In this document: positions 1-56,790 of the stretch, in pieces
Layout of the letters: each line of letters starts with the position of its first letter
Position numbering within the stretch: the stretch's first letter is position 1
Source of the DNA: a virus
Taxonomy: Duplodnaviria > Heunggongvirae > Uroviricota > Caudoviricetes
Virus record (IMG/VR): IMGVR_UViG_3300021400_000048
Span: 1 to 56,790 of that record
Strand: one strand, 5' to 3'
DNA: 56,790 bases
Translations under genes and position numbers: made by a program
Notes under the pieces: model-generated
Told to the model about the DNA's origin: nothing
Seen by the model: the letters and a program-made list of their open reading frames with translations, nothing else
Database searches by the model: none

Positions 1-233
1 TCATCTAACGATAATGTTGATGGATAATCTTCAACCTGCTTCACTTCCCTCTTCGAGACGCACTGTTAAAGTAATCGAAGTCTTTGATTACACATCTACG
101 GAATACGTTCTCACGCAACCGCATCTATAATAATAGTATAGACTAATTTTACTTGCAACCTATTATTTAGTCATTTCCTCTATTACCACAGCTTCCCAAG
201 AATATTTTTATTCAATTTAGACCGTGTTTTGGT

Positions 234-318
234 TGGTTGCGGAGGTCAGGAGTCGAACCTGCTATCTCAAGGTTATGAGCCTTGAATGGTTTATAGATAT
301 CCGTGCCACTCCTCCGCA
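234..318 (-). tRNA. tRNA-Met(CAT), fMet-like 3' end, enlarged D region
   Basis: CAAGG-CTCATAA-CCTTG anticodon arm, TTCGACT T-loop, TGCGGAG/CTCCGCA acceptor, encoded CCA. Confidence 0.8.
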
Positions 319-329
319 ATATTAATAGA

Positions 330-417
330 AGTTCCAGCCTGACCCTACCAAGCCCCTCATATTTTTGAGTCTATAGCCTCTAAATATGCATGCCACAACT
401 TCCAGCACCTTGGAACT
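330..417 (-). ncRNA. Candidate small structured RNA
   Basis: Terminal stem AGTTCCA/TGGAACT, inner stem CATATTT/AAATATG, starts directly after a TTGTATAAT promoter (421-435). Confidence 0.4.
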
Positions 418-420
418 ATT

Positions 421-435
421 ATATTATACAATAAA
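421..435 (-). promoter_or_regulatory. Sigma70-like extended -10 promoter motif (TATTGTATAATAwwAT), repeated through the window
   Basis: Further copies at about 4551, 7601, 11001, 11157, 13021, 18741, 23296, 27760, 30997, 32001, 35670, 43167, 45961, 46055 (minus) and 46111 (plus, before the topoisomerase B gene), each at an operon start. Confidence 0.75.
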
Positions 436-708
436 AATTTTAAAATTATTTGAAAGTTTTTTGACTACAGGATAACTTGCAACCCGCCCACCATCCAGTG
501 CGATTTATTATATTCTCACTTATGAATACACTTTGCACAAACATTTGAAGGAAAATTTTTCCAAATAAATCGCAGTAGGCTTCCCTGTCACAGTAAACCT
601 CTTAATAGCCTGATCTTGAATTTATATAGCGAAACGCAGGGTTTTTTCGCTGGCCAGATTTTCTCAATTATGGATAGTTAGAAAATCTCGACCATATATT
701 AAATATAC

Positions 709-783
709 TGGTCCTCCCAGATTGAATTGAACAATCACTCTTGCCCTTATAAGGAGCCTGCTTTACCATTAAGCTACAGGAGG
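709..783 (-). tRNA. tRNA-Ile(TAT)
   Basis: Cloverleaf, loop CT-TAT-AA, CCA. Confidence 0.8.
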
Positions 784-785
784 AT

Positions 786-859
786 TGGTGGAGACAGCTG
801 GAATCGAACCAACATAGTTAGATGGTACCACTTCCTAACCTTTACCAAAATTCGTCCCC
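786..859 (-). ncRNA. tRNA-like RNA, reduced D-arm, 13-nt anticodon loop
   Basis: GGGGACG/TGTCTCC acceptor, TTCGATT T-loop, CCA; GTTAG-GAAGTGGTACCAT-CTAAC. Confidence 0.55.
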
Positions 860-863
860 ATAT

Positions 864-940
864 TGGTAGAAGCGGAAAGACTTGAACTTTCAACCTCTCG
901 GTTATCGGCCGAGTGCGCTAACCAGTTGTGCCACGCTTCC
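864..940 (-). tRNA. tRNA-Ile(GAT)
   Basis: Cloverleaf, loop CC-GAT-AA, CCA. Confidence 0.9.
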
Positions 941-1207
941 AGAGACCTCAGGCCCGAATGACACTGAAGTATGATCCTGCAGATTTAGCCTCATCTGCAA
1001 AAGCCTCAGTTCTTCTCAAACCTGAACACTGATAAAACGGTTGTATCGCTTAGTATGCCAAGTGCATCTGTCGATCAATTAACCAATATTTGATCCAAAC
1101 TAAGCTAGTCTGTTAGTCTCTTAACCACCCGGCACAGACAACTGGTAGCATTTCGTTTGCTCACGCCTATCTTTTTTGGTTAGAGGCATAAGAATTAGTC
1201 CTCTTAA

Positions 1208-1286
1208 TGGTGGATCCAAAGAGAATTGAACTCTTCTGATTTCCGCATTGCAGGTGCGGCGACCACCCCATGCAGTCCCTGAACCC
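1208..1286 (-). tRNA. tRNA-Ala(TGC)
   Basis: CCGCA-CCTGCAA-TGCGG, CCA. Confidence 0.85.
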
Positions 1287-1289
1287 AAA

Positions 1290-1510
1290 TTATAAATAGG
1301 GTTGCTTAAGGTGAACCCTCTAACGCCTCGTTTATGGCGACACAACCTATTAACCGAATACACCGTTTCCAGCCGTTTAATAGGACAAAATATTTTGACT
1401 TTTTAAAAATAGTACATACGATATTATAACCTTGCAGGCACAACCCTGCTAGCAAGACTTTCTCCTGGAGTTCCCCGGCTTTCTTAATCTTATTTTTGGG
1501 CATTTCAGCT
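1290..1510 (-). ncRNA. Candidate structured RNA
   Basis: Relatively GC-rich intergenic block with nested helices (CTTGC-TAGCAGG-GTTGTG-CCTGC-AAG). Confidence 0.3.
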
Positions 1511-1618
1511 TATTCAATATATTAAGTAGTCCACTTACTATTAATAATTATTCTTTTTAAAGTCGACATCCAAAGAAATTATTAATAACACTCAATTCAG
1601 TACCAGGTGGTGGAACAT

Positions 1619-1694
1619 TGGCGTGCTTAGAAAGATTCGAACTCTCGTCTGTTGGTTCGTAGCCAACTAGTTTCTCCAATTAGCCTATAAGCAC
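1619..1694 (-). tRNA. tRNA-Arg(ACG)
   Basis: GTTGG-CTACGAA-CCAAC, CCA. Confidence 0.9.
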
Positions 1695-1699
1695 AAAAT

Positions 1700-1875
1700 A
1701 ATCAGGTCTTTGGTGACTCTGCGAATTTCCACACCTAGTATGTTATCCAATTCCCTAACGCTATACTCGGGTTATCGACCTGAAGCTCCTTCGCTCTCTT
1801 TGTAGTTTATTCGAACACTATAACGATATCGATTTTATTTATTGTCTGAACAGCACGACTGTCTTTCTTTTTCGA
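1700..1875 (-). ncRNA. Candidate structured RNA
   Basis: CAGGTC/GACCTG closing stem, GGTG/CACC inner stem, AGACAG..GTCT-type hairpin, no ORF. Confidence 0.35.
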
Positions 1876-1899
1876 TAAATAGACATTTAATCCATATTA

Positions 1900-2115
1900 T
1901 TATAGCCTATCAGCAATAACTGCTAATATTACACCAATGATAATTAATAAAAGGCCTAAACCAATACTAAAAATTATTGGACTTAATACCCAAAACCAAT
2001 TCCAGTCAATAACTCCACATAATTTTAATACTACAAAAACAATTGTTAATATAGAGCCTAGTCCAAGACCTCCACTTCTTACTACTTTTGTTTCTTGTTT
2101 TGGTTCATTATACAT
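1900..2115 (-). CDS. Small two-TM membrane protein (holin-like possible)
   Basis: 71 aa, two hydrophobic segments, SD AAAGGA. Confidence 0.7.
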   Translation of the reverse strand: MYNEPKQETKVVRSGGLGLGSILTIVFVVLKLCGVIDWNWFWVLSPIIFSIGLGLLLIIIGVILAVIADRL

Positions 2116-2137
2116 ATTAATTTTTCCTTTCTTTTAA

Positions 2138-2223
2138 TGGTGGGCAGAGAAGGAGTTGCACCTCCGTTGTTTCTATGTGAGGGATTTACAGTCCCTTGCC
2201 CTCGCTGCTAGGCATACCTGCCC
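2138..2223 (-). tRNA. tRNA-Tyr(GTA)
   Basis: AGGGA-CTGTAAA-TCCCT, long variable arm, CCA. Confidence 0.9.
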
Positions 2224-2227
2224 AATT

Positions 2228-2302
2228 TGGAGCAAGTGGACGGGATCGAACCGACACTCCCAGCTTGGAGGGCTGGAGCACTAACCATTATACTACACCT
2301 GC
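2228..2302 (-). tRNA. tRNA-Gly(TCC)
   Basis: CCAGC-CCTCCAA-GCTGG, U73, CCA. Confidence 0.9.
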
Positions 2303-2310
2303 AAATATTT

Positions 2311-2375
2311 GGCCTAACTAATATGAATTTCTTAGCAGGAAAATGCCTTACGGCTAGAAATAAGTATAGGCTCTA
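2311..2375 (-). repeat. Bracket element C (short insert containing TCCTGCTA)
   Basis: TAGA-GCCTA-T-AC-TTATTTCT ... TCATATTA-GT-TAGGC-C. Confidence 0.8.
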
Positions 2376-2392
2376 TTTTATTTTTAATTTAA

Positions 2393-2505
2393 GGCTGAAC
2401 TTTTATTTTGGCGAGAATAGGATTTGAACCTATAACCTCTGGACTAGAATTCCAGTGCTCTACCAATTGAGCTATCCTGCTAAAAAGAAATAAGTATCAG
2501 CTCTA
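2393..2505 (-). tRNA. Bracket element B enclosing an atypical tRNA(TCT) (2409-2481) with shortened acceptor 3' strand
   Basis: TAGA-GCTGA-T-AC-TTATTTCT-TTTT|AGCAGGA...CTGGA-ATTCTAG-TCCAG...CCTAT-TCTCG-CCA|AAATAAAA-GT-TCAGC-C. Confidence 0.7.
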
Positions 2506-2523
2506 TTTTTATTTTTAATTTTT

Positions 2524-2642
2524 GGCTCAGCTAACATTACGGTGCTCTACCTCTGAGCTATATCCTAGGCACTGCTAGAATAGCAAGATTTGAACTTGCG
2601 ACCACCGGCTTACAAGGCAAATAGAAATAAGCATGAGCTCTA
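2524..2642 (-). tRNA. Circularly permuted tRNA-Thr(TGT) in bracket A (3' half 2576-2618, 5' half 2540-2567)
   Basis: Rejoined at 29/30 it gives a full cloverleaf: acceptor TAGGATA/TATTCTA, anticodon stem CCG|GC/GCCGG, loop CTTGTAA, T-arm GCAAG-TTCAAAT-CTTGC; 8-nt linker. Confidence 0.9.
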
Positions 2643-2644
2643 TC

Positions 2645-2736
2645 TGGCGGAGAGTGTAGGATTCGAACCTACGGTCCCCCTTACGGAGGACGACAGTTTA
2701 GCAAACTGCTGGGTTAAGCCACTCCCCCAACTCTCC
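2645..2736 (-). tRNA. tRNA-Ser(GCT)
   Basis: Loop TT-GCT-AA, long variable arm, G73, CCA. Confidence 0.9.
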
Positions 2737-2743
2737 GTATAAA

Positions 2744-2820
2744 TGGTGACCCCAGCGGGATTCGAACCCACAATCTCAGCTGTGAAGGAGCCGTGACTTA
2801 ACCAATTCGTCTATGAGGCC
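2744..2820 (-). tRNA. tRNA-Glu(TTC)
   Basis: CGGCT-CCTTCAC-AGCTG, CCA. Confidence 0.85.
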
Positions 2821-2825
2821 ATATA

Positions 2826-2903
2826 TGGCGGCCCAACTAGGACTTGAACCTAGGACCTACGGTTTAACAGACCGTTGCTACTAACCAACTGAGCTACTGG
2901 GCC
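2826..2903 (-). tRNA. tRNA-Asn(GTT)
   Basis: ACGGT-CTGTTAA-ACCGT, G73, CCA. Confidence 0.9.
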
Positions 2904-2912
2904 ATTAGCTCG

Positions 2913-4088
2913 CTATTCACAAGCTTTGAAGTTGTAAATAGGAGTTATTATATTAATTATTTCAATAGTATCACTGACTTTATCAATGATTTCTTGAGCA
3001 TTTTTATATACCATTGGTGCTTCATCAATAGTATCTTGGTCTGCAGTTGTAGTATAAATACCTTGCATTGCATTTTGGAAATCTTCTAATTGTAAATTTG
3101 CTCTTGCTTCACTTCTTGACATAATGCGTCCAGCACCATGTGGAGCAGAATAATTCCAATCTTCATTTCCTTTTCCAATACCAATTATACTACCATCTCG
3201 CATATTTAAAGGTATAATTAATTTTTGTCCTTTATAGGCAGAAATTGCACCTTTACGAACTATATTATCATCACCAATATAATTATGAATAGATTCAAAA
3301 ATATTAATTGGTCTTATATTTAAGAATTTTAATATTTTTTCTAACATTAATCTTCTATTTTCTTTTGCAAAAACTTGACAAATTCTCATATCATGAAGAT
3401 ATTGTTCTCTTAATTCACCTTCTAAAAAACATAAATCTTTTGGAATTGAATAATCTTCAAATTGCTTATGTAAATCTTTTAATGCATCAGAAATTTCTGC
3501 TTGGCGACCTTGTGCTTTTAATTTAGCAATTAGCTCAACACTTTTTTCCTTAAAGAAATCATTATGACACATTTTAACTGCTTTATCTTGATAAATATCA
3601 GCAACTTGCTTTCCTAAATTTCTTGAGCCTGAATGAATTACTAAATATTTATTATCATCAGCATCTTTATCAATTTCAATAAAATGGTTTCCGCCGCCTA
3701 ATGAACAAATACTTAATGCTAAATAATCTTTATTTCTTAATTCATTATAGCAATATAATTTAGTAATGTCAAAATCTTCAACAATATAATCATTTGCATT
3801 CATTCCGCTTGGAATTTTTGTTTTGATAAAATTATCAACAGCTTCTAAATTAATATCAACTTTACCAAGTTCTGCAACAATTACACCGCAACCAATATCT
3901 ACACCAACAATATTTGGAATTACTTTATCACCTAAGTTCGCAGTAAAACCAATTACACATCCTGCACCAGCATGAACATCTGGCATAATTCTTACCTTAG
4001 CATTTCTAAATGGCGCAAGATTTAATAAAGTATAAATTTGATTTGTTGCTTTTGGATCAATATTTTCTGTGAATATTTTTAAATTCAT
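2913..4088 (-). CDS. rtcB: RtcB family RNA ligase
   Basis: MPDVHAG, GVDIGCG, SLGGGNHFIE, IHSGSR, HNYI, SAPHGAGR, DEAPMVYK motifs; ATG at 4088 after AGGTG (ORF track starts at 4097). Confidence 0.95.
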   Translation of the reverse strand: MNLKIFTENIDPKATNQIYTLLNLAPFRNAKVRIMPDVHAGAGCVIGFTANLGDKVIPNIVGVDIGCGVIVAELGKVDINLEAVDNFIKTKIPSGMNANDYIVEDFDITKLYCYNELRNKDYLALSICSLGGGNHFIEIDKDADDNKYLVIHSGSRNLGKQVADIYQDKAVKMCHNDFFKEKSVELIAKLKAQGRQAEISDALKDLHKQFEDYSIPKDLCFLEGELREQYLHDMRICQVFAKENRRLMLEKILKFLNIRPINIFESIHNYIGDDNIVRKGAISAYKGQKLIIPLNMRDGSIIGIGKGNEDWNYSAPHGAGRIMSRSEARANLQLEDFQNAMQGIYTTTADQDTIDEAPMVYKNAQEIIDKVSDTIEIINIITPIYNFKACE

Positions 4089-4106
4089 TCTAATCACCTA
4101 ATTTCT

Positions 4107-4287
4107 GACATGACTAATATAACGCCGGCTTTACCAATTTGCCTATTTCCCCAAATTGGCCGAACTTCTTATAAAATAACCCAAATATTTGTAAAAAGAA
4201 ATAAGTATCGGCTCTATCTGGTGGGGAAAGCTGGAATCGAACCAGCATACAGCGGCTCCCAAAGCAAAGAAATAAGTACAGGTTCTA
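4107..4287 (-). tRNA. Circularly permuted tRNA-Pro(TGG) (3' half 4219-4265, 5' half 4123-4152)
   Basis: Rejoined at 29/30: acceptor GGGGAAA/TTTCCCC, stem GCG|GC/GCCGC, loop TTTGGGA, T-arm GCTGG-TTCGATT-CCAGC, A73-CCA; outer bracket ACCTG-T-AC / GT-CATGT. Confidence 0.9.
4158..4216 (-). repeat. Bracket element D nested in the linker of the permuted tRNA-Pro
   Basis: TAGA-GCCGA-T-AC-TTATTTCT ... TATAAGAA-GT-TCGGC-C. Confidence 0.8.
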
Positions 4288-4291
4288 TTTT

Positions 4292-4365
4292 TGGCAGGCA
4301 CTGAAAGAATCGAACTCTCATCAGGTGTTTTGGAGACACTTATTCTACCGTTAAACTAAGCACCT
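4292..4365 (-). tRNA. tRNA-Trp(CCA)
   Basis: Loop CT-CCA-AA, G73, CCA. Confidence 0.85.
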
Positions 4366-4379
4366 ACTATACTATTATA

Positions 4380-4454
4380 TGGTCCCAGTTGCTTGACTCG
4401 AACAAGCATTGGTCGGGTATGAACCGACTTTCCTAGCCGTTAAAAGAAACTGGG
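4380..4454 (-). tRNA. tRNA(CAT), Met or Ile2
   Basis: GTCGG-TTCATAC-CCGAC, CCA. Confidence 0.8.
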
Positions 4455-4459
4455 ATAAA

Positions 4460-4534
4460 TGGTGCCGATTGACAGATTCGAACTGCCATTAGAAGTTTAC
4501 AAGACTACTGTACTAGCCATTATACGAAACCGGC
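4460..4534 (-). tRNA. tRNA-Thr(TGT), linear
   Basis: GCCGGTT/AATCGGC acceptor, loop CTTGTAA, one T-T mismatch in the anticodon stem. Confidence 0.85.
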
Positions 4535-4740
4535 AATGTTATTTACTACATTATATTATACAATAAAATATAGTAAATTTAGTAGAATTATTTTATTTCA
4601 TTTAAGTTTAAATTATAATCAATAAATAATTCTGCAACAGTGTTTAAAAAGCTTTTAACTCTTCTTAACATTTTATTATTTCCCTTCTAGGTTTTAACGT
4701 CTTTTATCTTGACAATTTTACTAGAAGAAGATGAAGCCAT

Positions 4741-4816
4741 TGGGGTGTCCTGCCAGAATTGAACTGACAACTTCAGGGCCACAACCTAACGTGATAACCA
4801 TTTCACCAAGAACGCC
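4741..4816 (-). tRNA. tRNA-His(GTG)
   Basis: Loop TT-GTG-GC, G-1/C73, CCA. Confidence 0.85.
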
Positions 4817-4824
4817 ATATATAT

Positions 4825-4898
4825 TGGAGCATCGAGTCAGGATCGAACTGACGGTCAGGGTGTTGCAGACCCTTGCCTTACCGCTTGGCTACCGATGC
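4825..4898 (-). tRNA. tRNA-Cys(GCA)
   Basis: AGGGT-CTGCAAC-ACCCT, U73, CCA. Confidence 0.9.
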
Positions 4899-4904
4899 AA
4901 GTAT

Positions 4905-4981
4905 TGGTACCTTACATAGGAGTAGAACCTATACTGTAATGGGTTTGAGCCATCTTTCTCTACCAGTTGGAATAGTAAGGC
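4905..4981 (-). tRNA. tRNA(CAA), nominal Leu, short variable arm
   Basis: GATGG-CTCAAAC-CCATT, CCA. Confidence 0.7.
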
Positions 4982-5010
4982 ATGTAAAGCTAAGTTTAAA
5001 AACTTAACTT

Positions 5011-5430
5011 TTAATTATTTTCTCTGGCAATCTTACTTACTAAAGCCATATCAACTTGTCCATTATAGTTTGTTTTGAAAAACTTCATAATAGATGGGAT
5101 TGACTTATCAGGCAAATCATTGATTAATTCTTTTATTTTATCTTCTGATAATTGTTTTGGTAAGTATTCTTTAATTAATTCTTTTTGTTTTGTTAATTCG
5201 TCAGCTTTTTCAATTCTATTTACTTTTACATTAGCCTCAATTTCTTCATCTAATTGTTTATTTAATTTTCTTATAATATTATAAACTTCAGAATCCCCTA
5301 ATGTATCTGTTCTTAATTCAATAGTTTTATTTTTTAAACTATTATAAAGTAAACCAAGAATATTCTTCGCTAATTCATTTTTTTCTTTTCTGGCATTGAT
5401 AAAATCTGTATAAATCTTATTATATAGCAT
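5011..5430 (-). CDS. GatB/YqeY domain protein
   Basis: 139 aa helical; ARKEKN, K..REIKEYLPKQLSED, GQVDMALVSK pattern of YqeY. Confidence 0.85.
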   Translation of the reverse strand: MLYNKIYTDFINARKEKNELAKNILGLLYNSLKNKTIELRTDTLGDSEVYNIIRKLNKQLDEEIEANVKVNRIEKADELTKQKELIKEYLPKQLSEDKIKELINDLPDKSIPSIMKFFKTNYNGQVDMALVSKIARENN

Positions 5431-5453
5431 ATTTATATTCCTTTCTTGTCTTT

Positions 5454-5538
5454 TGGAAGAGTGATTAGGATTTGCACCTAAACTTGCTGTGTCTGTAATT
5501 ACCCCTGGGAGCTATGCTACTAGTTACATTATCACTCT
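5454..5538 (-). ncRNA. tRNA-like RNA with expanded non-canonical anticodon arm
   Basis: AGAGTGA/TCACTCT acceptor, TTAGG-TGCAAAT-CCTAA, U73-CCA; GCT[22 nt]AGC in place of the anticodon arm. Confidence 0.55.
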
Positions 5539-5543
5539 ATTAA

Positions 5544-5620
5544 TGGTGCGCCCAGCAGGACTCGAACCTGCAAAATTCAGTTTCTAAGACTGGCACCTAT
5601 ACCAGTTCGGTTATGAGCGC
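5544..5620 (-). tRNA. tRNA(TAG), nominal Leu, short variable arm
   Basis: CCAGT-CTTAGAA-ACTGA, CCA. Confidence 0.8.
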
Positions 5621-5623
5621 ATA

Positions 5624-5700
5624 TGGTCAGGGTAGTAGGATTCGAACCTACAACTTCTAAGTTCCAGGCCTAGTGGTCTACCAAATTGACGTATACCCTG
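5624..5700 (-). tRNA. tRNA-Pro(TGG), linear
   Basis: C1-G72, A73, loop CC-TGG-AA. Confidence 0.85.
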
Positions 5701-5706
5701 ATTTAT

Positions 5707-5796
5707 TGGCGAAGAGTGTAGGATTTGAACCCACGGTGGCTTTCACCACGTCTGATTTCAAGTCAGGTGCAATAAACCAAACTCTGCCAACTCTCC
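5707..5796 (-). tRNA. tRNA-Ser(TGA)
   Basis: Loop CT-TGA-AA, long variable arm, G73. Confidence 0.9.
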
Positions 5797-5807
5797 AAAA
5801 TTATTCA

Positions 5808-5981
5808 CTAATTTAATTCTTTTTTAGTTTCTGATTTTTCTTTTTGTCTTAAGTGCTTTCTATGAAGTCTACCTTTAACAAAATCCTTATAGACTTTGCA
5901 ATGTCTTCTAACTCGTTTATTTTTTCTTTGACAAGTTAAATAATCACACCAACAACAACAATTAATTATTTCTTTCTTCAT
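5808..5981 (-). CDS. Small basic Cys-rich hypothetical protein (57 aa)
   Basis: SD AAGGA; MKKEIINCCCWCDYLTCQRKNKRVRRH... Confidence 0.45.
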   Translation of the reverse strand: MKKEIINCCCWCDYLTCQRKNKRVRRHCKVYKDFVKGRLHRKHLRQKEKSETKKELN

Positions 5982-5998
5982 AAATAATTCCTTTTTAA

Positions 5999-6074
5999 TG
6001 GCGGTCCCCCTTGGAATTGCACCAAGTTCTGCGGATTTTCAGTCCGCTGCATAGACTACCTCTGCCAGAGAACC
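5999..6074 (-). tRNA. tRNA-Phe(GAA)
   Basis: GCGGA-CTGAAAA-TCCGC, CCA. Confidence 0.85.
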
Positions 6075-6082
6075 ATATATTT

Positions 6083-6152
6083 GGCCTAGCTTCACACCCA
6101 TTGATTAAAAGTCAATTGCTCTATTGAGCTCTAGAAATAAGCATAGGCTCTA
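6083..6152 (-). repeat. Bracket element E enclosing D- and anticodon arms of a tRNA-Lys(TTT)
   Basis: TAGA-GCCTA-T-GC-TTATTTCT-AGAGCTCAATAGAGC-A-ATTGA-CTTTTAA-TCAAT...GC-TAGGC-C. Confidence 0.8.
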
Positions 6153-6162
6153 ATTATTTATT

Positions 6163-6249
6163 TGGTGGCCCGGGTGGGATTTGAACCCACACGCCTTTAC
6201 GGGCAAGGGATTTTAAGTCCCTCGTGTCTACCTATTCCGCCACCGGGCC
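6163..6249 (-). tRNA. tRNA-Leu(TAA)
   Basis: Anticodon TAA, long variable arm, A73-CCA. Confidence 0.9.
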
Positions 6250-6253
6250 ATAT

Positions 6254-6334
6254 TGGTGCAGGAAGGCAATGACTCCAGACTTGCATTTCTCATTTCTGAG
6301 CGTTCTTTTTATCGAGCAGTTGAACTACTTCCCT
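6254..6334 (-). ncRNA. Degenerate tRNA-like RNA with GAAA-tetraloop arm
   Basis: AGGGAAG/CTTCCTG acceptor-like stem, ends ACCA, CTCA-GAAA-TGAG in place of the anticodon arm. Confidence 0.4.
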
Positions 6335-6487
6335 ACGATTTAGAACTAGCTACAAATCGAGAAAACTTGCTATTTTTAAGTTGATTTATTTGCCACCTAT
6401 CCATAATGTGGTCGTGGAGATACTTATATACCGCACTCTCTGGGTCCTTAGGGCGGTCCAACTGGTTTATTTAGTTTTCCTTCTAAT

Positions 6488-6564
6488 TGGTGCTCTGAGC
6501 ATGGATCGAACCTACGACATCTTGCTTGTAGGACAAGTGCTCATCCCAACTGAGCTATCAGAGC
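6488..6564 (-). tRNA. tRNA-Val(TAC)
   Basis: Loop CC-TAC-AA, CCA. Confidence 0.9.
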
Positions 6565-6568
6565 ATAT

Positions 6569-6643
6569 TGGAGCAGATAAACAGGATCGAACTGTCATTT
6601 CAACCATGGCAAGGTCGCGTAATAGCCATTATACCATATCTGC
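6569..6643 (-). tRNA. tRNA-Gly(GCC)
   Basis: CGACC-TTGCCAT-GGTTG, U73. Confidence 0.9.
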
Positions 6644-6651
6644 AAATTTAT

Positions 6652-6726
6652 TGGCATCCCCAGAAGGATTCGAACCTTCACAAATGGCTTAGAAGGCCAT
6701 TGGTCTTTCCGTTAGCCTATGAGGAT
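6652..6726 (-). tRNA. tRNA-Arg(TCT)
   Basis: ATGGC-CTTCTAA-GCCAT, G73. Confidence 0.85.
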
Positions 6727-6729
6727 ATT

Positions 6730-6805
6730 TGGTGCGTCTTCAGAGATTCGAACTCTGGACCAACAGATTAAGAGTCTGCTACTCTACCAGCTGAGTTAAA
6801 GACGC
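6730..6805 (-). tRNA. tRNA-Lys(CTT)
   Basis: GCAGA-CTCTTAA-TCTGT. Confidence 0.9.
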
Positions 6806-6813
6806 GCAACTAT

Positions 6814-6889
6814 TGGTGCGCTTGAACAGGCTCGAACTGTCGACCCACGGATTAAAAGTCCGCTGCTCTACCTACTGAGCTACAAGCGC
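6814..6889 (-). tRNA. tRNA-Lys(TTT)
   Basis: GCGGA-CTTTTAA-TCCGT. Confidence 0.9.
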
Positions 6890-6960
6890 ATAAAGTTTTC
6901 GATATTTAGTTGTTTGTTTAGATTTTCGCTTCATACGCTTAATCTCCTTTAATTTATTTT

Positions 6961-7035
6961 TGGCAGGGCCGTGCTGATTTGAACAGCAATTTACTGGGTC
7001 AAAGCCAGTTGAACTAACCATTGTTCTACAGCCCT
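6961..7035 (-). tRNA. tRNA-Gln(TTG)
   Basis: ACTGG-CTTTGAC-CCAGT, G73-CCA. Confidence 0.85.
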
Positions 7036-7129
7036 AAATAATTTTACAATATTATTATACTATATATTTTTTAATTTGTAAATAGTTTTTAAAACGAAAA
7101 CGTTTTCTATTTAGTAAATTCAAAACAGC

Positions 7130-7157
7130 GAAAAAAAATGGATCCTTACGGACCCAA
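7130..7157 (-). terminator. Intrinsic terminator
   Basis: GGGTCC-GTAA-GGATCC followed by a T-tract. Confidence 0.7.
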
Positions 7158-7205
7158 AGATATATATGAACATCTATTCCAAAAATATACTAAGACTTGA
7201 TATTC

Positions 7206-7397
7206 TTAACTTGCTAACAAACTTCTATTCATATTAGCTGTTTTTATATTTTTAGAATTTAAGATGGACAATATGATTGGGTCTCCTTTTAAAAGACGGC
7301 ATGTAGGCGCAACTAAAAGAGTCTTAATAGATACTAAACTATCAAAACCTGGTTCTCTATGATTATTATATTGTTTACAAATCATATTAAATAGCAT
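7206..7397 (-). CDS. Hypothetical small protein (63 aa)
   Basis: SD AAGGAG before ATG (MLFNMIC...), followed by a terminator. Confidence 0.45.
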   Translation of the reverse strand: MLFNMICKQYNNHREPGFDSLVSIKTLLVAPTCRLLKGDPIILSILNSKNIKTANMNRSLLAS

Positions 7398-7467
7398 AAC
7401 CTTGCTCCTTTTAAAAATTTTTATAAAATACAAATTAGTTTATTAACTAATTAGTTAAATGCTCTTT

Positions 7468-7487
7468 ACATTTTAATTTAGCTAATA
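7468..7487 (-). promoter_or_regulatory. Second upstream motif class (GCTAAATTAA-[A]ATGT/TAGT)
   Basis: Near-identical copies at 7468-7487, 18210-18228 and 19025-19039, each upstream of a transcription unit. Confidence 0.5.
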
Positions 7488-7622
7488 TTTTTTTAATATT
7501 TTATTATTTTAATAAATAACTTTTTATGCTCAGAAAAGTTATTGAAAAACTGTTTATACGTAATGTATTAAATTAACAAATAGGTAGTATATTTACCTAT
7601 ATATTATTATACAATAAATTTT

Positions 7623-8621
7623 TTAAAATTTTAAACCAATTTTAAAATAAATTTCAGAAATTTTTTTATCTGCTCTTATTTTAGCTTTTTCAGCGCCGGT
7701 CATTAAAATTTTATTTAATTTATTAATATCAGTTTTTAACTCATTTACTTTATTTTGAATTTTTAAACATTCTGCACAAACAATATCTGCAACAGCTTTT
7801 TTAAAAATTCCATAATCTTTTTCATCTTTAAATATTTCTACAGCATCTTCTATAGAAATATCTTTTAAGCCAGCATAGATAGAAAGTAAATTACTAATTC
7901 CAGGCTTATGCTCAGGATCATAATAAATTTTACTTTCTGCATCTGTAACTGCTTTCATAATTTTTTTACGAGTTTTTTCAATATCTTCTAAAAGATAAAT
8001 AGTTCCTTTATCAGATTCAGATTTACTCATCTTTTTTGTTGGGTCAGATAAAGACATAATTTTAGCACCAGTTTTTGAAATAATAGGTTTTGGTAATTTA
8101 AAAGTTTCACCATAAGTTCTATTAAATCTATCAGCAAGTATTTTAGTTAATTCAATATGTTGGACTTGATCAATACCAACAGGAACATAATCGGCATCAT
8201 ATAATAATATATCTGCAGCCATTAAACTTGGATACATAAAAATTCCTGTTGGAATGCCTTCATGAGCAGTTATACTAGCTGCCTTTAGCTGATATTGATG
8301 CATTTCATAAAAATGTCTCATAACAGAATTACAAGTTAATATCCACTCTAATTGATTATGAGCAGGAACATCTGACTGTTTAAATAATACTGTTTTTTTA
8401 TCATCTAACCCAGCAGCTAAATATGTTGCAATTAAATTTAGTGAATTTTCTTTTAATTCTTCTGGCTTAATTGGAAGTGTTAATGCATGCAAATCAGCAA
8501 TAAATATATATAAATTATATTCATCTTGATATTTTACAAGCGGTTTAATTGCTCCAAGCAATGTGCCAAGAGTTGGTATACCTGTTGGTTTTATACCAGA
8601 TAACATTATAGCTTTATTCAT
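7623..8621 (-). CDS. trpS: Tryptophanyl-tRNA synthetase
   Basis: SGIKPTG, HIGH-like TLG, YPSLMAADILLY, VPVGIDQVQHIELT, KMSKS. Confidence 0.95.
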   Translation of the reverse strand: MNKAIMLSGIKPTGIPTLGTLLGAIKPLVKYQDEYNLYIFIADLHALTLPIKPEELKENSLNLIATYLAAGLDDKKTVLFKQSDVPAHNQLEWILTCNSVMRHFYEMHQYQLKAASITAHEGIPTGIFMYPSLMAADILLYDADYVPVGIDQVQHIELTKILADRFNRTYGETFKLPKPIISKTGAKIMSLSDPTKKMSKSESDKGTIYLLEDIEKTRKKIMKAVTDAESKIYYDPEHKPGISNLLSIYAGLKDISIEDAVEIFKDEKDYGIFKKAVADIVCAECLKIQNKVNELKTDINKLNKILMTGAEKAKIRADKKISEIYFKIGLKF

Positions 8622-8622
8622 A

Positions 8623-10995
8623 TTAAGCCTCTAAAATATTTCTAGTTAATACTTCTGGTAATAATTCTTCAATATGACTAACTGGAATAATTTTTAAATT
8701 ATTTTTAATTTCATCTGGCAAATCTTCAATATCTCGCTCATTTTCTTTTGGAATATAAATTGTATCAAGACCTGCTGTATAAGCCGCAATTGATTTTTCT
8801 TTTAGACCACCAATTGGAAGAATACGGCCTCTTAATGAAATTTCACCAGTCATACCAACATTATGTTTTACTGGAGTATCTGACATAGCACTTAGCATTG
8901 CAGTAACAAATGTTACACCAGCAGATGGTCCATCTTTAGGTACTGCTCCTTCTGGACAGTGAATATGTAAGTCAGAGTGGAATTGTGAATTAGTCATATT
9001 AAATAACATTTTATGAGATTTAATCCAGTTATAAGCAGCTTCTGCAGATTCTTTCATTACTTCACCAAGATTACCTGTAATTGTATAACTACCATTACTA
9101 TCATCTTTACCTTGAGTTGCTACTGCTTCAATTTGTAAAACATCTCCACCAAAATCAGTATAAGCTAAACCATTAACAACGCCAACTAAATCTTCTTTTT
9201 CAACGATATCATAGTCATACTTTCTCTTGCCAAGCATTTCTTTTAATAAAGCAGTATCAACAACAACTTTATCTAAATGCTCAGACATAATCTTTTTAAT
9301 AGATCTTCTAACTACTGTATCAATACAACGTTCTAATTGACGAGCACCAGCTTCACGTGTATAATATCTAATTAATTCATCTAAAGCTTCATCAGTTATT
9401 TTAAATTTTTCAGGTTCAAGACCATTTTTTTCTAACGATTTAGCAATAGTATGTTCCCTTGCAATATTAAATTTTTCAAGTCTTGTATAGCTTGACAATT
9501 CAATAATTTCCATTCTATCTCTAAGAGGTGCTGGAATTGAATATAAATCATTAGCTGTACAAATAAACATAACTTCTGATAAATCAAATTCTAATTCAAG
9601 ATAATGATCCATAAAATGTTCATTTTGTGCAGGGTCTAAAACTTCAAGTAATGATGCGCTTGGGTCACCTTTATAATCAGCACCAAGTTTATCTATTTCA
9701 TCTAATAGGAATACAGGATTTTTAGAGCCAGCTTCTTTAATACCATTAATAATTCTACCTGGCAAAGCTCCTAAATAAGTTCTTCTATGACCTCTAATTT
9801 CAGCTTCATCTTTTACACCGCCAAGTGATTGCTTAACAAACTTTCTTCCAAGTGCTTCAGCTATTGATTTTGCAATAGTTGTTTTACCAGTTCCTGGAGG
9901 GCCAGCTAAGCAAAGAATAGTTTGTGGTGTTTTTTGAGAATATAATTTAACTGCAAGATAATCTAAAATTCTTTCTTTAGGCTTATCAAGACCAGAATGT
10001 GTTTCATCAAGTTTTGCTTTAACAGCATCAATATCTGTATTATCTTCAGTTCTTACATTCCAAGGAAGTGCAAGTAAAGTATCAAGATAGTTTCTAATCA
10101 TTGAAGATTCGGGTGAAGCGCCATTTGTTGATTGATAGCGCTTTAACTCTCTTAATGCTTGGTTTTCTGCAGCCTCATGCATACCAATAGATTTAATTTT
10201 TTCCCTTAGACTATCTATATCAGCAGTAGCTTTATCAACATCACCAAGGTCCTCTTGAATAGCTCTTAATTTTTTTCGTAAATAGTATTCTTTTTGCTCT
10301 TTCATTATATCAGCTTGTACAGAGCTTTCAATTTGTCTATCAATTTCTGCAAGCTTTTCAACCTGTAGCATTAAAGAAGCAACTTTATGAAGTCTACTAT
10401 TAAACTCAGTATCAGCTAAAAAATCATAGATATTAACTTTAACTACTGACAAATTTGCAACAATTGTATCACAAAGTAAGGACTTCTTATCTTCTGCATC
10501 TAAGTATTGCTCAACAGCAAAAATATCTGAAAAAACTTGGTCTTTATATTTTCTTGCTTTTTTACAAATTACATTAAAAAGAGCAGCTGATTCATCTGTA
10601 AGATCTTCAGTATCAGTATAAACTTGAAGGTCTGCACATTGATAGTTAAGAACTTCAGCCCCAATTGAATTATTTAATTCAAAAGTATCATCCATCATAC
10701 TTACTAAATAAGCTCTTTTTTCTAAAACAATGTTAAATGATACACTTTCATCTGAAATAAAAGTAATATTTTGAAAAGTGCCAAATAGCCCAGCTGGCTT
10801 TACTGTTAGAGTTTCTTTATCTCTAAAAAATACACTTACTTGATTCTTAAAATAATTTTGTGATACTTTACATGTATCTATAAAAAATTTACTCGCAGTT
10901 ACCAAATTAATAGTTGTTCCAGGCAAAACTGGTTCTTCATCAAATACTATTATTGGTGCTTGTTTAATTTCTTGATAAGTCATATAATACCTCAT
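8623..10995 (-). CDS. lon: Lon ATP-dependent protease
   Basis: GPPGTGKT, LLDEIDK, PKDGPSAG catalytic Ser, ILPIGGLKEK. Confidence 0.95.
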   Translation of the reverse strand: MRYYMTYQEIKQAPIIVFDEEPVLPGTTINLVTASKFFIDTCKVSQNYFKNQVSVFFRDKETLTVKPAGLFGTFQNITFISDESVSFNIVLEKRAYLVSMMDDTFELNNSIGAEVLNYQCADLQVYTDTEDLTDESAALFNVICKKARKYKDQVFSDIFAVEQYLDAEDKKSLLCDTIVANLSVVKVNIYDFLADTEFNSRLHKVASLMLQVEKLAEIDRQIESSVQADIMKEQKEYYLRKKLRAIQEDLGDVDKATADIDSLREKIKSIGMHEAAENQALRELKRYQSTNGASPESSMIRNYLDTLLALPWNVRTEDNTDIDAVKAKLDETHSGLDKPKERILDYLAVKLYSQKTPQTILCLAGPPGTGKTTIAKSIAEALGRKFVKQSLGGVKDEAEIRGHRRTYLGALPGRIINGIKEAGSKNPVFLLDEIDKLGADYKGDPSASLLEVLDPAQNEHFMDHYLELEFDLSEVMFICTANDLYSIPAPLRDRMEIIELSSYTRLEKFNIAREHTIAKSLEKNGLEPEKFKITDEALDELIRYYTREAGARQLERCIDTVVRRSIKKIMSEHLDKVVVDTALLKEMLGKRKYDYDIVEKEDLVGVVNGLAYTDFGGDVLQIEAVATQGKDDSNGSYTITGNLGEVMKESAEAAYNWIKSHKMLFNMTNSQFHSDLHIHCPEGAVPKDGPSAGVTFVTAMLSAMSDTPVKHNVGMTGEISLRGRILPIGGLKEKSIAAYTAGLDTIYIPKENERDIEDLPDEIKNNLKIIPVSHIEELLPEVLTRNILEA

Positions 10996-11042
10996 TTACT
11001 ATATTATTATACAATATTTTTATAATATTTTTAATTAAAAAT

Positions 11043-11071
11043 ACCAATTTAATATCAAATTAAACTGGTAT
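11043..11071 (-). terminator. Terminator after the suppressor tRNA
   Basis: ATACCAGTTTA/TAAATTGGTAT inverted repeat with T-tract. Confidence 0.55.
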
Positions 11072-11080
11072 TTATTTACT

Positions 11081-11155
11081 TGGCGGAGGCTGAAGGATTC
11101 GAACCCTCGATGATGGTTTTGAAGACCATAGGCATAACCACTTACCGAAGCCTCC
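11081..11155 (-). tRNA. Opal suppressor tRNA-Trp(TCA)
   Basis: GGAGGCT/AGCCTCC acceptor, ATGGT-CT-TCA-AA-ACCAT, short variable arm (not Sec), G73-CCA; has its own promoter and terminator. Confidence 0.92.
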
Positions 11156-11309
11156 ATAATATTATACAATATAATCTAGATAATTGCCGTCAATATATTT
11201 CAAGTAGGAGGAAATAAATATGAAATATGGATATTAGGAGGAATTTGCTGAATGTTTTGTTTATTTGTCATTCATTCAACGACAATTTGTTTCAAAAATA
11301 ATGCTCTTT

Positions 11310-11462
11310 ATTAATTTCACGGCTCTGGGTAGAAACTAACTAAATCCCCTTGTCATCTTTCACCGACATGGCGGTAGCATTTACCTTACGCGTCAACGCT
11401 ACAAAGAGGTCTGGTCTATCTGGCAGGAAGAGCATCCTTGCCACACGTGAGACTGCCCGTGT
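11310..11462 (-). ncRNA. Candidate structured RNA upstream of the suppressor tRNA
   Basis: CACGG(GC)/(GC)CGTG closing stem; GGCAAGGA..TCCTGCC and GTAGC..GCTAC helices; GC-rich in an AT-rich context; strand uncertain. Confidence 0.4.
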
Positions 11463-11469
11463 ATATATT

Positions 11470-12078
11470 TTAAATATGTTCTACATAAAAATCTTTTTCA
11501 ACTGGTTCTATTACATGATAAATATAATCATCATATTTACTTATTGGATTTTCTCTGTCTATTGCTCTAATAGTTTCTTTTCTAAAAATTGCAGTATTAG
11601 AATTTACTGTGTCAGTAATAACTTTAATATAATCCATAACGCTTATAGGCTTTTCAGTTAATAATATTCTTTCTTTATCTTTTAATTCATAAACATTATA
11701 TCTTGGTTCATAATCTTTTTTAAGATTTTCTAAATATTGATCTATGTTATATGGAAACCAATAAGGTTCTACTTTATGAACTTCTTGTAGGCACCAAGAA
11801 ATAAATTCTATTGCTTCTCCACGACTATTATATTCATCATCTTCGCCATCATAAAAATTCATAACTAATTGTTGACTAATACATTCCTCGCAAAGTTGTT
11901 TTAATGTATAAATTGCATACTCTTCATCAATTTTAAACATTTCTGGAAAATATTGTTTAACTTTCTCATATACTCCACTTGGCATTAAATGATTATTACG
12001 AGTATAGCCATAACGACATTCAGAAATTAAAAATTGATATAAATCTTTTAAACTAACTTTAACTGTTTTTTCTGCCAT
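11470..12078 (-). CDS. Hypothetical protein
   Basis: 202-aa ORF, coupled to the upstream gene. Confidence 0.8.
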   Translation of the reverse strand: MAEKTVKVSLKDLYQFLISECRYGYTRNNHLMPSGVYEKVKQYFPEMFKIDEEYAIYTLKQLCEECISQQLVMNFYDGEDDEYNSRGEAIEFISWCLQEVHKVEPYWFPYNIDQYLENLKKDYEPRYNVYELKDKERILLTEKPISVMDYIKVITDTVNSNTAIFRKETIRAIDRENPISKYDDYIYHVIEPVEKDFYVEHI

Positions 12079-12082
12079 AATA

Positions 12083-12961
12083 TTAACCTAAATATCTTTC
12101 ATATTCTCTAGCCTCAACATAATAAACATCCATAGTATTACCTAAAAAATGTTCATAGTCAGACAAGCTCATTTCAATTATACCATTTGCATAATCAACA
12201 ACTTTTGGTGAACACCAATGTGATTTAATTTGCTTATCAGGCCAAGACCATACTACTTTAAAATTTTCATCGATAGCTTTAGAAGTTTTGCCAATATATT
12301 TACCATCAACATTTTCAAATTTAATTGTTTCAACGTGTTCTCTTCCAGCTGGATTAAAATATCTTAAAACAACTTCTTGATAATGTTCTGCTAACTTTTC
12401 TTTATAATGTATCCACACATTAGAAAATAAGCCATGTTCATAATGTGATTCACGTTCTTCATCTACAAAACTTTGCTTAGAAATATAAACACTTTGTTTG
12501 CCATCACTGCTCACAGAAGCTGCAACTAAATATGGATAGTATTGAATTAAATCTAATAAAGTATTAAATGGAACTTCAATAGTAACATAAACACCGTGCT
12601 TATTTAATTCTTTTAATGTATATTCATGATTATAATATTTATAAGTATAAGTAATTTTTTCTTTTTTACCAAATTTTGCTCTTTTATCGTCTACAATATT
12701 TTTGTGCTCAATAATTTCGAATACATCTGGTAATTTTTCAGCAACTTCTTTTTGATTATATTCAGTTACTACAACTTTTTGATGTTGATATAATTTACCA
12801 CCAGTTGCTTTTTTAAATGCTAAAAAATCTAGCCACTCATCAGAATAATAAACATTAACATGTTCATCACCAAATTTTACTGGATTTCCGTTTTTATCAA
12901 ACCAGCCACCAGTGCCAGCTATATGGTCTGCAAGATCGCACTTGCCACTATAGTGTGACAT
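12083..12961 (-). CDS. Hypothetical protein
   Basis: 292-aa ORF, SD AGGAG, promoter at about 13021. Confidence 0.8.
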   Translation of the reverse strand: MSHYSGKCDLADHIAGTGGWFDKNGNPVKFGDEHVNVYYSDEWLDFLAFKKATGGKLYQHQKVVVTEYNQKEVAEKLPDVFEIIEHKNIVDDKRAKFGKKEKITYTYKYYNHEYTLKELNKHGVYVTIEVPFNTLLDLIQYYPYLVAASVSSDGKQSVYISKQSFVDEERESHYEHGLFSNVWIHYKEKLAEHYQEVVLRYFNPAGREHVETIKFENVDGKYIGKTSKAIDENFKVVWSWPDKQIKSHWCSPKVVDYANGIIEMSLSDYEHFLGNTMDVYYVEAREYERYLG

Positions 12962-13068
12962 AATATTTCTCCTTTTGCCTTTTGAGCTATAAAATCATCC
13001 TTTTGGGACTACTTTTGTTCTATTATATTATACAATATTTTTTACAAAATTTAAAAGACTAGTCTAAA

Positions 13069-15627
13069 CTAGTCAATTAATAGTGAATATAAATCAACTT
13101 TTGTATATATAGTTCCATTAAAATCTAAACTGTATTCACCGGATAATAGTGCTAATTTTACTAATGTTGGTTCATTTACAGTGCAAGTTACTGTATAACG
13201 CTTATTTGTTGAATCATATGAAACAGAAATATTAACATTATTAGTATTAGTACATTCATAGGATAATAAGAAAATAGAATTTTCTGCTGTATCTGGACTT
13301 GTTCTATATTCAATACTTCCAAAATTGTCTACAGTTTTCCACTCATCAGAACCGCCATTAGTTCCAATATCAAGATACATTAAATAAGCACCAGTTCCAC
13401 CATCAACAGAACCTAATGCATATTCACCCTCATTTACAGGAACTTCAAAGTAATATACAGCGTTATCTGTTAAGCTATTTTGACGTTTAATTTGTGAAGT
13501 GGTGAATATTAATGAATATTCATTTGTTAATGTTTCAGAATATGTATTATCATTATATTTATAAATATAGCTGTGTCTAGCAATTCCATCACTATAAATT
13601 TCTTTAATTTCTTTAATAGCAGTGATCTCTCCAGTTTCTTCATCACGTTCAATATGATGCAAACTAAAGAATGAATTATTATTTGCAAAATACGTTCCAG
13701 CAAAGAAATTAATATAACCTTTTTCAAGTAAATTAAAATCTATAGAATTTGCTGGTAATTGATAATTTGATTTTTCTTCACCATTTATTAAAGCATAATT
13801 AGCTGTAACAATATTATTTAAATCAATTAAACCTGACATGAAGTGAAGTCCATAAATATTATCGCTTGAAATCATGTCTAATAATTTTCCCGCTGATTCA
13901 GAGTATTTTTTAAAATTATTTGCAGAGACAGTTTGTCGATTACCATTTTTATCAATAGTATAAACTGTTCTTAATGCTCCATCTGAATAACTATTTGAAA
14001 TATCTGATGTAGAATACTTAGAGACACGAATATCACCAGATTTTACTGGGTAAGTTCCTGATGTTGTTCTATCATTTGAGCCAGATACTACATAACCTGT
14101 ATTGATGTTAGCGGCAGTATAATCTGTATTTGTAATAAGAGGAAAATAAGTATTTGTTCCATTTTCATAATCAACATAAGAAGTCCCTTCAGTTCTGATT
14201 ATTTCATAGCCTATTTGTGTATCCAATGAAATATTTGCAGAGCCTGTTGCCATTCTCCAAGCATTATTATTATATTTTATATAATATATATTATTATTTC
14301 TTCTGTAATATATCTGTGAATTATCATCATCATTTGTAATTGTCCAGTTTGTACTTGATGTCGAAACATTTAATGTATAGGTAGTTGAAATCCAGCCACT
14401 TGTTGAATAATGTAAATAATATCGAGTTCCATCAATAACTGTATAAATAGTACTTCCAGAGATTCGCCATACTGTGGCATTTGCCGCATTTGAATCAATC
14501 AAGCTTTCACCATCAGTTGATAAATAATGAGTTCCTGATGAAATTGTATAGCCAGTATATTGATTTCCTCTACTTTCAGTAATAGGTGTAACTGTAGTAC
14601 CTCCATGTAAATACATATAGTTTCCTCTTGCAGAAGAAAATACAAATGAACCAATTTTTTCTGAATAATAAGTATATGCTTGCCCAGTTAATGTATTTTC
14701 TACCTCTGTTGTACCATCTAATTTATAAATATTATTTGTATCATATACATAATTATTTCCATTTGTTGCACGACCAGCAACAGAGTATAATCTATTATAC
14801 ATTGCTTCCATATCAACAGAGCCACCCCAGCTAATATCTTCACCTTTAGCTTTTGCAGCAATTTCTTCAATTGACATAGCATCTTCGCAATATCCATAAT
14901 AACCTAAATTATTTACAACTGTTACATCACCTGTTCCAGAAATATTACAATTATTAACATAAATATTTTCTAAACTAGTCGCTGTTTCTATATGTCCTGC
15001 AATATAACCAACATAACAAACATTATCATCATGAGCAGTGTGTTCTTCATTAGTTGCTAATAATGTAGTGTCTGCTCTATCTACATTTATAGTTAAATTA
15101 TCAAAATAACAATTTTTAACATTTGCATCTAGACCTAAATAACCAAAGACTCCTACATCCGACTGTGCATCACCTGAAATATGTAAATTATTAATTGTTA
15201 ATAAATTACCATCAAAAATACCATTGAATGGGTGATCTACTGTGCCAATTGGTGTAAAATCAGTATAATGGTTCATATTTAAAGTTGTAGTTAATGTGCC
15301 ATTTTGATATTCACCATTATCATTATATAAATAAACTTTATTAGTTCCAGAATTATCTAAATCATATCCAATTTGAAAATAATAATTTTGTGTATCAAAG
15401 TCCTCTAATAATTGATATAATTGTGACAAATTATATAAATGTACAGGTCTTGTAATTACATATGGATCATCTTCTTCTCCAGTTCCACAATGAAAATAAC
15501 TTGTAACAACGCTACCTTTAAAATCTAAGTCAACAGTTGTTTGAGAAATAAACCAACCATATACTACTGAAGCACCAGAAAGCATAAATAATAAAAGAAA
15601 TAAAATAATCAATAACTTTTTCTTCAT
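13069..15627 (-). CDS. Large exported protein with SipW-class signal peptide and GLUG/ZmpB-like motifs
   Basis: N-terminal TM ending VVYGWF; GTGEEDDPYVI, PIGTVDHPFNGIFDGN, VGVFGY. Confidence 0.75.
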   Translation of the reverse strand: MKKKLLIILFLLLFMLSGASVVYGWFISQTTVDLDFKGSVVTSYFHCGTGEEDDPYVITRPVHLYNLSQLYQLLEDFDTQNYYFQIGYDLDNSGTNKVYLYNDNGEYQNGTLTTTLNMNHYTDFTPIGTVDHPFNGIFDGNLLTINNLHISGDAQSDVGVFGYLGLDANVKNCYFDNLTINVDRADTTLLATNEEHTAHDDNVCYVGYIAGHIETATSLENIYVNNCNISGTGDVTVVNNLGYYGYCEDAMSIEEIAAKAKGEDISWGGSVDMEAMYNRLYSVAGRATNGNNYVYDTNNIYKLDGTTEVENTLTGQAYTYYSEKIGSFVFSSARGNYMYLHGGTTVTPITESRGNQYTGYTISSGTHYLSTDGESLIDSNAANATVWRISGSTIYTVIDGTRYYLHYSTSGWISTTYTLNVSTSSTNWTITNDDDNSQIYYRRNNNIYYIKYNNNAWRMATGSANISLDTQIGYEIIRTEGTSYVDYENGTNTYFPLITNTDYTAANINTGYVVSGSNDRTTSGTYPVKSGDIRVSKYSTSDISNSYSDGALRTVYTIDKNGNRQTVSANNFKKYSESAGKLLDMISSDNIYGLHFMSGLIDLNNIVTANYALINGEEKSNYQLPANSIDFNLLEKGYINFFAGTYFANNNSFFSLHHIERDEETGEITAIKEIKEIYSDGIARHSYIYKYNDNTYSETLTNEYSLIFTTSQIKRQNSLTDNAVYYFEVPVNEGEYALGSVDGGTGAYLMYLDIGTNGGSDEWKTVDNFGSIEYRTSPDTAENSIFLLSYECTNTNNVNISVSYDSTNKRYTVTCTVNEPTLVKLALLSGEYSLDFNGTIYTKVDLYSLLID

Positions 15628-15629
15628 AT

Positions 15630-16337
15630 TTAATCCTCCGAACTATCGGCAGTTACTTGTAATAAATAAATATCTGGATTATAAGTAATTACTTGTGTTA
15701 AATCATCGTAAGAAATTGTTCCAGTGTCTTCTACCAAATCTGGATTATAATCTATTTGAATATATGCGTCTAAAAAGACATCACTGATAAAATCACTATA
15801 ATCAGATAAAGTATACGTAATTGTAGTATTTTTACTATTACCGTTTACAAATGATAATTTATTTTGAATATTACTAAAATTATTTTCAGCACTAGAAAAA
15901 ATTACTGCTGGGTCAGTTTCATCAATTGTAAATAAAGCGATTTTAAAATATAGTACATTTGATAGACATTTTGTTTCACTACTTGTCTCTGAGCAGAAAA
16001 AAGTTAATGTAATTGGATCACCTTTTAAAACAGCAGTTCCAGTAAGTTGTAATTTAATAATAATAGAGGAATGTTCATTTCTTGATATAATAATTGAATC
16101 ATAAGGTGGAAGTTCAAAAGCATCTATGTCATTTGTTGCATCATACCCATGCAATAATTCACTATCATACTTATAAACAGTATGCGATAAATTAATAACA
16201 TCTTGACGTGCTGATATTTGTAAATTTGTAGCTTCTATTTTATCATTCATAGCAAACCATGCAAATGTTATACCTATAAAACAGCATAGTATAAGTATGA
16301 TATTTATAATAGATGTAATTAATATTTTTTTACGCAT
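15630..16337 (-). CDS. Exported protein, SipW-class signal peptide
   Basis: TM ending ITFAWF, then IEATNLQISA. Confidence 0.75.
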   Translation of the reverse strand: MRKKILITSIINIILILCCFIGITFAWFAMNDKIEATNLQISARQDVINLSHTVYKYDSELLHGYDATNDIDAFELPPYDSIIISRNEHSSIIIKLQLTGTAVLKGDPITLTFFCSETSSETKCLSNVLYFKIALFTIDETDPAVIFSSAENNFSNIQNKLSFVNGNSKNTTITYTLSDYSDFISDVFLDAYIQIDYNPDLVEDTGTISYDDLTQVITYNPDIYLLQVTADSSED

Positions 16338-16369
16338 ACTATTTCTCCTCTCTAAATAATTTAAAAATA

Positions 16370-16393
16370 AAGCCTAGAAATGCCTAGGCTTTA
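16370..16393 (-). terminator. Internal terminator or stabilising hairpin
   Basis: AAGCCTAG-GCATTT-CTAGGCTT-TTT. Confidence 0.6.
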
Positions 16394-16412
16394 TTAAAAC
16401 TTAATTAGTTAA

Positions 16413-17165
16413 TTAGTTGCCTTGAGCAACAGTTTCTACACCAAATGATAATGTAATTGTAGCACCTGCTAAGTTAGCAATGTTGTTTGTAAATACATTA
16501 GTATCAGCACCATTGTAGTAAATGTAAATATCTAATGCGATTAAAGCTTGATCTGTAACAGTTGCAGCTAAAACTTCATTTGAAGTTGTATTAGTTGAAT
16601 CAAATTCAATAGCTTTACTTGAAGAAGCAATAACAACTTTAACTGGTGAATGAGTCTTTGAAGTTCCGCTTAAGTTTTCATCTGTTCTTTGAGTTAGAGC
16701 AAAGTTGTTAACTTTTAAGTTAGTTGCTTGATTTGAACCCTTAGCTAAAGTTACATATACAGTCTTTTTAATTACATATTTTGCAAAGTTTTCAGCAGTT
16801 AATGCATTTTTAGTGCCATCTTTAGCAGTGCTTGCATCTGGTGTAGCAGCAGTTTCAAAATACCAGTTTCCAACATTAGCAGCATCTGCAGCATTTGTTA
16901 ATTCATCATGAGCTGATGGATAAACTTTTAAGTTAGTTTCAACAGTCATAGGAATTGTAACAGCATTATTTGTTTGAACAGCATTTAAATCATTTACATC
17001 ACCGATGATTAAGAATGTTGAATCTGATTTAGCACTAATTTGCATACCAATTACTTCAACAGTTTGGTTCATTGAGAACCATGCATAAGTAGAAGTCCCT
17101 AATGCTATGAAAGCAAAAGCAACAGCAATAATAGACATTAATAATTTTGTAGTAAATTTTTTCAT
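16413..17165 (-). CDS. TasA/camelysin-like exported protein (putative major fibre subunit)
   Basis: TM ending TSTYAWF, then TVEVIGMQISA; Ala/Thr/Asn-rich. Confidence 0.7.
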   Translation of the reverse strand: MKKFTTKLLMSIIAVAFAFIALGTSTYAWFSMNQTVEVIGMQISAKSDSTFLIIGDVNDLNAVQTNNAVTIPMTVETNLKVYPSAHDELTNAADAANVGNWYFETAATPDASTAKDGTKNALTAENFAKYVIKKTVYVTLAKGSNQATNLKVNNFALTQRTDENLSGTSKTHSPVKVVIASSSKAIEFDSTNTTSNEVLAATVTDQALIALDIYIYYNGADTNVFTNNIANLAGATITLSFGVETVAQGN

Positions 17166-17255
17166 AAATTTTCTCCCATATTTTTTTATATTATATATTA
17201 TTTTTTATTGACCTTTTTAATCAGAAAATTGAATTTTCATCACATTTAAATAAAT

Positions 17256-17972
17256 CTAATCATCTTCAACAAGAGTTTTAACAATGTTAAACGTCATGTT
17301 CATTCTTAATTGTCCACCCATAACAGAGTCAATACAATCTTCATCCCAACCTTCTAACCAAATAAATAAAGTGTACTTTTTGACATCACTAGGTCTAAAA
17401 GACTCAAAAGTGTTTGTGCACACTCTACCATTTGATTCAAAGTCTTTTGACAACTCATATGGGGTATGATCGTAGTAATTTATTGGATTAGAATCCGCTT
17501 TTCTATAAATTGATAAATGTGTTAAATCATCATCTTGTATTAGCATCACTCTTGCAGCTGCATCAATATTTTTTGTAACATTTACAATATCAATATTGAA
17601 TTCTACATCTACAATTGTGTTTCCTTCGTTCATAAGATAGAAGGTATAGCCAATATAAGTTAATCCTTTCGGATCATCAAAGTCACCATCTGTTGACATA
17701 CATTCTTGTATTGCTATATCATCAAACGATACAGGCATTGAGTTGTTAACTGGGTTAACCAACAAACGAGGACTTGAAGTTGTGAATTCTTTATTATCTG
17801 ATAAGATAATACCTGTCCTAAAGGCATCATCACCAAGTGATATAACGAATGTTCCCATGTTTTGACCAAAGAACGCTAACACACCGATGATTGCTGATAA
17901 CAAACCTGTAACTAATATTCCAAGAAGTAAGAAGTTCTTGGTAATCAGATACTTCGTTGTCAGTAATTTCAT
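17256..17972 (-). CDS. Membrane-anchored protein, first gene of the riboswitch operon
   Basis: TM ending GVLAFF; KKYTLFIWLEGWD..C C-terminal motif; SD GGAGGTG. Confidence 0.75.
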   Translation of the reverse strand: MKLLTTKYLITKNFLLLGILVTGLLSAIIGVLAFFGQNMGTFVISLGDDAFRTGIILSDNKEFTTSSPRLLVNPVNNSMPVSFDDIAIQECMSTDGDFDDPKGLTYIGYTFYLMNEGNTIVDVEFNIDIVNVTKNIDAAARVMLIQDDDLTHLSIYRKADSNPINYYDHTPYELSKDFESNGRVCTNTFESFRPSDVKKYTLFIWLEGWDEDCIDSVMGGQLRMNMTFNIVKTLVEDD

Positions 17973-17994
17973 AACTAATTACCACCTCCTTAAA

Positions 17995-18085
17995 AAATAA
18001 AAACCAATTGCTTTTTGCAACTGGCTGTCTCTTCTTAGACCCTATAGCTTTGCGTCACAAGATTTCTCTTGCTTTGCCTTAAATT
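17995..18085 (-). promoter_or_regulatory. GEMM-I (c-di-GMP-I) riboswitch, downstream copy, G20 type, with terminator
   Basis: GGCAAA-GCAAGA-GAAA-TCTTGT-GACGCAAAGCTATAGGGTCTAA..GACAGCCAGTTGC; terminator CCAGTTGC/GCAATTGG-TTTTTT. Confidence 0.9.
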
Positions 18086-18116
18086 ATACGTACTAAGCTT
18101 TTTATTAAAATAAAAT

Positions 18117-18205
18117 AAAAAGCCACTCGCATAATTGCAACTGGCTACCATTTCAGGTCCTATAGCTTTGCGTCACACAGTTTCCTGTGTTTTGCTGAAT
18201 AACTT
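18117..18205 (-). promoter_or_regulatory. GEMM-I riboswitch, upstream copy, A20 type, with terminator
   Basis: AGCAAA-ACACAG-GAAA-CTGTGT-GACGCAAAGCTATAGGACCTGAAATGGTAGCCAGTTGC; terminator GCCA-GTTGC/GCGA-GTGGC-TTTTT. Confidence 0.9.
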
Positions 18206-18247
18206 TTTTACATTTAATTTAGCTAATATTTTAACTAATATTTTTAG

Positions 18248-18445
18248 CTAATTTCTTTTTTTAATCTTATTTATCTTTTCACGTCGTTTTACATTATCTG
18301 CAATTTTATTTTCTTGGTCAAATAACTTTGTTATAAAAATTCCAAAAATAAGTAAACAAACACATATAATTCCTATTAAAATGCCACAAACAATTTCATT
18401 ATCGGCTTCAACAGCTCTAGCTAAGAAATTATTGATTAGTATCAT
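18248..18445 (-). CDS. Small membrane protein
   Basis: Single TM with basic C-terminus. Confidence 0.65.
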   Translation of the reverse strand: MILINNFLARAVEADNEIVCGILIGIICVCLLIFGIFITKLFDQENKIADNVKRREKINKIKKRN

Positions 18446-18704
18446 TTGCAGAATTTTCCTCCGCTACTTCATTGTCAGTGACTTTATTTGAATCGTCTTC
18501 ACAACAATCTTCTACTACTTTTAATTTTTTAGTTTTAAAATAGGTTAACATTTCTTCTATCATTGCATAGCGTCCTTCTAATCTAAGAATTTCTTCTTTT
18601 GATTGTTCAATTTTATTTTGCTCATTAATAATAAGTTTATTAACCTTATTCGCCGTATTTGTAAGTACAACATTAATATCAATAATTTGTTTAGTGTCTG
18701 CCAT
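18429..18704 (-). CDS. Hypothetical coiled-coil protein
   Basis: 91 aa, SD AGGGAG. Confidence 0.7.
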   Translation of the reverse strand: MADTKQIIDINVVLTNTANKVNKLIINEQNKIEQSKEEILRLEGRYAMIEEMLTYFKTKKLKVVEDCCEDDSNKVTDNEVAEENSANDTNQ

Positions 18705-18767
18705 AAAAACTCCCTATAAAATATTTTATTTTATTTCATATTATTATACAATAATTTTTTTAAAATT

Positions 18768-18995
18768 TTAATATTTTGGCTTATAATTTTTCTTTTGGCG
18801 TTTTTTTGCTTCAATTGACTTTAATTTCTTTTTAAGTGATTTTGGAATAAAACATTCACGACGTTTACATTCATACAAAATTTGGTCATCTAATACCTTT
18901 TTCTTAAAACGACGAATTAATGAAGTTATATCCTCAAGCTCACCTGTTTCTCTGTTACGATATGCAATAACTTTTGCCATTTTTGAATTTGTCAC
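18768..18995 (-). CDS. rpsU: Ribosomal protein bS21 homolog
   Basis: E.ITSLIRRFKKKV...ILYECKRRECFIPKSLKKK matches the bS21 pattern. Confidence 0.85.
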   Translation of the reverse strand: MTNSKMAKVIAYRNRETGELEDITSLIRRFKKKVLDDQILYECKRRECFIPKSLKKKLKSIEAKKRQKKNYKPKY

Positions 18996-19043
18996 TCCCT
19001 CTCTAAATTATAAAATGTTAATACTATTAATTTAGCACATTTT

Positions 19044-20045
19044 TTATTCTTTTTTCTTTTCTTTCTCTTCTAACTTATGTTTATTATACAAAACAGCATA
19101 ATCTTTGGCTGCCATATTAATACAACTTTTATCTAAGGACATCTGTAAAATCTCTAAATAATTAGTATCCCCTGTATAGTAAAATTCACCAGTAGTCATA
19201 TCTGTCTTAGACCTTGAAGTTCTTAGCCAAATAGAATAATATGGACATAAATACTTTGTATCAAATCTTGCTTCTGGGTTTGTTTTACTATATATACAAT
19301 AATTACATAAAGCAGATGGTGTAGGTGCATATTCTTTGTTTTCTATCTTTTTAAATAGCTCCTTAAGTTGTGTATGACCACGCTTTATCCAACCAGCAGT
19401 ACAAGTTTCTTGATATACATCACAACAAGGTAAGTCATAAAAACAAGTAACTTTATCTAAGTCTGCATTATATAGCTTTTTAATTGCTTCAGCATAAACT
19501 AAAAACTGTAATGGTGTTTTTATATCATTTTCTTTAGCTGGCTTATCCCAAGTTTTAATGTCATGAATAATATAAGAATCTGTAGCTGTATCATATAAAA
19601 GCCTATCTATGGCACCTTGAAAACTGACACCTTCAATCTCAATATCTTTAAAGTGTAGCTCAGTTCCAATAATTTTATATGTTGGATGACATTTTATAAA
19701 GCTTTCAAGTCTATAGATTCCATTATCTAAATACTCTCGTGCTAACTTAGCATACTGCTTTTCAGCATTAAAATATTCTTTATTATATTCATATTGAACG
19801 TTGTACATTTTTAAAATAAAATCATTTTTATATTGAATATAATTTATTGGCTTTTCATCCTTAATGTCATTTGCAATAGCTTCTTCTACTGCATGAATTG
19901 CTTTACCAAAAACTGTTGCAATATTTTGTGAATATGGATTTATATGCTCATTATATAACAAATTATACATGAACGGACATTGCTTGTATTTATCTATTTT
20001 TGAATAACTTGCATTTTTTAATAATAACTTTTCTGTATCTTGCAT
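19044..20045 (-). CDS. PD-(D/E)XK exonuclease (RecB/AddB/Cas4-like)
   Basis: SYSKIDKYKQCP, FGKAIH, GAIDRL, HDIKT, Q..VY, C-terminal C..C. Confidence 0.8.
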   Translation of the reverse strand: MQDTEKLLLKNASYSKIDKYKQCPFMYNLLYNEHINPYSQNIATVFGKAIHAVEEAIANDIKDEKPINYIQYKNDFILKMYNVQYEYNKEYFNAEKQYAKLAREYLDNGIYRLESFIKCHPTYKIIGTELHFKDIEIEGVSFQGAIDRLLYDTATDSYIIHDIKTWDKPAKENDIKTPLQFLVYAEAIKKLYNADLDKVTCFYDLPCCDVYQETCTAGWIKRGHTQLKELFKKIENKEYAPTPSALCNYCIYSKTNPEARFDTKYLCPYYSIWLRTSRSKTDMTTGEFYYTGDTNYLEILQMSLDKSCINMAAKDYAVLYNKHKLEEKEKKKE

Positions 20046-20134
20046 GTCATTTATCCTTTAATTTGCAATATAAGGCTCAAAATTTAGCCTGTATCGCATT
20101 TTCTATATTTTTCTTAATAAGTTTAAGTATTTAA

Positions 20135-21076
20135 TTAAAAGCTTAAAATTCGGCTTAAAATATAATCTTCTTTTTGATATTCATCTAAATCTAATTTACC
20201 TTCTTTAATGCGTCGATCAATATCAGAAATAAATTTTAAAATATTTTTAGTTCTTTCAATCATAGCTGGATTTCTACCATATTGACTTCTTAAATAACCA
20301 AACTGCTTTGATGACATATGCAAAGCTTCAGCAGTAGCTGTTGGTGCTAATACTAGACAAATATCTCTAAATTTTGGTACTAATAAAGCTGTTAAATAGG
20401 TTGCTTGAAAATCACAATATTCTCTTACTCTCCACGCCTCTTTAATAAAATCTTTATTATTTTTAATAATTGCATCAACTAAGTCATATGTTTTTATCTG
20501 TTGAATTAAGTCTGTATTAGCTGCACATAATAAGCCATCAACAATACTATTTGCTTGTGCTTCATCAAATAATTTAATTTTATCTAATTCATTTTCAATT
20601 CTATATAAATCAACCTTTAACTTATTGTCTGTACCAAGTCTTGCACAACAGTTATATAAAGCTTCCGCGTGTTCATCATCAAGACCTTTACAAGAAACTT
20701 TAATATAATCAATTATTTGCCAAGGCTCAGGTAGCACAAATGATACACAGTATTCATCTACTCTTGCTGTAATAGATTTGTCTACTTTTTTGCATAAAAC
20801 AATAGTATTTGTAAATTGTTCATAATCAGTAAACTTTTCATCAAAATTATCAACTGTTAAAATATTTAAATATGAGTTATAATTAAATACTAAAGAAATA
20901 GCTGAAGTAACTGTTTCTTGTAGTGAATTAATTTTATTAATTGTCATATTTTTAACTGCACTTATTTCTTCAATATATTGCTTTGCTAAAAAATCAGTAT
21001 CAGGGCAAACAAAAATTAAGAAATCATCTGGAATATCTTTTTCTTTAATACTTTTCTTTAAATCAATTAATTGCAT
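20135..21076 (-). CDS. Clamp loader delta-like subunit (HolA-like)
   Basis: LYRIENELDKI motif; position in the dnaX-holB cluster. Confidence 0.6.
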   Translation of the reverse strand: MQLIDLKKSIKEKDIPDDFLIFVCPDTDFLAKQYIEEISAVKNMTINKINSLQETVTSAISLVFNYNSYLNILTVDNFDEKFTDYEQFTNTIVLCKKVDKSITARVDEYCVSFVLPEPWQIIDYIKVSCKGLDDEHAEALYNCCARLGTDNKLKVDLYRIENELDKIKLFDEAQANSIVDGLLCAANTDLIQQIKTYDLVDAIIKNNKDFIKEAWRVREYCDFQATYLTALLVPKFRDICLVLAPTATAEALHMSSKQFGYLRSQYGRNPAMIERTKNILKFISDIDRRIKEGKLDLDEYQKEDYILSRILSF

Positions 21077-21879
21077 GCTTGCACCTCATCATAAATATTT
21101 GTTAGCAAATTAACCAATGCATGTTCTTCTAAGCCACCAACAATAATCTTAGTTTGTAGAGCTTTAACTGCACAATTATAAATAATTAAATCTGTTAGCC
21201 TATTATTTTTTAAATAATTTTTATAGGCAACATAAATTAATGTATTTAAAAATAACTCAAATGTAAGTCTATCTTCATGCCATTTATCATTAATATATAA
21301 AGTTGTGGCTAATAATCTTGGATATGATAAAGCTTTTATATTATCTAAAATTAGTTGACTTAAATCATATGCTTTTTTGACATCATCAACACTTGTACTA
21401 ATTACTTGTCCAGGCGTTCTGCAAATATCATATAGTTCATCAAAAGCTTTAGTTTCAAGCCATTGAGTTTGCTTTAATTCATCTGCTGTATAACTTTCAA
21501 AATAAATTTTTGTACATCTATTTAAAATAGTTGGCAAAATACCAATTTCAGAATTAGCAGTTAAAACAATAAAAGCATTTTCACCAGGTTCTTCAATAAA
21601 CTTTAAAAATGAATTTTGAGCTTTGCCTTCTTTAGTTAAGAATTTTCTTAAATCAATTAAATATAAAGTGCCAAGAACAGTATATTGATAATCACTTAAT
21701 TGTGAAGGCGTTAAAGCATCTGTAATTTCAACAAAATTTAAATCAAGTCTATTTGCTAGATACTTAGCAAATGTTCTTTTTCCACAGCCTTCTTCACCTA
21801 AAAATAATATTGTTTTTGGTACTGTTTTTATAGTATAGCTATCTAACTTTTCTAATAGCTTTTTTTGACCTACAAGCAT
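21067..21879 (-). CDS. Clamp loader delta-prime-like subunit (HolB-like)
   Basis: GEEGCGKR, AQNSFLKFIEEPG, ILPTILNRC. Confidence 0.75.
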   Translation of the reverse strand: MLVGQKKLLEKLDSYTIKTVPKTILFLGEEGCGKRTFAKYLANRLDLNFVEITDALTPSQLSDYQYTVLGTLYLIDLRKFLTKEGKAQNSFLKFIEEPGENAFIVLTANSEIGILPTILNRCTKIYFESYTADELKQTQWLETKAFDELYDICRTPGQVISTSVDDVKKAYDLSQLILDNIKALSYPRLLATTLYINDKWHEDRLTFELFLNTLIYVAYKNYLKNNRLTDLIIYNCAVKALQTKIIVGGLEEHALVNLLTNIYDEVQACN

Positions 21880-22907
21880 TATCTCACCACTTTTAATAAC
21901 ATTGTAATAATAGTTGACTTGTAAGAAGGATCATTTTTAATTGCTGTTTTAATTTCTAAGAATAAATCAGCTAAGCCATTAAAGAAACCTAAACTTTCTT
22001 TATCATTACCAACAGTATACTTAATATTAATTGAATTATCTTGCGTATATTCTAAGTAAGCAGGAATTGTCGTTAAACTAATATCTTTAAATAAAATATA
22101 TTTAATTAAATCTAAAATAAAATCTAAATATGCATTAACAAATACTTTTAAATCTCTGCCAGAATTATACATCTTTTCAATAAACTTAATTACTTCGGCT
22201 TCATTTCTATCAATTAAATAATTTGTAAATCTCATCATAATTTCATATGAAAAGTCGCCAAGTAAATCTTTGGTATTTTCAAGACTTAAATCAGTTGATA
22301 AATCTGCACATTGTTCTAATGTTGTAATTGCATCACGCATCGAACCTTGACTAATTTTTGAAATAATATCACAAGTATCATCATAATTAGTAAAGCCTTC
22401 TTGTTGACAAATATATTTTAATCTGTCACGAATTCCGCCAGCTGATATATTAGCAAAATTATATCTTTGCATTCTATTTAGAACTGTTGCAGGAATTTTA
22501 TTTGGTTCAGTTGTACAGAAAATAAAAATTGTGTATTTTGGCGTTTCTTCAATACCCTTTAAAAATGCTTGCCAACCTTGTGTAGTTATTGCATGACATT
22601 CATCTAAAATAAAAATCTTATATTCACCAGTTAATGCTCTTTGACTTGCTTTTTCCATAATAGCTCTAACATCATCTACCCCATTATTTGAAGCACAGTC
22701 CATTTCAATTGGCTCGCCTAAACCTTGATTAATTGCTTTAGCAAAGATTCTAGCAATTGTTGTTTTACCGGCTCCCGTTTTACCTGAAAATAAATATACA
22801 TTTTTAAAACTTCTTTGCTCTATAACTTTTTCTAAAATTTTAACAGTAACAGTTTGTTCAGTTACTTCTGCAAAAGTTTGTGGTCTATATTTAACAGCTA
22901 ATGACAT
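21879..22907 (-). CDS. dnaX: Clamp loader gamma/tau subunit
   Basis: LAVKYRPQTF, GKTGAGKTT, ILDECH, LK.IEETP, SQGSMRDAIT; start moved to MSLAV. Confidence 0.9.
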   Translation of the reverse strand: MSLAVKYRPQTFAEVTEQTVTVKILEKVIEQRSFKNVYLFSGKTGAGKTTIARIFAKAINQGLGEPIEMDCASNNGVDDVRAIMEKASQRALTGEYKIFILDECHAITTQGWQAFLKGIEETPKYTIFIFCTTEPNKIPATVLNRMQRYNFANISAGGIRDRLKYICQQEGFTNYDDTCDIISKISQGSMRDAITTLEQCADLSTDLSLENTKDLLGDFSYEIMMRFTNYLIDRNEAEVIKFIEKMYNSGRDLKVFVNAYLDFILDLIKYILFKDISLTTIPAYLEYTQDNSINIKYTVGNDKESLGFFNGLADLFLEIKTAIKNDPSYKSTIITMLLKVVR

Positions 22908-22918
22908 TTTATCACCTC

Positions 22919-23281
22919 TTATATAATTGCTATTTGTTCTAAAGTAGTTGCATCTAACCAACCACTAAATATATCATTTATATCTTGACTATTATTTATA
23001 TCAAAACCTAACGCATCAACATAAATATAAGCACTTAACATTTTAGAAACATATGCTTTTAAATATTGATATTTTGGTGCTTGCCCATGATTCCAATTTG
23101 TAGCTAAAACACTATCTTTATTATTTACAATATCTAGTGGAAGCTTAATAATATAAGTTCCTCCAACTTTATACGTTGGCTTAGAATATTTTGGAATATG
23201 ATATGTATTTGTATTTGGATCATAATTATTTAAATTTGCCCAAGCACATTTTTTAAGTTGTTTTTGAATATAATCAGACAT
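22919..23281 (-). CDS. Hypothetical protein
   Basis: 120 aa, SD GAGG, promoter upstream. Confidence 0.75.
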   Translation of the reverse strand: MSDYIQKQLKKCAWANLNNYDPNTNTYHIPKYSKPTYKVGGTYIIKLPLDIVNNKDSVLATNWNHGQAPKYQYLKAYVSKMLSAYIYVDALGFDINNSQDINDIFSGWLDATTLEQIAII

Positions 23282-23336
23282 AACTAATACCTCTTATATA
23301 TTATACAATAAAAAAAGACCAAAAGTGGTCTAATTT

Positions 23337-23987
23337 TTAAAGTATTTCATCAAAAGATTCAACTATTTTATCAACAAGGCCACTTTCAAGACATTCTTGT
23401 GTATTAAAATACCAATCACTTGCCTTCTTTTTATTAAAAGTTTTCTTATCAATTTTTGTTTGTGCCAATAAAAAGTTGTCAGCTTCTTTACCTAAGCGAT
23501 CAAAGAACTTTTTAGCTGCATCAACTTGTTCTTGATTACCACCATAATAGCAACTTCCAGAATGAACTAAAGCTGTTGAACCAGGCATTGCAAAACGTTT
23601 ATGTCCTGCAGCTAAAATAGTTGCACCAGCAGAATAAGCTGTACACCAATTTATTGTCCAAACAGGAGTTTTGCTAAGTTTAATAGCATTAACAATTGAC
23701 CACATTATAATTACTGAGCCACCTGGGGTATCAATAAAAATTTTAATTGGCTTTCTTTCTTCAACTGGTATATTTTTATCTTCATAATTATATCTTAAAA
23801 TTCTATCCATCACTTTAATAGTAGAATCATCAACTTGATCATCAATCCAAATAATTCTATCTGCTTCGTCTCGATAATAGTCTCTTAAATTATTATCTGG
23901 TAATTGCAAATTAGCCATACCTGCTGGTAAACCTGCTAAAATACCATTTAAAACTTCTTCTGGAATATCTTGTTGTTTGTTATTCAT
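23337..23987 (-). CDS. ClpP-like protease
   Basis: IDTPGGSV, TAYSAG (Ser), LVHS (His), GLVDKI. Confidence 0.85.
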   Translation of the reverse strand: MNNKQQDIPEEVLNGILAGLPAGMANLQLPDNNLRDYYRDEADRIIWIDDQVDDSTIKVMDRILRYNYEDKNIPVEERKPIKIFIDTPGGSVIIMWSIVNAIKLSKTPVWTINWCTAYSAGATILAAGHKRFAMPGSTALVHSGSCYYGGNQEQVDAAKKFFDRLGKEADNFLLAQTKIDKKTFNKKKASDWYFNTQECLESGLVDKIVESFDEIL

Positions 23988-23998
23988 GTAATCACCTT

Positions 23999-24388
23999 TT
24001 ATTCTTTATTTTTTAAATGTTCTAAAAGTTCTTGAAAAAGATATTCATCAATTATATAATGCATTTCTTCACCAGGTCCAAAATTAAACGCTATTGCTTG
24101 ATGTTTCTTTCCCATAAACGCCATTTCTTGTTTATTTTTCTCAAACCAATCTTTTTTAATTGAAATTGAATCAGCATGAGTTGTTTTTGTTTTGCACTCA
24201 ATCAGCCAAGCTTCTTCACCTGAAGTTAAAACATCACCTTTTTGAAAATTTGTAGCACCAGAATTAGCAGTAGCTCTGCCGCCAACTACTTTTGCTACAT
24301 AATCTTCTTGTTTTTTAGAATAAGTACGAGTAGGAGTTTTTTTATCTCCTTCTCGTTCTCTTTTTCTCATTCCGCCGCCTAAGGCCAT
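23999..24388 (-). CDS. PD-(D/E)XK nuclease, Hjc-like resolvase
   Basis: QE..VAK, NSGA, KGDV, IECKT. Confidence 0.65.
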   Translation of the reverse strand: MALGGGMRKREREGDKKTPTRTYSKKQEDYVAKVVGGRATANSGATNFQKGDVLTSGEEAWLIECKTKTTHADSISIKKDWFEKNKQEMAFMGKKHQAIAFNFGPGEEMHYIIDEYLFQELLEHLKNKE

Positions 24389-25551
24389 TATTCTTTAACT
24401 CCAGCAAATGCATTATCAACACCTGCTTGTTGAGCATTAATTTCTGCATTTGCTCTTTCATCTAATAATTCACCATAAGACTTAGAATCATCTGCTGAAA
24501 TAACTCTGTTTAGCATAGCAAGATATTTATTTTGGAAAGGAATATTTGTTTTAATATATTCAATTAAATCAGCTTTTTTACCACGTAAATCATTTCCATC
24601 TTCATCTTGATAAATTACACCAGTTTCAAGGTCTAATAGTTCATAAGTAACATTATTAACTCTATGAATAAAGCCAAAACCAACAGCAATTTCAAGTAAG
24701 TCATTAATCCAGTCTAAACCTGTTTCATATCTAAATGTTACAAAACCACCACCACGTGCACAAGAACCACATTTATTCTTTACAATTTTATATAGTAGTC
24801 TGAAGCCATCAGCACCTTCACCATTCTTAGCACCACAAGCATCCATATCATCACCAAGAGTAAACTTTCTTGTTCCACATCTAATTATCCAAGATGAATA
24901 GAAAGAAGGAGCCAAACCACAAGGTTCTTTATATAATTGAATACCTGTAAATGTTTTACCACCATCACGAACTTGATTTGTTGCAATAAAAATATTATTT
25001 TTTCTTGCTACCATTTCAGTCATTTTAGCATAGAATGGATATAATGGTTTTGCCATAGTAGAACGCATACCATTATCTTTAGTTAAGTCACTTTCTAATA
25101 CAACTTCTGGAATAAGTGCAGGAAGTGAATCTAGAACTATCATACCAATATCATCATAAGTTTCCATTTCAAGAATCATATCTAATACTTGTTGACCAGA
25201 TTGACCATTTGGATTTAAATAATATAACTTAGATAAATCTAAACCAGTCATTTTAGACCAGAATTTTAAATCTAGTGAATGTTCACAGTCAATAAATACA
25301 CATGTTTGATCTGGAAATTTTCTTTGATATGCTGCCATAATAACACAAGCAAGTCCAGTTTTACCAGAATGAAATAAACCAGAAATTTCACCACATCTAC
25401 CAAGTGGAATACCACCACCTAAAATGTAGTCTAAACCTAAAGCATTTGTAGCAAGTCTTTCATAATTTGGTTTAATATCACTGATAATCATTAAATTATC
25501 ATCTTTATATTCTTTATTAATTTTTTTTGCAAAATCTGCAATTGTTGGCAT
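24388..25551 (-). CDS. RecA/UvsX-like recombinase
   Basis: GGGIPLGR, GLFHSGKT, IVLDSL, NQVRD, KIVKNK. Confidence 0.9.
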   Translation of the reverse strand: MPTIADFAKKINKEYKDDNLMIISDIKPNYERLATNALGLDYILGGGIPLGRCGEISGLFHSGKTGLACVIMAAYQRKFPDQTCVFIDCEHSLDLKFWSKMTGLDLSKLYYLNPNGQSGQQVLDMILEMETYDDIGMIVLDSLPALIPEVVLESDLTKDNGMRSTMAKPLYPFYAKMTEMVARKNNIFIATNQVRDGGKTFTGIQLYKEPCGLAPSFYSSWIIRCGTRKFTLGDDMDACGAKNGEGADGFRLLYKIVKNKCGSCARGGGFVTFRYETGLDWINDLLEIAVGFGFIHRVNNVTYELLDLETGVIYQDEDGNDLRGKKADLIEYIKTNIPFQNKYLAMLNRVISADDSKSYGELLDERANAEINAQQAGVDNAFAGVKE

Positions 25552-25567
25552 AAATATTTAATTCTCC

Positions 25568-26092
25568 TTATAAAGTAGTTTTGCCATTTGTTGTGGCAGG
25601 AATGCTATTATCAATTCCAATATTCATAAATTTTGTTTCTTGCATTCTACTCATTAAAATTGATTTCAATGCATCAATCAATCTGTGCAGCTGATCAAGT
25701 TTTGTTTTAAATAAATTAGCAATTAAATTATAAAGTGCTTCTGAAACAACTTCTGGAGCATTTTCAACAGTAGCTAATTTATCTTTAACTGCTGCTGAGC
25801 CTTCTAAAGCATTAAAACTTGCTGCATATTTTTCTTTTTGCAAAGCTTCAGCAAGCTCTGCTTTTAATGCAGCTTTTTCTTTAATTTCACTTAATTCAAA
25901 TGCTTTTAATTGTAATTGTAATATATAATCTCTAATTTGATCAATAGATAAACTATTAATAGTTAGATTAATTGTAGATACTAAATTATCAGCCTCAGCA
26001 GTAATTGGCTTTACAGCATTATTAGCAATATCAACTATATCAAAATAAGTTTCATCTACTCTATTTAATGCTTCTTCTAATTTTTTATTCAT
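25568..26092 (-). CDS. Coiled-coil protein (UvsY-like mediator possible)
   Basis: Helical; immediately upstream of the recombinase. Confidence 0.6.
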   Translation of the reverse strand: MNKKLEEALNRVDETYFDIVDIANNAVKPITAEADNLVSTINLTINSLSIDQIRDYILQLQLKAFELSEIKEKAALKAELAEALQKEKYAASFNALEGSAAVKDKLATVENAPEVVSEALYNLIANLFKTKLDQLHRLIDALKSILMSRMQETKFMNIGIDNSIPATTNGKTTL

Positions 26093-26582
26093 CAAGCACC
26101 TCACCATTTTGATTAATTTTTAATAAATAAGTAAAATCAACATCCATATAAACACGTTTCTTTTCAGCTGGTAAAACTACAATATTATATTTCTTATCAT
26201 TTATTGCACTAATTCCAACTGATTTGCAGCCATCTTTGACCATTTTTTCCATTTCTAATATTGGCACTCAAAAAACAATGTCTTTTTCTGAAAGCCAAAC
26301 TAAAATACCTGGATAAACATTATTAGTATTTTTATATTCTAATAATCTTTCATATTGTGGTATTGATGAAAATGGAATAGATGCTTTTTTATGTTCTTTG
26401 CATTCAACCATAAATAATTTATTATGACCTGGAAAGCAAAGAAAATCACATGGATTTTGACTTGTATCTTTATAGCCATTTAATAAGTCTTTTAATCTAA
26501 ACACAAAAGTATTTGGAAAACACTTTTTTCATGTTGTTTTAAAGACATCTTCTCAGGCTTTACCAAGATCAGTCTTTGCCAT
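26085..26582 (-). CDS. RecU-like Holliday junction resolvase, 3 in-frame TGA=Trp
   Basis: MAKTDLGKA*EDVFKTT*KK...NPCDF...VECK...IVF*VPI; joins ORFs 26268-26504 and 26085-26267 in one frame. Confidence 0.85.
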
Positions 26583-26583
26583 A

Positions 26584-27723
26584 TTAAGCAACCATTAATT
26601 CTGGAATTAAATTAGAAATATTTGGTCTGCTAAATACTACTGATTTATGATTACCAAAATTTAAAGTGATAAAGTCTGATGAACAGCCGTCTAATAATAA
26701 TTTAACATCATTTAAGTTTAAAGTCATTTTATAGTTTGTATCAGCTACTATATTATTTTCAATTTTTACAGCTTCACAATTATTAATGCTATCTGTAATA
26801 ATTAAATCATTATTATCAATAGTAAATGTAGCAGCAAATACTCGTGTATCACCAACAGATTTATCATCTTTACTAAATGACATAATTCTTGAAATTGCAG
26901 CGTTTAAACTATTGACAGAAACTACTAATTTATTTGAATAATTTTCATTTAAATAATTTTTAGTTGCATTATATGGACCTAAAACTTGATTTAATAAAAT
27001 ATCACTATTAACAATAATTGCTGCTAAATAAATATTATCTGATTCAAAGACAACTTTAGTTTGTATAACGCCATTTGCTAAAGCATCATAACCAAAACTA
27101 AAATTAACATCTGTACTGAATAATTTAAATAATTTAACAACTCTATCATTTAATAACATTTTAATTGGCTTTTCAAGTTTAAATGAATTCAAACAAGAAC
27201 CAGTTACAAATGTAAAGCAGCCTTCATCTGTAACATAATAAGACTTTTGCAATTCATTAAGTTGATCCTTATCTAAAGCCTTAGCTTTTAATAGCTCTTT
27301 ACCATTAACATTTAAAATACTTTGTAAAATATCATTACTAATTGGCATTTCAACAGTCTTATTATCAAGAGTAATTGTTGGTAAGTCCATTAAATCGCCA
27401 TTTTCATAAATCATAGCTAATTTATAGTTAGATTTGCCAGCAGTAATTTTAATAGAAGTAGCTTCTATTGATAATTCAATTTCATCAACAGTTAATGATG
27501 CAATTAAATCTAAGAATTGCTGAGCTTTTACTACTACTTTAAAAGTTTCGCTTGAGTCAATTGCAAATTTAACTGAAACATAATATTCTAAATTTGTAAC
27601 ATTTAATGATAATACATTATCTTTTGCAACTAATTCAAGATTTGCAGCTTTAGCATCTTTGTTATCAACTGCAGGTAAAATAGTTTTTGCAACATTTTTA
27701 AAATCTTTTACATTTAAAATCAT
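26584..27723 (-). CDS. DNA polymerase III beta-clamp-like protein
   Basis: 379 aa, three-domain spacing, TNLEYYV, C-terminal LIPE; located beside pol and clamp loader. Confidence 0.75.
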   Translation of the reverse strand: MILNVKDFKNVAKTILPAVDNKDAKAANLELVAKDNVLSLNVTNLEYYVSVKFAIDSSETFKVVVKAQQFLDLIASLTVDEIELSIEATSIKITAGKSNYKLAMIYENGDLMDLPTITLDNKTVEMPISNDILQSILNVNGKELLKAKALDKDQLNELQKSYYVTDEGCFTFVTGSCLNSFKLEKPIKMLLNDRVVKLFKLFSTDVNFSFGYDALANGVIQTKVVFESDNIYLAAIIVNSDILLNQVLGPYNATKNYLNENYSNKLVVSVNSLNAAISRIMSFSKDDKSVGDTRVFAATFTIDNNDLIITDSINNCEAVKIENNIVADTNYKMTLNLNDVKLLLDGCSSDFITLNFGNHKSVVFSRPNISNLIPELMVA

Positions 27724-27778
27724 TTTTGTATCTTTTTCCTTTCAAGTATTTTATTTATATTATTATACAATATTTTTG

Positions 27779-28954
27779 TTAGAAATCTAGATCACAGCCA
27801 GTTTCAATAGTCTTAATTATTGCAGCTTGTGGCAATTCACTATGAGCACTATATAGACTATTTAAAGCTTCTTCTTTTGATAAACCAGATTTTTCAAGCT
27901 TTTTATATTCTTCTTGAATTGCTACTGCATATTCATCACAATACCATCTTGTAACATTGTAAGGGTCACATTTCATTGGTACATTAATACCTGCTTGTTT
28001 TGCAGTATTAACCATAATTTCTGGTAAAATCTTTTCAACTTCATCGGCATATTTTTCTGGACATTCAACTAATACTTCATCATGTACTGTAATGATTAAA
28101 TATGCACCCATTGATTTTAATCTTTCATCTTTAAAGATATTAACCATTGCTAATTTTGTTAAAGAAGCAGCACCACCTTGAATTCTTGCATTAAAACATT
28201 GTCTTTCTGCTTGTGCAATACGACCGGTATTTGCTCTAATAACAACTTTTTCTTTAGCTGCTTCTTGAGCTAAACTTTTATAAGCTGCATTAGACATTTC
28301 TCTGTTACCATTAAAATTAGGATTTTGCTTTTTTTGCCATTCTTGTGAAGCGTTAACTTTATTTTTAATAGCTTGCTCCCATTTTTCTTTTAGCATAACA
28401 TCAGCAGGATTTTGTTTATCTTCACATTCTAAAAATGGATTAAATTCAGGTGATTCATTTTCTAAGTGTACTTCATAAGGATTTAAAGTATAATCTGGTA
28501 AATGTCTTCTACGACCAACCCAATCTTCAACATAAGGTGCTTCATCTTTATTATTAGAACGATCTCTTAATTCTTCTTTTGAATGATCAATAGCTTGTTT
28601 CAATTTGACAAACTTATTAAAGAATTTGTCCATTAATGCTTGACCTTCTTCTTTAGTTTTGCCCATTCTTTGGCCTGCTGTTGCACCAGACATACCATAA
28701 GTCGTTGCTAATTGCAAAGTTTTACCAACAGCACGACGTTCTTTTCCAGCTTTATTCAAATGTGTTTTATTACCACAAACAACTTTTTGCCCATCAACTT
28801 CAATTTCTGTGCCTGCTGGGTAAAATTCAAGATTATCTTCATAATTATTATCAAATGCTGATTGAGCAATAACTGCATATAAATCTTGGTTATTTAAATA
28901 TGCATTAATCATATTATCATCTTGCGACATATATGCTGACAATCTTGGTTCTTG
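27779..28954 (-). CDS. Family A DNA polymerase, C-terminal part
   Basis: QEPRLSAY, motif B K.LQLATTYG, RIQGGAA, motif C TVHDE. Confidence 0.9.
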   Translation of the reverse strand, partial: QEPRLSAYMSQDDNMINAYLNNQDLYAVIAQSAFDNNYEDNLEFYPAGTEIEVDGQKVVCGNKTHLNKAGKERRAVGKTLQLATTYGMSGATAGQRMGKTKEEGQALMDKFFNKFVKLKQAIDHSKEELRDRSNNKDEAPYVEDWVGRRRHLPDYTLNPYEVHLENESPEFNPFLECEDKQNPADVMLKEKWEQAIKNKVNASQEWQKKQNPNFNGNREMSNAAYKSLAQEAAKEKVVIRANTGRIAQAERQCFNARIQGGAASLTKLAMVNIFKDERLKSMGAYLIITVHDEVLVECPEKYADEVEKILPEIMVNTAKQAGINVPMKCDPYNVTRWYCDEYAVAIQEEYKKLEKSGLSKEEALNSLYSAHSELPQAAIIKTIETGCDLDF

Positions 28955-28956
28955 AG

Positions 28957-29019
28957 CTAGGCAGAGTAGTCAGATCCGATAATTTTATAGTAAGTTTTAG
29001 TTCGAATTGTTCTACTCAT
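28957..29019 (-). CDS. 20-aa ORF carrying PolA motif A (MSRTIRTKTYYKIIGSDYSA*)
   Basis: Strong SD GAGGAGGTG; ends TAG, 5 nt out of register with QEPR. Confidence 0.7.
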   Translation of the reverse strand: MSRTIRTKTYYKIIGSDYSA

Positions 29020-30979
29020 TTAGCATCACCTCCTCGTTAATATAAATTGAATAAGTTTTATTTTCAGTATTATATACAATATTTTTAATTGCAATATTTT
29101 CATTGTCAACAATTAAAATATCACCAATTTTTAATTCATTACAATATTTAAAGCCCTCAATAGTTTCAACTTCTGTAATTTCTGGAACAATAAAAGTATT
29201 ATCATCAGTTGAAATATTATTTTCTTCAACTTTAGCTTTAAAAAGCATTCTTGTGATTTTACCATCACCTCTTGATGGAATATTTTGAATGTTTATTCCT
29301 GAAGTAACAACATCATTATCATTTTCATCAAGCCAGTGCCAACGACCACCAGAAGAATAACGACCAGTGTCTGTTCCAGTTGAATTTAATCTAAATCTAA
29401 TTCTACCATCTGGCCAATGTGCAGCTAAAGTTGGAATAGTATCAAGATATGTTGTAATTAATTTTGCATAACCACGACGTTCTAATAATAAACTGCATAG
29501 TTTTGCTGCAACTGTTCTTTTAAATGTTTCAATTTTATTATTATCTACTCTTTCAAGTGCTTCATCTAAAGTATTAAATGAATCTTCATCTTCTTCAAAT
29601 TCATCTTCTTTTTCTAAATAAAATGATAACTTTTCTTTAATTGCTTTTAAATCATCTTTACCTGTTTTTCTATTATCATCAGCTGTAATAGCAGCTAAAA
29701 TATCATCAACAGATACTGCTAATTCTTCTTTAGTATCTGGTATTGTACTACCTTCTTTTAATAATATATCATAAAATAGAATAGCAAGTTGAACTGGTGA
29801 AGATAAATTAATTGGTGTTTCTAATTGTAAAGCTTTTGATTTACCAACTTTATATCTATTACCATCTTTATCTGTATTTGGATATTGTAAAGCAAGTTTT
29901 GCAAGCGAAGTTTTAGATTTCTTAGGTGCATAAACTTTACTTTGAACAGTGGCAACTTTTTTAGTCTTCCAAATACTTATTAGTTTATCTAATGATGATA
30001 ATAATTTATCAATTTCATCATCAATTTTTTCAAGCTTTTTATTATATTTATCTTTTAGTCTTGCACCAAGCTCTTCATCAACTTCGACACCAGCCATTTC
30101 CATTTCAGCTGTTACTTGAACAATTGGCATTTCAATATTATGAAATAACCATGCGCCACCTTTAATTTCACGACCAAACTCATCAAGATGTGAAACCATC
30201 GCTTCAATTTTTGGTAATTCCCAAATATAAACTTTATCTGTCATCATTGAGTCTGTTGCAGCATATAATGCAAAAATATCTGGATCAACAAATCTATATG
30301 GGATTTTTTCAAATAATTTATCTATTGAATATTTTTCTTGTTTTGGATCAATTTCAGTAGTATAAATATACTTTAAACTTGTCTTTTTCTCAGAATATTT
30401 ATTTTCATCAATTATTCTTGCTGCAACTAATGTATCCCAATCTGGTGCAACCTTAATATGACAAGTTCTATCAATTACTTCATAATCAAACTTACCATTA
30501 TGCATAACTTTAAGAATATTTGCATCAATAATTCTTTGTAGTTGCTCACGACAATCTTCTTCGGTTAATTGCCAAGCTAATCTATTATTGTTTAAATCAG
30601 TATGATTAACTGGAATATATGCTTGCTTGCCACCTTCATAATATAAACATAGTCCCATTAAACAAGTTTCAGCACCACATGGATCAGTTGAATTATTAGT
30701 TTCAGTATCTATTGCAATACGACCAAAATTAATTGCTTTTGTTACATAATCTGAAAAAGTATTTTTATCTTTAATAACTAAAACATTTTCTTTTTGCTTA
30801 CCTAATACTCTTAAAACCCTCTCTGCAATAATAGAAAGCTTTTCTACTAATGAAATAGACTTTGATTTAATTAATTTCTCAGTATCTAGTTCAGTAATAT
30901 CTTTATTTTTTATCTTTTTAAGAGTTTTTTTAACTTCAACTTTAGTTGGTGTAATTAAATTATCAAATAGACCATTCAT
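29012..30979 (-). CDS. Family A DNA polymerase, N-terminal part (3'-5' exo, thumb, Hint-like tail)
   Basis: IDTET, HNGKFD, YAATDS, TGTDTGRYSS, NIQNIP; tail ETIEGFKYCNELKIGDIL. Confidence 0.9.
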   Translation of the reverse strand: MNGLFDNLITPTKVEVKKTLKKIKNKDITELDTEKLIKSKSISLVEKLSIIAERVLRVLGKQKENVLVIKDKNTFSDYVTKAINFGRIAIDTETNNSTDPCGAETCLMGLCLYYEGGKQAYIPVNHTDLNNNRLAWQLTEEDCREQLQRIIDANILKVMHNGKFDYEVIDRTCHIKVAPDWDTLVAARIIDENKYSEKKTSLKYIYTTEIDPKQEKYSIDKLFEKIPYRFVDPDIFALYAATDSMMTDKVYIWELPKIEAMVSHLDEFGREIKGGAWLFHNIEMPIVQVTAEMEMAGVEVDEELGARLKDKYNKKLEKIDDEIDKLLSSLDKLISIWKTKKVATVQSKVYAPKKSKTSLAKLALQYPNTDKDGNRYKVGKSKALQLETPINLSSPVQLAILFYDILLKEGSTIPDTKEELAVSVDDILAAITADDNRKTGKDDLKAIKEKLSFYLEKEDEFEEDEDSFNTLDEALERVDNNKIETFKRTVAAKLCSLLLERRGYAKLITTYLDTIPTLAAHWPDGRIRFRLNSTGTDTGRYSSGGRWHWLDENDNDVVTSGINIQNIPSRGDGKITRMLFKAKVEENNISTDDNTFIVPEITEVETIEGFKYCNELKIGDILIVDNENIAIKNIVYNTENKTYSIYINEEVMLNE

Positions 30980-31047
30980 AAGTATAATACCTCTATATAT
31001 TATACAATAAAAAAAGACCTTTTTTAAGGTCTTTTTAAAATATTTTA

Positions 31048-31935
31048 TTAGAATCTGCCACCAAATTGTCTTTGTGGTCTTTCTGCTGGTTGATCAGCTG
31101 GTGTAGCTGGAGCAGCAGGAGCTTGATAAGCAGGACTTGCTGGAGCTTGAGGTGCTACATAGGAAGCAGGTTGTGCATAAGTAGGAGTAGGTTGTGCATA
31201 ACCAGTGGTAGTAGTAGTTAATGGAGTAGCTGGAGTTGCACTAGCACCTGCAGAAACTTCTTCTTGCTTAACTTCTGGGAAACTACCATTTGCTAAGTAA
31301 TAGTTAATATCTTCTGGAGATTTTTCCCAATAAGAGTGTCTATTAACTTGGAAATTATCAAATGCACTGAAATCAGCAGGAACCATTTCTGGCTTGTAAA
31401 TTTGTGGTACAGCATAATCTAAGTTATATCTTGTATCTTTTCCTGAACCAATACGTGTCATAACAAATAATTGATTAGTTAAATCACCAAAAGTTGTTAA
31501 CTTAGCAGCTAATTCTCTTGCATAGCTTGCTTTTCTTTCCCAAACAACTGGAGTTACTTCTGAAAAAGCACCAGTTACAGGATCTTTATAAGAAACTAGC
31601 ATTTGTACAAAAATAACATTTTCAGCTTTGTTAATTACTGGATGACCAGCTGCTGCTGCTGCACATAATGGACAAGTATCTGCTGAATGTTGAGTAACAC
31701 CATTAAAACAACTAATACCTGCAAATGGATTTGATAATCCTTCAAATTTCTTGCCAAATACTGGTTTATGAACCTTAACTAATTTTAAATCTGCTTGTGA
31801 ATGAATGTTAAATCTAACTAAACATTGTTCACCATCTTTTGATAGCTTAAAAAAGCCAATCTTTGGAAAATTACTTCCATTTTGTGTACGATTTGCACCT
31901 TCTTTTAAATAATCTTCATAAGTAAAAACTGACAT
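31048..31935 (-). CDS. ssDNA-binding protein (gp32-like)
   Basis: CPLC zinc motif, RIGSGKDTRY, low-complexity tail; adjacent to primase. Confidence 0.7.
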   Translation of the reverse strand: MSVFTYEDYLKEGANRTQNGSNFPKIGFFKLSKDGEQCLVRFNIHSQADLKLVKVHKPVFGKKFEGLSNPFAGISCFNGVTQHSADTCPLCAAAAAGHPVINKAENVIFVQMLVSYKDPVTGAFSEVTPVVWERKASYARELAAKLTTFGDLTNQLFVMTRIGSGKDTRYNLDYAVPQIYKPEMVPADFSAFDNFQVNRHSYWEKSPEDINYYLANGSFPEVKQEEVSAGASATPATPLTTTTTGYAQPTPTYAQPASYVAPQAPASPAYQAPAAPATPADQPAERPQRQFGGRF

Positions 31936-32012
31936 GATTTTTTTCTCCTTTTATCTTTTAAAATTTATCTTTTTGTGATTTGTCATTTCACATTATATTA
32001 TACAATAATTTT

Positions 32013-32969
32013 TTAATTTTTTACATATTTTGATAATAATTTCCAAAAAGTATCATAATCTAAATCATTTATATCTTTGAAACCTGCTGGAATATTAATT
32101 ATATCAACCAAAATACGTTTATTTAGCTTATTTTTTACCCTTTCTGCAAACTTTTGACCATAAATATCGTTATCAAACATTAATAATAGATGAGTAATTG
32201 TTGATTTTCCTATTAAAGCTATTTGTTCTTCACTTATATTACCAAGTGATGCTACTGCTGGAAAGCCATATGACCAGGCTGTAAGACAGTCAAATGGGCC
32301 TTCAGTTAAAATACAGCAATTAATGTTCTTTTTAATAATTTTATCTAGCCCATATACTGGCTTTTCAACATCTTTTGGCAAGTAAAATTGTTTATAATCA
32401 ATCTTTCTTGTCGGAATCATGACTAATTTGCCATGTTCATTATAGCAAGGAAACAAAACTTCACGCTTAACTGGATCATATTTTACATTAAAATACTCAC
32501 ATACATTACGAGTAATCTTACGTTTTTGTAAATAATAACAATAATTTTGATATTTATCTAATTCTTTTTCATCTAAATATGTTGGCATAACTTGTTGTTT
32601 TGGAACTATTGGATCGCCTAAAGAAATTGTTTCTCTTTGTCTAACTCCATAGTGATCAATTAACCATTTTTTTGCAAAGTCTTCAGATTTATCAAAACAA
32701 GCTGCAACTAATTTATAGAATTCCCCTTTTGCGTCACACGCGAAGCAGCGGCAATAACCATAAGGAAGTTTTTTATCATCACCAATATAAATATTCATAT
32801 CTGGGCGATGTTCAGCTCCGCCTGCATGAAAAGGACAAGTTACAACAATATCATCAGTACCAGGTTTTATATCTCTTAGCTTGCCATTTGTCAATACAAA
32901 TTGAATATCATATAAAATATCTAATATTGGTTTATCAATTAAATAATTATCAATAATCAATTGTCTCAT
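32013..32969 (-). CDS. DNA primase (CHC2 zinc finger + TOPRIM)
   Basis: CPFH..C..C, TEGPFD, FDND. Confidence 0.9.
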   Translation of the reverse strand: MRQLIIDNYLIDKPILDILYDIQFVLTNGKLRDIKPGTDDIVVTCPFHAGGAEHRPDMNIYIGDDKKLPYGYCRCFACDAKGEFYKLVAACFDKSEDFAKKWLIDHYGVRQRETISLGDPIVPKQQVMPTYLDEKELDKYQNYCYYLQKRKITRNVCEYFNVKYDPVKREVLFPCYNEHGKLVMIPTRKIDYKQFYLPKDVEKPVYGLDKIIKKNINCCILTEGPFDCLTAWSYGFPAVASLGNISEEQIALIGKSTITHLLLMFDNDIYGQKFAERVKNKLNKRILVDIINIPAGFKDINDLDYDTFWKLLSKYVKN

Positions 32970-34321
32970 TATAAACTAACCTCACCAGTCTCACTATTAA
33001 TAGGATCAGTTTCATAGCTATTTTTTAGTTTAGCTGCTTCTTCTTTAGTTGAAGCTTTATCAATATATTCTAATTTGCCTGTATTAAAATCCGCTTCATA
33101 AACAAGTTCAACACCATCGCCACCATCACGTGCTTTTAAAATGTTAATTACAAGTTGATCATGACCACTTTGTTCATTAAATCTACGACTTAACATTAAA
33201 ATAACAGTTGCATCTTGACCAATTCTATCTGATAAAGCAATTTGAGTGGTATCTTGAATAACTTTACCAGTATCTTTATCTTTTTCACCAGTTCTATTAT
33301 TTTGTGTTACTGAAGCAATTGGAATTCGTTTCATAACTTGTAAATTTTTAATTGCTTTAGAAATATTAGCTACTCGCTCATGTTCAGCTTTTGCATGACT
33401 TGTATCTTCTAATAAAGAATATTGGTCAATTAAAAGAAAATTAATGTTTTCTCTTTCAACAAAAGCTCGTAATGCATCAACTGTAGCTGGTCCTGCAATG
33501 TCATTTGGAGTTAAGACTTTAATTTGGCCAATTGCATTATTATTTCTCTTTTCTTGAAGTTGATCTAAATATTGTTTATAATTATCTTTAGCTGATTCTT
33601 CACCTTTAGTAATTGCTTTATTAGTAAATTTAACTTCACCAAGATTGCCAAGAATAGTATCAATACGACTTGCTACTTTATCCACTGACATTTCACCTGA
33701 ATAAAAACCAACAGTTCTTCCTTGAAGCGCTGCATATGCCGCTAATATTACCAACATCCAAGTTTTACCAATACCAGTACGAGCAGCAATAACCATATTT
33801 TCATTTTCTACATCAATACCACCAATAATTTTATCTAATTCTTCAAGGCCAGTACTAAAATAGAAATCATCTTTATGTGCAACTCTATCTAAATACTTTT
33901 TAAATCTTTCATTAGTATTGTCTGTAATATCTGTGCACTTAACACTTGTGCTCTTAATAGAGATTTCATCAAGCTGAGTTGCAACAGACTTCATTAAATC
34001 AGAAATTTCATATTTTCCATCTTCATAAGTTTCTTTTGCTTTATTAAAAATTTCTGCAAACTTTGCTGTCTTATAGTCATTAATAACAGCATCAATTAAA
34101 TAATCTATAGGTTCATTAACTTTTTGTAATTCAAAATCTGGGAAATGAGCTACAAATGTTGCTTCATCTGGCACAGTATTATACGCTGCAACATGACTTT
34201 TAATATAGTTAAATTCATTTTTATAATTAAAGAAGTAATCTGCTTGTAAATTATTTTTAGAAATAATATCATAATTTTTATCTTCAAGTATTTTATTTAA
34301 AAGTTGTAATTGACTTAACAT
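32969..34321 (-). CDS. DnaB-like replicative helicase
   Basis: ARTGIGKT, SGEM, IDQY, QNNR, DRIGQDA, KARDG. Confidence 0.9.
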   Translation of the reverse strand: MLSQLQLLNKILEDKNYDIISKNNLQADYFFNYKNEFNYIKSHVAAYNTVPDEATFVAHFPDFELQKVNEPIDYLIDAVINDYKTAKFAEIFNKAKETYEDGKYEISDLMKSVATQLDEISIKSTSVKCTDITDNTNERFKKYLDRVAHKDDFYFSTGLEELDKIIGGIDVENENMVIAARTGIGKTWMLVILAAYAALQGRTVGFYSGEMSVDKVASRIDTILGNLGEVKFTNKAITKGEESAKDNYKQYLDQLQEKRNNNAIGQIKVLTPNDIAGPATVDALRAFVERENINFLLIDQYSLLEDTSHAKAEHERVANISKAIKNLQVMKRIPIASVTQNNRTGEKDKDTGKVIQDTTQIALSDRIGQDATVILMLSRRFNEQSGHDQLVINILKARDGGDGVELVYEADFNTGKLEYIDKASTKEEAAKLKNSYETDPINSETGEVSL

Positions 34322-35046
34322 TGATTACCTCCGTCATTATTATCTAAACTATTTAAAAATTCATCTAACTTTGTTGTTGTGCCAATTGAACGTTTATCTC
34401 TACCATTAAGCTCAATTTCCATAGAAAAATTACAAACTCTACTAGCAAGTCTTTCACCAAGTGCTTCAGTTAATTCATTTTGATTTAAATTTGAAGTATA
34501 AATATTAGATTTATTTAATGAAATTCTATTATCTATATAGCTTAAAAGATGTGAAATTTCAAATTCTGTTCCAACTTTTGCTGCAATATCATCCCAAACA
34601 ACTAAGTCTGCTTTTAAAATATTTTCTTGAATAAAGTCTAAATATTCATTTTTAGTATTTTTAAAATCTTTTATTGCAAGTAAAAATCTTGGTACAGAAA
34701 TAAATAAAGCTTTACACTCAGATGCTGTCGTTGGCCAAATTTTATTAAAATAAGATTGAATCATTCTAATTGCCCAAGAGCTTTTGCCATTTCCACAAAT
34801 ATGTGAATGTAAATATAAATTACGACCTTCTTCAACAAACTTGTCAATATTTTTTTCAATTAATGATAATTGTTGAAATTCTTGTAAATCTGTATTATCA
34901 TTATCTACAAATAAATCTTTTCTACCATATTGGCTCGGTGTTAATAAAGATCTTGAAAATAAATCTTCTAGTTTATATTTTCTTAAGCAAAAGTCTTTGT
35001 TACAATCTTTATGATTACAATTTGCTGTTCAAAAACATTTTTGCAT
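34315..35046 (-). CDS. DnaC/IstB-like helicase loader ATPase, TGA=Trp at codon 6
   Basis: MQKCF*TANCNHKDC.. continuous frame through GNGKS (Walker A) and VVWDD. Confidence 0.85.
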
Positions 35047-35056
35047 AAATTACCCC

Positions 35057-35644
35057 TTACTTTAAACCTGTACTACCTTGCCAACCTTCACCACGACTTG
35101 TTTTTTCTGTGTAGAATTCTTCTGGTGTTAAGTCTAAAATTTCAATTGGATCTGTCGAAATTAAATGTGGAATAAATTGAATAACTTTTTGGCCACATTC
35201 AAGAACTTGATACTCATCAGAAGTATTAATTAAATGCAAATGCCATTCACCTTGATAACTTGCATCAATAACAGAAGCGCCAAAAACTAATTTCTTTTTT
35301 GTTGCAATACCAGATTTATTATTTGCAATTAATGCAAGTTCAGGACCAAATTTACTTCTAATACCACTTGGAATTATAATATCTTTATGTGGTGCAATAT
35401 AAATTTTACCATCAGAATCAATATAAGAAGTTTTATTTTCTCTAACTTTTGCTATTACTGTAGTATTACCAGCTTCTACCATTGTAAAATGACTATAAGT
35501 TAAATCTTCTGGCTTATTATTTTTATCTCTCAAAGCCACTCTAAAATCAATACTATTATCTGGAATATAAACATCAATACCAGCATTTTCACCCACACTT
35601 CTAATTGGGTCTTTAACATTACGTGTTTTAATGAATTGTATCAT
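35057..35644 (-). CDS. dut: dUTPase
   Basis: AGID, NKSG, VIDASYQGE, RGEGWQGSTG. Confidence 0.9.
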   Translation of the reverse strand: MIQFIKTRNVKDPIRSVGENAGIDVYIPDNSIDFRVALRDKNNKPEDLTYSHFTMVEAGNTTVIAKVRENKTSYIDSDGKIYIAPHKDIIIPSGIRSKFGPELALIANNKSGIATKKKLVFGASVIDASYQGEWHLHLINTSDEYQVLECGQKVIQFIPHLISTDPIEILDLTPEEFYTEKTSRGEGWQGSTGLK

Positions 35645-35723
35645 AAGTATCTCCTTTTTACTTTTATCATAATATTATACAATAAAAAAAGACAATATTT
35701 TTGAAATATTGCCAATTTTTATA

Positions 35724-36230
35724 CTAAAGTTTAGCCCAAGTTGTTTGTTGAATAGTATAGCCATTTGTTGTTTCGTCATTTTTACTTTGGCTGCTGGCAA
35801 TTATGTCAAAGTCAGTTTCTTGTAAATTTGGAAAAAATGCAGTTGCTTCAGCATCAACAGCATCAACAAAAGTTACATCTATTTCATCATAATAAGGTAA
35901 AAAAGCTTTATAAACACCAGCACCACCACAAATATAGATAGTATATTGTACAGATAATATTTTAATAAACTTGATCAATTGATTAAAATCGCTAAATGTA
36001 ATTGCACCTTCTAAGCAGTCCATTGAAGGTGCCTTATCCCACAATACAATATTAATTCTATTTTTAAGTGGTCTCTTAGGCAATGACATATAAGTATTAT
36101 AACCAAATACGCAAATATTACCAGTAGTTGCTTCTTTAAAATGTTGCATATCAGCTGGAATATTAAATAAAAGGCCATTCTTTTTACCTATTCCATAATC
36201 TTTTGCACAGCAAACTATGCCTTTAATCAT
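35724..36230 (-). CDS. folA: Dihydrofolate reductase
   Basis: GIG, IPADMQHFK, PLKNRINIV, GGAGVY. Confidence 0.95.
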   Translation of the reverse strand: MIKGIVCCAKDYGIGKKNGLLFNIPADMQHFKEATTGNICVFGYNTYMSLPKRPLKNRINIVLWDKAPSMDCLEGAITFSDFNQLIKFIKILSVQYTIYICGGAGVYKAFLPYYDEIDVTFVDAVDAEATAFFPNLQETDFDIIASSQSKNDETTNGYTIQQTTWAKL

Positions 36231-36685
36231 TATTTTGCCTCATTTAATATAGTTTTGCCAGTCTTTTTAGACTTTTTTGCAATTATTTTTTCTTCTGTAT
36301 CACGTTGATTATCAAAATATTGTTGAACATATTTATTTCTTGCTTCAGTATCGGCTTTAATATCAGCTAATTTTTCTTTTTGCATTTCAACTAAACACAT
36401 AACTGAATAGTTAGCAAGGTCAATAAATGTATCTTCGAGAGATTCAAAATCATTTTTTTCGCCTTTTACTAAATTTGCAGCTCTATTTAGCTTATCATAT
36501 AATCTAGTAATGCCTGAAATTGGCCCAAGTTTTGTCCAAGTTTCACCAAAACTATCACCATAATTACGATTTTTCTTTTCGTAAAGTGTTGCCATTTCAT
36601 CTAAAATATAAGCAAATATAATAATATTATCATTTATTTTTTTATTTGGTTCGTCTAAAAGTTTTTTAATTTCACTAATATTCAT
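36230..36685 (-). CDS. DUF1599/Nmad1-like protein
   Basis: KKNRNYGDSF, RLYDKLNR, DTFIDLANYSVM. Confidence 0.75.
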   Translation of the reverse strand: MNISEIKKLLDEPNKKINDNIIIFAYILDEMATLYEKKNRNYGDSFGETWTKLGPISGITRLYDKLNRAANLVKGEKNDFESLEDTFIDLANYSVMCLVEMQKEKLADIKADTEARNKYVQQYFDNQRDTEEKIIAKKSKKTGKTILNEAK

Positions 36686-36686
36686 A

Positions 36687-37502
36687 TTAATTTCCTCTCT
36701 TAGCTAATTTCATTAAATTTGTTATTAAAGCAAGTCTTGTTAATAAACCAACTCCGCCTGGAACTGGTGTTTTTTCACATACTGTAACTGCCTCACAATC
36801 ACCACAAAGTTTACCTTCATCATTTCTATTCATGCCAACATCTATGATAAAACAATTATCATATTTATCAACAAATTTAGAGTAACCTAAATCATCATTT
36901 GTTAAAGTATTTCTATGCCCTGTTGCAACTATAATCAAATCTGCATGTGCTAATAAAGTACGCTTATTTTCTATAGAAGTTTTACTATGAATAACAGATA
37001 CATTACAGCTTCTTTCTAACAATAATCTTGCCATTGGCTTACCAACAATATTGCTTCTACCAATAACAACTGCATTTTTATCAACAAAATCATAATTATT
37101 ATATTCTAAATAATCAATAATTCCTTGTGGTGTTCCTGGATTAACATAAGCTAATTTTGAAAAGCCATCAACATCTTTCTCAGGACTAATAGCTTCAATA
37201 ACTTTTTGTTCAGAAATATGTTTTGGAAGTGGAAGTTGAACAATTAAACCTGTTACTTCTTTATCATTATTTAAACAGTCAATTAAATTTAATAAATAGT
37301 GTTCATCAACATTTTCTTCTAATTTAATTAATTCTGCTTTAATTCCAACTTCTGCGCAATCTTTTAGCTTACCTTTAATATAAGCATTACTTGCAGGATT
37401 ATCACCAATTTGTACAATTACAAGTATTAAATTTTCAAATTCTTTGACTTCTTCTTTAATTTCTTCTTTTCTTTTAGCTACATATTCTTTAATTGGAATC
37501 AT
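36687..37502 (-). CDS. folD: Methylene-THF dehydrogenase/cyclohydrolase
   Basis: VQLPLP, KDVDG, GRSNIVGKP, PVPGGVG. Confidence 0.95.
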   Translation of the reverse strand: MIPIKEYVAKRKEEIKEEVKEFENLILVIVQIGDNPASNAYIKGKLKDCAEVGIKAELIKLEENVDEHYLLNLIDCLNNDKEVTGLIVQLPLPKHISEQKVIEAISPEKDVDGFSKLAYVNPGTPQGIIDYLEYNNYDFVDKNAVVIGRSNIVGKPMARLLLERSCNVSVIHSKTSIENKRTLLAHADLIIVATGHRNTLTNDDLGYSKFVDKYDNCFIIDVGMNRNDEGKLCGDCEAVTVCEKTPVPGGVGLLTRLALITNLMKLAKRGN

Positions 37503-37872
37503 TTAAAACCTCTTCTTTATATTCTCTACAGTCTATACCATTATTATTCAACCACTCGGCAATAATATGCCTGTGACAAAATTTTTCTGGAGACTCATAA
37601 CAAATTAATGCAACATCTTTATTATTACTTATACTATATAAATAATTAACTAGCTCAGTTGCGTTAAGTTTATTTAAAACCTTTTCAATATAGTCATTTT
37701 TATACTTAATTTCATCTTTATCATTTTTATAATTAAATAAAATTTCTTTTGTTGGTGCTAGTACTTTTAACTCAGTAATTAATATACCTTTTGGTAAATA
37801 TAGACTAACAGAAACAGGAAAAATACTTTGTGGAAGTTTATTTAATTTTGCAAAATAAGTAGTATAAATCAT
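37489..37872 (-). CDS. DUF488-family protein
   Basis: IYTTYF, LAPT, LICYE...CHR. Confidence 0.75.
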   Translation of the reverse strand: MIYTTYFAKLNKLPQSIFPVSVSLYLPKGILITELKVLAPTKEILFNYKNDKDEIKYKNDYIEKVLNKLNATELVNYLYSISNNKDVALICYESPEKFCHRHIIAEWLNNNGIDCREYKEEVLNDSN

Positions 37873-37876
37873 ATTT

Positions 37877-39505
37877 TTAATTAAATTTATCCAAGCAACG
37901 TGGCTCTTTTGGTAAGCCTGGCATTAATAATAAAGCGCCAGAAAGTGGCACAATTAAACCAGCACCAGCATAAAGTCTAACTTCTCTAATATGAATTTTG
38001 AATCCTTCTGGTCTACCTAAAATTTTTGGATCATCAGTTAAGCTATTTGGCGTTTTACTGATACAAACTGGTAAATTTCCATAGCCCATATCTTCATATC
38101 GTTTAATTTGTTCAAGTGCTAAATCTGTATATTCTACACCAGAAGCACCATAAATTTCTTTACAAATTTTATCTATTTTAGTTAAAATTGGTTCATCAAA
38201 GCTATAAAGTGGTTCAAAGCCACCATAGCAAGCTAAATGTTTAATATCTAAATTGACTGCAGTCATTACTTGATTAGCTAAATCTACAGCTCCAAAACTT
38301 CCATCTAGTGCTGCAGTATTTACCGAATACCAAATATTATCATTTAATAATAACTCACATAAAGTTTCTTGTTCTTTACCAGTATCATTTGGAAATCTAT
38401 TAATAGCTACAATTACTGGAACACCATATGTACACATATTTTCATAGTGTTTTTTTAGGTTACAATATCCAGCTTTTAATGCCTCAATATTTTCTTTATC
38501 TAAATCTTCAAACTTAACACCACCATGAAGTTTTAATGCTCTAATTGTTGCAACTAAAACAATAGCATCTGGTGATAAATTACCAAGTTGACACTTAATA
38601 TCTAAGAACTTCTCAGCTCCTAAATCACCACCAAAACCTGCCTCAGTAACTACAACATCAGCCATCTTTAAAGCCATCTTTGTAGCATTAATTGAATTCA
38701 CTCCAATTGAAATATTAGCAAATGGACCACAATGAACTAATACTGGATTTTCTTCAAGAGTTTGAACAATATTAGGATTCATTGCATTTCTCATCATTTT
38801 AAGAATTGCTTTACCACAATTAAATTGACCAAAATAAACAGGTTCATCATTATAAGTATAAGCAACTATAATTTTGTTAACTCTTTCAACAAATTCTTCT
38901 TCAGTTTGAGAAATGGTTAAAATAGTCATTAATTCACTCGCAACTGTAATAACAAACTCATCATGATGTGGTATTGCTTTTTTATCATCTTGCGCAACTG
39001 TTACGCTTCTTAATGCTCTATCATTAATATCAAGTGCGCGCTTCCAAGAAATTTTATTTGGGTCAATATTTAATTCATTTCCTTGGTAAATATGATTATC
39101 AATAATTGCTGCCATTAAATTAATTGTTGAGGTTAATGCATGAAAATCACCAGTAAAGTGTAAATTAATATCATCACTTGGAACAATAGTAGATTTCAAA
39201 GCACCAACAGCACCACCTTTAATTCCCCAAACAGGACCTAAAGAAGGCTCCCTTAAACAAGCAAGTGAGTTAACACCAATTCTACGTAAGCCATCATGCA
39301 AACCAATTGTAGTTGTTGTTTTACCTTCACCAGCTTTTGTTGGCGTAATAGCAGTAACTAAAACAAGCTTACCGTCTTTTTTATTTTTTAATTCTTCTTT
39401 ATATTTTAAATCAATCTTAGCTTTATCCCAACCATATGGCTGAATATATTGTCGATCTATACCTAATTCATCAGTTAATTCTAATATATTTTTCATACTG
39501 ATCAC
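37877..39505 (-). CDS. fhs: Formate-tetrahydrofolate ligase
   Basis: TPTKAGEGKTT, HCGPFANI, TEAGFG, MPGLP. Confidence 0.95.
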   Translation of the reverse strand: MISMKNILELTDELGIDRQYIQPYGWDKAKIDLKYKEELKNKKDGKLVLVTAITPTKAGEGKTTTTIGLHDGLRRIGVNSLACLREPSLGPVWGIKGGAVGALKSTIVPSDDINLHFTGDFHALTSTINLMAAIIDNHIYQGNELNIDPNKISWKRALDINDRALRSVTVAQDDKKAIPHHDEFVITVASELMTILTISQTEEEFVERVNKIIVAYTYNDEPVYFGQFNCGKAILKMMRNAMNPNIVQTLEENPVLVHCGPFANISIGVNSINATKMALKMADVVVTEAGFGGDLGAEKFLDIKCQLGNLSPDAIVLVATIRALKLHGGVKFEDLDKENIEALKAGYCNLKKHYENMCTYGVPVIVAINRFPNDTGKEQETLCELLLNDNIWYSVNTAALDGSFGAVDLANQVMTAVNLDIKHLACYGGFEPLYSFDEPILTKIDKICKEIYGASGVEYTDLALEQIKRYEDMGYGNLPVCISKTPNSLTDDPKILGRPEGFKIHIREVRLYAGAGLIVPLSGALLLMPGLPKEPRCLDKFN

Positions 39506-39508
39506 CTC

Positions 39509-40183
39509 TTAAAAACTATCAATAAAATTTAACTCAAAAGGTTTTGTTCAATCAAGTGCGTAGCCATCTTTAGTTGCAATAACATTTGGAAAAAATGCTT
39601 CTGAAGAAATTATTAAATTCATAGCATCAGCTATTAATAGTGGTTTATCTGGTCTAAAAATAAAGTATCCTTTATGTTGAGTATTTGCATAAGCCAACAA
39701 TCTATTATTATCTTTATGAAATAGCTTCTTTATTTTTTTATTCCATTCATTAATAGTCAAATTATCTTTATTTATAAACAAATCTATAGTATTTACAAGC
39801 ATTGAATTATAATCAAAATATGCTTTGCAATCACAGTATAATCCATTTAATCCAACTAAGTCTGCTTGATCTTCTCCTACACCAGCATTAAATCCACCAG
39901 TATAATGTGACGTCCAAGAAAATTCTGTATATACTTGTTGAGCTACAAATTCCCATCTATCAGCATTACCATATGATTGTCATATTTTTTCAGCTGATTT
40001 AATGGTTTCAGGATTTGGTGCCGGTTTATCTATTATTAAATGATAATTTTTACCGCCAGGCACTCAGTCAGCGGTTTCTCTTATTTCAGTAAAACCAGGT
40101 CAATCATGATTTTTTTTAGAAATTTGATATCAAGTTTCTACATATTTTGTATTATATTTTGGTAAATTATATTTTGAATACAT
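39509..40183 (-). CDS. Hypothetical protein, 5 in-frame TGA=Trp
   Basis: ATG overlaps the upstream TAA (TAATG); frame open except for TGA, to a TAA just before the fhs start. Confidence 0.8.
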
Positions 40184-40665
40184 TATTCAGCTGCCTCACT
40201 TATATTAACAATTTCAACTTTACCCTCATAAAGATCATTATCTAAAAAACCCCAATAAAGCTCGCCTGAAATATTTCTAACACAAGCATCTATGTCAATA
40301 AAATCATAATATTCTTTTAAGTGATCACCAGTGCTTGTACCACCAATAACCCAAGCAGGTCTAGACGAATCGTCAACAGTAATACCTCTATCTACTTCAT
40401 ATTGGGATAAATTAAGCTCATTAAATTCTTTACAACCTTTAAGCATTTTATCTACAAAATCATAAATATTATCAGAGTCAATATAAAACATAACTGATTT
40501 ATTGCTCTTCCAATAACCTTCTTGATCGCTACAATTTTCATTAAAATACTTAATAATATATTCTACAATAGCTTGTATGTTTCTTGGCTTATACCCTGGC
40601 GCCATAACAGTAATAACGCCAGTAGTACTTTTAATCATATTTCTTAAAGTTAATAGTCTTTTCAT
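40183..40665 (-). CDS. Hypothetical protein
   Basis: 160 aa, translationally coupled. Confidence 0.75.
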   Translation of the reverse strand: MKRLLTLRNMIKSTTGVITVMAPGYKPRNIQAIVEYIIKYFNENCSDQEGYWKSNKSVMFYIDSDNIYDFVDKMLKGCKEFNELNLSQYEVDRGITVDDSSRPAWVIGGTSTGDHLKEYYDFIDIDACVRNISGELYWGFLDNDLYEGKVEIVNISEAAE

Positions 40666-41516
40666 TATTCGGCTACCTCAAACTTTTCTTCAAGCTTAGT
40701 TGCTTGATAGTCTTCTAATTTAAAATCATCTTCTGTAAAAACATAAAAGTCTTTAATTTCAGGATTAATCCACAGCTTTGGTGCAGGATATTCTGGATTA
40801 TTCATAATTTTTTTAACTGCTTCTACGTGTCTGTCATAAATATGTAAGTTATTAACAATATGAACTAACTCACCAACTTCATAGCCACAAACTTGCGCTA
40901 ACATATGTTGAAGAATTGCATATTCCATTGTGTCCCAACCACCAGAAGCTGCTGCTGCAAGTAAATCACCAGAACGTTGAACTAATGTACAGTTTAATTT
41001 ACCATCTTTAACATCCCAGAGACTCTCATAAACACATGGCGGAAGTGCCATATCATGTAAATCTTCTGGGCACCACATAGTAACGATCATTCTACGATCC
41101 ATTGGTTTATTCTTTAATAAGTAAATTAAATTGTCAACTTGATCAAAATCACCATAAGAATAATGTGAAACTTTACCTAATTGATAGCCATAAGTTTTAC
41201 CAATAGTTCCGTCAGGTCTTTCCCAAGCTCGCCAAATACCAGCAGATTTTCCAAGTTCATTAACAACATTTGATTTCTTTTGCCACATCCAAAGTAGCTC
41301 TCTTACAACACCTTTAAAAGCTTGGGTTCTTAAAGTTAATATTGGAAATTCTTTACTTAAATCATAACGTCTAATAGCACAAAAAGTTTTAATAGTATGA
41401 GCTGGTGTTCCATCTGGCCATTTTGGTCTTACTTCGTATGCTTCATCATTAAAACCATTCTCTAATAATTCATTTACTTCTTCTTTAAAATATTTATCTG
41501 CTAGACTCATTATCAA
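40665..41516 (-). CDS. thyA: Thymidylate synthase
   Basis: RELLW, MALPPC, QRSGD, NLHIYDRH. Confidence 0.95.
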   Translation of the reverse strand: MIMSLADKYFKEEVNELLENGFNDEAYEVRPKWPDGTPAHTIKTFCAIRRYDLSKEFPILTLRTQAFKGVVRELLWMWQKKSNVVNELGKSAGIWRAWERPDGTIGKTYGYQLGKVSHYSYGDFDQVDNLIYLLKNKPMDRRMIVTMWCPEDLHDMALPPCVYESLWDVKDGKLNCTLVQRSGDLLAAAASGGWDTMEYAILQHMLAQVCGYEVGELVHIVNNLHIYDRHVEAVKKIMNNPEYPAPKLWINPEIKDFYVFTEDDFKLEDYQATKLEEKFEVAE

Positions 41517-41988
41517 GTTCCTTCTTAATATTTTCTAAAATTTCTTCAACTAATTTTCTTGTGTTTGCATGTAAAACCATGCCTTTATGTTGATTATACC
41601 AACTAAAAATTTCATCTAATTTATCAATTTTAAAACTAAATGACCACCAGTCACAAATCATTTCATAAACATAATTTTCAGGCATTTCTAAAGCTTCTTC
41701 TGGTTCATCATCATGCTTTAAAACCCAATATTGCCAATGATGTGGATTTTCATGTATATGATGAAGCCAAGCATAATTAAAATCTGATTCTACTTTTTCT
41801 GTTTTTTCTTTACCATAAAAGTATTTATCATATGCATCATATTCTTCATCTGAATACTTTGATGCATCATGTTGCATAATTTGTTTTTCTAAATTACCTT
41901 TAATAATCTTATGACTTTTTAGCCAATCATAAGCTTTCTTAACATTTTCTCTATGCGCTACAATATATTCTGTATAAGCTTTACTCAT
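41494..41988 (-). CDS. HD-like (DUF5662-like) protein
   Basis: HDASK, HHIHENPHHWQY, EMICDWW. Confidence 0.7.
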   Translation of the reverse strand: MSKAYTEYIVAHRENVKKAYDWLKSHKIIKGNLEKQIMQHDASKYSDEEYDAYDKYFYGKEKTEKVESDFNYAWLHHIHENPHHWQYWVLKHDDEPEEALEMPENYVYEMICDWWSFSFKIDKLDEIFSWYNQHKGMVLHANTRKLVEEILENIKKELDNESSR

Positions 41989-42388
41989 TATTTTCTAAAT
42001 TATCCTTTCTAAATAATTGTTCTGCTTCAAGATCATTTATCCAACGACCATATTCAGTTTGTTTCCAACCAGGATTTTCTTTTAAAAATTCATCAAGTCT
42101 TTCTTTATAATCAGCTTCATTATAACATAATTCTGTATGATTATCTGGAAAAATTTTTTCTGTCATTATAACTTGGTCTTCATCGACAAATTTAAAACTA
42201 CCAGCACCTAAATCTTCATAATTATTTGTTGTCCATTCAACTATTAAACAATAGCCATCTGTAGTAATATGAATATCATGATAATGTTTATCACTTTTTG
42301 AATTAAAGTCTAATAAAAAGTTAATTAGATCAAGATGTAATTTCTTCTCGACTTCTTCGGGTGTAAATCCTTGACTATTATATTCCAT
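41981..42388 (-). CDS. Hypothetical protein
   Basis: 135 aa, coupled. Confidence 0.75.
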   Translation of the reverse strand: MEYNSQGFTPEEVEKKLHLDLINFLLDFNSKSDKHYHDIHITTDGYCLIVEWTTNNYEDLGAGSFKFVDEDQVIMTEKIFPDNHTELCYNEADYKERLDEFLKENPGWKQTEYGRWINDLEAEQLFRKDNLENNE

Positions 42389-42711
42389 TATTTTTTCTCC
42401 TCAAACATATTATCATCTTCAATAAGAGCTCTCAATAACAATAAATAATTTATATTATCAGTAATTTTGTCCATCCATAATTGTTTTGGAAATGCCTTTT
42501 CACTCGCAACCATATCAGCTAAACTTTTAATATGCTTATACATAAACATATATAAAGTTCTTTCTGGAGATAATTTAGTTAAATCAGTCCCTTGCTTAAA
42601 AAATGAAAGTCTATCTTCATCTAAATTATACTCATCTTGTTTTTTCAGTAAAGTATTTTTACAAATCTCTAATGTTTCTTCAACAACTTTATTAAATTTT
42701 TCATGTGTCAT
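42388..42711 (-). CDS. Hypothetical protein (nucleotide-modification-associated helical fold possible)
   Basis: K..EY, KI.DNINYL. Confidence 0.65.
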   Translation of the reverse strand: MTHEKFNKVVEETLEICKNTLLKKQDEYNLDEDRLSFFKQGTDLTKLSPERTLYMFMYKHIKSLADMVASEKAFPKQLWMDKITDNINYLLLLRALIEDDNMFEEKK

Positions 42712-42728
42712 ACTATAATTACCTCTTG

Positions 42729-43154
42729 TTATTTAAAAAATTCTAAATTTATATTATGTATATTTTGAAAAACTAAATACAAAATTTCAGGCTCTGGCAT
42801 TGTATTGTAAGTGCCAAGTCCATATTCTTTATCATCTAAAAGCAATGTAAAACATTGACCACAATCATCTATTTTTATATAATAAGTATTATTAAATAGT
42901 TGAATTTGGTAGTCTGCATCAACTCTATTTGCTTCATCTGCTGATAATATTTGCATCTTTGGAATTTCATTTAAGTCTAAATTATATTGCATTAATTTAT
43001 CAACTGTTGAATAAACTCCATGTACATATGATTGCCATGTAGCTTTTGCTTCTTTTGTAAATTTATCACTTGTAAGCATTCTTTTTGCATAATCAATTTG
43101 ACAATCATAAATGTCTTTTAAGTCTTCTAATGTTAAGCTCATATCTGCCTCCAT
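42729..43154 (-). CDS. Hypothetical protein
   Basis: 141 aa, promoter upstream. Confidence 0.7.
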   Translation of the reverse strand: MEADMSLTLEDLKDIYDCQIDYAKRMLTSDKFTKEAKATWQSYVHGVYSTVDKLMQYNLDLNEIPKMQILSADEANRVDADYQIQLFNNTYYIKIDDCGQCFTLLLDDKEYGLGTYNTMPEPEILYLVFQNIHNINLEFFK

Positions 43155-43218
43155 CTATATTATACATATTATTATACAATAAAAGCTGATGATTTTTTAG
43201 ATCAACAGCTTTATTTTT

Positions 43219-43911
43219 TTATTTTTTATCTTTTGAATCAATTAATTCTCTTGTTGGATCTTTGACTAATTTAAAAATTCCAGACTTTACAATAGCATTT
43301 AAATTAATTGGATAGAAATCTAAATATTCACAACATAAGTTTAATTCTGGAATACCTTTTTCAATAGTTTTATCTAAATGTCTTTTAATAATTTCATTAT
43401 AAGACAAGCCTGTAAAGTCTAATTTAGAAAATGGGTGACAATGGCCATGAATATTTAATCTATAAGGTGAAATGTCTGGAATATGAGTTAGTCTTATTTT
43501 ATCAGAAATAGCTAATTCACCACTATAGACTTCATCGAATAAATGATTGTCATCAGTACTAGAAACTTCATTAACAAAAATATATTCTTTACCTTCATCC
43601 CAAATATTCACAGATACTTTTGCAAAATTTCTTTTATAATTTGATGCGCCTTTATCATGGTTACCCATAATTAAAACTTTATATCCACGAATTTTTTTAA
43701 TGTATTTGACATCTCCAATATCACCTAAGAAAATAATAGTATCATGTTTTCCAACTTTGCTATTAATTCTTTTAACTTGTTCTTCAGGTGTAATTTGTCG
43801 AATTCCCCATAAGTCAGTATCACCAAAATGAGGGTCAGAGTATAACCAAATACTTGAACTATTAGTTTTTTTCCAAGTTTTTTCAAAAATATCATATAAT
43901 ATTTGTGTCAT
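43219..43911 (-). CDS. Calcineurin-like metallophosphoesterase
   Basis: SDPHFG, LGDIG, GNHD, HGHCH. Confidence 0.85.
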   Translation of the reverse strand: MTQILYDIFEKTWKKTNSSSIWLYSDPHFGDTDLWGIRQITPEEQVKRINSKVGKHDTIIFLGDIGDVKYIKKIRGYKVLIMGNHDKGASNYKRNFAKVSVNIWDEGKEYIFVNEVSSTDDNHLFDEVYSGELAISDKIRLTHIPDISPYRLNIHGHCHPFSKLDFTGLSYNEIIKRHLDKTIEKGIPELNLCCEYLDFYPINLNAIVKSGIFKLVKDPTRELIDSKDKK

Positions 43912-43945
43912 TTTGGCTCACTTCCTTTCTTATATTATTATACAG

Positions 43946-44380
43946 CTATTTTTCTACAATAGTTTTATCTGTTAATTTTGTACTATTAAAATTTTTTGGT
44001 GTTGAAGTTGAAGTAATATCCTTATTATAAGTTACTTTTGGTTGTATTTTTGGACAAAATGTACAAGGTGAATCCCCAACTTGAATGCCTAATGGATTAT
44101 ATTTTGGATTACTTGGACATCTTTCACAATCATAGGCATCTCAATTAAAAGTATTTGGTCAATTAAGTTTAATATCTTTTAGATCTTTAACACCTTCAGG
44201 CCAGTATGGCATATCCGGTTTTGAAAAATGTTTACAAGTAATTTCAGCAGCAAAAATACTATCTTCAAAATCTTTTTTATCAAACATTTCATTAATCTTT
44301 TTAGCTAATGTTTGATATTCATCTCTAAATTTACAAACATCGCTGTGTTTGCAACTATCACATTTAATTACTTTGTTCAT
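43946..44380 (-). CDS. Cys-rich hypothetical protein, 2 in-frame TGA=Trp
   Basis: ORF 44159-44380 continues N*PNTFN*DAYDCERC...CTFC to TAG. Confidence 0.75.
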
Positions 44381-45314
44381 TATCTGTCTCCTTAATTGTT
44401 GATGTATAAATAATTGGTTCTTGAATATTATTATTTATAAGTTTAAATGTATTATCTTCTTGTTCTTCTAATATAATAACATTAACTTTTCCAGAAACTG
44501 CTGTACAAGCATCTATGGCAATTAAATTTTTTCCAATATATGGTGTATAATTTGGAGTTTCTTTTCAACCTTCACCAGTATCTACAAGATATTTTTTAGT
44601 TTCATAATGTAAATGAAAATCACTCGCATGTCAATGACCACAAACTAAAATTTTATTATTTTTAATTTCTTCATCAAACAGTCCAGCATCAAATAACTTT
44701 CATGGACAGCCTCAAGTAGCTTCTTCAAAAGCTTGTTTACTGGCATTTCGCCAATCTGGCATATAACTTAAGTCTGCATAAATTGGTCTATACAAATCAA
44801 TATTTACACCGAGATTTACTGGAATAAAAGCATGTGTAAAAATATAATTTCCTAATTCATAATAATCTACTCATTCATCACTAAAAATTCAGTTAAGACA
44901 CTCTTTTGTAATTTTACTTGTATAACATTTTTTCAAACAATCTTTAATATGACCTCAGCCGTTAGGCTCAGCATATAAAAAGTATTTTAAATCAAAATTA
45001 GTATATCGAAAATTATTTAATTGTAATAAGGATATAAGTGTTCCATTAGAAATATCATGATCATAAAAATCTTTTCTTTTTACTAAAGCTCTCAATAGAT
45101 ACTCATGATTGCCTCTAATTAAAATTCTTCTTTCTTTTGGAAGTGATTTTAAAAATTCATACATTTTTAAAGTATCATCTCCACGGTCAAATATATCGCC
45201 ACAAATAATTAAAATATGTTCAGGATTATTAATATCTCAACCATTTTTATCTAGTGCATCTTTATATATAGAAAAGAAGCTATGAATATCACTTGCTATA
45301 AAATAACGTTTCAT
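44364..45314 (-). CDS. Metallophosphoesterase (Ser/Thr phosphatase-like), 8 in-frame TGA=Trp
   Basis: SDIHS, CGDIFDRG, GNHE, CGH*H (GHWH), IDAC all in one frame. Confidence 0.9.
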
Positions 45315-45316
45315 TG

Positions 45317-45685
45317 TTATTTTTTATCGCTTTCCTGCTCAGCTGCTAAATTTTCACTAGCAACTTCTTTTATTTTTTTATTGCGCTTATTCTTTTTTGC
45401 ATATCTTTCAATAGCTTTTCTTAATGCTGGTGTCATTAACGACCATGCTTTTGCAGTAATTTTACCTTCAAGATAAGCTTCGCCAGCAGCTTCGATACTA
45501 ACATTACTTGTATTAAAGTTTAATCTTTGTTTTTTAAGCTTTGGCTCACGCTTTATTGGAATTTCATCGATAGGCTTTACTTCAGCTAAATTTTCAGCTC
45601 TAGCTTCAGCCAATTTATCTGCTACTTCATCTACTATTGCAGTAACAGTTTCTTCTTGTGCTTTATACTTTTCTCTATCGTCCAT
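45317..45685 (-). CDS. Hypothetical protein
   Basis: 122 aa, coupled. Confidence 0.7.
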   Translation of the reverse strand: MDDREKYKAQEETVTAIVDEVADKLAEARAENLAEVKPIDEIPIKREPKLKKQRLNFNTSNVSIEAAGEAYLEGKITAKAWSLMTPALRKAIERYAKKNKRNKKIKEVASENLAAEQESDKK

Positions 45686-45933
45686 TATTGTACCTCATTA
45701 ACTTCCGCAACTTCGCTAAAAGTTGAATAATCTAAGCCGTTTTCTACACTTGTAGCTGTTGCTTTAAAGCTTTCAAGTAATCTAACTAATAATTCTGTTT
45801 CAATACCATCAACTTTTAATTTTGCATTTCCTTTAGTTTTATTTGCATCATCTAAATCTAATAAAAGATTTGCTGCATTTTTTAATAATTCAACATCTTC
45901 AACTTTAAAATTAACGGTTAAAATTCTTTCCAT
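45685..45933 (-). CDS. Hypothetical protein
   Basis: 82 aa, SD AAGGAG, promoter. Confidence 0.7.
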   Translation of the reverse strand: MERILTVNFKVEDVELLKNAANLLLDLDDANKTKGNAKLKVDGIETELLVRLLESFKATATSVENGLDYSTFSEVAEVNEVQ

Positions 45934-46143
45934 AAAAATCTCCTTAAAATTTAATTCTAAATATTATACAATAATAAATACTAAAATTTAAGCTATATAT
46001 TAAATACTTAAATAAATACTATTATAACTTTATAATAATTTATATAATATACTATTATATTATACAATATTTTTACTTAAAATTTTTTTATTAAAAATTG
46101 CCTTAATTTTATTGTATAATAATATGATAGTTGGAGGTTTTTA

Positions 46144-48063
46144 ATGAAACAAGATAAAACTTTATATACTGAAGATAGTATTAAAACTTTAAGTCCGCGT
46201 GAATTTACTAGACTTCGTCCAGCTACATATTTAGGTTCTAATGAATATTCTACACAACTTGTTAAAGAAATGTTTGCAAATGCATTAGACGAACACATAA
46301 TAAAACATGGAAATAGAATAGAAGTTGCTGCGTATTTAGGTAAAAATGGGAATATCTATCATGTTCAAGATTATGGTCAAGGCTTTCCAATTAATGTAGA
46401 AAAAGATGGCGAAACTATTTTACAAGCTGCATTTGATCGCTTTAATACTTCTGGTAAATATGATGGCGAGAATGGCGTTTATGGTGGAGCTTCACTAGGC
46501 TTAAATGGTATTGGCTCAAAACTTACAAATTTCTTATCTAAGCAATTAATTGTTCGTTCATCTGATGGTAAAAATTTTGAAGAACTAACATTTGAAGATG
46601 GTGTTTTTAAATCTCGCCGAACTGGCAAAAATGATGATAATGAAGGATCAGGAACATTGGTTTCTTGGCAACCAGATCCTCAATTCTTTCAAAATCCAGA
46701 AGCTAATATTAATGAGCTTAAAAAACTTTTTGAAGATATTGCTGCGCTTTGTCCTACATTAACAATCAGCTTTATTGTAGATGATGATGAATTTATCTAT
46801 CATTCTAAAAAAGGTTTAGCTGATCTATTTGATAAAAAAGTAGCAAAAAAAGAAATTTTAAATAATAGATTTATTACAAAGAAAACAACAGAAAATGAAT
46901 TATTTGATATTGCTTTGACTTATACATCAGACTATTCTGAGACAATTATTCCATATGTTAATTATGGTTTAACTGAAGCTGGTGCTCATATTGCAGCTGT
47001 TAAATATGGTTTAACTCGTCAAATTAATAGATATGCTTCTGCAAATAGCTTATTAAAGAAAAATGATGATCCACTTACTCAAGTTGAATTATCTGAAGGC
47101 TTAGTTTTAGCTTTTAATGTTAAAGCAAAAAATGTAAAATATGATTCACAAACAAAAGTTAGAATTGTTGATTTAGATAAAACTTTAATTAATGATGTTA
47201 TTAATAATGAATTTGTTGACTGGCTAAATAATAATCCAAAAGATGTTAAAACTATTGTTAATAAAGCTTTAACTGCAAGAAAAGCCCGTGAGGCTGCTCA
47301 AAAAGCTAAAGATAATATTAGAAATACAGGTACTAAAAATAAAAAATTTATTTCACTACCTACAAAATTAGTTGATGCTTATACTAAAAATAGAAATGAA
47401 GCAACGCTATTCATCGTAGAAGGCGATAGTGCCATGAATGGCTTAATTGCAAAACGTGATGGAAAAACACAAGCAATATTTCCAATTCGTGGTAAAATTT
47501 TAAACTGTCAAAAAGCAACTATTGATAAAATTTATGGTAATCAAGAAATTTCTAATATTGTAAAAGCACTTGGTTTAGATATTGAGAAGTCAACAGGCAA
47601 GCTTATTTATGATGAAAAGAAATTACGTTATGGTAATATTTTTATTGCAACAGATGCAGATGAAGATGGCTTTCAAATTAGACTTTTATTAATTAATATG
47701 TTTTGGTGCTTATGTCCAGAATTAGTTCAAGAAGGCAAATTATGGGCAGTTGTTCCACCACTATTTAGAATAACTACTAAGAAAAACGAATATATTTATT
47801 TAAAAGATAAAACTGAGCTAAATAATTATAATAAAAAACATAAAGCTGAATCATATATTGTTGGGCGCCTAAAAGGTTTAGGTGAAATGAGTCCTGAAGA
47901 AAGCAAATATTGTTTATTAGATCCAGAAACAAGAAATGTTCAACAAATTTTAGTAGAAGATACAGAACAAACATCTAAATTACTTGAAATTTTTATGGGG
48001 CCTTCAGCTGATGATAGACGAGACTACTTGTTAGAGCATATTAATTCTTTGGAGGAAAACTAA
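46144..48063 (+). CDS. Type IIA topoisomerase subunit B (GyrB/ParE-like)
   Basis: TSGKY, GLNGIG, VEGDSA, PIRGKILN, DADEDG, KGLGEM. Confidence 0.95.
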   Translation: MKQDKTLYTEDSIKTLSPREFTRLRPATYLGSNEYSTQLVKEMFANALDEHIIKHGNRIEVAAYLGKNGNIYHVQDYGQGFPINVEKDGETILQAAFDRFNTSGKYDGENGVYGGASLGLNGIGSKLTNFLSKQLIVRSSDGKNFEELTFEDGVFKSRRTGKNDDNEGSGTLVSWQPDPQFFQNPEANINELKKLFEDIAALCPTLTISFIVDDDEFIYHSKKGLADLFDKKVAKKEILNNRFITKKTTENELFDIALTYTSDYSETIIPYVNYGLTEAGAHIAAVKYGLTRQINRYASANSLLKKNDDPLTQVELSEGLVLAFNVKAKNVKYDSQTKVRIVDLDKTLINDVINNEFVDWLNNNPKDVKTIVNKALTARKAREAAQKAKDNIRNTGTKNKKFISLPTKLVDAYTKNRNEATLFIVEGDSAMNGLIAKRDGKTQAIFPIRGKILNCQKATIDKIYGNQEISNIVKALGLDIEKSTGKLIYDEKKLRYGNIFIATDADEDGFQIRLLLINMFWCLCPELVQEGKLWAVVPPLFRITTKKNEYIYLKDKTELNNYNKKHKAESYIVGRLKGLGEMSPEESKYCLLDPETRNVQQILVEDTEQTSKLLEIFMGPSADDRRDYLLEHINSLEEN

Positions 48064-48064
48064 T

Positions 48065-50062
48065 ATGATAAATATTTTAGATGAGTTAAAACAAGATTTT
48101 CTTGTATATGCACAAGAAGTTAATAATAATCGTGCTTTTCCTGACTGTCGTGATGGCTTAAAGATTTCTCAACGAGCTGTTTTATGGGAAATGTATAACA
48201 AAAGTTATACAAGTAATAAACCACATGTTAAGTCTGCAAAAGTTGACGGCGGAGTTATTGCTAATTGGCATCCACATGGCTCTGAATATACAACTATTGT
48301 CCGTATGTCACAACCTTGGGTAAATAATCTTCCAGAAATTGATTTTCATGGTGCAAATGGTTCATTAATTGGTGGTCCAGATGCTGCTGCTTCACGTTAT
48401 ACAGAATGTAGACTTGCAAAAGTTTCAGAAGATGGTTTATTTAATGCAATAAATAAAAAAGTTGTTGATATGATTCCAAATTATTCTGAAGATTTAACTT
48501 GGCCATCAGTATTTCCAGCTATTTTTCCAAGATTATTTGTTAATGGTAGTCAAGGAATTGGTTATACTATTGCACAAGAATGGGAACCTGGTAATTTAAA
48601 TGAATTTATCATAAAAGTAAAACAATATATTTCTAAAAAGAAAATAACTTTTAATGATATCTATCCAGACTACCCTACTGGCGGTATAATTATAAACAAA
48701 AAAGATTTATCTGAAATCTACAAAACAGGTCATGGTAAAGTTATTTTAAGAGGAAAGACTGAAATTTTAGGTAAATATATTAATATTTATGAGCTTCCTT
48801 ATCAAGTTTATGCTGAACCATTTATTCAAAAAATTAAAGATTTAGTTAATGCTGGAACTTTAACAGGAATTGAAGATATTTGCAATAAATCGGATGACAA
48901 CGGTTTATTTATTGAAATTGAATGTTCAGCTGATCCCAAATTAGTTTTAAGTAAATTATATAAATTAACTGATTTACAAGTAACTTTTAATGCAAATCAA
49001 ATGGCACTTGTTAATGGAATTCCACAAATGCTAAATCTTCAAGATTATATTAAAGTTTATGTTGAACATAACATTAATTGTTTAGTTCGTGAATATATTT
49101 TTGATAAAGAAAAAGCTGAAAATAGACTTGAAATTGTTGATGGTTTACTTAAAGCTTTATCTATGATTGATGAAGTAATTAAAGTTATTAAATCTTCTAA
49201 ATCTGCAGAGCTTGCAAAAGAAAAATTAATAACTAAATTTAAATTTACAGAAGCTCAAGCTAAAGCAATTATTGATATGAAACTTGGAAAATTAGCTAAT
49301 CTTGAACAACAAGAATTAGTAAATGAACAAAAAGAATTAAAAACTATTATTGATAATTGTAATTTAATTTTAAATTCAACTGAACTACAAAATAAAGAAT
49401 TCTTAAAAAGATTAAATGAATTTACTAAAAAATTTGGTTGGGAACGTAGAACAGAAGTTATTGATGTTGATTTAGAAGAAGAAAAACAAACATTAAAGCA
49501 AGAAAAACAAGAAGAAAAATTTATTATTATTCTTGATAATGAAGGTAAAATTAGAAAAATTTCTTCACAAATATTTAATGTTAATAAATTAAATAAAACT
49601 GATATAAAGTTTATTGAAATAAATAAAAAAGATAGATTTGTTTTAATTTCTAATAAAGGCACAATGTATAAATGTGAAGAAAAAGCTTTAAATGCAAATG
49701 TTAAACAAAATTTATCAGGAACTTTATTTAATTGTTTAGAAAAAAATGAAAAAATTATAAATATTTTTACAGGACTTGAAGATAAAGATTATTTATTCTT
49801 CATTACAAAATGTGGCCTTGCAAAAAAGATTGAAGCAAGCATTGTATTTGGTTTAACAAAACTTGCAGGCGCTCCTGTAATGAAAGTAAATGATAATGAT
49901 GAAATTATTTATTGCGAAAATGTTAATGATGATGCAAGTATTAAAGCTATTTATAATAAGAAAAATAAACTTATTGAAGTTAAAAACTTTATCACAAAAG
50001 GACGCACTGCTGGTGGTGTGGTTGCAATTAAAACAAAACCTAATACTTATATAGAAATTTAA
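48065..50062 (+). CDS. Type IIA topoisomerase subunit A (GyrA/ParC-like)
   Basis: RAFPDCRDGLK, KSAK, WHPHG, AASRYTE. Confidence 0.95.
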   Translation: MINILDELKQDFLVYAQEVNNNRAFPDCRDGLKISQRAVLWEMYNKSYTSNKPHVKSAKVDGGVIANWHPHGSEYTTIVRMSQPWVNNLPEIDFHGANGSLIGGPDAAASRYTECRLAKVSEDGLFNAINKKVVDMIPNYSEDLTWPSVFPAIFPRLFVNGSQGIGYTIAQEWEPGNLNEFIIKVKQYISKKKITFNDIYPDYPTGGIIINKKDLSEIYKTGHGKVILRGKTEILGKYINIYELPYQVYAEPFIQKIKDLVNAGTLTGIEDICNKSDDNGLFIEIECSADPKLVLSKLYKLTDLQVTFNANQMALVNGIPQMLNLQDYIKVYVEHNINCLVREYIFDKEKAENRLEIVDGLLKALSMIDEVIKVIKSSKSAELAKEKLITKFKFTEAQAKAIIDMKLGKLANLEQQELVNEQKELKTIIDNCNLILNSTELQNKEFLKRLNEFTKKFGWERRTEVIDVDLEEEKQTLKQEKQEEKFIIILDNEGKIRKISSQIFNVNKLNKTDIKFIEINKKDRFVLISNKGTMYKCEEKALNANVKQNLSGTLFNCLEKNEKIINIFTGLEDKDYLFFITKCGLAKKIEASIVFGLTKLAGAPVMKVNDNDEIIYCENVNDDASIKAIYNKKNKLIEVKNFITKGRTAGGVVAIKTKPNTYIEI

Positions 50063-50092
50063 TAAAAATGCGATATTGAGCAAATTTTAAGC

Positions 50093-51454
50093 TTAAAATG
50101 GCAAAATAAAAAGAGACAGTAATTAATCTGTCTCTTTTTTATTATCTAAGTCTTTTAGTATTTCAAGAATAGCTTCTTTATCACTAAAGATTTCTGATCT
50201 TTCTTGATCAATTCATCAAACTTTTCTAGTACCACGTCCCATAACTACAATAATATCACCTTCATTAGAATCAACAATAGCTTTCCTAATTGCTTCTTTT
50301 CTATCTAATATTATTTCATAAGGTATAGTAATTCTACTTGCAAATTGCGCCGTTGCATATTCTGCAGTTAAATCACAAATATTATTCGTAGTGATATAAA
50401 CATAATCAGCATAATCATTGACATTTTTTGGAACAATATCAAAATTATAGTTTATATTATAATCAGGACGTCTTCTATGCATTTCTTCCATAAATAAGGT
50501 ATTTGTTAATAAATATCCAGCAACTACCTTAATTTGTCTTGGCTCTTCATCTCTTGAAATATCTATTTCATGAAGATTTAAATCTGAGCTATCTAATAAT
50601 ATTGTTCTATTATTTCACTCAATATCTTCCATTCTACCTGGTATTTGTAGCTCAGGATTACTAATAAATGCTTGGAAAGATTCTGCATTGAAAGCGCCAG
50701 CTTCATTTAAAATAGCTGCAGCACTTACAATATTAGACAAATGATAGCTTGTAGCCAAAGTTGTTTCAACATCAACTGTGCTATTTTGAATATGCAAAGT
50801 TTCAGATTGTTCCTCTAAACCTCAATCCCTATTTGTTGCATAATATTTAACATCATCAGCAGTATAGCCTAAATTAGCAATGCTTTCTCTATTTTGTAAA
50901 AAGAAATCTTGATAACTAATATTATCTAATTTATTTCTGCCGATAGAATCAAATAATATAATATTTGAAGCATTACAATCTTCCAAAAAGTTAGAAATAT
51001 GACTATTTTTATTTTTAGTAATATCTACAATATCAATTAAACATTTCGCATAGTCTTCATCTTTAAAGAATTTAAGCTTATTTTGATAAACATATTCTGC
51101 AGGATTATGTCCATTTCCACTATATCAAAAAGTCGTTAAACATTTTATATCAAATGGAATATTATCAAAGACATGATTTCTTATTGATTGTTCTCAACAC
51201 TCTATTATAATATATTCAGCTTCATATGCAACAGCTTCATTTAAAATATTTACAATTTGAAGTTCATTTGCAAATACAAACTCTACAGTTTCTTCTGGCT
51301 TATGATAGCCGCCTGGTGAATCTATTAAGGCTGAACTAAATAAAATAGATCTTTTACCAATACTTTTTAAATATTTATGGACTAGGTATGCGGTAGACGT
51401 TTTTCCACGTCTACCTGTAATACCTATAATTATTGCTTTATCTAAAGTATACAT
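50093..51454 (-). CDS. Mur-ligase-like (MurE-type) protein, 6 in-frame TGA=Trp
   Basis: IGITGRRGKTST P-loop, IPGRME, DRKEAI..A, GDIIVVMGRG, FSDKEAI in one frame; C-terminal end uncertain because it runs into the terminator. Confidence 0.75.
50107..50141. terminator. Bidirectional terminator
   Basis: AAAAAAGAGACAG-TAATTAAT-CTGTCTCTTTTT between convergent genes. Confidence 0.8.
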
Positions 51455-51456
51455 AT

Positions 51457-51579
51457 TTATTCACCTTTACTTTCATTTGATGAAGTCTCTTCAGCAATCT
51501 CTTCTTTAGACTTTACTGGGCTTAAATCATCTTTATATTGATCGAGTAAACTTTGTAATTTATCTTTTTTATCATTCAT
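51457..51579 (-). CDS. Small acidic hypothetical protein (40 aa)
   Basis: SD GGAG; fills the gap between the giant gene and the Mur-like gene. Confidence 0.5.
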   Translation of the reverse strand: MNDKKDKLQSLLDQYKDDLSPVKSKEEIAEETSSNESKGE

Positions 51580-51583
51580 AACA

Positions 51584-54500
51584 TTAATCTCCTTCACCTA
51601 CTACTGTTATTCTTTTAGGCACTGGATAATATTTTGACATAACATTACCACCAGCGTCTAACGCAATCATTGCATAATAGAATGATTCTCCTCATGCTAT
51701 TGATGGAATATAAATTTGACCAGTATCGTCTGCTGGCGCTGTAGTTAATCCATAGCTTGCTCAAGCACTTGGATCATTACCATGATTAGTTGCATCAGCA
51801 CAAATTAATACTTCATCTGCATCTCATTTATAATCATCAAATTCTCATTCAATATAAGGACCACTGCCATAGTAATTTATTCTAATAGGTGATGTTGCTG
51901 ATGTAGCACTTGCATATAAGTATACATTAGATGCAGATGTTCCAGTTCCACTTGTACTATTTGGCAAAGTAAATGTTGCAGTTGAAGATGCACTAGTTAA
52001 TGTACCACTTGCCCAAATTGTTCCAGCACCATTTCTAATACTTCAAGTTACTGGGTAGGTGTAACCACTACTTATATTTATTGTTAAAGTCTTAGCGACA
52101 CCTGCAGTTCCTGTTGTATTAGTAAAAGTTACACCAGTCAAAGATGAACCTCTAATATTATAAGTTTTAGCTACACAATTTGCAATAGCAGAGCCAGCAT
52201 AAGTAGCATTACCATTTGCAGTTTTAGTTGTAAAACTAAAGTTTGTGCTATTTAACGTCATACTTCCATAATATGTAGATGGTAAGCTATATCAAGCATT
52301 TGTTAATTCTATTCTTCAATATACTGTTGTTCCATAAGCAGCAGTTAATGTTGTTGTACCACCACTTGTTGTAATACTGCTTGTTGACCAATAAACTTGA
52401 CCTGCAGTAACAGTTTTACTTTGAATAGTATAGTTATAAGGTGTTGAGCTTTCACTTAAAGTTAATGCACCACCAGTTCCTACAGTAGTACTTGATCCAA
52501 TATCAGAACCTTTATATTTAGGTGTTATAGTTAAACTATAATAATCTCGACTACCTGAATAAGTTCTTGTTGTGCTTGCTACAGTTACAGAACCACTTGC
52601 TTTAGAAATAGCTGCACTATATTTTGCAGAAATTGTTGAAGTAGAGCTCCAAGATGAGTAGCTTCCATTTGAAAGTGTAACATTGTAACTTCTTTCAGTT
52701 GCACTAAATGTTGCATAGATGTTAATTGTTGTAGAACTTGTACTACCAGGATTCTTTGTTGTTCCTGATACTACTGTACTACCACTTGTTGAACCTAATT
52801 TTCAAGCACTAAATGAATAACTATATTGATCTGTACTTGATTTTGTAGGTGTACTACTGTTATAAGTTAATGTTGCATTATAAGCTACACTATTATCAGT
52901 TTCAAGTGCTGTAGAACCATCTGCTCCAATTCATTTGATTGTATATGTTCTAGCAGTTGTTGCTGTTACACCAGTAATTGTAGTAGCACCAGTAACTGTT
53001 CCTGAAGTAGCTGTGATAGTAGCATCCCCAGAAGTATAATCTACAGTTGTAGCACGTTTAGTATATGTACTTGAACCATAGCTACCACTTAAAGTAACTT
53101 TTAATCCACTTGTTGATCAAGTTGTTCCATAAGGAACATTTGCAATTGATGTAGTAGACCAAGAACCATTTGTAGCACTGAATGTTACAGTATAAGTTCT
53201 TACAGTTGCTGTAAATGTAGCATAAATATTAATTGTAGTTGTAGTTGTAGAACCAGGGTTTTTAGTAGTGCCTGAAACTACAGTACTTCCTGATGTGCTA
53301 CCTAATTTCCAAGCAGCGAAAGTATAGCTATATTGTGCTGTACTTGCTTTAGTTGGAGTAGATCCATTATATGTTAATACACTATTATATGTAACATTAC
53401 TATCTGTCTCTAATGCAGTACTTCCATCAGCACCTATCCATTTAATAATATAATATCTTGTAGACATTGCTGTAGAAGCAGTAATTGTTTTACTATTATA
53501 TACTGTACTTACATTAGTATAGCTTGCACCACCAGCTGTTTGTGAAACAGTTGTCGTAGCTAATGTATAAGTACGTGAAGTACTTCCTATAGTTACTGTG
53601 TTACCACTTCTTGTAATTGCAGTTCCTCATTTAATACCAGTAATATCTGTTGTTGAACTTCAAGAACCATTTGTAGCACTGAAAGATACTGTAAAGCTAT
53701 TTGCAGGACAATATTCTCAATGAATATCGAATGATACACCATTTGCTCCAGCAGTTGTAGTTTGTGCATCTCCTATCATCATTTGATGTACATAACTGTT
53801 ACTTACATAATAATAATATTCATAAGGATTACCATATTGTAAATAAGCTGTACTTGTTACAGATGAATTATAAGTAGCTGCTGAGCCTAAAATAATTGTT
53901 TCTTTTAGAGTAGGGCTTGAGCTTGAATCATCTCACATTACTAATGATACTGGTACTTTTGATGGATATACATATAAGCTACCACCAGCTGTAGAAGATG
54001 ATTTTACATCAGATGTATTTACTGTGTAGTTAGTATTAGCTGTAGCAGCATATGCTTTTACTGCAGTACCAACAGCACAAGTTACTGATACATCAGCTGT
54101 TTGTGCAGCAGAATAAGTTGTGCCACCATCAATTGAATATTTAAATGTAGCAACTCCACCTTTTTTACCAACAGTTATAGTATACTTAGTAGCAGCAGGA
54201 ACTGTTACTGATTGTGAACTATAATTAGCTGTAGCAGTAGGCTGACTATCTAATACATAGCCACTTGATGCTGTATAAGCTTGTACAGTTAAAGTAGCTG
54301 CATAATCAATATTGGTAACTGATGAAGCTGTTTGTCCAGTTACTCAAGTCGAGCCACCATCAACAGAATATCTATATGATGCAACACCAGTACCTTTTGT
54401 AACTGAAGCTGTCCAAGTAATTCTTGTTTTTGTGCAGCTTAGAGTAGTTGACAATCCAGAAGATTGTGCTCCACTGCCAAATGTACCTGTTCCTTGATAA

Positions 54501-56788
54501 TCTCCATAAGTATATCCAGCAGCACCCTCTTTACTAGTTCCTTCAATAGTTATTTTTGAAGCATAGTCTATTCCAGTTATAGTAAATGAAGCTGTTTTAT
54601 TTACTCAACTACCTGAATCAATTTTATATCTTCAACCTGTTACATAATTACTCATTGTAACTGCCATAGACCAAGTAATTCTTGTTGCAGTTGGTGCAAT
54701 AGTACCAGAAGTACCCATTGTAAATGAATTAGGACTACTTGAAGACCCAATATTATTTCCAGTATAACCAGCAGAAGCTGTTGCATATCAATATACTGTG
54801 CTATCATATTGAGCTGAAATAGTGCCACTAGATCATTCACTAAATGATGATGCACCATTTACTTTATAATAAATCTTATTAATACCAGTATTCTTTGTAA
54901 CTGTGATATTATATGAATTTATTGATTGTGTAAAGTAATTATATACTGTTGCATCGCCATAAACAGTACCTGAACCAGATCCAGATGCATAAGTATAAGT
55001 AAATTTAGTAGTATTATACTTAGTAGTTGCACCAAAATCCGTATACGAATAAGTTGATCCATAAGTTTTAGTCTCAGTTCTAGTACCTAATGCTGTATAA
55101 CTACTTGAAGTACCATTTCTATCATAACAAGTAATAGTGTAAGAACGTGTAGTTCTAGTTGAATATACAGTATAAACTGATATATTACTTGAGCTAATTG
55201 TTATAGAATTAGTTGTTTTTCCAGTATATCTATATTGAGCATTATAATCATATGGATCACTATTATAATAGTTTGCAGAATTTAAAGTTGTACCATCACG
55301 TCCTCATAAAGTTTGTGAAGTAAATGCAGATGAATTATACATTGCACCTACTGTACAATTTCTTCAAATATAAACTGTACCACTTGATATTGTTTGACCT
55401 GCAGAACTTACTGTTCCAGAAGTTGTATATGTAGTCGAACTAGACGTACTAAATGAATATCTTATGCTACTTGTTGCAGTAGTTGTAGTAAATGTAATAG
55501 TTGTACCATTTAAAATATAACCAGAGCTGTAGTTGGCAGTACAATTTGTAGCTGGACTAATAGTTACATTGTAATAAATATATGATGCTGTTTTTGAATA
55601 TGCTGTAGTATCTTCAATAACTGTAGAAGTTGTTTGCCTTTGAGCATCTGAAGGGTTTATAACAGGAGTATTACTAAAACTATATTTTAGATTTGTTCCT
55701 GTATTACCTGTCCAAGTAATATTTGTGCCAACTCTATATCAACCATTTGTTGCTGAACAATTTGTTCCTGTACAAGCACAATTCATTCAAATATAAACAG
55801 TATCACTTGTAATACTTTGTCCAGCACTTGCTACTGTTTTATTTTGAGTGTGAGTATCAGATGCAGAAGTACTATAAGAATAACGCTTATTAGTTGTATT
55901 TGTTGTTGCAGTAAATGTTACTGTAGTTCCGTTTAATAAATATCCAGAACTATAATTTGAAGAAGCTGTATTAGTTCCTTTAGTAATAGTTACATTATAA
56001 TAAATGTAAGATGCATTATGTGTATAAGCAGTTTTTCCTAGAGCCAAAGTCTCGCTTGTAGATGTTGTAGCACTTGTAGCTGAACTATTTGTAAAGCTGT
56101 ATTTAGTATTTGTAGCTGTAGAAGCTCTTCAGTACACTGTTGTTCCAACTGGATATATATTAGTATTAACCATTTCTTCTTCAGTTCCACTGCCAATTAT
56201 TCTATAAATTTTTGATACATTACTTCCACTATAAGTAGCCTTCATATAGCCAGGAGTTGGAGCAGTCATATTAGCTCCAGCAGTTATTGAAGTACTTGGA
56301 GTTGTAGTATCACCTGTACTTGTTCCACCAAATGAATAGTTACTTCCAGCTGTCCAAGTAATAGTTGTACCAGAAGCATAATATGTACTAGTATTTCTGT
56401 TTGGTGTACAATAATTACTTGATGCTATTGAGGCAGCTTTATAATTTGTTGGTGTTGCACTATATGTTGCAGGTGCATTTGAAATAGAACTATTTGTATA
56501 GCTTGTTTGTGTTGTACCTGCTGCAAATGAATAATAAGTTGTAGGCGTCCAAGTTATAGAACTTGGTTTAGTACTACTTGTATAATATCCACTTGATTTA
56601 CTAGCTGAACATCCAGTACCACTATTGATAGTGATATAAAAGTATGTTGGTGATGCAGAAGCAGTTGTTGGAACAGCTGTTGAACCACCTATAGATTTAG
56701 TATCTCTGCTGCTTCCAGCAAATGATCATCCAGTATTTGCATATACTATAGTTGAAGGCTTAGAGCCGACTTCATATCAACCAGCTGT
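51584..56788 (-). CDS. Giant Thr/Ser/Tyr-rich virion or adhesin-like protein, 5' end outside the window, many TGA=Trp
   Basis: ORFs 52043-52261, 53117-53467 and 55787-56047 share one frame; sampled stops are TGA; at least 1734 aa; internal beta-rich repeats. Confidence 0.8.
52660..53460 (-). repeat. Duplicated about 100-aa domain (InlB-B/Listeria-Bacteroides-repeat-like)
   Basis: IKWIGADGSTALETD...SYSF.AWKLGSTSGSTVVSGTTKNPGS.. present twice. Confidence 0.8.
55380..56030 (-). repeat. Second internal duplication in the giant gene
   Basis: ASYIYYNVTI...ANYSSGY.LNGTT.TF..TT...RYS.STS twice (about 55380-55600 and 55800-56020). Confidence 0.7.
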
Positions 56789-56790
56789 AT

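What the first reader, a model, noticed from the sequence alone, without database searches (positions are those of the whole stretch)
2311..4287. Candidate phage tRNA back-splicing system: circularly permuted tRNAs + covarying RNA brackets + RtcB
Seen: two tRNA genes have the 3' half upstream of the 5' half (Thr-UGU 2524-2642; Pro-UGG 4107-4287). Both are broken at the same place (between nt 29 and 30), both are enclosed by the same leader/trailer motif, and they sit on either side of rtcB; the Pro trailer ends about 20 nt before the rtcB ATG. Known: permuted tRNAs occur in Cyanidioschyzon, some green algae, a nucleomorph and Thermofilum, where the BHB-recognising endonuclease acts and a circular intermediate forms; RtcB joins 2',3'-cyclic-P/3'-P ends to 5'-OH ends. 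I know of no bacterial or phage case. Inference: cleavage at both bracket junctions, RtcB ligation to a circle, then RNase P and 3' trimming of the linker gives a mature tRNA. The junction is not a BHB, and the cutter (phage or host nuclease, or the RNA itself) is unidentified.
Basis: partly seen in the sequence, partly recalled or inferred. Interest (0 to 1): 0.97.

Follow-up and report, generated by a model that had tools for sequence, protein, structure and literature searches.

The report
Back-to-front tRNAs on RNA handle
Two tRNA genes of a 223-kb rumen phage really are written back to front inside a conserved RNA "bracket", but that bracket also frames hairpins, tRNA pieces and whole tRNAs and travels with one uncharacterised protein gene, so they are more likely tRNA look-alikes on a protein-binding handle than genes re-joined by RtcB.

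Summary
Thr(UGU) at 2524-2642 and Pro(UGG) at 4107-4287, both on the minus strand, have the 3' half before the 5' half. Both break at 29/30, and the joined halves fold as canonical cloverleafs. Each lies in a two-part bracket, UAGA-[8-bp helix with a bulged U]-UUAUUUCU ... A-[helix]-C, whose helix covaries. Two independent metagenome assemblies show the same order.

The RtcB back-splicing reading is only partly supported.
- In 76 non-redundant units the bracket also encloses plain hairpins, D-hairpin plus anticodon arm, T-arm minihelices, whole tRNA-like genes and permuted tRNAs.
- One to four brackets precede a ~650-aa gene (helical domain plus TerD fold), even in phages whose copy of that protein is only 21-26% identical.
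- Four complete relatives with permuted cargo lack rtcB.
- Break position varies from 28/29 to 31/32.
- About half of the permuted cargos cannot give a U33 loop.
- In every case that could be checked, the cargo anticodon duplicates a normal tRNA gene.

Best reading (0.5): a handle-plus-cargo tRNA-mimic RNA built on the plan of Ro60/Y RNA. True cut-and-ligate maturation remains possible (0.25). There are no RNA data. Other agents of this scan noted the same RNA/TerD-protein pair in at least ten other genomes.

The parts
2311..2375 (-). Bracket unit. The 37-nt cargo is a D-like hairpin (GCC-GUAA-GGC) plus an anticodon-arm-like hairpin with loop CUGCUAA (Ser-GCU type).
2393..2505 (-). Bracket unit enclosing a whole tRNA-Arg(UCU)-like gene (2409-2481). 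Its acceptor stem has two A.C mismatches and it has no proper N73-CCA.
   Evidence: mismatches read from the sequence
2524..2642 (-). Bracket unit enclosing the permuted tRNA-Thr(UGU). Order: 5' element 2623-2642, leader 2619-2622, 3' half 2575-2618, linker 2568-2574, 5' half 2540-2567, trailer 2532-2539, 3' helix strand 2524-2531.
   Evidence: Weak Rfam YrlA hit at 2538-2607 (33.8 bits).
2913..4088 (-). rtcB (391 aa). Its Shine-Dalgarno AGGUGA follows the outer Pro bracket directly.
4107..4287 (-). Outer bracket unit enclosing the permuted tRNA-Pro(UGG). Order: 5' element 4268-4287, 3' half plus CCA 4219-4265, 5' half 4123-4152, trailer 4115-4122, 3' strand 4107-4114 (one mismatch).
4158..4216 (-). 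Inner bracket unit nested in the Pro acceptor linker. The 31-nt cargo is a hairpin with a UUUGGG loop.
6083..6152 (-). Bracket unit between tRNA-Leu(UAA) and tRNA-Phe. The cargo is a D-like hairpin plus an anticodon arm with loop CUUUUAA (Lys-UUU type).

Best explanation
The bracket is the conserved handle of a modular family of phage small RNAs, and the two back-to-front tRNAs are cargo domains on that handle.

The handle is an 8-bp helix with a bulged U, closed on one side by the invariant single strand UUAUUUCU and on the other by ...UA, with AGA before it and C after it. I infer that it is bound by the ~650-aa protein encoded behind further copies of the handle. That protein has a helical N-terminal domain and a TerD-fold C-terminal domain (G000 93946-95898, outside the window).

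The cargo presents a tRNA shape or a part of one. Here that means a complete L-shape with a closed acceptor end and an anticodon loop held on a nicked anticodon stem. I infer that it attracts tRNA-binding proteins such as RNase P, modification enzymes, synthetases, host anticodon nucleases or repair ligases.

The plan is that of Ro60 with its YrlA Y RNAs, which in Salmonella also lie directly before rtcB. On this reading the 29/30 break is simply where the handle joins the tRNA body, and no re-joining is required.

Shown: the RNA architecture, its covariation, the range of cargos and the gene linkage. Inferred: protein binding and the biological role.
For: 1. The range of cargo in 76 non-redundant closed brackets includes items that can never become tRNAs. 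These are plain hairpins, a D-hairpin plus anticodon arm, and a T-arm plus closed acceptor hairpin.
2. AGA, the bulged U (70/76), UUAUUUCU (66/76) and the C after the helix (73/76) are nearly invariant while the helix covaries. This is the pattern expected of a recognition site.
3. Gene linkage is consistent. A bracket lies 138-345 nt before the TerD-fold gene in G000 and in 15 relatives' loci. In L150-L155, whose proteins are only 21-26% identical, one to four units of the form GCUA-helix-UUAYUUCW-cargo-UA-helix fill the leader. These are six loci with five distinct leaders. Their helices include G.U pairs, which points to pairing in RNA.
4. In every case that could be checked, the bracketed anticodon duplicates a normal tRNA gene of the same genome. 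This holds in G000, G001 and G003, and for two of three in G002.
5. The cargos are imperfect as tRNAs.
   - Thr and Arg lack the encoded CCA that all 26 normal tRNAs here have.
   - Arg has two acceptor mismatches.
   - Several relatives close the acceptor with 3-nt loops.
   - About half of the permuted cargos have an open loop without U33.
6. The orthologous Pro elements of G000 and G005 differ in break position and loop. An exact nick is therefore not conserved.
7. M. smegmatis YrlA is a permuted tRNA-like RNA that is cut by RNase P and receives CCA (PMC4201824). A 7-bp acceptor and CCA therefore do not prove a real tRNA.
8. The longest structural alignments of the helical domain are to Ro60: 9l5y_B with Z 5.4 over 210 residues, and 2nvo_A with Z 5.0 over 232 residues. 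This is a weak hint only.
Against: - There is no binding, transcript or processing datum at all. No RNA run holds the locus.
- The protein shows no TROVE signal by sequence. Its Ro60 resemblance lies in the noise range for helical repeats.
- Eight permuted cargos carry a perfect nicked anticodon stem and a canonical 7-nt loop with U33 and a purine at 37, for Thr, Lys, Asn, Arg and Pro. That is more than a mimic obviously needs.
- A strain variant changes the Thr anticodon UGU to GGU, still Thr, while all stems stay intact. This is what a decoding tRNA would do.
- Several cargos encode A73-CCA, and some have the bacterial Pro identity set.
- Synteny among related phages could explain part of the gene linkage.
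Confidence: 0.5

Rival explanations
1. These are true permuted pre-tRNAs. In the cleanly nicked subset, which includes the window's Thr and Pro, the leader and trailer flaps are removed at the 3-way junction. The nick in the anticodon stem is then sealed by RtcB where present, or otherwise by phage Rnl-type ligases or a host ligase. RNase P and 3' trimming open the acceptor linker, giving a working tRNA.
For: - The joined halves are canonical cloverleafs.
- There is an exact nick with no missing or extra stem nucleotide in eight independent cargos, with loops for Thr, Lys, Asn, Arg, Pro and GCU/GUU.
- CCA is encoded in the Pro cargo.
- A strain variant carries the synonymous anticodon change UGU to GGU, and its substitutions fall only in loops, linker and flaps.
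- rtcB lies directly downstream of the Pro element in both G000 and G005.
- ATP-dependent RNA ligase families are present in G000, G002, G003 and G004, so ligase capacity is not limited to RtcB.
Against: - No cutter is known. There is no EndA, no BHB and no Rfam ribozyme.
- The flaps vary in length (2-5 and 7-10 nt) and in sequence even between strains, so no fixed cut site exists.
- Break position varies from 28/29 to 31/32.
- Half of the permuted cargos, including the G005 orthologue, cannot give U33.
- Some acceptors are closed by 3-nt loops.
- The cargos are redundant with normal tRNA genes.
- By textbook identity rules (my own knowledge, not tested here), the Thr cargo has U1-A72 and A2-U71, atypical for ThrRS, and the Pro cargo has G1-C72, atypical for bacterial ProRS. 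The Thr cargo also has no CCA.
- Permuted cargo occurs in four genomes without rtcB.
- The same bracket frames non-tRNA cargo.
Confidence: 0.25
2. The bracket is a general RNA processing or stabilising cassette, possibly a new small self-cleaving ribozyme or the site of a host or phage endonuclease. It releases or protects whatever small RNA lies inside it. The tRNA-derived cargos are only some of many passengers.
For: - The cargos are very diverse, including conserved non-tRNA structured inserts of 46-76 nt.
- Units occur in tandem arrays just after host-type TGTATAAT promoters and between tRNAs.
- About 16 invariant unpaired nucleotides around one helix is the scale of small ribozymes.
- Different helix sequences within one genome would prevent mispairing within one transcript.
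Against: - Nothing matches a known ribozyme class at E <= 1.
- One site per unit cannot make both cuts that a permuted tRNA would need.
- The deep, specific linkage to one protein gene is not explained by a generic cassette.
Confidence: 0.15
3. The elements are decaying tRNA gene fragments, or an assembly or recombination artefact, with no function.
For: They duplicate normal tRNA genes, and some have imperfect stems.
Against: - The same order appears in independent bovine and goat assemblies.
- The architecture recurs in dozens of IMG/VR phages.
- Stems are kept intact by selection between strains.
- Covariation is strong.
Confidence: 0.02

Closest known systems
YrlA-type bacterial and phage Y RNAs with Ro60/Rsr (Rfam RF02553; Chen et al. 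2014, PMC4201824), including the Salmonella rsr-yrlBA-rtcBA operon
   Same: - A small RNA whose ends pair into a protein-binding stem.
- An effector domain that is a circularly permuted tRNA look-alike (T arm, closed acceptor stem, D arm).
- RNA genes placed beside the partner protein gene and directly before rtcB.
[quoted passage not shown]
   Different: - There is no TROVE gene in this complete genome.
- The YrlA model scores 33.8 bits against a threshold of 69.
- The handle motif is UUAYUUCW, not the Ro-binding GNCGAAN0-1G.
- The linked protein has a TerD fold instead of vWA.
- Many cargos keep a complete anticodon loop on a nicked stem, which YrlA lacks.
Circularly permuted tRNA genes of Cyanidioschyzon merolae, some green algae and Thermofilum (Soma 2014, PMC3978253)
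   Same: - The 3' half lies upstream of the 5' half with a short acceptor linker.
- The joined product is a canonical cloverleaf.
- An RtcB-class ligase would be the expected sealing enzyme.
   Different: - There is no bulge-helix-bulge, because the two ends meet at one nick rather than four base pairs apart.
- No splicing endonuclease is encoded.
- The break lies in the anticodon stem at 28/29 to 31/32.
- The genes are redundant with normal ones.
- The flanking motif also frames non-tRNA cargo.
The bracket RNA plus helical/TerD protein pair noted elsewhere in this scan (e.g. e1-5340294, e1-3748123, e1-5169151). Not found in Rfam 15 or in the papers searched.
   Same: - A covarying short helix followed by a conserved single strand.
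- One to five tandem copies in the leader of a 600-700-aa TerD-fold protein gene.
- Some copies carry tRNA-like cargo.
   Different: - Here the cargo includes permuted tRNAs with intact canonical anticodon loops and an exact nick.
- One unit is nested inside another.
- One unit serves as the leader of rtcB.
Permuted (two-piece) tmRNA genes
   Same: - The acceptor 3' strand with CCA is encoded upstream of the 5' strand.
- The intervening segment is excised, and the two pieces stay paired without ligation.
   Different: - There is no tag reading frame and no pseudoknots.
- The Rfam permuted-tmRNA model scores only 20 bits at 4144-4246.

Membership tests
Circularly permuted tRNA genes (BHB/EndA/RtcB pathway) | The 3' half is encoded upstream of the 5' half, and the joined sequence folds as a canonical tRNA. 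| tested here: met
Circularly permuted tRNA genes (BHB/EndA/RtcB pathway) | A bulge-helix-bulge formed by the leader and trailer at the junction. | tested here: not met
   Read from the sequence. The two predicted ends abut at one nick in the anticodon stem. Flaps of 2-5 and 7-10 nt vary in sequence between strains. There is no 4-bp helix flanked by two 3-nt bulges.
Circularly permuted tRNA genes (BHB/EndA/RtcB pathway) | A splicing endonuclease is available. | tested here: not met
   PF01974 is absent from the complete phage genome while the controls are positive. The host genome is unknown and was not tested.
Circularly permuted tRNA genes (BHB/EndA/RtcB pathway) | A circular intermediate or junction-spanning mature RNA. 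| not testable with these tools
   No RNA run holds the locus.
YrlA Y RNA / Ro60 RNP | A match to Rfam RF02553 at its gathering score. | tested here: not met
   33.8 bits against 69, covering only the tRNA-like core.
YrlA Y RNA / Ro60 RNP | A TROVE/Ro60 gene in the genome. | tested here: not met
   PF05731 is absent from the complete G000. Structural likeness of the linked protein's helical domain to Ro60 is weak (Z 5.0-5.4), which is inconclusive.
YrlA Y RNA / Ro60 RNP | A permuted tRNA-like domain with closed acceptor stem, attached to a terminal stem formed by the RNA's two ends. | tested here: met
Bracket RNA with helical/TerD protein (undescribed pair) | A covarying helix followed by the invariant UUAYUUCW, with cargo between the two helix strands. 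| tested here: met
Bracket RNA with helical/TerD protein (undescribed pair) | Copies in the leader of the TerD-fold protein gene. | tested here: met
   G000 96134 and 96052 lie before the gene at 95898-93946. The same holds in 15 relatives' loci and in 6 distant loci (5 distinct leaders). TerD fold.
Bracket RNA with helical/TerD protein (undescribed pair) | Physical binding of the protein to the RNA. | not testable with these tools
   No tool here models protein-RNA complexes.
Known small self-cleaving ribozymes (hammerhead, twister, twister-sister, pistol, hatchet, HDV-like, hairpin) | A match to the family covariance model. | tested here: not met
   No such family reaches E <= 1 in 1-12000.
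RtcB RNA ligase | RtcB domain over the curated threshold. | tested here: met
   PF01139, 191.9 bits.

The most novel reading that the evidence does not exclude
The cleanly nicked cargos (Thr and Pro here; Lys, Asn, Arg and Thr in relatives) are genuine permuted tRNA genes of a bacterial virus. The conserved bracket, alone or with its TerD-fold partner protein, directs removal of both flaps. RtcB or an Rnl-type ligase then seals the anticodon stem. This would be a back-splicing route to tRNA in the bacterial world that owes nothing to the archaeal/eukaryal BHB endonuclease.
Probability: 0.22. Interest if true: 0.95.

Novelty: new variant of a known kind. Interest (0 to 1): 0.72.

Why it matters
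If the best reading holds, large gut and rumen phages carry a widespread, uncatalogued RNA-protein system built like Ro60/Y RNA but from an unrelated handle and apparently different protein parts. Its RNAs display whole tRNA shapes, or single tRNA arms, for specific anticodons. That would bear on how phages deal with tRNA-targeting host defences and with RNA repair, and it gives a function to test for a protein family of more than 1,600 clusters.

If the minority reading holds, it would be the first permuted tRNA genes and the first tRNA back-splicing outside eukaryotes and archaea.

One small-RNA sequencing or Northern experiment on an expressing sample separates the two readings.

Practically, standard tRNA finders miss these elements. 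The window's bracketed "tRNA-Arg(UCU)" is probably not an ordinary tRNA.

Tried and rejected
- **RtcB-anchored loci.** The 80 IMG/VR loci with 55-61% identical RtcB have no tRNA array or bracket beside rtcB, so they gave no comparison.
- **GenBank phages.** They share only rtcB and tRNA pieces with the window.
- **Brute-force trimming.** Circularising inserts and running ARAGORN was too permissive to place junctions. I replaced it with structural parsing. That heuristic misplaces some breaks (L083 8395, L084 4918, L107 3001), which I corrected by eye.
- **RNA evidence.** No RNA holder is listed. The two metatranscriptome runs of the source sample gave only generic tRNA fragments.
- **Protein families.** Pfam, PHROGs and PDB sequence searches of the TerD-fold protein found no named family.
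- **Ro60 likeness.** The structural similarity of its helical domain to Ro60 is weak and inconclusive.
- **Promoter and terminator scans** were uninformative.
- **Absence of rtcB in G005** is a contig-end artefact. The gene starts 31 codons before the contig end.
- **PF09414 hits.** The weak hits in 424-452-aa frames of G000, G001 and G004 are probably ATP-dependent DNA ligases. The G000 one scores better as DNA_ligase_A_M.

Readings considered and dropped:
- Integron attC sites. GCCTAAC/GTTAGGC resembles the R boxes, but many helices do not fit, all units are co-oriented with the tRNAs, the helices contain G.U pairs, and the tRNA lies inside the element.
- ToxI-type antitoxin repeats. The units of an array differ in helix and cargo.
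- A phage polymerase promoter. This would not explain covariation with a distant partner strand.
- HDV-like or theta ribozymes. Nothing conserved follows the 3' strand.
- A permuted group I intron. The conserved part is far too small.
Full report
**What is in the window.** Bases 1-12000 hold a minus-strand array of 27 ARAGORN tRNA genes. The array also contains rtcB (2913-4088, Pfam RtcB 3e-56), a YqeY-like gene and a class I aminoacyl-tRNA synthetase gene. The window is the first 56.8 kb of a complete 223,464-bp phage genome with direct terminal repeats. Earlier notes of this scan describe the phage as a TGA-recoded rumen phage.

The coordinates of every piece are listed under the observation check and under parts. 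In short:
- The Thr(UGU) element runs: bracket, leader AUUU, nt 30-73, a 7-nt linker, nt 1-29, trailer UAAUGUUA, bracket.
- The Pro(UGG) element runs: bracket, leader UU, nt 30-73 plus CCA, a complete nested bracket, nt 1-29, trailer UUAUAUUA, bracket.
- The joined halves are called tRNA-Thr(tgt) and tRNA-Pro(tgg) with canonical arms.
- The outer Pro bracket ends 18 nt before the rtcB ATG.

**The bracket is a real RNA structure.** The 21-nt motif occurs six times in the window against 0.11 expected. The whole genome holds nine copies. An exact-pattern scan of IMG/VR returned 45 stretches, many from phages of 85-237 kb.

Listing the contexts showed a second, downstream half of the motif. The consensus is UAGA-[R C N N N (U) R C U]-UAUUUCU-cargo-(U/C)[A G Y N' N' N' G Y]-C.
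- All variable helix positions change together.
- 48 of 56 non-redundant 5' elements find an exact 7-nt complement within 280 nt. The figure is 3% with another unit's helix and 1.3% with shuffled helices.
- On a 34-unit alignment every cell pairs. There are 33 double-sided changes against 8.0 +/- 2.2 in shuffles. That set was chosen with closure as a criterion, so one search is the cleaner control.
- G.U pairs occur in L097 7667 and in the distant family members, and all units share the orientation of the tRNA genes. Both facts place the pairing in RNA.
- No Rfam 15 family other than tRNA matches. There is one weak YrlA hit on the Thr core (33.8 bits; threshold 69) and one weak permuted-tmRNA hit on the Pro core.

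**It is not an artefact.** Contigs of a bovine run and a goat run, from different studies, cover 2407-2723 and 4067-4286 in the same order. The strain differences inside the Thr element fall only in the leader, the trailer, the acceptor linker, the D loop, T-loop position 57 and anticodon position 34 (UGU to GGU). No stem is touched, and the bracket helix and UUAUUUCU are unchanged.

**What the bracket encloses.** A relaxed scan with a closure test gave 76 non-redundant units. AGA, the bulged U (70/76), UUAUUUCU (66/76) and the C after the helix (73/76) are nearly invariant. The cargos fall into classes:
- A: plain hairpins, often with a UUUGGG loop.
- B: a D-like hairpin plus a canonical anticodon arm. 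The window has 6152 (Lys-UUU loop) and 2375 (Ser-GCU loop). Relatives have Thr-UGU and Cys-GCA loops.
- C: a T arm plus a closed acceptor hairpin.
- D: whole tRNA-like genes. The window has Arg(UCU) at 2505.
- E: permuted tRNAs.
- Conserved non-tRNA inserts of 46-76 nt.

Class E divides in two.
- Eight cargos have a perfectly nicked anticodon stem and a canonical loop. They are Thr and Pro in the window, Lys in L093, Asn in L086, Thr in L107, Arg in L084, and GCU in L083 against GUU in its orthologue L087. Their breaks lie at 28/29 or 29/30.
- About as many have a complete stem with the loop opened at 31/32 and no U33. Their loops read GCUGGGR, NUUCCA, AGGGCAA and UAGGGAA. Several of these close the acceptor with only three nucleotides.
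- The G005 orthologue of the window's Pro element sits in the same place, between tRNA-Trp and rtcB, with the same nested inner bracket. It belongs to the second kind.

**A linked protein gene.** In several relatives a hairpin bracket behind a TGTATAAT promoter is followed by one large ORF and then by bracketed permuted tRNAs.
- That ORF has a 49%-identical homologue in G000. Two brackets and the same promoter type precede it.
- Wherever the gene's upstream region is available, a bracket lies 138-345 nt before the start codon. This holds in 15 relatives' loci. In L084 four brackets follow the gene instead.
- The protein has no Pfam, PHROG or PDB sequence match.
- Its AlphaFold model (pLDDT 82) is a helical domain of about 420 residues followed by a TerD-fold beta sandwich. 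The matches are 2qz7_B at Z 14.6 and AFDB "TerD family protein" at E 8e-25.
- The family has 1,663 clusters at 50% identity.
- Five distant members, 21-26% identical over the helical domain, were looked up in six loci, L152 and L153 being one phage. All carry one to four units of the form GCUA-[7-bp covarying helix]-UUAYUUCW-cargo-UA-[helix] in their leaders.
- The linkage therefore outlasts most of the protein's sequence similarity.
- The longest structural alignments of the helical domain are to Ro60: phage phiLo 9l5y_B at Z 5.4 over 210 residues, and D. radiodurans 2nvo_A at Z 5.0 over 232 residues. These values lie within the noise expected for helical repeats.
- No TROVE domain is detectable in the genome.

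**Is RtcB the partner?**
- G000 has one rtcB.
- Pfam RtcB is absent from ten relatives' records.
- For G005 this is a contig-end artefact, because the contig stops 31 codons into rtcB, directly after the Pro-type bracket.
- For G001-G004, which are 95-100% complete and each carry brackets, three of them with permuted cargo, the absence stands.
- ATP-dependent RNA ligase families occur in G000, G002, G003 and G004. The gene beside the TerD-fold gene in G000 is better described as an ATP-dependent DNA ligase.
- Ligase capacity is thus common in the clade, but RtcB is not tied to the bracket.
- No splicing endonuclease domain is present.

**Are the cargos needed as tRNAs?**
- Every bracketed anticodon in G000 (Thr-UGU, Pro-UGG, Arg-UCU, Lys-UUU, Ser-GCU) also has a normal tRNA gene. 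The same holds in G001 and G003, and for two of three in the part of G002 that I read.
- All 26 normal tRNAs of the window encode N73-CCA. The bracketed Thr and Arg do not.
- The bracketed Arg has two A.C mismatches in its acceptor stem.
- By textbook identity rules (my own knowledge, not tested here), the permuted Thr has U1-A72 and A2-U71, atypical for ThrRS, and the permuted Pro has G1-C72 where the normal phage tRNA-Pro has C1-G72.
- The permuted genes are no closer in sequence to their normal isoacceptors than to other tRNAs.

**Reading.** One explanation covers the widest set of facts. The bracket is the handle of a modular RNA family partnered with the TerD-fold protein, and the permuted tRNAs are tRNA-shaped cargo domains. 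The facts it covers are:
- non-tRNA and partial-tRNA cargos;
- an invariant single strand beside a freely covarying helix;
- the deep gene linkage;
- redundancy with normal tRNA genes, and imperfect identity features;
- break position that drifts between orthologues;
- indifference to rtcB.

This is the plan of Ro60 with YrlA. In that system the tRNA mimic is also circularly permuted. In M. smegmatis it is also cut by RNase P and given CCA (PMC4201824). In Salmonella it also lies directly before rtcB. Membership in that family fails on every sequence test, so I file this as a variant of the plan and not as a member.

The minority reading remains that the exactly nicked subset is trimmed and sealed into working tRNAs. 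The canonical loops, the exact nicks and the synonymous UGU-to-GGU change are not required by a simple mimic.

Nothing here shows transcription, binding, cleavage or ligation.

**Relation to earlier notes of this scan.** After I had reached the protein linkage, look-ups showed that other agents had reported the same RNA/TerD-protein pair in at least ten other genomes and read it as Ro60/Y-RNA-like. Other back-to-front tRNAs had been judged YrlA-type mimics. These are unchecked AI notes and I do not count them as independent evidence. My own tests agree with them on the RNA family and on the linkage. I could not confirm a Ro60 fold.

Noticed in passing
window 2141-2223 (-): Rfam tRNA hit of 43.9 bits, 83 nt and probably class II, that ARAGORN did not call. 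Two weaker tRNA-like hits lie at 789-859 (25.1 bits) and 238-318 (tRNA-Sec model, 27.5 bits).
   Followed up: no
window 11081-11155 (-): tRNA with anticodon UCA, which ARAGORN calls SeC. It is an ordinary-sized suppressor that fits the TGA-as-Trp recoding reported for this phage by earlier notes.
   Followed up: no
G000 96134-95990 (outside the window; L132): Two hairpin brackets lie behind a TGTATAAT promoter. A long hairpin ending in a U-rich run follows, just before the TerD-fold gene. It may be an attenuator or a terminator that separates the small RNAs from the mRNA.
   Followed up: partly
G000 92461-93435 and about 89555-90211 (outside the window): An ATP-dependent DNA ligase gene lies directly downstream of the TerD-fold gene. 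A 782-aa ORF with an Rnl1-type RNA ligase domain (PF09511, 1.7e-38) lies about 3 kb further on. Together they form a nucleic-acid repair neighbourhood. This adjacency is not conserved in G001-G003.
   Followed up: partly
L083 8395 versus L087 10312: Orthologous permuted cargos with a 33-nt acceptor linker differ in the middle anticodon base, GCU against GUU. That would switch Ser to Asn on an unchanged class I body.
   Followed up: no
L083 9188, L087 10475, L086 3024, L097 7667: In the Gly-like permuted cargos the 3' bracket strand GCUUGGUC resembles the anticodon-stem strand GCUGG. The 5' stem strand CCAGC could therefore pair with either, which suggests a possible conformational switch.
   Followed up: no
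L095 11143, L103 9960, L086 10210, L103 1559: Conserved non-tRNA cargos of 73-76 nt with their own long hairpins recur in bracket arrays of several phages. Their nature is unknown.
   Followed up: no
window 2486-2505 and relatives: Units within one genome use different helix sequences. Eight of the nine in G000 differ in at least one helix position, as if mispairing between neighbouring units were selected against.
   Followed up: partly

What the first reader, a model, noticed from the sequence alone, without database searches (positions are those of the whole stretch)
2311..6152. Six-copy bipartite RNA motif with compensatory base changes
Seen: leader TAGA-[N5]-T-[N2]-TTATTTCT and trailer [8 nt]-[N2']-[N5']-C. 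The N5 pairs are GCTCA/TGAGC, GCTGA/TCAGC, GCCTA/TAGGC (twice), GCCGA/TCGGC and ACCTG/CATGT; the N2 pairs are AC/GT or GC/GC. The variable positions covary while the bulged T, TAGA and TTATTTCT are fixed. In Thr, Pro and element B the tRNA piece ends exactly 8 nt before N2'. Inference: a structured processing signal, either a protein-recognition helix or a small ribozyme. I could not match it to hammerhead, hairpin, twister, BHB or group I/II ends.
Basis: partly seen in the sequence, partly recalled or inferred. Interest (0 to 1): 0.85.

Follow-up and report, generated by a model that had tools for sequence, protein, structure and literature searches.

The report
Conserved handle on phage tRNA-mimic RNAs
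A group of large uncultivated gut and rumen phages encodes dozens of small RNAs that share one strictly conserved end-to-end "handle" helix clamped around variable tRNA-like pieces, including whole tRNAs written back-to-front. This is a new RNA family that resembles bacterial Y RNAs but has no known protein partner.

Summary
All six brackets are present on the minus strand. The same leader and trailer recur in about 80 distinct copies on about 30 uncultivated phage contigs, with 29 different helix sequences. In a 37-sequence alignment all 259 helix cells are paired, 6 of 7 pairs show compensatory changes, and 0 of 500 shuffles match this.

The flanks are essentially invariant: (U)AGA, a bulged U, RC, UUAUUUCU, then YA before the 3' strand and C after it. 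Random leader matches in bacterial genomes and metagenomes almost never have a trailer.

The brackets enclose tRNA-derived modules. These are anticodon-arm mimics, D-arm plus anticodon arm, T-arm plus acceptor, whole circularly permuted tRNA bodies (Thr and Pro here), aberrant linear tRNAs, and a few unrelated hairpins.

No known ribozyme, bulge-helix-bulge motif or HDV-like fold fits. No Ro60 gene or splicing endonuclease is present, and rtcB is missing from 4 of 5 related genomes.

The best reading is a Y-RNA-like modular small RNA: a constant docking or stabilising handle joined to a tRNA mimic. A back-splicing or circularisation cassette remains a live rival, and no RNA data could decide between them. 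This scan has noted analogous "handle plus tRNA mimic" RNAs with other handles next to Ro60 genes in other phages.

The parts
2311..2375 (-). Bracket A. Leader 2375-2356, trailer stem 2318-2312 plus C at 2311. The cargo is a GCC-GUAA-GGC mini-hairpin plus an anticodon-arm-like hairpin with loop CUGCUAA (GCU).
   Evidence: P1 forms in the MFE and centroid folds
2393..2505 (-). Bracket B. It encloses a linear tRNA-Arg(UCU)-like gene (2408-2482) whose acceptor stem has two A.C mismatches.
   Evidence: (61 bits tRNA)
2524..2642 (-). Bracket C. It encloses a circularly permuted tRNA-Thr(UGU) body: the 3' half, an 8-nt cap, then the 5' half, with the break at 29/30.
   Evidence: ARAGORN finds tRNA-Thr only after circular rejoining; sub-threshold YrlA hit at 2538-2607
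4107..4287 (-). Bracket E. It encloses a permuted tRNA-Pro(UGG) body with an encoded ACCA. P1 has one mismatch. The rtcB ribosome-binding site and start codon follow about 20 nt after the trailer.
4158..4216 (-). Bracket D, nested in the acceptor linker of E. The cargo is a small hairpin with loop UUUGGGU (Pro-anticodon-like).
   Evidence: The same nesting occurs in the ortholog L024.
6083..6152 (-). Bracket F. The cargo is a short D-arm plus a tRNA-Lys(UUU) anticodon arm, with no T-arm or acceptor.
   Evidence: (partial tRNA hit at 6100-6129)
2376..2392 (-). A/U-rich spacer between trailer B and leader A. A near-identical spacer at 2506-2523 lies between C and B.
2913..4097 (-). rtcB (3'-phosphate/5'-OH RNA ligase), immediately downstream of bracket E. 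It is a context gene and is not required by the family.
   Evidence: Pfam RtcB, 3e-56; absent from 4 of 5 related near-complete genomes

Best explanation
The motif is the constant 'handle' of a family of small structured RNAs. They are encoded in the tRNA/ncRNA islands of a clade of uncultivated, roughly 220-kb, TGA-recoded gut and rumen phages. The 5' and 3' ends of each RNA pair into an 8-bp helix: 5 bp, one bulged U, then R-Y, an invariant C-G and an invariant U-A. The helix is framed by invariant unpaired nucleotides: (U)AGA at the 5' end, UAUUUCU on the inner 5' side, YA on the inner 3' side and C(A) at the 3' end. This handle closes a variable module that is nearly always cut from tRNA cloth. 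Modules include an anticodon stem-loop, D-arm plus anticodon arm, T-arm plus capped acceptor, or a whole circularly permuted tRNA body.

It works like a Y RNA of the YrlA type. The handle is a docking and end-protecting module for a protein not yet identified. The module presents tRNA features, above all anticodon loops, to tRNA-binding enzymes. These RNAs most likely act as decoys or adaptors in the host-phage conflict over tRNA cleavage and repair.

Shown here: the helix, the invariants, the cargo types, the distribution and the topology. Inferred: protein docking, no splicing, and the decoy role.
For: The helix is proven by covariation. There are 29 distinct P1 sequences in 74 copies. All 259 cells are paired, 6 of 7 pairs show double changes, 0 of 500 shuffles match, and sliding the partner destroys the pairing. 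RNAalifold finds the same helix.

The unselected invariants AGA, bulged U, RC, A and C are present in 75-77 of 80 structure-defined hits. The 8-mer tolerates no mismatch above control level. A helix of free sequence with fixed single-stranded frames on all four sides, 5 bp-bulge-2 bp in shape, is the usual look of a protein-binding hairpin.

The handle is constant while the cargo and its attachment point vary (28/29, 29/30, 31/32, in place of the anticodon loop, at the acceptor ends, or at the base of the T-arm). About 47 of 74 brackets hold only 16-50 nt and so contain no tRNA to mature. ASL-like hairpins are enriched, at 43 of 81 against 11.7 expected.

Many cargo 'tRNAs' are not canonical. 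B has A.C mismatches. The Glu-type cargos vary at position 33. Orthologs of E in L024 and L023 move the junction and carry A33.

The termini always lie at the outer end of P1, and no closed intron-like hairpin form exists in 125 leaders. The tRNA-like module of C hits YrlA at E 9.5e-5 in the same permuted order. All five cargo anticodons in the window duplicate ordinary tRNAs of the same array.

rtcB is absent from 4 of 5 related genomes, and the phage has no splicing endonuclease. Brackets are always co-oriented with tRNAs (65/0). They often sit right after a -10 box or a CCA end and in tandem arrays, each with a different P1.
Against: No partner protein was identified. Ro60/TROVE is absent. 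The one gene that is consistently adjacent encodes a helical plus TerD-domain protein with no RNA-binding signature.

There is no evidence that the RNAs accumulate or what their ends are. About ten permuted cargos have fully canonical anticodon arms. The E-type cargos keep a covarying acceptor stem followed by ACCA in three diverged phages, which would suit a real tRNA that is later opened and used. Fold energies are not better than shuffles.
Confidence: 0.45

Rival explanations
1. Back-splicing or circularisation cassette. The helix brings the two ends of the cargo together, an endonuclease (phage or host) cuts on the inner side of the handle, and RtcB or the Pnkp-type ligase seals the ends. 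This un-permutes tRNA-Thr and tRNA-Pro through a circular intermediate that RNase P and 3' trimming then open, or it yields exonuclease-resistant circular decoys. It would be a natural counterpart of engineered ribozyme/RtcB circular-RNA expression systems.
For: C and E become recognisable tRNAs only after circular rejoining. About ten relatives rebuild a perfect 5-bp anticodon stem with a 7-nt loop, U33 and R37. E-type cargos conserve ACCA after a covarying acceptor stem. rtcB lies directly downstream of E in G000 and G001.
Against: No bulge-helix-bulge can form, because the leader strand next to the junction is the invariant 8-mer while the exon ends differ (direct reading). The phage has no tRNA-splicing endonuclease. 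The distance from P1 to the junctions varies (2-5 nt and 5-10 nt), so P1 cannot be the ruler. Most brackets hold no tRNA, and several cargos are non-canonical. rtcB is absent from 4 of 5 related genomes that still carry permuted cargos. Permuted Thr and Pro are redundant with normal copies.
Confidence: 0.22
2. Generic transcript punctuation or stability element of the phage tRNA/ncRNA operons. It would be a host-RNase processing site, or a 5'/3' end-protecting clamp, that separates and stabilises non-tRNA segments of polycistronic transcripts and the leaders of downstream genes (rtcB and the 675-aa gene). In this reading the cargo is largely incidental.
For: 22 of 81 leaders start within 11 nt of an upstream CCA end. 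18 of 81 start 4-9 nt after a -10-like box. There are 28 adjacent pairs with spacers of 40 nt or less. The next tRNA starts 8 nt after the trailer in A and F. Brackets precede rtcB and, in 15 of 18 loci, the 675-aa gene.
Against: A mere clamp or RNase site does not explain 16 or more invariant nucleotides around a helix of free sequence. It also does not explain why the cargo is so consistently tRNA-derived.
Confidence: 0.15
3. A new small self-cleaving ribozyme whose variable loop tolerates any cargo. It would cleave at its 5' edge (releasing the upstream tRNA 3' end, as theta ribozymes do) or at the cargo boundaries.
For: The number and placement of invariant nucleotides (about 16-20) is in the range of small ribozymes. 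There is a 7-bp P1 followed by an invariant C. The elements occur in tRNA arrays of recoded gut phages, as theta ribozymes do (PMC10879173).
Against: No Rfam ribozyme family matches at E<=10, even for the 59-70-nt copies. No second conserved helix or pseudoknot partner exists: the P2 complement is present downstream in only 11 of 74, and there is no outer pairing. The region where P3/L3 would sit is hypervariable cargo. Leaders lie 5-14 nt from the CCA end, not within 1 nt.
Confidence: 0.07
4. A DNA-level element, either a recombination site of the attC type or the ends of a small mobile element, in which the inverted repeats fold in single-stranded DNA.
For: The commonest variant, GCCTA(T)AC ... 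GTTAGGC, resembles the integron RYYYAAC / GTTRRRY boxes with an extrahelical base. One bracket is nested in another.
Against: 33 of 74 copies have GC rather than GTT, and many N5 sequences violate RRR/YYY. The strictly asymmetric invariants (AGA, UUAUUUCU) have no counterpart on the other arm. The arms lie up to 150 nt apart. All copies are co-oriented with tRNA genes (65/0). The cargo is sense tRNA-like RNA. The nesting is conserved between orthologs and so is not a recent insertion.
Confidence: 0.03

Closest known systems
YrlA-type bacterial and phage Y RNAs (Rfam RF02553; Chen et al. 2014, PMC4201824)
   Same: A small RNA whose 5' and 3' ends pair into a terminal stem with a bulge. Next comes a pyrimidine-rich internal loop, then a tRNA-like module in permuted order (T-arm, capped acceptor, D-arm). 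Several paralogs share one handle but carry different modules. The genes are linked to rtcB. The module of element C hits the YrlA model at E 9.5e-5.
   Different: The handle sequence is unrelated: there is no GNCGAAN0-1G Rsr-contact motif. No Ro60/TROVE gene occurs in six complete or near-complete genomes. Scores are far below the gathering threshold. Many modules are only an anticodon arm, or keep a complete anticodon arm as a side branch.
Circularly permuted tRNA genes of Cyanidioschyzon merolae and archaea (PMC3978253)
   Same: The 3' half is encoded upstream of the 5' half with a short linker. Complementary leader and trailer bring the ends together. A cloverleaf is recovered after rejoining.
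   Different: There is no bulge-helix-bulge motif and no splicing endonuclease. The host is bacterial. The same bracket encloses non-tRNA and partial-tRNA cargo. No evidence of ligation was found.
Theta (minimal HDV-like) ribozymes next to tRNAs in recoded gut phages (PMC10879173)
   Same: The habitat and genomic niche are the same: tRNA arrays of stop-codon-recoded gut phages. Both have a 7-bp first helix and a C after its 3' strand.
   Different: There is no nested double pseudoknot, no P2 partner and no constrained P3/L3. The elements are not within 1 nt of the tRNA 3' end, and no Rfam HDV-family hit was found.
Phage 'handle plus tRNA mimic' RNAs beside Ro60-like genes, noted earlier in this scan on other genomes (helix plus ACAGCAA handle, or GGAAACA...TGTTTCC stem)
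   Same: The same design principle applies: one constant handle, modules that mimic a tRNA or part of one, tandem modules, frequent rtcB neighbourhood, and insertion of the handle at 28/29 of a tRNA look-alike.
   Different: The handle sequence is different and there is no Ro60-like gene. Those notes are unchecked AI leads and I did not re-examine those loci.

Membership tests
YrlA / bacterial Y RNA (RF02553) | Terminal stem formed by the 5' and 3' ends, closing a tRNA-like module in permuted order | tested here: met
   P1 covariation. Permuted T-arm/acceptor/D-arm cargo in C, E and about 18 relatives.
YrlA / bacterial Y RNA (RF02553) | Conserved Rsr-contact motif GNCGAAN0-1G in the handle (PMC4201824) | tested here: not met
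   The handle consensus is (U)AGA-RCYNR-U-RC-UUAUUUCU, and no such motif appears at any position.
YrlA / bacterial Y RNA (RF02553) | Ro60/TROVE gene encoded nearby | tested here: not met
   PF05731 was absent from G000 (complete, 223 kb) and from G001-G005. The positive control with RtcB on G000 worked.
YrlA / bacterial Y RNA (RF02553) | Reaches the Rfam gathering score | tested here: not met
   33.8 bits against a gathering score of 69, covering the module only.
BHB-processed permuted tRNA genes | 3' half upstream of 5' half; a cloverleaf is restored by circular rejoining | tested here: met
   ARAGORN finds tRNA-Thr(UGU) and tRNA-Pro(UGG) only in the rejoined sequences.
BHB-processed permuted tRNA genes | Bulge-helix-bulge (two 3-nt bulges around a 4-bp helix) at the junction | tested here: not met
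   The strand preceding the 3' exon is the invariant 8-mer plus 2-5 A/U. It cannot pair with the differing exon ends ACCG, GGCG, AACG and CACC (direct reading).
BHB-processed permuted tRNA genes | tRNA-splicing endonuclease available | tested here: not met
   PF01974 was absent from the complete phage genome, and the archaeal controls were positive. The host is unknown.
BHB-processed permuted tRNA genes | Circular intermediate or ligated mature tRNA | not testable with these tools
   No RNA run holds the locus as raw reads. The laid contigs showed no true back-joint.
HDV-like / theta ribozymes | Nested double pseudoknot: P1, a P2 closed by the 3' end, a constrained P3/L3, and a catalytic C opening J4/2 | tested here: not met
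   A 7-bp P1 and a following C exist. However, the P2 complement is found downstream in only 11 of 74, there is no covarying outer pairing, and the P3/L3 position is variable cargo.
HDV-like / theta ribozymes | Cleavage site within about 1 nt of the tRNA 3' end | tested here: not met
   P1 begins 6-14 nt after the CCA end in C, D, E and F.
Other small self-cleaving ribozymes (hammerhead, twister, twister-sister, pistol, hatchet, hairpin) | Match to the family covariance model | tested here: not met
   cmscan of 2200-6300 at E<=10 with permissive filters found no ribozyme family. The same was true for L139 and L043.
Integron attC sites | RYYYAAC / GTTRRRY boxes plus second L boxes and a symmetric imperfect palindrome | tested here: not met
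   Only the commonest variant fits. 33 of 74 have GC in place of GTT, many N5 sequences break the purine/pyrimidine rule, and the invariants are asymmetric.

The most novel reading that the evidence does not exclude
The handle is the recognition element of a bacterial-virus RNA cut-and-rejoin pathway. An unidentified endonuclease (or the RNA itself) cuts inside the bracket, and RtcB or Pnkp-type ligases seal the cargo into circles. This would un-permute tRNA-Thr and tRNA-Pro and make exonuclease-proof circular anticodon-arm decoys. It would be the first tRNA back-splicing known outside archaea and eukaryotes, and a natural analogue of engineered circular-RNA expression cassettes.
Probability: 0.2. 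Interest if true: 0.92.

Novelty: new variant of a known kind. Interest (0 to 1): 0.68.

Why it matters
This defines a previously uncatalogued, strongly covarying RNA family (about 80 distinct copies, with no Rfam or literature match). Its architecture links three themes: phage tRNA arrays, tRNA mimicry of the Y-RNA type, and RNA repair (RtcB, Pnkp).

The handle is short, invariant and portable, and it tolerates cargos from 16 to 150 nt. It is therefore an attractive bait for finding its protein partner and a potential natural scaffold for displaying RNA modules.

The cargo set is dominated by anticodon arms (Pro, Lys, Thr, Asn, Arg, Glu, Ser, Cys) that duplicate the phage's own tRNAs. This gives a testable hypothesis that phages deploy tRNA-fragment decoys against anticodon-directed host nucleases. 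If the permuted tRNAs are instead rejoined, it would be the first such pathway in the bacterial world.

Tried and rejected
- **Rfam.** Searches at gathering thresholds and at E<=10 gave only tRNAs, c-di-GMP-I riboswitches and a sub-threshold YrlA hit.
- **HDV-like fold.** I searched for a P2 partner and for outer pairing. There was none beyond a weak U1:A9 signal.
- **AGA:UCU pseudoknot.** It cannot be tested because both sides are invariant. The two UUGA variants are not compensated.
- **Bulge-helix-bulge.** It cannot form (direct reading).
- **attC resemblance.** It holds only for the commonest variant.
- **Cas12a-repeat, boxA/nut and 11-nt tetraloop-receptor resemblances.** I considered these from memory and dropped them because the order or sequence does not fit.
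- **Pairing of the 8-mer with GOLLD RNA.** L043 GOLLD has no complementary site, and AGAAATAA is not enriched in the genome.
- **Public RNA data.** No RNA holder was listed for the 4.1-kb stretch. For the 471-nt stretch, three bovine-gut metatranscriptome runs and one run of unknown type hold small shares. When laid, these are low-depth contigs of relatives that run colinear with the genome across B and its spacers. The apparent go-back pieces are only D-arm and T-arm similarity. This tells us nothing about RNA ends, circles or expression.
- **Partner search by neighbourhood.** The only recurrent neighbour is a 650-677-aa protein with no Pfam or PHROG match. When folded with an alignment it is a helical domain plus a TerD domain. 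That gives no support for RNA binding. The first fold, made without an alignment, was useless.
- **The genome search with the RtcB family on G001.** It missed the copy truncated at the contig end, which a protein query then found. Family negatives on fragments should therefore be read with care.
- **Deposited phages.** None carries the bracket.
- **Closed, non-permuted form.** No such handle hairpin exists.
- **Fold energies.** They are not better than shuffles.

Full report
**Observation.** The tRNA array of this window lies on the minus strand, with 27 tRNAs. Read on that strand, six 20-nt leaders TAGA-N5-T-N2-TTATTTCT occur at the reported places. Each is followed, 31-153 nt downstream, by the exact reverse complement of its own N2 and N5 and then by a C. 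Only element E has one mismatch. D is nested inside E. C, B and A are in tandem, separated by near-identical 17-18-nt A/U spacers.

**The family beyond the window.** An exact-pattern scan of IMG/VR found the leader in 37 loci from about 25 contigs, many of 146-237 kb. Harvesting every leader with a matching trailer gave 74 good brackets. A structure-first rescan, which also covered the whole 223-kb genome, gave about 80 distinct brackets.

There are 29 different P1 helices, and six of the seven pairs change on both sides. In a MAFFT alignment of 37 independent short brackets:
- all 259 cells are paired;
- 40 cells are compensatory;
- 0 of 500 shuffles reach the observed score;
- sliding the 3' partner by one column drops pairing to 54% or less.

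RNAalifold recovers the same helix plus an invariant eighth U-A pair.

The trailers were found by complementarity, so I used external controls:
- 47 of 50 leader matches in 185,579 bacterial and archaeal genomes have no trailer. The three that do (L043, L049, L083) are phage-like MAG contigs with tandem arrays.
- About 1 of 118 random leader matches in metagenomes has a trailer.
- Brackets with an exact 8-mer number 118, against 13 in reversed sequence. With one or more mismatches in the 8-mer, real and control counts are equal.

The following were not required in that scan and are nearly invariant: AGA upstream (75/80, plus two UGA), the bulged U (75/80), N2 = RC (77/80), and C after the trailer (77/80). 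An A immediately before the trailer stem was 74/74 in the first harvest, where it was not required.

The consensus is therefore (U)AGA-[RCYNR]-U-[RC]-UUAUUUCU ... cargo ... YA-[GY]-[YNRGY]-C(A).

**Cargo.** After circular rejoining, C and E are called tRNA-Thr(UGU) and tRNA-Pro(UGG), with the break at 29/30. Across the family the cargo falls into these classes:
1. Small hairpins with anticodon-like 7-nt loops. The commonest is UUUGGGA/U (as in D), and others carry Lys, Thr, Cys or GCU loops.
2. A D-arm or mini-hairpin plus an anticodon arm (F and A).
3. A T-arm plus capped acceptor "top halves".
4. Whole permuted tRNA bodies whose acceptor stem is capped by a tetraloop or a short linker. In the E type the linker begins with ACCA.
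5. Linear but aberrant tRNAs (B has two A.C mismatches in the acceptor stem).
6. A few unrelated hairpins with no Rfam match.

ASL-like hairpins occur in 43 of 81 cargos, against 11.7 expected from shuffles, although T-arms inflate this count. The handle joins the tRNA body at different places: 28/29, 29/30, 31/32, in place of the anticodon loop, at the acceptor ends, or at the base of the T-arm.

Orthologs of E in two other phages keep a covarying acceptor stem and ACCA. However, they shift the junction and have a non-canonical loop with A33. The Glu-type cargos vary at position 33. All five anticodons displayed in the window (UGU, UGG, UCU, UUU, GCU) duplicate ordinary tRNAs of the same array.

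**Context.** The genome is a complete 223,464-bp phage with terminal repeats. Its genes need TGA = Trp. Brackets are always co-oriented with the nearest tRNA (65 to 0). Of 81 brackets, 22 start within 11 nt of a CCA end and 18 start 4-9 nt after a -10-like box. There are 28 adjacent bracket pairs with spacers of 40 nt or less. Tandem arrays keep the same order of P1 types in different phages.

Two more brackets lie at about 95,998-96,134 of the genome, behind an extended -10 box and in front of a 675-aa gene. The same gene follows a bracket in 15 of 18 loci. That protein has no Pfam or PHROG match. It has more than 575 homologs, all unnamed, and folds (pLDDT 82) into a helical domain plus a TerD domain. 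It is a conserved neighbour, not a demonstrable partner.

L043 also carries a GOLLD RNA above the gathering score beside its bracket array.

**Tests of mechanisms.**
- *Known ribozymes.* None matched, even at E<=10 on the 59-70-nt copies.
- *HDV-like or theta fold* (as defined in PMC10879173). A 7-bp P1 and a following C exist. There is no P2 partner (11/74) and no covarying outer pairing. The P3/L3 position is variable cargo, and P1 starts 6-14 nt after the CCA end.
- *Bulge-helix-bulge.* It is impossible, because the strand next to the 3' exon is the invariant 8-mer while the exon ends differ. The phage has no splicing endonuclease.
- *Y RNA.* The topology and the permuted tRNA-like module fit. 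Element C hits the YrlA model at 33.8 bits, E 9.5e-5. However, the Rsr-contact motif GNCGAAN0-1G (PMC4201824) is absent. No TROVE gene occurs in G000 or in five related genomes that are 95-100% complete (positive control).
- *rtcB.* It follows E in G000 and G001 but is absent from G002-G005, which still carry permuted cargos.
- *Closed intron-like handle hairpin.* None exists among 125 leaders.
- *Thermodynamics.* P1 forms in the MFE folds of five of the six elements, but the energies are not unusual.
- *RNA data.* The public runs were uninformative.

**Reading.** The constant part is the handle, and the variable part is almost always a piece of tRNA. Most brackets contain nothing that could be matured into a tRNA, and several "tRNAs" are defective. 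I therefore favour a modular small RNA of the Y-RNA type (0.45). In this model the handle is a docking and end-protecting module for an unknown protein, and the tRNA-mimic module probably acts as a decoy or adaptor.

The rivals are:
- a cut-and-rejoin or circularisation cassette (0.22), supported by the canonical permuted tRNAs, the conserved ACCA and the E-rtcB linkage;
- a generic processing or stability element (0.15);
- a new ribozyme (0.07);
- a DNA-level site (0.03).

**Novelty.** I found no Rfam family, deposited phage or paper that describes this motif. The design principle (handle plus tRNA mimic, often near rtcB) is known from YrlA. This scan has also noted it on other phage genomes with different handles beside Ro60-like genes (those are unchecked notes). 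I therefore class it as a new variant of a known kind, distinguished by an unrelated handle, the lack of Ro60, and cargo that ranges down to bare anticodon arms.

**Limits.** All copies come from one phage clade, so the independent compensatory events are fewer than the number of copies; 29 helix types is the safer figure. The host is unknown. Nothing is known about expression.

Noticed in passing
G000 95,998-96,134 (= L091:9999-10135, minus strand), outside the window: Two further tandem brackets (P1 GCCUA-AC and GUCUG-AC) sit behind an extended -10 box and a small hairpin, directly upstream of a 675-aa gene (L091:7945-9972, minus). The cargo of the first has a CUGCAAA (Cys-like) loop. The same bracket-then-gene synteny holds in 15 of 18 loci.
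   Followed up: yes
L091:7945-9972 (minus) and homologs such as L049:472-2487 (minus): A large conserved family (more than 575 homologs, no Pfam or PHROG match) of phage proteins with a roughly 410-aa helical domain plus a C-terminal TerD domain. Its function is unknown.
   Followed up: partly
window 2311-2505: Bracket A contains UCCUGCU-A, a perfect 7/7 complement of the 5' acceptor strand (AGCAGGA) of the tRNA-like cargo in bracket B, whose own 3' strand is mispaired. The same 7-mer also spans the stem and loop of A's anticodon-like hairpin. No relative has the same arrangement, so this may be chance or a real inter-bracket pairing.
   Followed up: partly
window 18013-18088 and 18133-18206 (minus): Two tandem c-di-GMP-I riboswitch aptamers above the Rfam gathering score (64.6 and 55.2 bits) in a phage genome.
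   Followed up: no
window 5011-5430 (minus): A YqeY/GatB-like (tRNA-binding type) 139-aa gene is embedded in the tRNA array (Pfam 1.6e-18). It is not found near brackets in other loci.
   Followed up: partly
window 7623-11155: tRNA with anticodon UCA (called SeC by ARAGORN) together with a phage TrpRS and Lon. Downstream ORFs need TGA = Trp, consistent with opal recoding.
   Followed up: partly
L043:2543-3063: GOLLD RNA (155.7 bits, gathering score 150) lies immediately upstream of a tRNA and a four-bracket array in a related phage-like contig. No GOLLD reaches the threshold in this window.
   Followed up: partly
window 2141-2223 (minus): Rfam calls an 83-nt tRNA (43.9 bits) here that ARAGORN does not report.
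   Followed up: no
L028:3518-4444 (minus) and homologs in 7 contigs: An AAA_33/KTI12-like P-loop kinase gene (polynucleotide-kinase-like) recurs within about 5 kb of brackets.
   Followed up: no
L006, L003, L012, L015, L083 (for example L006:2718-2733): Stand-alone permuted-tRNA brackets share a conserved TATAATATAAYA box ending right at the (U/C)AGA. This suggests that transcription starts at the first nucleotides of the handle.
   Followed up: partly

What the first reader, a model, noticed from the sequence alone, without database searches (positions are those of the whole stretch)
2311..2505. Bracketed tRNA(UCU) whose missing acceptor strand lies in the next bracket
Seen: bracket B encloses a 73-nt tRNA body from nt 1 (12 nt after the stem, the same spacing as Thr) to CCA (8 nt before the trailer stem). 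Its acceptor 3' strand is 3 nt short and mispaired (AGCAGGA vs TCTCG-CCA). The adjacent bracket C contains TCCTGCT-A, the exact 7/7 complement plus a discriminator. Inference: either a two-piece tRNA completed by splicing or annealing from bracket C, or a closed circular tRNA mimic (uncharged decoy for anticodon nucleases). The loop AT-TCT-AG is non-canonical, and a normal Arg-UCU exists at 6652.
Basis: partly seen in the sequence, partly recalled or inferred. Interest (0 to 1): 0.7.

Follow-up and report, generated by a model that had tools for sequence, protein, structure and literature searches.

The report
Handle-mounted tRNA-Arg look-alike, not split tRNA
The odd arginine tRNA is real and conserved, but it is most likely a non-decoding tRNA look-alike mounted on a conserved RNA "handle" used by a family of rumen jumbo phages, not a tRNA completed from the neighbouring element.

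Summary
A 73-nt tRNA-Arg(UCU)-like body (2481..2409, minus strand) sits between a conserved 21-nt leader and its covarying partner. Its acceptor has two A.C mismatches. The next bracket holds TCCTGCTA, and the match extends to 12 bp.

The brackets belong to a widespread phage RNA "handle" family. 55 of 60 leaders have a cognate partner, against 4.8% for foreign stems. The family travels with one ~650-aa helical-plus-TerD-like protein gene, not with RtcB, which is absent from five handle-bearing phages. This scan found the same family earlier on other DNA.

A 93%-RtcB relative keeps the body, the odd loop and both A.C mismatches. It loses the "CCA" and TCCTGCT. It keeps only the part of bracket C that pairs with C's own 5' side. 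The complement is therefore best explained by C's own hairpin plus the leader tail that B and C share.

B also lacks A20 and an encoded CCA, unlike this phage's true tRNAs. Best reading: a non-chargeable tRNA-Arg mimic displayed on a handle RNA (0.5). The two-piece or spliced tRNA is not excluded (about 0.2 together). No RNA-level data exist.

The parts
2486..2506 (-). Leader element R(B) of bracket B: ATAGAGCTGATACTTATTTCT. Positions 6-13 (GCTGA-T-AC) form the handle stem. The conserved tail is TTATTTCT.
   Evidence: One of 7 copies in the genome, all on one strand, against 0.33 expected by chance. The identical leader heads the Arg-like unit in L150 and L142.
2409..2481 (-). tRNA-Arg(UCU)-like body in normal (unpermuted) order. 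Acceptor is AGCAGGA / TCTCGCC with A1.C72 and A4.C69, then discriminator A. Loop is A32-U33-UCU-A37-G38. Position 20 is U.
   Evidence: ARAGORN; Rfam tRNA 61 bits with two non-pairs flagged; acceptor table; ortholog in L150; U20 against A20 in the true Arg tRNAs.
2393..2400 (-). Trailer element S(B): GTTCAGC plus the conserved C. It is the exact partner of R(B) positions 6-13, with U11 bulged.
   Evidence: Cognate-partner search; own stem found in 55/60 against 4.8% for foreign stems.
2356..2376 (-). Leader element R(C) of bracket C: ATAGAGCCTATACTTATTTCT.
2345..2354 (-). GCCGTAAGGC, a 3-bp hairpin with a GNRA (GUAA) loop directly after R(C). It competes with an alternative local pairing, AGC/GCT plus AGG/CCT.
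   Evidence: The same 10-mer sits at the same place in a bracket of a distant phage (L014/L017). The alternative pairing is seen in the MFE fold of C alone.
2329..2340 (-). TCCTGCTAAGAA, complementary to the U-run plus AGCAGGA of B (2486..2475). It also forms the 3' strand of bracket C's own hairpin, paired with ATTTCT-AGC...AGG.
   Evidence: L150 keeps only GCTAA and AGAAAT at the homologous spot.
2311..2318 (-). Trailer element S(C): GTTAGGC plus the conserved C, exact partner of R(C). It is followed after 8 nt by tRNA-Gly (2302..2228).

Best explanation
Bracket B is one member of a modular family of phage small RNAs. Each member has a conserved handle: a 21-nt leader whose positions 6-13 pair with a downstream 7-nt trailer, with a bulged U and conserved unpaired UUAUUUCU. 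The handle closes around a variable module. In B the module is a complete, unpermuted tRNA-shaped body with an Arg UCU anticodon, attached to the handle through its acceptor end.

The body keeps the D- and T-loop nucleotides needed for the tRNA L-shape. It has a weakened acceptor (two conserved A.C mismatches), no encoded CCA, no A20 and an unusual A32/G38 loop. It is therefore most likely not charged and not used in decoding.

Inferred, not shown: the RNA is cut out of the tRNA-cluster transcript by the enzymes that process the flanking tRNAs. The handle is held by the ~650-aa helical/TerD-like protein whose gene always travels with these RNAs. The tRNA-shaped module engages a tRNA-binding factor, for example as bait for an anticodon-loop nuclease or modification enzyme, much as Y RNAs present a tRNA-like module on a Ro60-binding stem.

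Bracket C is a separate unit whose insert folds back on itself. Its 3' strand also matches B because B and C share the leader tail ATTTCT followed by AGC..AGG.
For: - Handle family: own-stem partner found for 55/60 leaders against 4.8% for foreign stems, with 29 different stem sequences. Related jumbo phages carry 7-9 copies each, all on one strand. No Rfam family matches.
- Modules: they include permuted tRNA bodies with capped acceptors, bare D-plus-anticodon arms, T-arm hairpins and 16-30-nt inserts.
- B-type unit: it is conserved. The only three unpermuted tRNA bodies found inside brackets are all Arg (tct, tct, cct) and all use the same leader GCTGATAC.
- Relative L150 (RtcB 93% identical): it keeps AGCAGGA, both A.C mismatches and the ATTCTAG loop. 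Its five changes fall in the D-loop, the T-loop, or turn G.U into G-C. The 3' linker is entirely different, and CCA becomes CCG.
- Comparison with the phage's true tRNAs: the other 25 tRNA genes of the window all encode CCA, and 24 have fully paired acceptors; the one exception, tRNA-His, shows a single non-pair. Both true Arg tRNAs have A20, while B has U20.
- Partner gene: the 650-aa protein gene is flanked by brackets on the same strand in 9 of 21 loci found by the RNA motif alone and in 4 of 5 related genomes. All 4 of 4 homologs picked from the protein side have 1-3 brackets in the 5' leader. Its model shows a TerD-like sandwich at 427-587 (Z 15.2, rmsd 2.3, 146 aligned) after helical repeats.
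- Bracket C: alone, it folds with ATTTCT-AGC..AGG paired to CCT-GCT-A-AGAAAT. L150 keeps that local stem (TTCTTAG/CTAAGAA) but not TCCT.
Against: - No RNA-level data exist. Expression, ends, folding and protein binding are all inferred.
- The B-C match (12 bp, predicted -17.1 kcal/mol against -5.6 for B's own acceptor) is unlikely by chance (p about 0.003). The unconstrained fold of B+C prefers it by about 10 kcal/mol.
- The bracket in L150 that corresponds to C has lost its leader. Its lack of TCCTGCT could therefore be decay rather than evidence of indifference.
- Selection on B is only weakly shown: 5 structure-neutral changes, by my rough estimate p about 0.05.
- A tRNA without encoded CCA can be completed by the host CCA-adding enzyme, so charging is not excluded.
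- The decoy function and the binding of the TerD-like protein rest on gene neighbourhood and analogy only. Its helical part gave only generic solenoid matches.
Confidence: 0.5

Rival explanations
1. Composite tRNA-like fold by annealing. In this phage the acceptor helix is formed by B's 5' strand and C's TCCTGCTA. B's own TCTCGCC is displaced, so B and C act as one two-bracket unit.
For: - The match is 12 bp, with 9 perfect bases, and is predicted at -17.1 kcal/mol against -5.6 for B's own acceptor.
- The MFE of the 210-nt B+C stretch uses it (-48.4 kcal/mol, z = -2.65, 1 of 200 shuffles).
- B+C shows the largest such preference among 30 neighbouring bracket pairs.
- Part of the match (GCTAA and AGAAAT) is still present in L150, so it may be ancestral.
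- The distant B-type unit in L142 also has an 8-mer complement downstream (p = 0.0175).
Against: - This fold breaks both handle stems, and those stems are what covariation supports.
- With both handles formed, the helix would have to be a double pseudoknot.
- L150 keeps B and its mismatched 3' strand without TCCTGCT.
- Other neighbouring pairs reach -8.4 and -7.7 kcal/mol without any such claim.
- The L142 complement lies at a non-homologous place, outside the next bracket.
- The C-type bracket of L014 has no complement to its neighbours.
- The helix runs 5 bp past position 1/73, which established knowledge of RNase P and RNase Z substrates suggests would hinder maturation.
Confidence: 0.15
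2. True split or intron-bearing tRNA-Arg. The 75 nt between position 65 and TCCTGCTA are removed and the ends are joined by the neighbouring RtcB ligase. Alternatively, the bracketed body is circularised.
For: - rtcB lies about 400 nt upstream on the same strand.
- Permuted Thr and Pro bodies lie in the same cluster.
- The phage also carries a kinase-phosphatase-ligase protein of the Pnkp type.
Against: - Five handle-bearing phages have no RtcB and no Pnkp-type ligase.
- 80 phage loci with RtcB relatives of 55-61% identity have no brackets.
- No tRNA-intron endonuclease domain is found in the genome.
- No ribozyme family matches.
- No bulge-helix-bulge appears at 65/66 in the predicted folds.
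- The junction sequence is not kept in L150.
Confidence: 0.04
3. B is a working tRNA-Arg(UCU) isoacceptor. RNase P and a 3' nuclease release it from the bracket and the host enzyme adds CCA. Its odd loop (A32, G38) makes it resistant to a host anticodon nuclease.
For: - High tRNA score (61 bits) with all tertiary D/T-loop positions intact.
- C35, U36 and an A or G discriminator are compatible with Arg identity. That is established knowledge of E. coli ArgRS, not tested here.
- The loop is conserved in L150.
Against: - It is the only gene of 26 with two acceptor mismatches and without CCA.
- It has U20 instead of A20.
- A normal Arg(UCU) already exists at 6652-6726.
- The related unit in L142 has a D-loop without GG and a T-loop TTGCAGT, so it is not a standard tRNA.
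- All other modules on this handle are non-decoding shapes.
Confidence: 0.12
4. B and C are decaying leftovers of a duplicated tRNA and have no present function.
For: - The three differences between TCTCGCC and the perfect complement TCCTGCT are all transitions.
- The C counterpart in L150 is visibly decayed.
- Content downstream of rtcB is mosaic among close relatives.
Against: - The same Arg-on-GCTGATAC unit exists in three lineages, one of them distant.
- The changes between G000 and L150 spare every stem.
- Both handle stems remain perfect.
Confidence: 0.07

Closest known systems
YrlA-type bacterial and phage Y RNAs with Ro60/Rsr (Rfam RF02553; Chen et al. 2014, PMC4201824)
   Same: A small RNA presents a tRNA-shaped module (D arm, T arm, acceptor-like stem) on a closing stem. 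It is encoded next to, and on the same strand as, one large partner protein gene, often among RNA-repair genes. The neighbouring bracket A matches the tRNA-like part of the YrlA model at 33.8 bits.
   Different: No TROVE/Ro60 gene is found. No GNCGAAN0-1G motif occurs in any of 60 brackets. The handle part does not align to the YrlA stem. The partner candidate has a TerD-like sandwich, not a vWA domain. B is attached by its acceptor end and keeps a full anticodon arm, which YrlA lacks.
Split and circularly permuted tRNA genes (Nanoarchaeum equitans; Cyanidioschyzon merolae; reviewed in PMC3400036 and PMC4090602)
   Same: tRNA parts are flanked by complementary leader and trailer sequences. An RtcB-type ligase is nearby in this one phage.
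   Different: Those systems need a bulge-helix-bulge and a splicing endonuclease, and they yield chargeable tRNAs. Here no endonuclease is found, RtcB is missing from most handle-bearing phages, and many modules (capped acceptors, bare anticodon arms) could never become tRNAs.
Phage-encoded tRNAs that counter anticodon nucleases (for example the T5 tRNA-Lys variant against PARIS; summarised in PMC11455837)
   Same: A phage tRNA-shaped RNA with an altered anticodon loop sits inside a large tRNA cluster with repair enzymes.
   Different: Those are chargeable tRNAs that replace the cleaved host species. B lacks CCA, A20 and a sound acceptor, and it sits on a handle.
HDV-like theta ribozymes downstream of phage tRNAs (Kienbeck et al. 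2024; recalled from memory, not read here)
   Same: A conserved element directly follows tRNA 3' ends in the tRNA clusters of recoded gut phages.
   Different: I could not map the HDV-like P1/P3 pairings consistently onto the copies. The only covarying helix is leader 6-13 with the trailer. No HDV-family hit was found.

Membership tests
Canonical decoding tRNA (tRNA-Arg) | Cloverleaf with conserved D/T-loop positions | tested here: met
   Rfam tRNA 61 bits; G18, G19, T54, T55, C56 and A58 present.
Canonical decoding tRNA (tRNA-Arg) | Seven paired acceptor positions and a 3' CCA, which is encoded in every other tRNA of this phage | tested here: not met
   A1.C72 and A4.C69; AAAT follows the discriminator. 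The other 25 genes all have CCA. The apparent CCA is CCG in L150.
Canonical decoding tRNA (tRNA-Arg) | Arg identity set A20 + C35 (established for bacterial ArgRS) | tested here: not met
   C35 is present but position 20 is U in G000 and L150. Both true Arg tRNAs of the phage have A20.
Canonical decoding tRNA (tRNA-Arg) | Aminoacylation and use on the ribosome | not testable with these tools
   Needs charging assays or tRNA sequencing.
Split / intron-containing tRNA joined by RtcB | Splicing endonuclease or self-cleaving element that makes the ends | tested here: not met
   No PF01974 match in the 223-kb genome at E <= 1. No ribozyme family at E <= 10 in the region.
Split / intron-containing tRNA joined by RtcB | Ligase co-occurs with the split genes | tested here: not met
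   RtcB is absent from 5 of 5 other handle-bearing phage records. Brackets are absent from 80 RtcB loci.
Split / intron-containing tRNA joined by RtcB | Missing strand conserved or covarying in relatives | tested here: not met
   L150 has AGCAGGA but no TCCTGCT in 7.3 kb. Caveat: its C counterpart is decayed.
Split / intron-containing tRNA joined by RtcB | Junction reads in RNA | not testable with these tools
   No transcriptome data available here.
YrlA / Y RNA | Ro60 (TROVE) gene within a few kb on the same strand | tested here: not met
   No TROVE match in the genome at E <= 1; the control genomes do match.
YrlA / Y RNA | GNCGAAN0-1G motif near the 5' end | tested here: not met
   Found in 0 of 60 brackets and not in 2660..2303. 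Motif definition taken from PMC4201824.
YrlA / Y RNA | tRNA-like module with T and D arms | tested here: met
Phage handle-RNA family (undescribed in the literature searched; seen before in this scan) | Leader (A/T)TAGAGCNNNTRCTTATTTCT with a cognate 7-nt trailer, bulged U11, an A before the trailer and a C after it | tested here: met
   Both B and C have exact partners. Consensus and the only covarying columns. Specificity control.
Phage handle-RNA family (undescribed in the literature searched; seen before in this scan) | Genome encodes the ~650-aa helical + TerD-like protein flanked by handle RNAs | tested here: met
   In G000 two brackets (96135, 96053) lie in the leader of this gene. The same holds in relatives. 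Fold.
Phage handle-RNA family (undescribed in the literature searched; seen before in this scan) | Physical binding of the handle by that protein | not testable with these tools
   Needs pull-down or gel-shift experiments.
Ro60-like fold for the partner protein | HEAT-repeat ring similar to TROVE | tested here: inconclusive
   The helical part gave only generic alpha-solenoid matches, Z <= 7.5.

The most novel reading that the evidence does not exclude
In this phage lineage two neighbouring handle RNAs assemble one tRNA-Arg. B supplies nucleotides 1-65 and C supplies the acceptor 3' strand and discriminator, by annealing or by RtcB joining. That would be a bacterial-virus counterpart of archaeal split tRNAs, built on a new RNA scaffold.
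Probability: 0.08. Interest if true: 0.85.

Novelty: new variant of a known kind. Interest (0 to 1): 0.55.

Why it matters
If the main reading is right, large rumen and gut phages make a set of small RNAs that display tRNA shapes on a common handle. The displayed anticodon arms are of the Lys, Thr, Asn, Arg and Pro types. The handle travels with one uncharacterised TerD-like protein. This would be a parallel to the Ro60/Y-RNA particle with a different protein and a different stem.

The Arg unit studied here is the only class in which the tRNA is in normal gene order, and it is tied to one handle sequence across three lineages. That makes it the simplest member to test: does it get charged, is it cut by host nucleases, does it bind the protein?

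There is also a practical warning. tRNA finders score it as a good tRNA-Arg (61 bits), so such mimics inflate phage tRNA counts.

Tried and rejected
- **Self-cleaving ribozyme.** I tried to map HDV-like (P1/P2/P3), hammerhead, hairpin and pistol cores onto the leader and trailer by eye. The candidate P1 pairing holds in one copy only. No column pair other than leader 6-13 with the trailer covaries. Rfam gives nothing at E <= 10.
- **Pseudoknot.** I considered an H-type pseudoknot between the leader tail and the A-rich 3' tail. It shows no covariation, and the connecting loops would be too short.
- **RtcB as general partner.** Rejected. A Pnkp-type ligase as general partner is also rejected.
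- **Search for relatives.** A search of GenBank phages found only ordinary tRNA matches. An IMG/VR scan with a 20-mer from B's anticodon arm found nothing. A scan for C-type brackets found one other phage only.
- **Close RtcB relatives (87-97%).** Fetched from other assemblies, they turned out to carry different genes downstream, so they gave no further B/C orthologs. Two records with identical B-C are the same phage.
- **Inter-bracket pairing as a general property of C-type brackets.** Not seen in L014.
- **Partner protein.** Ro60/TROVE was not found by profile. The fold searches of the partner protein's helical part gave only generic solenoid hits, which is inconclusive. No Pfam or PHROG family matches the partner protein.
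- **My own error.** My first loose motif scan was mis-indexed and produced noise. I discarded it.

Full report
**Setting**

The window is the first 56.8 kb of a 223-kb phage record with terminal repeats. Positions 1-7100 are a tRNA cluster on the minus strand, with 27 ARAGORN calls. A gene for RtcB lies at 2913-4097, with YqeY, TrpRS and Lon genes nearby.

**The observation**

On the minus strand the tRNA-shaped body runs 2481..2409. ARAGORN calls it Arg(tct), and Rfam's tRNA model scores it 61 bits while flagging two non-pairs in the acceptor. Twelve nucleotides separate the last paired leader base from nucleotide 1. 'CCA' at 2411..2409 lies 8 nt before GTTCAGC. TCCTGCT-A lies at 2340..2333.

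In Rfam's register the 3' strand is TCTCGCC followed by discriminator A. That gives A1.C72, A4.C69 and G5.U68, with no CCA. Of the 25 other tRNA genes in the window, all encode CCA and 24 have fully paired acceptors. The exception is tRNA-His, with a single non-pair that I put down to its extra 5' base. B is therefore a clear outlier.

The complement is longer than reported. It has 9 perfect bases, or 12 bp with one G.U (2486..2475 against 2340..2329), and is predicted at -17.1 kcal/mol against -5.6 for B's own acceptor. Chance estimates:
- 54 of 20,000 shuffles of the 106-nt downstream segment contain TCCTGCT.
- The shuffled-query test over 350 nt gives p = 0.0025.
- With the empirical density of the word on this strand (21 per 223 kb), a search of a few hundred bases gives 1-6%.

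**What the brackets are**

The leader ATAGAGCNNATRCTTATTTCT occurs 7 times in the genome, always on this strand, against 0.33 expected. Scans of viral and metagenome contigs brought in many more copies.

In 55 of 60 leaders, positions 6-13 (with U11 bulged) find a perfectly pairing 7-mer 26-104 nt downstream. Stems taken from other brackets find one in only 4.8% of trials. There are 29 different stem sequences. These are the only covarying columns. The leader start (T)AGAG, the tail TTATTTCT, an A before the trailer and a C after it are conserved but unpaired. No Rfam family matches.

The leader sits either just after a -10 box or a few bases after a tRNA's CCA. The trailer is often 5-20 nt before the next tRNA.

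The enclosed modules vary:
- Circularly permuted tRNA bodies whose acceptor is capped by a short loop, including Thr in bracket A and Pro at 4288.
- D-plus-anticodon arms only, such as Lys at 6153.
- A T arm plus a hairpin.
- Short hairpins with a UUUGGG loop.
- A near-empty unit with a 16-nt insert.

Most of these shapes could never be charged.

**The Arg unit is a conserved class**

ARAGORN run on every long insert found only three unpermuted tRNA bodies. All are Arg (tct, tct, cct), and all sit behind the same leader stem GCTGATAC.

L150/L153 is a close relative: its RtcB is 93% identical and flanking DNA is about 90% identical. It carries orthologs of brackets A and B. Its B keeps AGCAGGA, both A.C mismatches and the ATTCTAG loop. 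Five changes separate the two bodies: two in the D-loop, two in the T-loop, and U68 to C, which turns G.U into G-C. The 3' linker is completely different, and the 'CCA' reads CCG.

The distant unit in L142/L009 has an A1.A72 mismatch, no CCA, a D-loop without GG and a T-loop TTGCAGT.

B has U20, while both true Arg tRNAs of the phage have A20. A20 is a main ArgRS determinant in bacteria; that is established knowledge, not tested here.

**Is the strand in bracket C the missing partner?**

Arguments for:
- The statistics and energies given above.
- The unconstrained fold of the 210-nt B+C stretch uses the inter-bracket helix (-48.4 kcal/mol, against -38.6 with both handles enforced; z = -2.65).
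- This is the largest such preference among 30 neighbouring bracket pairs, although others reach -8.4 and -7.7.

Arguments against:
- That fold destroys both handle stems, which are the only helices with comparative support.
- L150 has no TCCTGCT anywhere in 7.3 kb.
- Bracket C alone folds into a rod in which ATTTCT-AGC...AGG pairs with CCT-GCT-(A)-AGAAAT.
- At the homologous place L150 has TTCTTAG-AATAGCTAA-CTAAGAA. The local stem survives, while TCCT and the leader of C are gone.

The simplest account is therefore this. GCTAAGAAAT is the 3' strand of C's own hairpin. It also matches B because every leader ends in ATTTCT and both inserts continue with AGC..AGG. Whether that shared AGC..AGG comes from common descent or from chance cannot be decided.

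A second C-type bracket, with the same GCCGTAAGGC hairpin, exists in phage L014. It has no complement to its neighbours. The 8-mer complement near the L142 unit (p = 0.0175) lies outside the next bracket, at a non-homologous place.

**Ligases and nucleases**

RtcB is absent from all five other handle-bearing phage records searched, three of them 96-100% complete. A Pnkp-type ligase is absent from them too. Conversely, 80 phage loci with RtcB relatives of 55-61% identity hold no bracket. No tRNA-intron endonuclease domain is found in the genome. Closer RtcB relatives (87-97%) carry different genes downstream, so the B/C block is mosaic. Splicing by RtcB is therefore not a property of the family.

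**The constant companion**

Two short brackets at genome positions 96135 and 96053 lie in the leader of a ~650-aa gene. That gene is followed by an ATP-dependent DNA ligase and a kinase-phosphatase-Rnl1 protein.

The 650-aa protein has no Pfam or PHROG family but more than 500 homologs. Its gene is flanked by brackets on the same strand in three independent tests:
- 9 of 21 loci that were found by the RNA motif alone.
- 4 of 5 related genomes. The fifth has a single bracket and no homolog.
- 4 of 4 homologs of 52-58% identity chosen from the protein side, each with 1-3 brackets in the 5' leader and, in 3 of the 4, more brackets downstream.

In G005 the Arg(cct) unit starts 17 nt after this gene's stop.

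The AlphaFold model (pLDDT 77.7) shows helical repeats followed by a TerD-like beta sandwich at 427-587 (Z 15.2, rmsd 2.3, 146 aligned to 2qz7_B). The helical part gives only generic solenoid matches. There is no TROVE domain in the genome and no GNCGAAN0-1G motif in any bracket. These are therefore not YrlA RNAs, although they appear to work on the same plan.

After reaching this point I found that earlier reports of this scan describe the same handle-plus-TerD-protein pairing on other genomes. My result agrees with them and was obtained independently.

**Conclusion**

B is most likely a non-decoding tRNA-Arg look-alike carried on a handle RNA. C is a separate handle RNA.

What is shown: the sequence facts, the handle covariation, the conservation of the Arg unit and its defects, the gene linkage to the TerD-like protein, and the lack of linkage to ligases.

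What is inferred: expression and processing, binding of the protein to the handle, and a bait or sponge role for the tRNA-shaped module.

The two-piece reading survives only as a lineage-specific possibility. It needs RNA data to settle.

Noticed in passing
G000 genome about 88.2-96.1 kb (outside the window); locus L163: An operon with two short handle RNAs in its leader. It encodes the ~650-aa helical + TerD-like protein, an ATP-dependent DNA ligase, and a 781-aa kinase / metallophosphatase / Rnl1-type ligase (Pnkp-like). This is a second RNA-repair route besides RtcB.
   Followed up: partly
L168, L169, L170 (ENA rumen assemblies): In relatives whose RtcB is 98% identical, rtcB is split into 134-aa and 260-aa pieces by a LAGLIDADG homing-endonuclease gene. 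This could be an intron or an intein.
   Followed up: no
window 2141-2223 (-): A tRNA with a long variable arm and loop CTGTAAA (Tyr, GUA). Rfam finds it at 43.9 bits but ARAGORN misses it.
   Followed up: partly
brackets in window 2643, 4288, 6153 and in loci L008-L011, L014, L026, L150, L179: By my reading, the anticodon loops displayed on handle RNAs are mostly those of tRNAs that read A-starting codons: Lys UUU, Thr UGU/GGU, Asn GUU, Arg UCU/CCU, all with U36-A37-A38. Pro UGG/GGG also occurs. The A-codon tRNAs are the ones that carry t6A37 (established knowledge). This could point to the protein or nuclease being baited.
   Followed up: no
L154:1954-2010: A bracket with the same stem as B but only a 16-nt insert. 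It shows that the handle can stand almost alone.
   Followed up: no
window 4107-4288 (-): The trailer that should pair with the outer Pro leader (expected GTCAGGT) appears interrupted: GTCAG-aaatta-GGT.
   Followed up: no
window 238-318 and 789-859 (-): Two weak tRNA-like matches below threshold: tRNA-Sec model 27.5 bits and tRNA 25.1 bits. They may be further degenerate or mimic units.
   Followed up: no

What the first reader, a model, noticed from the sequence alone, without database searches (positions are those of the whole stretch)
2524..2642. Permuted tRNA-Thr(UGU) with an 8-nt linker
Seen, minus-strand order: leader, GC-CTTGTAA-GCCGG-TGGTC-GCAAG-TTCAAAT-CTTGC-TATTCTA, linker GCAGTGCC, TAGGATA-TA-GCTC-AGAGGTA-GAGC-A-CCG, trailer. 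Rejoining gives 7/7 acceptor pairs (one G-U), a 5/5 anticodon stem (CCG|GC with GCCGG) and canonical D and T arms. It has no encoded CCA, and U1-A72/A2-U71/G73 are atypical for ThrRS identity (usually G1-C72, C2-G71). A linear Thr-UGU exists at 4460-4534, so this copy may be charged differently, or act as a backup or decoy.
Basis: seen in the sequence. Interest (0 to 1): 0.88.

Follow-up and report, generated by a model that had tools for sequence, protein, structure and literature searches.

The report
Phage tRNA look-alike on RNA bracket
The "inside-out" tRNA-Thr is real and conserved, but it is most likely a small phage RNA that imitates a tRNA while held on a conserved stem, rather than a gene that is spliced into a working tRNA.

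Summary
Observation confirmed. On the minus strand, 2618-2576 is a tRNA 3' half, 2575-2568 an 8-nt cap and 2567-2540 the 5' half. ARAGORN calls the rejoined sequence tRNA-Thr(UGU).

The element is not isolated. It is the cargo of a covarying "bracket": 5' arm TAGAGCNNATRCTTATTTCT, 3' arm AGY-UNNGC-C. The bracket occurs 8 times in this 223-kb rumen phage and in 75 cassettes from 37 related viral loci.

Cargo types:
- anticodon hairpins alone
- D arm plus anticodon arm
- T arm plus capped acceptor
- about 20 permuted whole tRNA shapes
- a few normal-order tRNA-like units

Eleven Thr-type modules show compensatory changes in all six helices. Nothing points to splicing:
- no BHB motif and no splicing endonuclease
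- no encoded CCA, although all 26 canonical tRNAs here have one
- tight hairpin caps
- break position varies among relatives
- RtcB is absent from four near-complete relatives
- the one RNA-library contig is colinear with the DNA

The bracket RNAs accompany a roughly 650-aa helical plus TerD-domain protein gene. Best reading: an uncatalogued Y-RNA-like tRNA mimic, probably a bait or tether in tRNA-directed conflict.

The scan has met this RNA-protein pairing before on other DNA. I found no paper or Rfam family describing it. A true permuted tRNA gene keeps about 12% probability.

The parts
2623..2642 (-). 5' bracket arm TAGAGCTCATGCTTATTTCT: helix 1 GCUCA, bulged U, helix 2 GCU, then the invariant UAUUUCU
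   Evidence: It is one of 8 copies in the genome and 75 cassettes overall. Arm positions covary with the 3' arm.
2619..2622 (-). Leader linker AUUU between the bracket and tRNA position 30
   Evidence: Length is 1-6 nt in homologues.
2576..2618 (-). tRNA-like 3' half: positions 30-31, anticodon loop CUUGUAA, 3' strand of the anticodon stem, variable loop UGGUC, T arm, acceptor 3' strand UAUUCUA
2568..2575 (-). Cap loop GCAGUGCC closing the acceptor stem. G73 and C-1 can pair, and there is no CCA.
   Evidence: (minimum-energy fold gives 8 bp plus a 6-nt loop).
2540..2567 (-). tRNA-like 5' half: acceptor 5' strand UAGGAUA, U8 A9, D arm, A26, positions 27-29 CCG
   Evidence: (local Rfam YrlA match at 2538-2607).
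2533..2539 (-). Trailer linker UAAUGUU
2524..2532 (-). 3' bracket arm AGC-UGAGC plus the invariant C. It pairs with the 5' arm.
4107..4287 (-). Sister cassette B. Permuted tRNA-Pro(UGG)-like unit with ACCA after its acceptor strand. Cassette C (4158-4216, a Pro-UGG anticodon hairpin) is nested in its cap.
   Evidence: The arrangement is conserved in L031.
2393..2505 (-). Sister cassette E. The same bracket around a normal-order tRNA-Arg(UCU)-like unit whose acceptor stem has two A-C mismatches.
2311..2375 (-). Sister cassette F. Bracket with a small hairpin plus a Ser-GCU-type anticodon hairpin.
6083..6152 (-). Sister cassette A. Bracket with a D arm plus a Lys-UUU anticodon arm, and no T arm or acceptor.
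2913..4097 (-). RtcB RNA ligase gene lying between cassettes D and B. It is a neighbour, not shown to act on the element.
   Evidence: PF01139, 191.9 bits. RtcB is absent from relatives G001-G004.

Best explanation
Positions 2524-2642 (minus strand) encode one small non-coding RNA of about 119 nt.

A conserved two-helix bracket, formed by the 5' and 3' ends, holds a complete tRNA-shaped body. In this body the acceptor stem is closed by a loop, and the chain enters and leaves through the 5' strand of the anticodon stem. The RNA is therefore a tRNA mimic with the same inverted topology as bacterial YrlA Y RNAs. Unlike YrlA, it also displays an intact Thr-type anticodon stem-loop.

It is one member of a modular phage RNA family. 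The same bracket presents whole tRNA shapes or parts of them. The family's genes accompany the gene for a roughly 650-aa protein with a helical domain and a TerD domain.

Inferred mechanism (not shown):
- The invariant unpaired bracket nucleotides (AGA, the bulged U, UAUUUCU, the 3' C) are the handle for that protein or another factor.
- The tRNA-shaped cargo acts as a bait or tether for enzymes that recognise tRNA, such as anticodon-arm nucleases, modification enzymes or repair enzymes.
- This would protect or supplement the phage's own tRNA supply.
- The RNA is not spliced into a decoding tRNA. At most, RNase P may open the cap, as happens with M. smegmatis YrlA.
For: Shown:
1. The rejoined sequence is a canonical cloverleaf.
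2. The bracket motif occurs 7 times (plus one degenerate copy) in the genome, against 0 for the reversed control. It is present in 37 IMG/VR loci.
3. Of 80 motif hits, 77 have the exactly matching 3' arm downstream and 75 were kept as cassettes. There are 20 helix-1 variants, each with its own partner, and 6 of 8 bracket pairs covary. Arms from other cassettes match in only 2.6% of trials. Among 120 chance-level hits in bacterial genomes, only 2 have the partner arm.
4. Cargo is modular. Of 42 short cargos, 21 contain a canonical anticodon-like hairpin, against 2.0 in shuffles. Others are a T arm plus capped acceptor. About 20 are permuted whole tRNA shapes.
5. In 11 aligned Thr-type modules all six helices covary, including the 27-29:41-43 segment that joins the two halves. 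The anticodon loop is C-U-N-N-U-A-A in 10 of 11, and only positions 34-35 change: UGU, UUU, GUU, UCU, GCU.
6. Caps are 3-13-nt hairpin loops, one reading cUUCGg. In this copy position 73 can pair with -1.
7. There is no CCA here, whereas all 26 canonical tRNAs of the array encode it.
8. The best Rfam match is YrlA, restricted to the tRNA-like core: 33.8 bits, model positions 23-87.
9. A conserved roughly 650-aa gene lies beside cassettes in 10 IMG/VR loci, in all 4 additional contigs read, and in this genome at about 96 kb. Its C-terminal domain has the TerD fold (Z 15.5).
10. An RNA-library contig runs colinear through the 5' half, the cap and part of the 3' half (record 9).

From the literature:
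- YrlA mimics tRNA with a capped acceptor. M. smegmatis YrlA is cut by RNase P and receives CCA (PMC4201824).
- A synthetic tetraloop-capped permuted tRNA mimics a nicked tRNA (PMC10159003).
- The PARIS nuclease AriB cleaves tRNA-Lys(UUU), Thr(UGU) and Asn(GUU) in the anticodon stem (PMC12409363). This is the same kind of set as displayed here.
Against: - No RNA ends, abundance or protein binding have been measured. The function is inferred from design and gene neighbourhood alone.
- This particular copy lies about 90 kb from the TerD-domain gene. It sits next to RtcB, inside a tRNA array.
- The anticodon loop is perfectly canonical. The displayed anticodons (UGU, UUU, GUU, UCU, GCU) also match abundant A-starting codons of an AT-rich phage, so a decoding role would also explain them.
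- The Pro-type sister modules keep ACCA in their caps in five orthologues. That looks like a real 3'-end processing site.
- The phage encodes a CCA-adding enzyme and two RNA ligases.
- The Ro60-like fold that earlier scan notes claimed for the partner protein was not reproduced here.
Confidence: 0.65

Rival explanations
1. True circularly permuted tRNA gene. The bracket would be a processing signal. An unidentified nuclease would cut at the two stem boundaries, leaving 2',3'-cyclic phosphate and 5'-OH ends. RtcB (or the Rnl1-type ligase after end healing) would join G29 to G30 into a circle. RNase P and 3' trimming would remove the 8-nt cap, the phage CCA-adding enzyme would add CCA, and a working tRNA-Thr(UGU) would result.
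For: - The rejoined sequence is a flawless cloverleaf.
- The Thr and Pro units in this window share the same break point.
- RtcB lies between them.
- The genome also encodes a CCA-adding enzyme and a second ligase.
- Pro-type caps keep ACCA.
- RtcB can circularise a synthetic permuted tRNA that has the right ends (PMC10159003).
Against: - There is no BHB motif at the junction and no tRNA splicing endonuclease or archease in the phage.
- Linker lengths and break positions differ among homologues: 28/29, 29/30, 31/32, or no anticodon loop at all.
- The same bracket encloses cargo that cannot become a tRNA, and also normal-order tRNA-like units.
- RtcB is absent from four 95-100% complete relatives that carry permuted modules. 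Two of these also lack an Rnl1-type ligase.
- This copy has no CCA, unlike all 26 real tRNAs here.
- The acceptor sequence differs completely between the two Thr orthologues.
- Canonical Thr and Pro tRNAs are already present.
- No back-joined contig was found in four RNA libraries. This last point is weak.
Confidence: 0.12
2. Two-piece tRNA-like RNA. RNase P would open the cap, the 3' end would be trimmed and given CCA, and the two pieces would stay together through the bracket, acceptor and anticodon-stem pairs. This is what happens with two-piece tmRNA and M. smegmatis YrlA. The product might be aminoacylated and act off the ribosome, or sequester ThrRS or EF-Tu.
For: - A 7-bp acceptor is maintained in all 11 aligned modules, with compensatory changes.
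- M. smegmatis YrlA, which has a 7-bp stem, is cut by RNase P and receives CCA in vivo (PMC4201824).
- ACCA is kept in Pro-type caps.
- The phage encodes a CCA-adding enzyme.
Against: - G73 can pair with C-1, and many caps are tight 4-6-nt loops. Pairing of the leader with the 3' end hinders RNase P (PMC9433436 abstract).
- The one RNA-library contig covering this region runs straight through the cap.
- U1-A72 and A2-U71 are not the usual ThrRS acceptor determinants (my own knowledge of E. coli ThrRS).
Confidence: 0.15
3. Decayed or rearranged tRNA pseudogene with no function. It would be a by-product of recombination between tandem tRNA genes.
For: - It lies in a dense tRNA array.
- Similar AU-rich spacer sequence occurs before it and before the next unit.
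Against: - Homologous modules in ten other contigs keep every helix through compensatory changes.
- The flanking 'spacers' are the covarying bracket.
Confidence: 0.02

Closest known systems
YrlA-type bacterial and phage Y RNAs (Rfam RF02553; Chen et al. 2014, PMC4201824; Wang et al. 2018, bioRxiv 10.1101/312249)
   Same: - The order of elements along the chain is the same: T arm, acceptor stem closed by a loop, D arm.
- The 5' and 3' ends form a basal stem where the anticodon arm would be.
- Sequence features are tRNA-like.
- In Salmonella the genes lie in an operon with rtcB.
- YrlA is the best Rfam hit here (33.8 bits).
   Different: - The score is below the gathering threshold of 69, and only the tRNA-like core aligns.
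- The basal stem has a different signature, with no GNCGAAN0-1G motif.
- There is no Ro60/TROVE gene in the genome.
- This RNA keeps a complete anticodon stem-loop as a third branch.
- The accompanying protein family has a helical plus TerD architecture.
Circularly permuted tRNA genes of Cyanidioschyzon merolae, green algae and Thermofilum pendens (review PMC3978253)
   Same: - The 3' half is encoded upstream of the 5' half, with a short intervening sequence at the acceptor end.
- Rejoining gives a canonical cloverleaf.
- Breaks within the anticodon stem are known in that group.
   Different: - Those genes have a BHB motif at the junction. They are processed by the splicing endonuclease and a ligase through a circular intermediate, then by RNase P and tRNase Z.
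- They are known only in algae and one archaeon, and they are the cell's only source of the tRNAs concerned.
- Here there is no BHB and no endonuclease, canonical copies are redundant, and a bracket is shared with non-tRNA cargo.
Two-piece (circularly permuted) tmRNA (Rfam RF04321 and relatives)
   Same: - It is a bacterial precedent for a permuted tRNA-like gene in which the acceptor 3' strand (with CCA) precedes the 5' strand.
- The loop between the strands is removed without any ligation.
   Different: - There is no tag reading frame and there are no pseudoknots.
- ARAGORN finds no tmRNA in the window.
- There is only a 20-bit chance-level hit, at the Pro unit.
- This RNA has D and anticodon arms.
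Synthetic circularly permuted, tetraloop-capped tRNA-Leu used as a nicked-tRNA mimic (PMC10159003)
   Same: - The design is the same: the acceptor end is closed by a small loop and the chain ends lie in the anticodon arm.
- It is recognised by the RNA-repair regulator RtcR, and RtcB can ligate it.
   Different: - It is artificial.
- Its ends are free in the anticodon loop and carry a cyclic phosphate.
- In the phage RNA the ends run on into a conserved bracket helix.

Membership tests
Circularly permuted tRNA gene | 3' half upstream of the 5' half on one strand; the rejoined sequence folds as a tRNA | tested here: met
   ARAGORN calls the rejoined sequence tRNA-Thr(tgt).
Circularly permuted tRNA gene | Leader and trailer form a bulge-helix-bulge motif at the junction | tested here: not met
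   The trailer has no 4-nt complement to the first four exon-2 bases GCCU. The flanks instead form an 8-bp bracket with a bulged U plus AU-rich linkers.
Circularly permuted tRNA gene | tRNA splicing endonuclease available to cut the junction | tested here: not met
   PF01974 is absent from the complete 223-kb phage genome, and the controls did respond. The host genome is unknown.
Circularly permuted tRNA gene | Circular intermediate or rejoined mature RNA exists | tested here: inconclusive
   Four metatranscriptome runs, held as contigs only, gave one colinear contig (2407-2605, depth 2) and no back-joint at 2540/2618. These data cannot show absence.
Circularly permuted tRNA gene | Intervening sequence is removable, giving a discriminator plus CCA end | tested here: inconclusive
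   There is no CCA, against 26 of 26 canonical tRNAs with it. G73 can pair with C-1. A CCA-adding enzyme is encoded.
YrlA Y RNA (RF02553) | tRNA-like domain in the order T arm, capped acceptor, D arm | tested here: met
   Local match at 2538-2607, model positions 23-87, 33.8 bits, E = 3.7e-6 on the 161-nt stretch searched.
YrlA Y RNA (RF02553) | Reaches the Rfam gathering score over the full model | tested here: not met
   33.8 bits against 69. The basal-stem parts of the model do not align.
YrlA Y RNA (RF02553) | Ro60-binding helix with the GNCGAAN0-1G motif (PMC4201824) | tested here: not met
   There is no such motif in 2524-2642. The stem signature is AGA-N5-U-RCU-UAUUUCU.
YrlA Y RNA (RF02553) | Encoded next to a Ro60/TROVE gene | tested here: not met
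   PF05731 is absent from the genome. The conserved neighbour protein did not return Ro60 in four structure searches.
Bracket RNA family of rumen and gut jumbo phages (uncatalogued) | 5' arm TAGAGCNNATRCTTATTTCT, with a downstream 3' arm that is its exact complement, followed by C | tested here: met
Bracket RNA family of rumen and gut jumbo phages (uncatalogued) | Genome carries the roughly 650-aa helical plus TerD-domain gene with bracket RNAs beside it | tested here: met
   The gene lies at 93,947-95,971 of the genome, with two cassettes directly upstream. The same pairing is seen in L049-L052 and in 10 IMG/VR loci. This copy itself is about 90 kb from the gene.
Two-piece tmRNA | Tag reading frame and pseudoknots joined to the tRNA-like domain | tested here: not met
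   ARAGORN finds no tmRNA. There is no Rfam tmRNA match at this element.

The most novel reading that the evidence does not exclude
The bracket is a splice signal of a bacterial-virus tRNA back-splicing pathway. A still unidentified nuclease would cut at the stem boundaries, and RtcB (or the host ligase) would close the cargo. A permuted gene would thus give a functional tRNA-Thr, or a covalently closed, exonuclease-proof circular tRNA. This would be the first permuted tRNA gene outside algae and archaea, and the first without a BHB motif or splicing endonuclease.
Probability: 0.12. Interest if true: 0.95.

Novelty: new variant of a known kind. Interest (0 to 1): 0.6.

Why it matters
Phages carry tRNA genes partly to survive host nucleases that destroy tRNAs. 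This element suggests a second strategy. A family of stable RNAs would display whole tRNA shapes, or just the anticodon arm or the acceptor/T half, on one standard handle, probably together with a dedicated protein.

If these RNAs are baits or tethers for tRNA-directed enzymes, they would form a new class of RNA-based counter-defence or RNA-repair cofactor. They would also offer a natural scaffold for presenting RNA modules.

The family also warns annotators. A perfect "permuted tRNA" in a bacterial virus need not be a tRNA gene.

If the minority reading is right, tRNA back-splicing would exist in bacteria or their viruses without the archaeal/eukaryotic machinery.

Tried and rejected
- **Self-cleaving ribozyme or known RNA motif in the bracket.** Rfam at E up to 5 over positions 1-7200, and up to 10 over 2500-2660, gave only tRNA, a local YrlA match and chance-level hits.
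- **Close relatives among deposited phages.** Only tRNA-level similarity was found.
- **Ro60 partner.** There is no TROVE domain in the genome. The neighbour protein's N-terminal domain, folded alone, matched only generic helical repeats (best Z 6.3, Foldseek E >= 0.16). The Ro60-like ring reported in earlier scan notes was therefore not reproduced. This does not exclude it.
- **Neighbour protein by sequence.** Pfam, PHROGs and PDB sequence searches gave nothing.
- **RtcB as a constant companion.** It is absent from G001-G004 and from five partial relatives. The RtcB copy of G005 is cut off by the contig end.
- **RNA evidence.** Two run searches and one read-laying found only low-depth contigs from relatives, with no raw reads. 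The "go-back" joints reported (for example 2561 to 2483) are aligner splits between similar D arms of neighbouring units, not back-splices. Regions without cover say nothing.
- **Bracket in bacterial genomes.** The 120 pattern hits are at the number expected by chance for a pattern with 16 fixed bases plus one R in 596 Gb. Only 2 have the 3' arm, both on MAG contigs.
- **Integron attC-like or MITE-like DNA repeat.** Rejected because the helices vary freely while the unpaired bases stay invariant, which is the signature of a structured RNA.
- **H-type pseudoknot between AGA and UCU of the bracket.** Rejected on geometry, because no linker is available to cross an 8-bp helix.
- **First regex.** My first pattern had the wrong spacing and found nothing. 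It was corrected.

Full report
**1. Observation**

One search fixed the coordinates of the three tRNA-like parts:
- tRNA 3' half (positions 30-72): 2618-2576
- 8-nt GCAGUGCC: 2575-2568
- tRNA 5' half (positions 1-29): 2567-2540

ARAGORN finds 27 tRNAs in the window, 26 of them in a minus-strand array at 709-7035. It does not find this element in place. Given the rejoined 71-72 nt, it returns tRNA-Thr(tgt) with a regular cloverleaf.

The linear Thr(tgt) at 4460-4534 is not a close copy. The rejoined sequence is at most 72% identical to any tRNA of the window, and this linear Thr gene is not among its six closest.

**2. The element is the cargo of a repeated bracket**

The 20 nt upstream (2642-2623, TAGAGCTCATGCTTATTTCT) recur six times on the minus strand of the array. 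Genome-wide there are seven copies plus one degenerate copy at about 96 kb. The reversed control pattern gives none. The genome is a complete 223,464-bp phage with terminal repeats.

Each copy has, downstream, the exact complement of its two variable helices followed by C. The exception is cassette B, whose 3' arm has one mismatch. Examples are GCUCA/UGAGC here, and GCCUA/UAGGC, GCCGA/UCGGC and GCUGA/UCAGC elsewhere. The second helix is RCU/AGY, with a bulged U between the two helices.

An exact-pattern scan of IMG/VR returned 37 loci. In them and in the window:
- 77 of 80 motif hits have their own 3' arm, and 75 were kept as cassettes.
- There are 20 different helix-1 sequences, each with its own partner, and six of eight bracket pairs covary.
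- AGA, the bulged U, CUUAUUUCU and the 3' C do not vary. This is partly imposed by the search pattern.

Two controls support the pairing:
- Arms from other cassettes fit in 2.6% of trials.
- 120 hits in bacterial genomes are at the number expected by chance, and only 2 have the partner arm.

Variable helices with invariant unpaired bases mark a structured RNA. They do not fit a promoter or a transposon end. The finding's coordinates, 2524-2642, are exactly one such cassette.

**3. What the brackets hold**

Cargo lengths run from 23 to 152 nt.
- Of 42 short cargos, 21 contain a stem of at least 4 bp with a 7-nt Y-U-NNN-R-N loop. Shuffles give 2.0 on average (maximum 7 in 200). The loops are Lys-UUU, Pro-UGG, Cys-GCA, Thr-UGU and Ser types, often preceded by a D-arm-like hairpin.
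- Others hold only a T arm and a capped acceptor helix.
- About 20 are permuted whole tRNA shapes.
- A few are normal-order tRNA-like units. One is the window's Arg(UCU) unit at 2408-2482, whose acceptor stem has two A-C mismatches.

The window also holds a second permuted unit, Pro(UGG), at 4107-4287. Another cassette is nested in its cap, and the arrangement is conserved in L031 with a compensatory change in the acceptor stem.

**4. Comparative structure of the Thr-type module**

Eleven modules from different contigs, carrying Thr, Lys, Asn, Arg and Ser-type loops, were aligned. They were scored against the bracket plus permuted cloverleaf.
- 96.8% of cells are paired, against 76.9% in shuffles.
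- 19 of 29 pairs change on both sides.
- 0 of 500 shuffles reach any of the measures.
- Sliding the partner columns drops pairing to 30-45%.

All six helices are supported. That includes all seven acceptor pairs and the three pairs (27-29 with 41-43) that join the two halves.

The anticodon loop is C-U-N-N-U-A-A in 10 of 11 modules. Only positions 34-35 change, on an otherwise shared chassis. For example, the window's loop region GCCUUGUAAGCCGG corresponds to GCCUUCUAAGCCGG in L050.

**5. Is it spliced into a tRNA?**

The defining features of known permuted tRNA genes are:
- a BHB motif at the junction
- the splicing endonuclease
- a circular intermediate
- removal of the intervening sequence by RNase P and tRNase Z (PMC3978253)

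Here the flanks do not form a BHB. The trailer has no complement to the first bases of the 3' half, and both cut sites would lie at one point of a continuous stem.

The phage has no splicing endonuclease, no archease and no TROVE protein. It does have RtcB at 2913-4097, a CCA-adding enzyme and an Rnl1-type ligase ORF.

RtcB is not a constant companion:
- Four 95-100% complete relatives with permuted modules lack it.
- Two of those four also lack the Rnl1 type.

Other points against splicing:
- The break position and linker lengths differ among homologues: 28/29 in L009, 29/30 in most, and 31/32 in L013 and L022. In a subgroup that matches the YrlA layout exactly, the anticodon loop is absent.
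- Caps are hairpin loops of 3-13 nt, one reading cUUCGg. Here G73 can pair with C-1, giving an 8-bp stem.
- All 26 canonical tRNAs of the array encode CCA, and this element does not.

The only RNA evidence comes from low-depth metatranscriptome contigs. One runs colinear from 2407 to 2605 through the cap. No back-joint was reported. This is weak and does not exclude processing.

One feature points the other way. Five Pro-type orthologues keep ACCA at the start of their caps. RNase P opening of some family members, as in M. smegmatis YrlA (PMC4201824), therefore remains plausible.

**6. Closest known design**

The only notable Rfam match is YrlA, restricted to the tRNA-like core and below threshold (33.8 against 69 bits). 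The topology is the same: T arm, capped acceptor, D arm, with the ends forming a basal stem.

The differences are:
- The stem signature differs, with no GNCGAAN0-1G motif.
- There is no Ro60 gene.
- This RNA keeps an anticodon stem-loop.

A synthetic tetraloop-capped permuted tRNA is a working mimic of a nicked tRNA for the RtcR/RtcB repair system (PMC10159003). That shows such designs are recognised as tRNA.

**7. A partner protein**

Earlier notes of this scan described "holder plus tRNA-like" RNAs lying beside one protein gene. Prompted by them, I clustered the ORFs near cassettes. One family of about 650 aa lies beside cassettes in 10 loci. In this genome it sits at 93,947-95,971 (minus strand), directly behind a promoter, two cassettes and a terminator.

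It has at least 537 homologues, none annotated. Every one of four further contigs that I read has 1-3 cassettes within 300 nt upstream, and most have more downstream.

Structure (AlphaFold model, mean pLDDT 80):
- The C-terminal domain has the TerD fold (Z 15.5, rmsd 2.3 Å over 146 residues to 2qz7_B). Full-length AFDB relatives are named TerD family proteins.
- The N-terminal 400 residues are a helical repeat. No Ro60 match appeared in my searches.

Neighbouring genes are tRNA-related or RNA-repair genes: PNK-phosphatase-Rnl1, TrpRS and YqeY.

That this protein binds the bracket is an inference from gene linkage. It has not been shown.

**8. Mechanism proposed**

Shown:
- a conserved, covarying RNA with a tRNA-shaped body on a bracket
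- a modular family
- linkage to one protein family

Inferred:
- The bracket is the handle and the tRNA shape is the working end.
- The RNA acts as a bait or tether for tRNA-recognising enzymes.

The displayed loops are Lys-UUU, Thr-UGU, Asn-GUU, Arg-UCU, Ser-GCU and Pro-UGG. They overlap the target set of at least one anti-phage nuclease that cuts the anticodon stem: PARIS AriB, whose targets are Lys-UUU, Thr-UGU and Asn-GUU (PMC12409363). A decoy role is therefore attractive, but it is only one possibility.

**9. Novelty and score**

I found no paper on permuted tRNAs in bacteria or phages, or on this bracket or protein. There is no Rfam family for it.

The scan itself has met the same RNA-protein pairing on other genomes, and earlier follow-ups reached a similar reading. 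The kind (a tRNA-mimicking, Y-RNA-like small RNA) is known. The scaffold, the retained anticodon arm, the modular cargo and the TerD-type partner are new variants of it.

Interest is 0.6. The residual chance (about 0.12) of a genuine back-spliced tRNA would be of very high interest.

Noticed in passing
window 4107-4287 (-): Second permuted tRNA-like unit, Pro(UGG). Its acceptor 3' strand is followed by ACCA, and a complete bracket cassette (4158-4216, a Pro-UGG anticodon hairpin) is nested in its cap. Its outer 3' arm ends about 10-20 nt before the rtcB start. The arrangement is conserved in L031, with a compensatory change in the acceptor stem.
   Followed up: partly
window 2141-2223 (-): Rfam calls a tRNA here (43.9 bits) that ARAGORN misses. 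By eye it is a long-variable-arm tRNA with loop CUGUAAA (anticodon GUA, Tyr).
   Followed up: no
window 789-859 (-) and 238-318 (-): Two sub-threshold tRNA-like matches: tRNA at 25.1 bits and tRNA-Sec model at 27.5 bits. They may be further tRNA-like RNAs or degenerate genes.
   Followed up: no
window about 1-700, 950-1200, 1290-1620, 1700-1900, 6260-6480 (-): GC-richer stretches without ORFs lie between the tRNA genes and have no Rfam match at E up to 5. They look like further structured RNAs of the tRNA island.
   Followed up: no
window 18013-18088 and 18133-18206 (-): Two tandem c-di-GMP-I riboswitch aptamers (64.6 and 55.2 bits) lie upstream of the ORF at 17256-17972. This is unusual cargo for a phage.
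   Followed up: no
window 11081-11155, 7623-8621, 8623-10995 (-): Three neighbouring genes: a tRNA with anticodon UCA (reads TGA), a class I Trp/Tyr-type aminoacyl-tRNA synthetase gene (212 bits), and a Lon protease gene. This is consistent with the TGA=Trp recoding that earlier notes reported for this phage. A YqeY-domain gene sits inside the tRNA array at 5011-5430.
   Followed up: partly
genome G000 89,555-90,211 and 218,974-219,345 (outside the window): An Rnl1-type RNA ligase domain lies in a 782-aa ORF about 4 kb from the TerD-domain gene. A CCA-adding enzyme gene lies near the genome end, next to the tRNA island across the terminal repeat. The phage therefore carries two RNA ligases of different chemistry.
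   Followed up: partly
L018 654-760 (+): A bracket encloses a normal-order tRNA-like unit whose anticodon loop is reduced to 4 nt. ARAGORN calls it tRNA-???. This is another non-decoding tRNA shape in the family.
   Followed up: no
window 2524-2645 and 4216-4221 (-): Cassettes D and C both start two bases (GA) after a CCA: that of tRNA-Ser(GCU) for D, and that of the Pro 3' half for C. The 5' end of a bracket RNA may therefore be set by 3' processing of the upstream tRNA.
   Followed up: no
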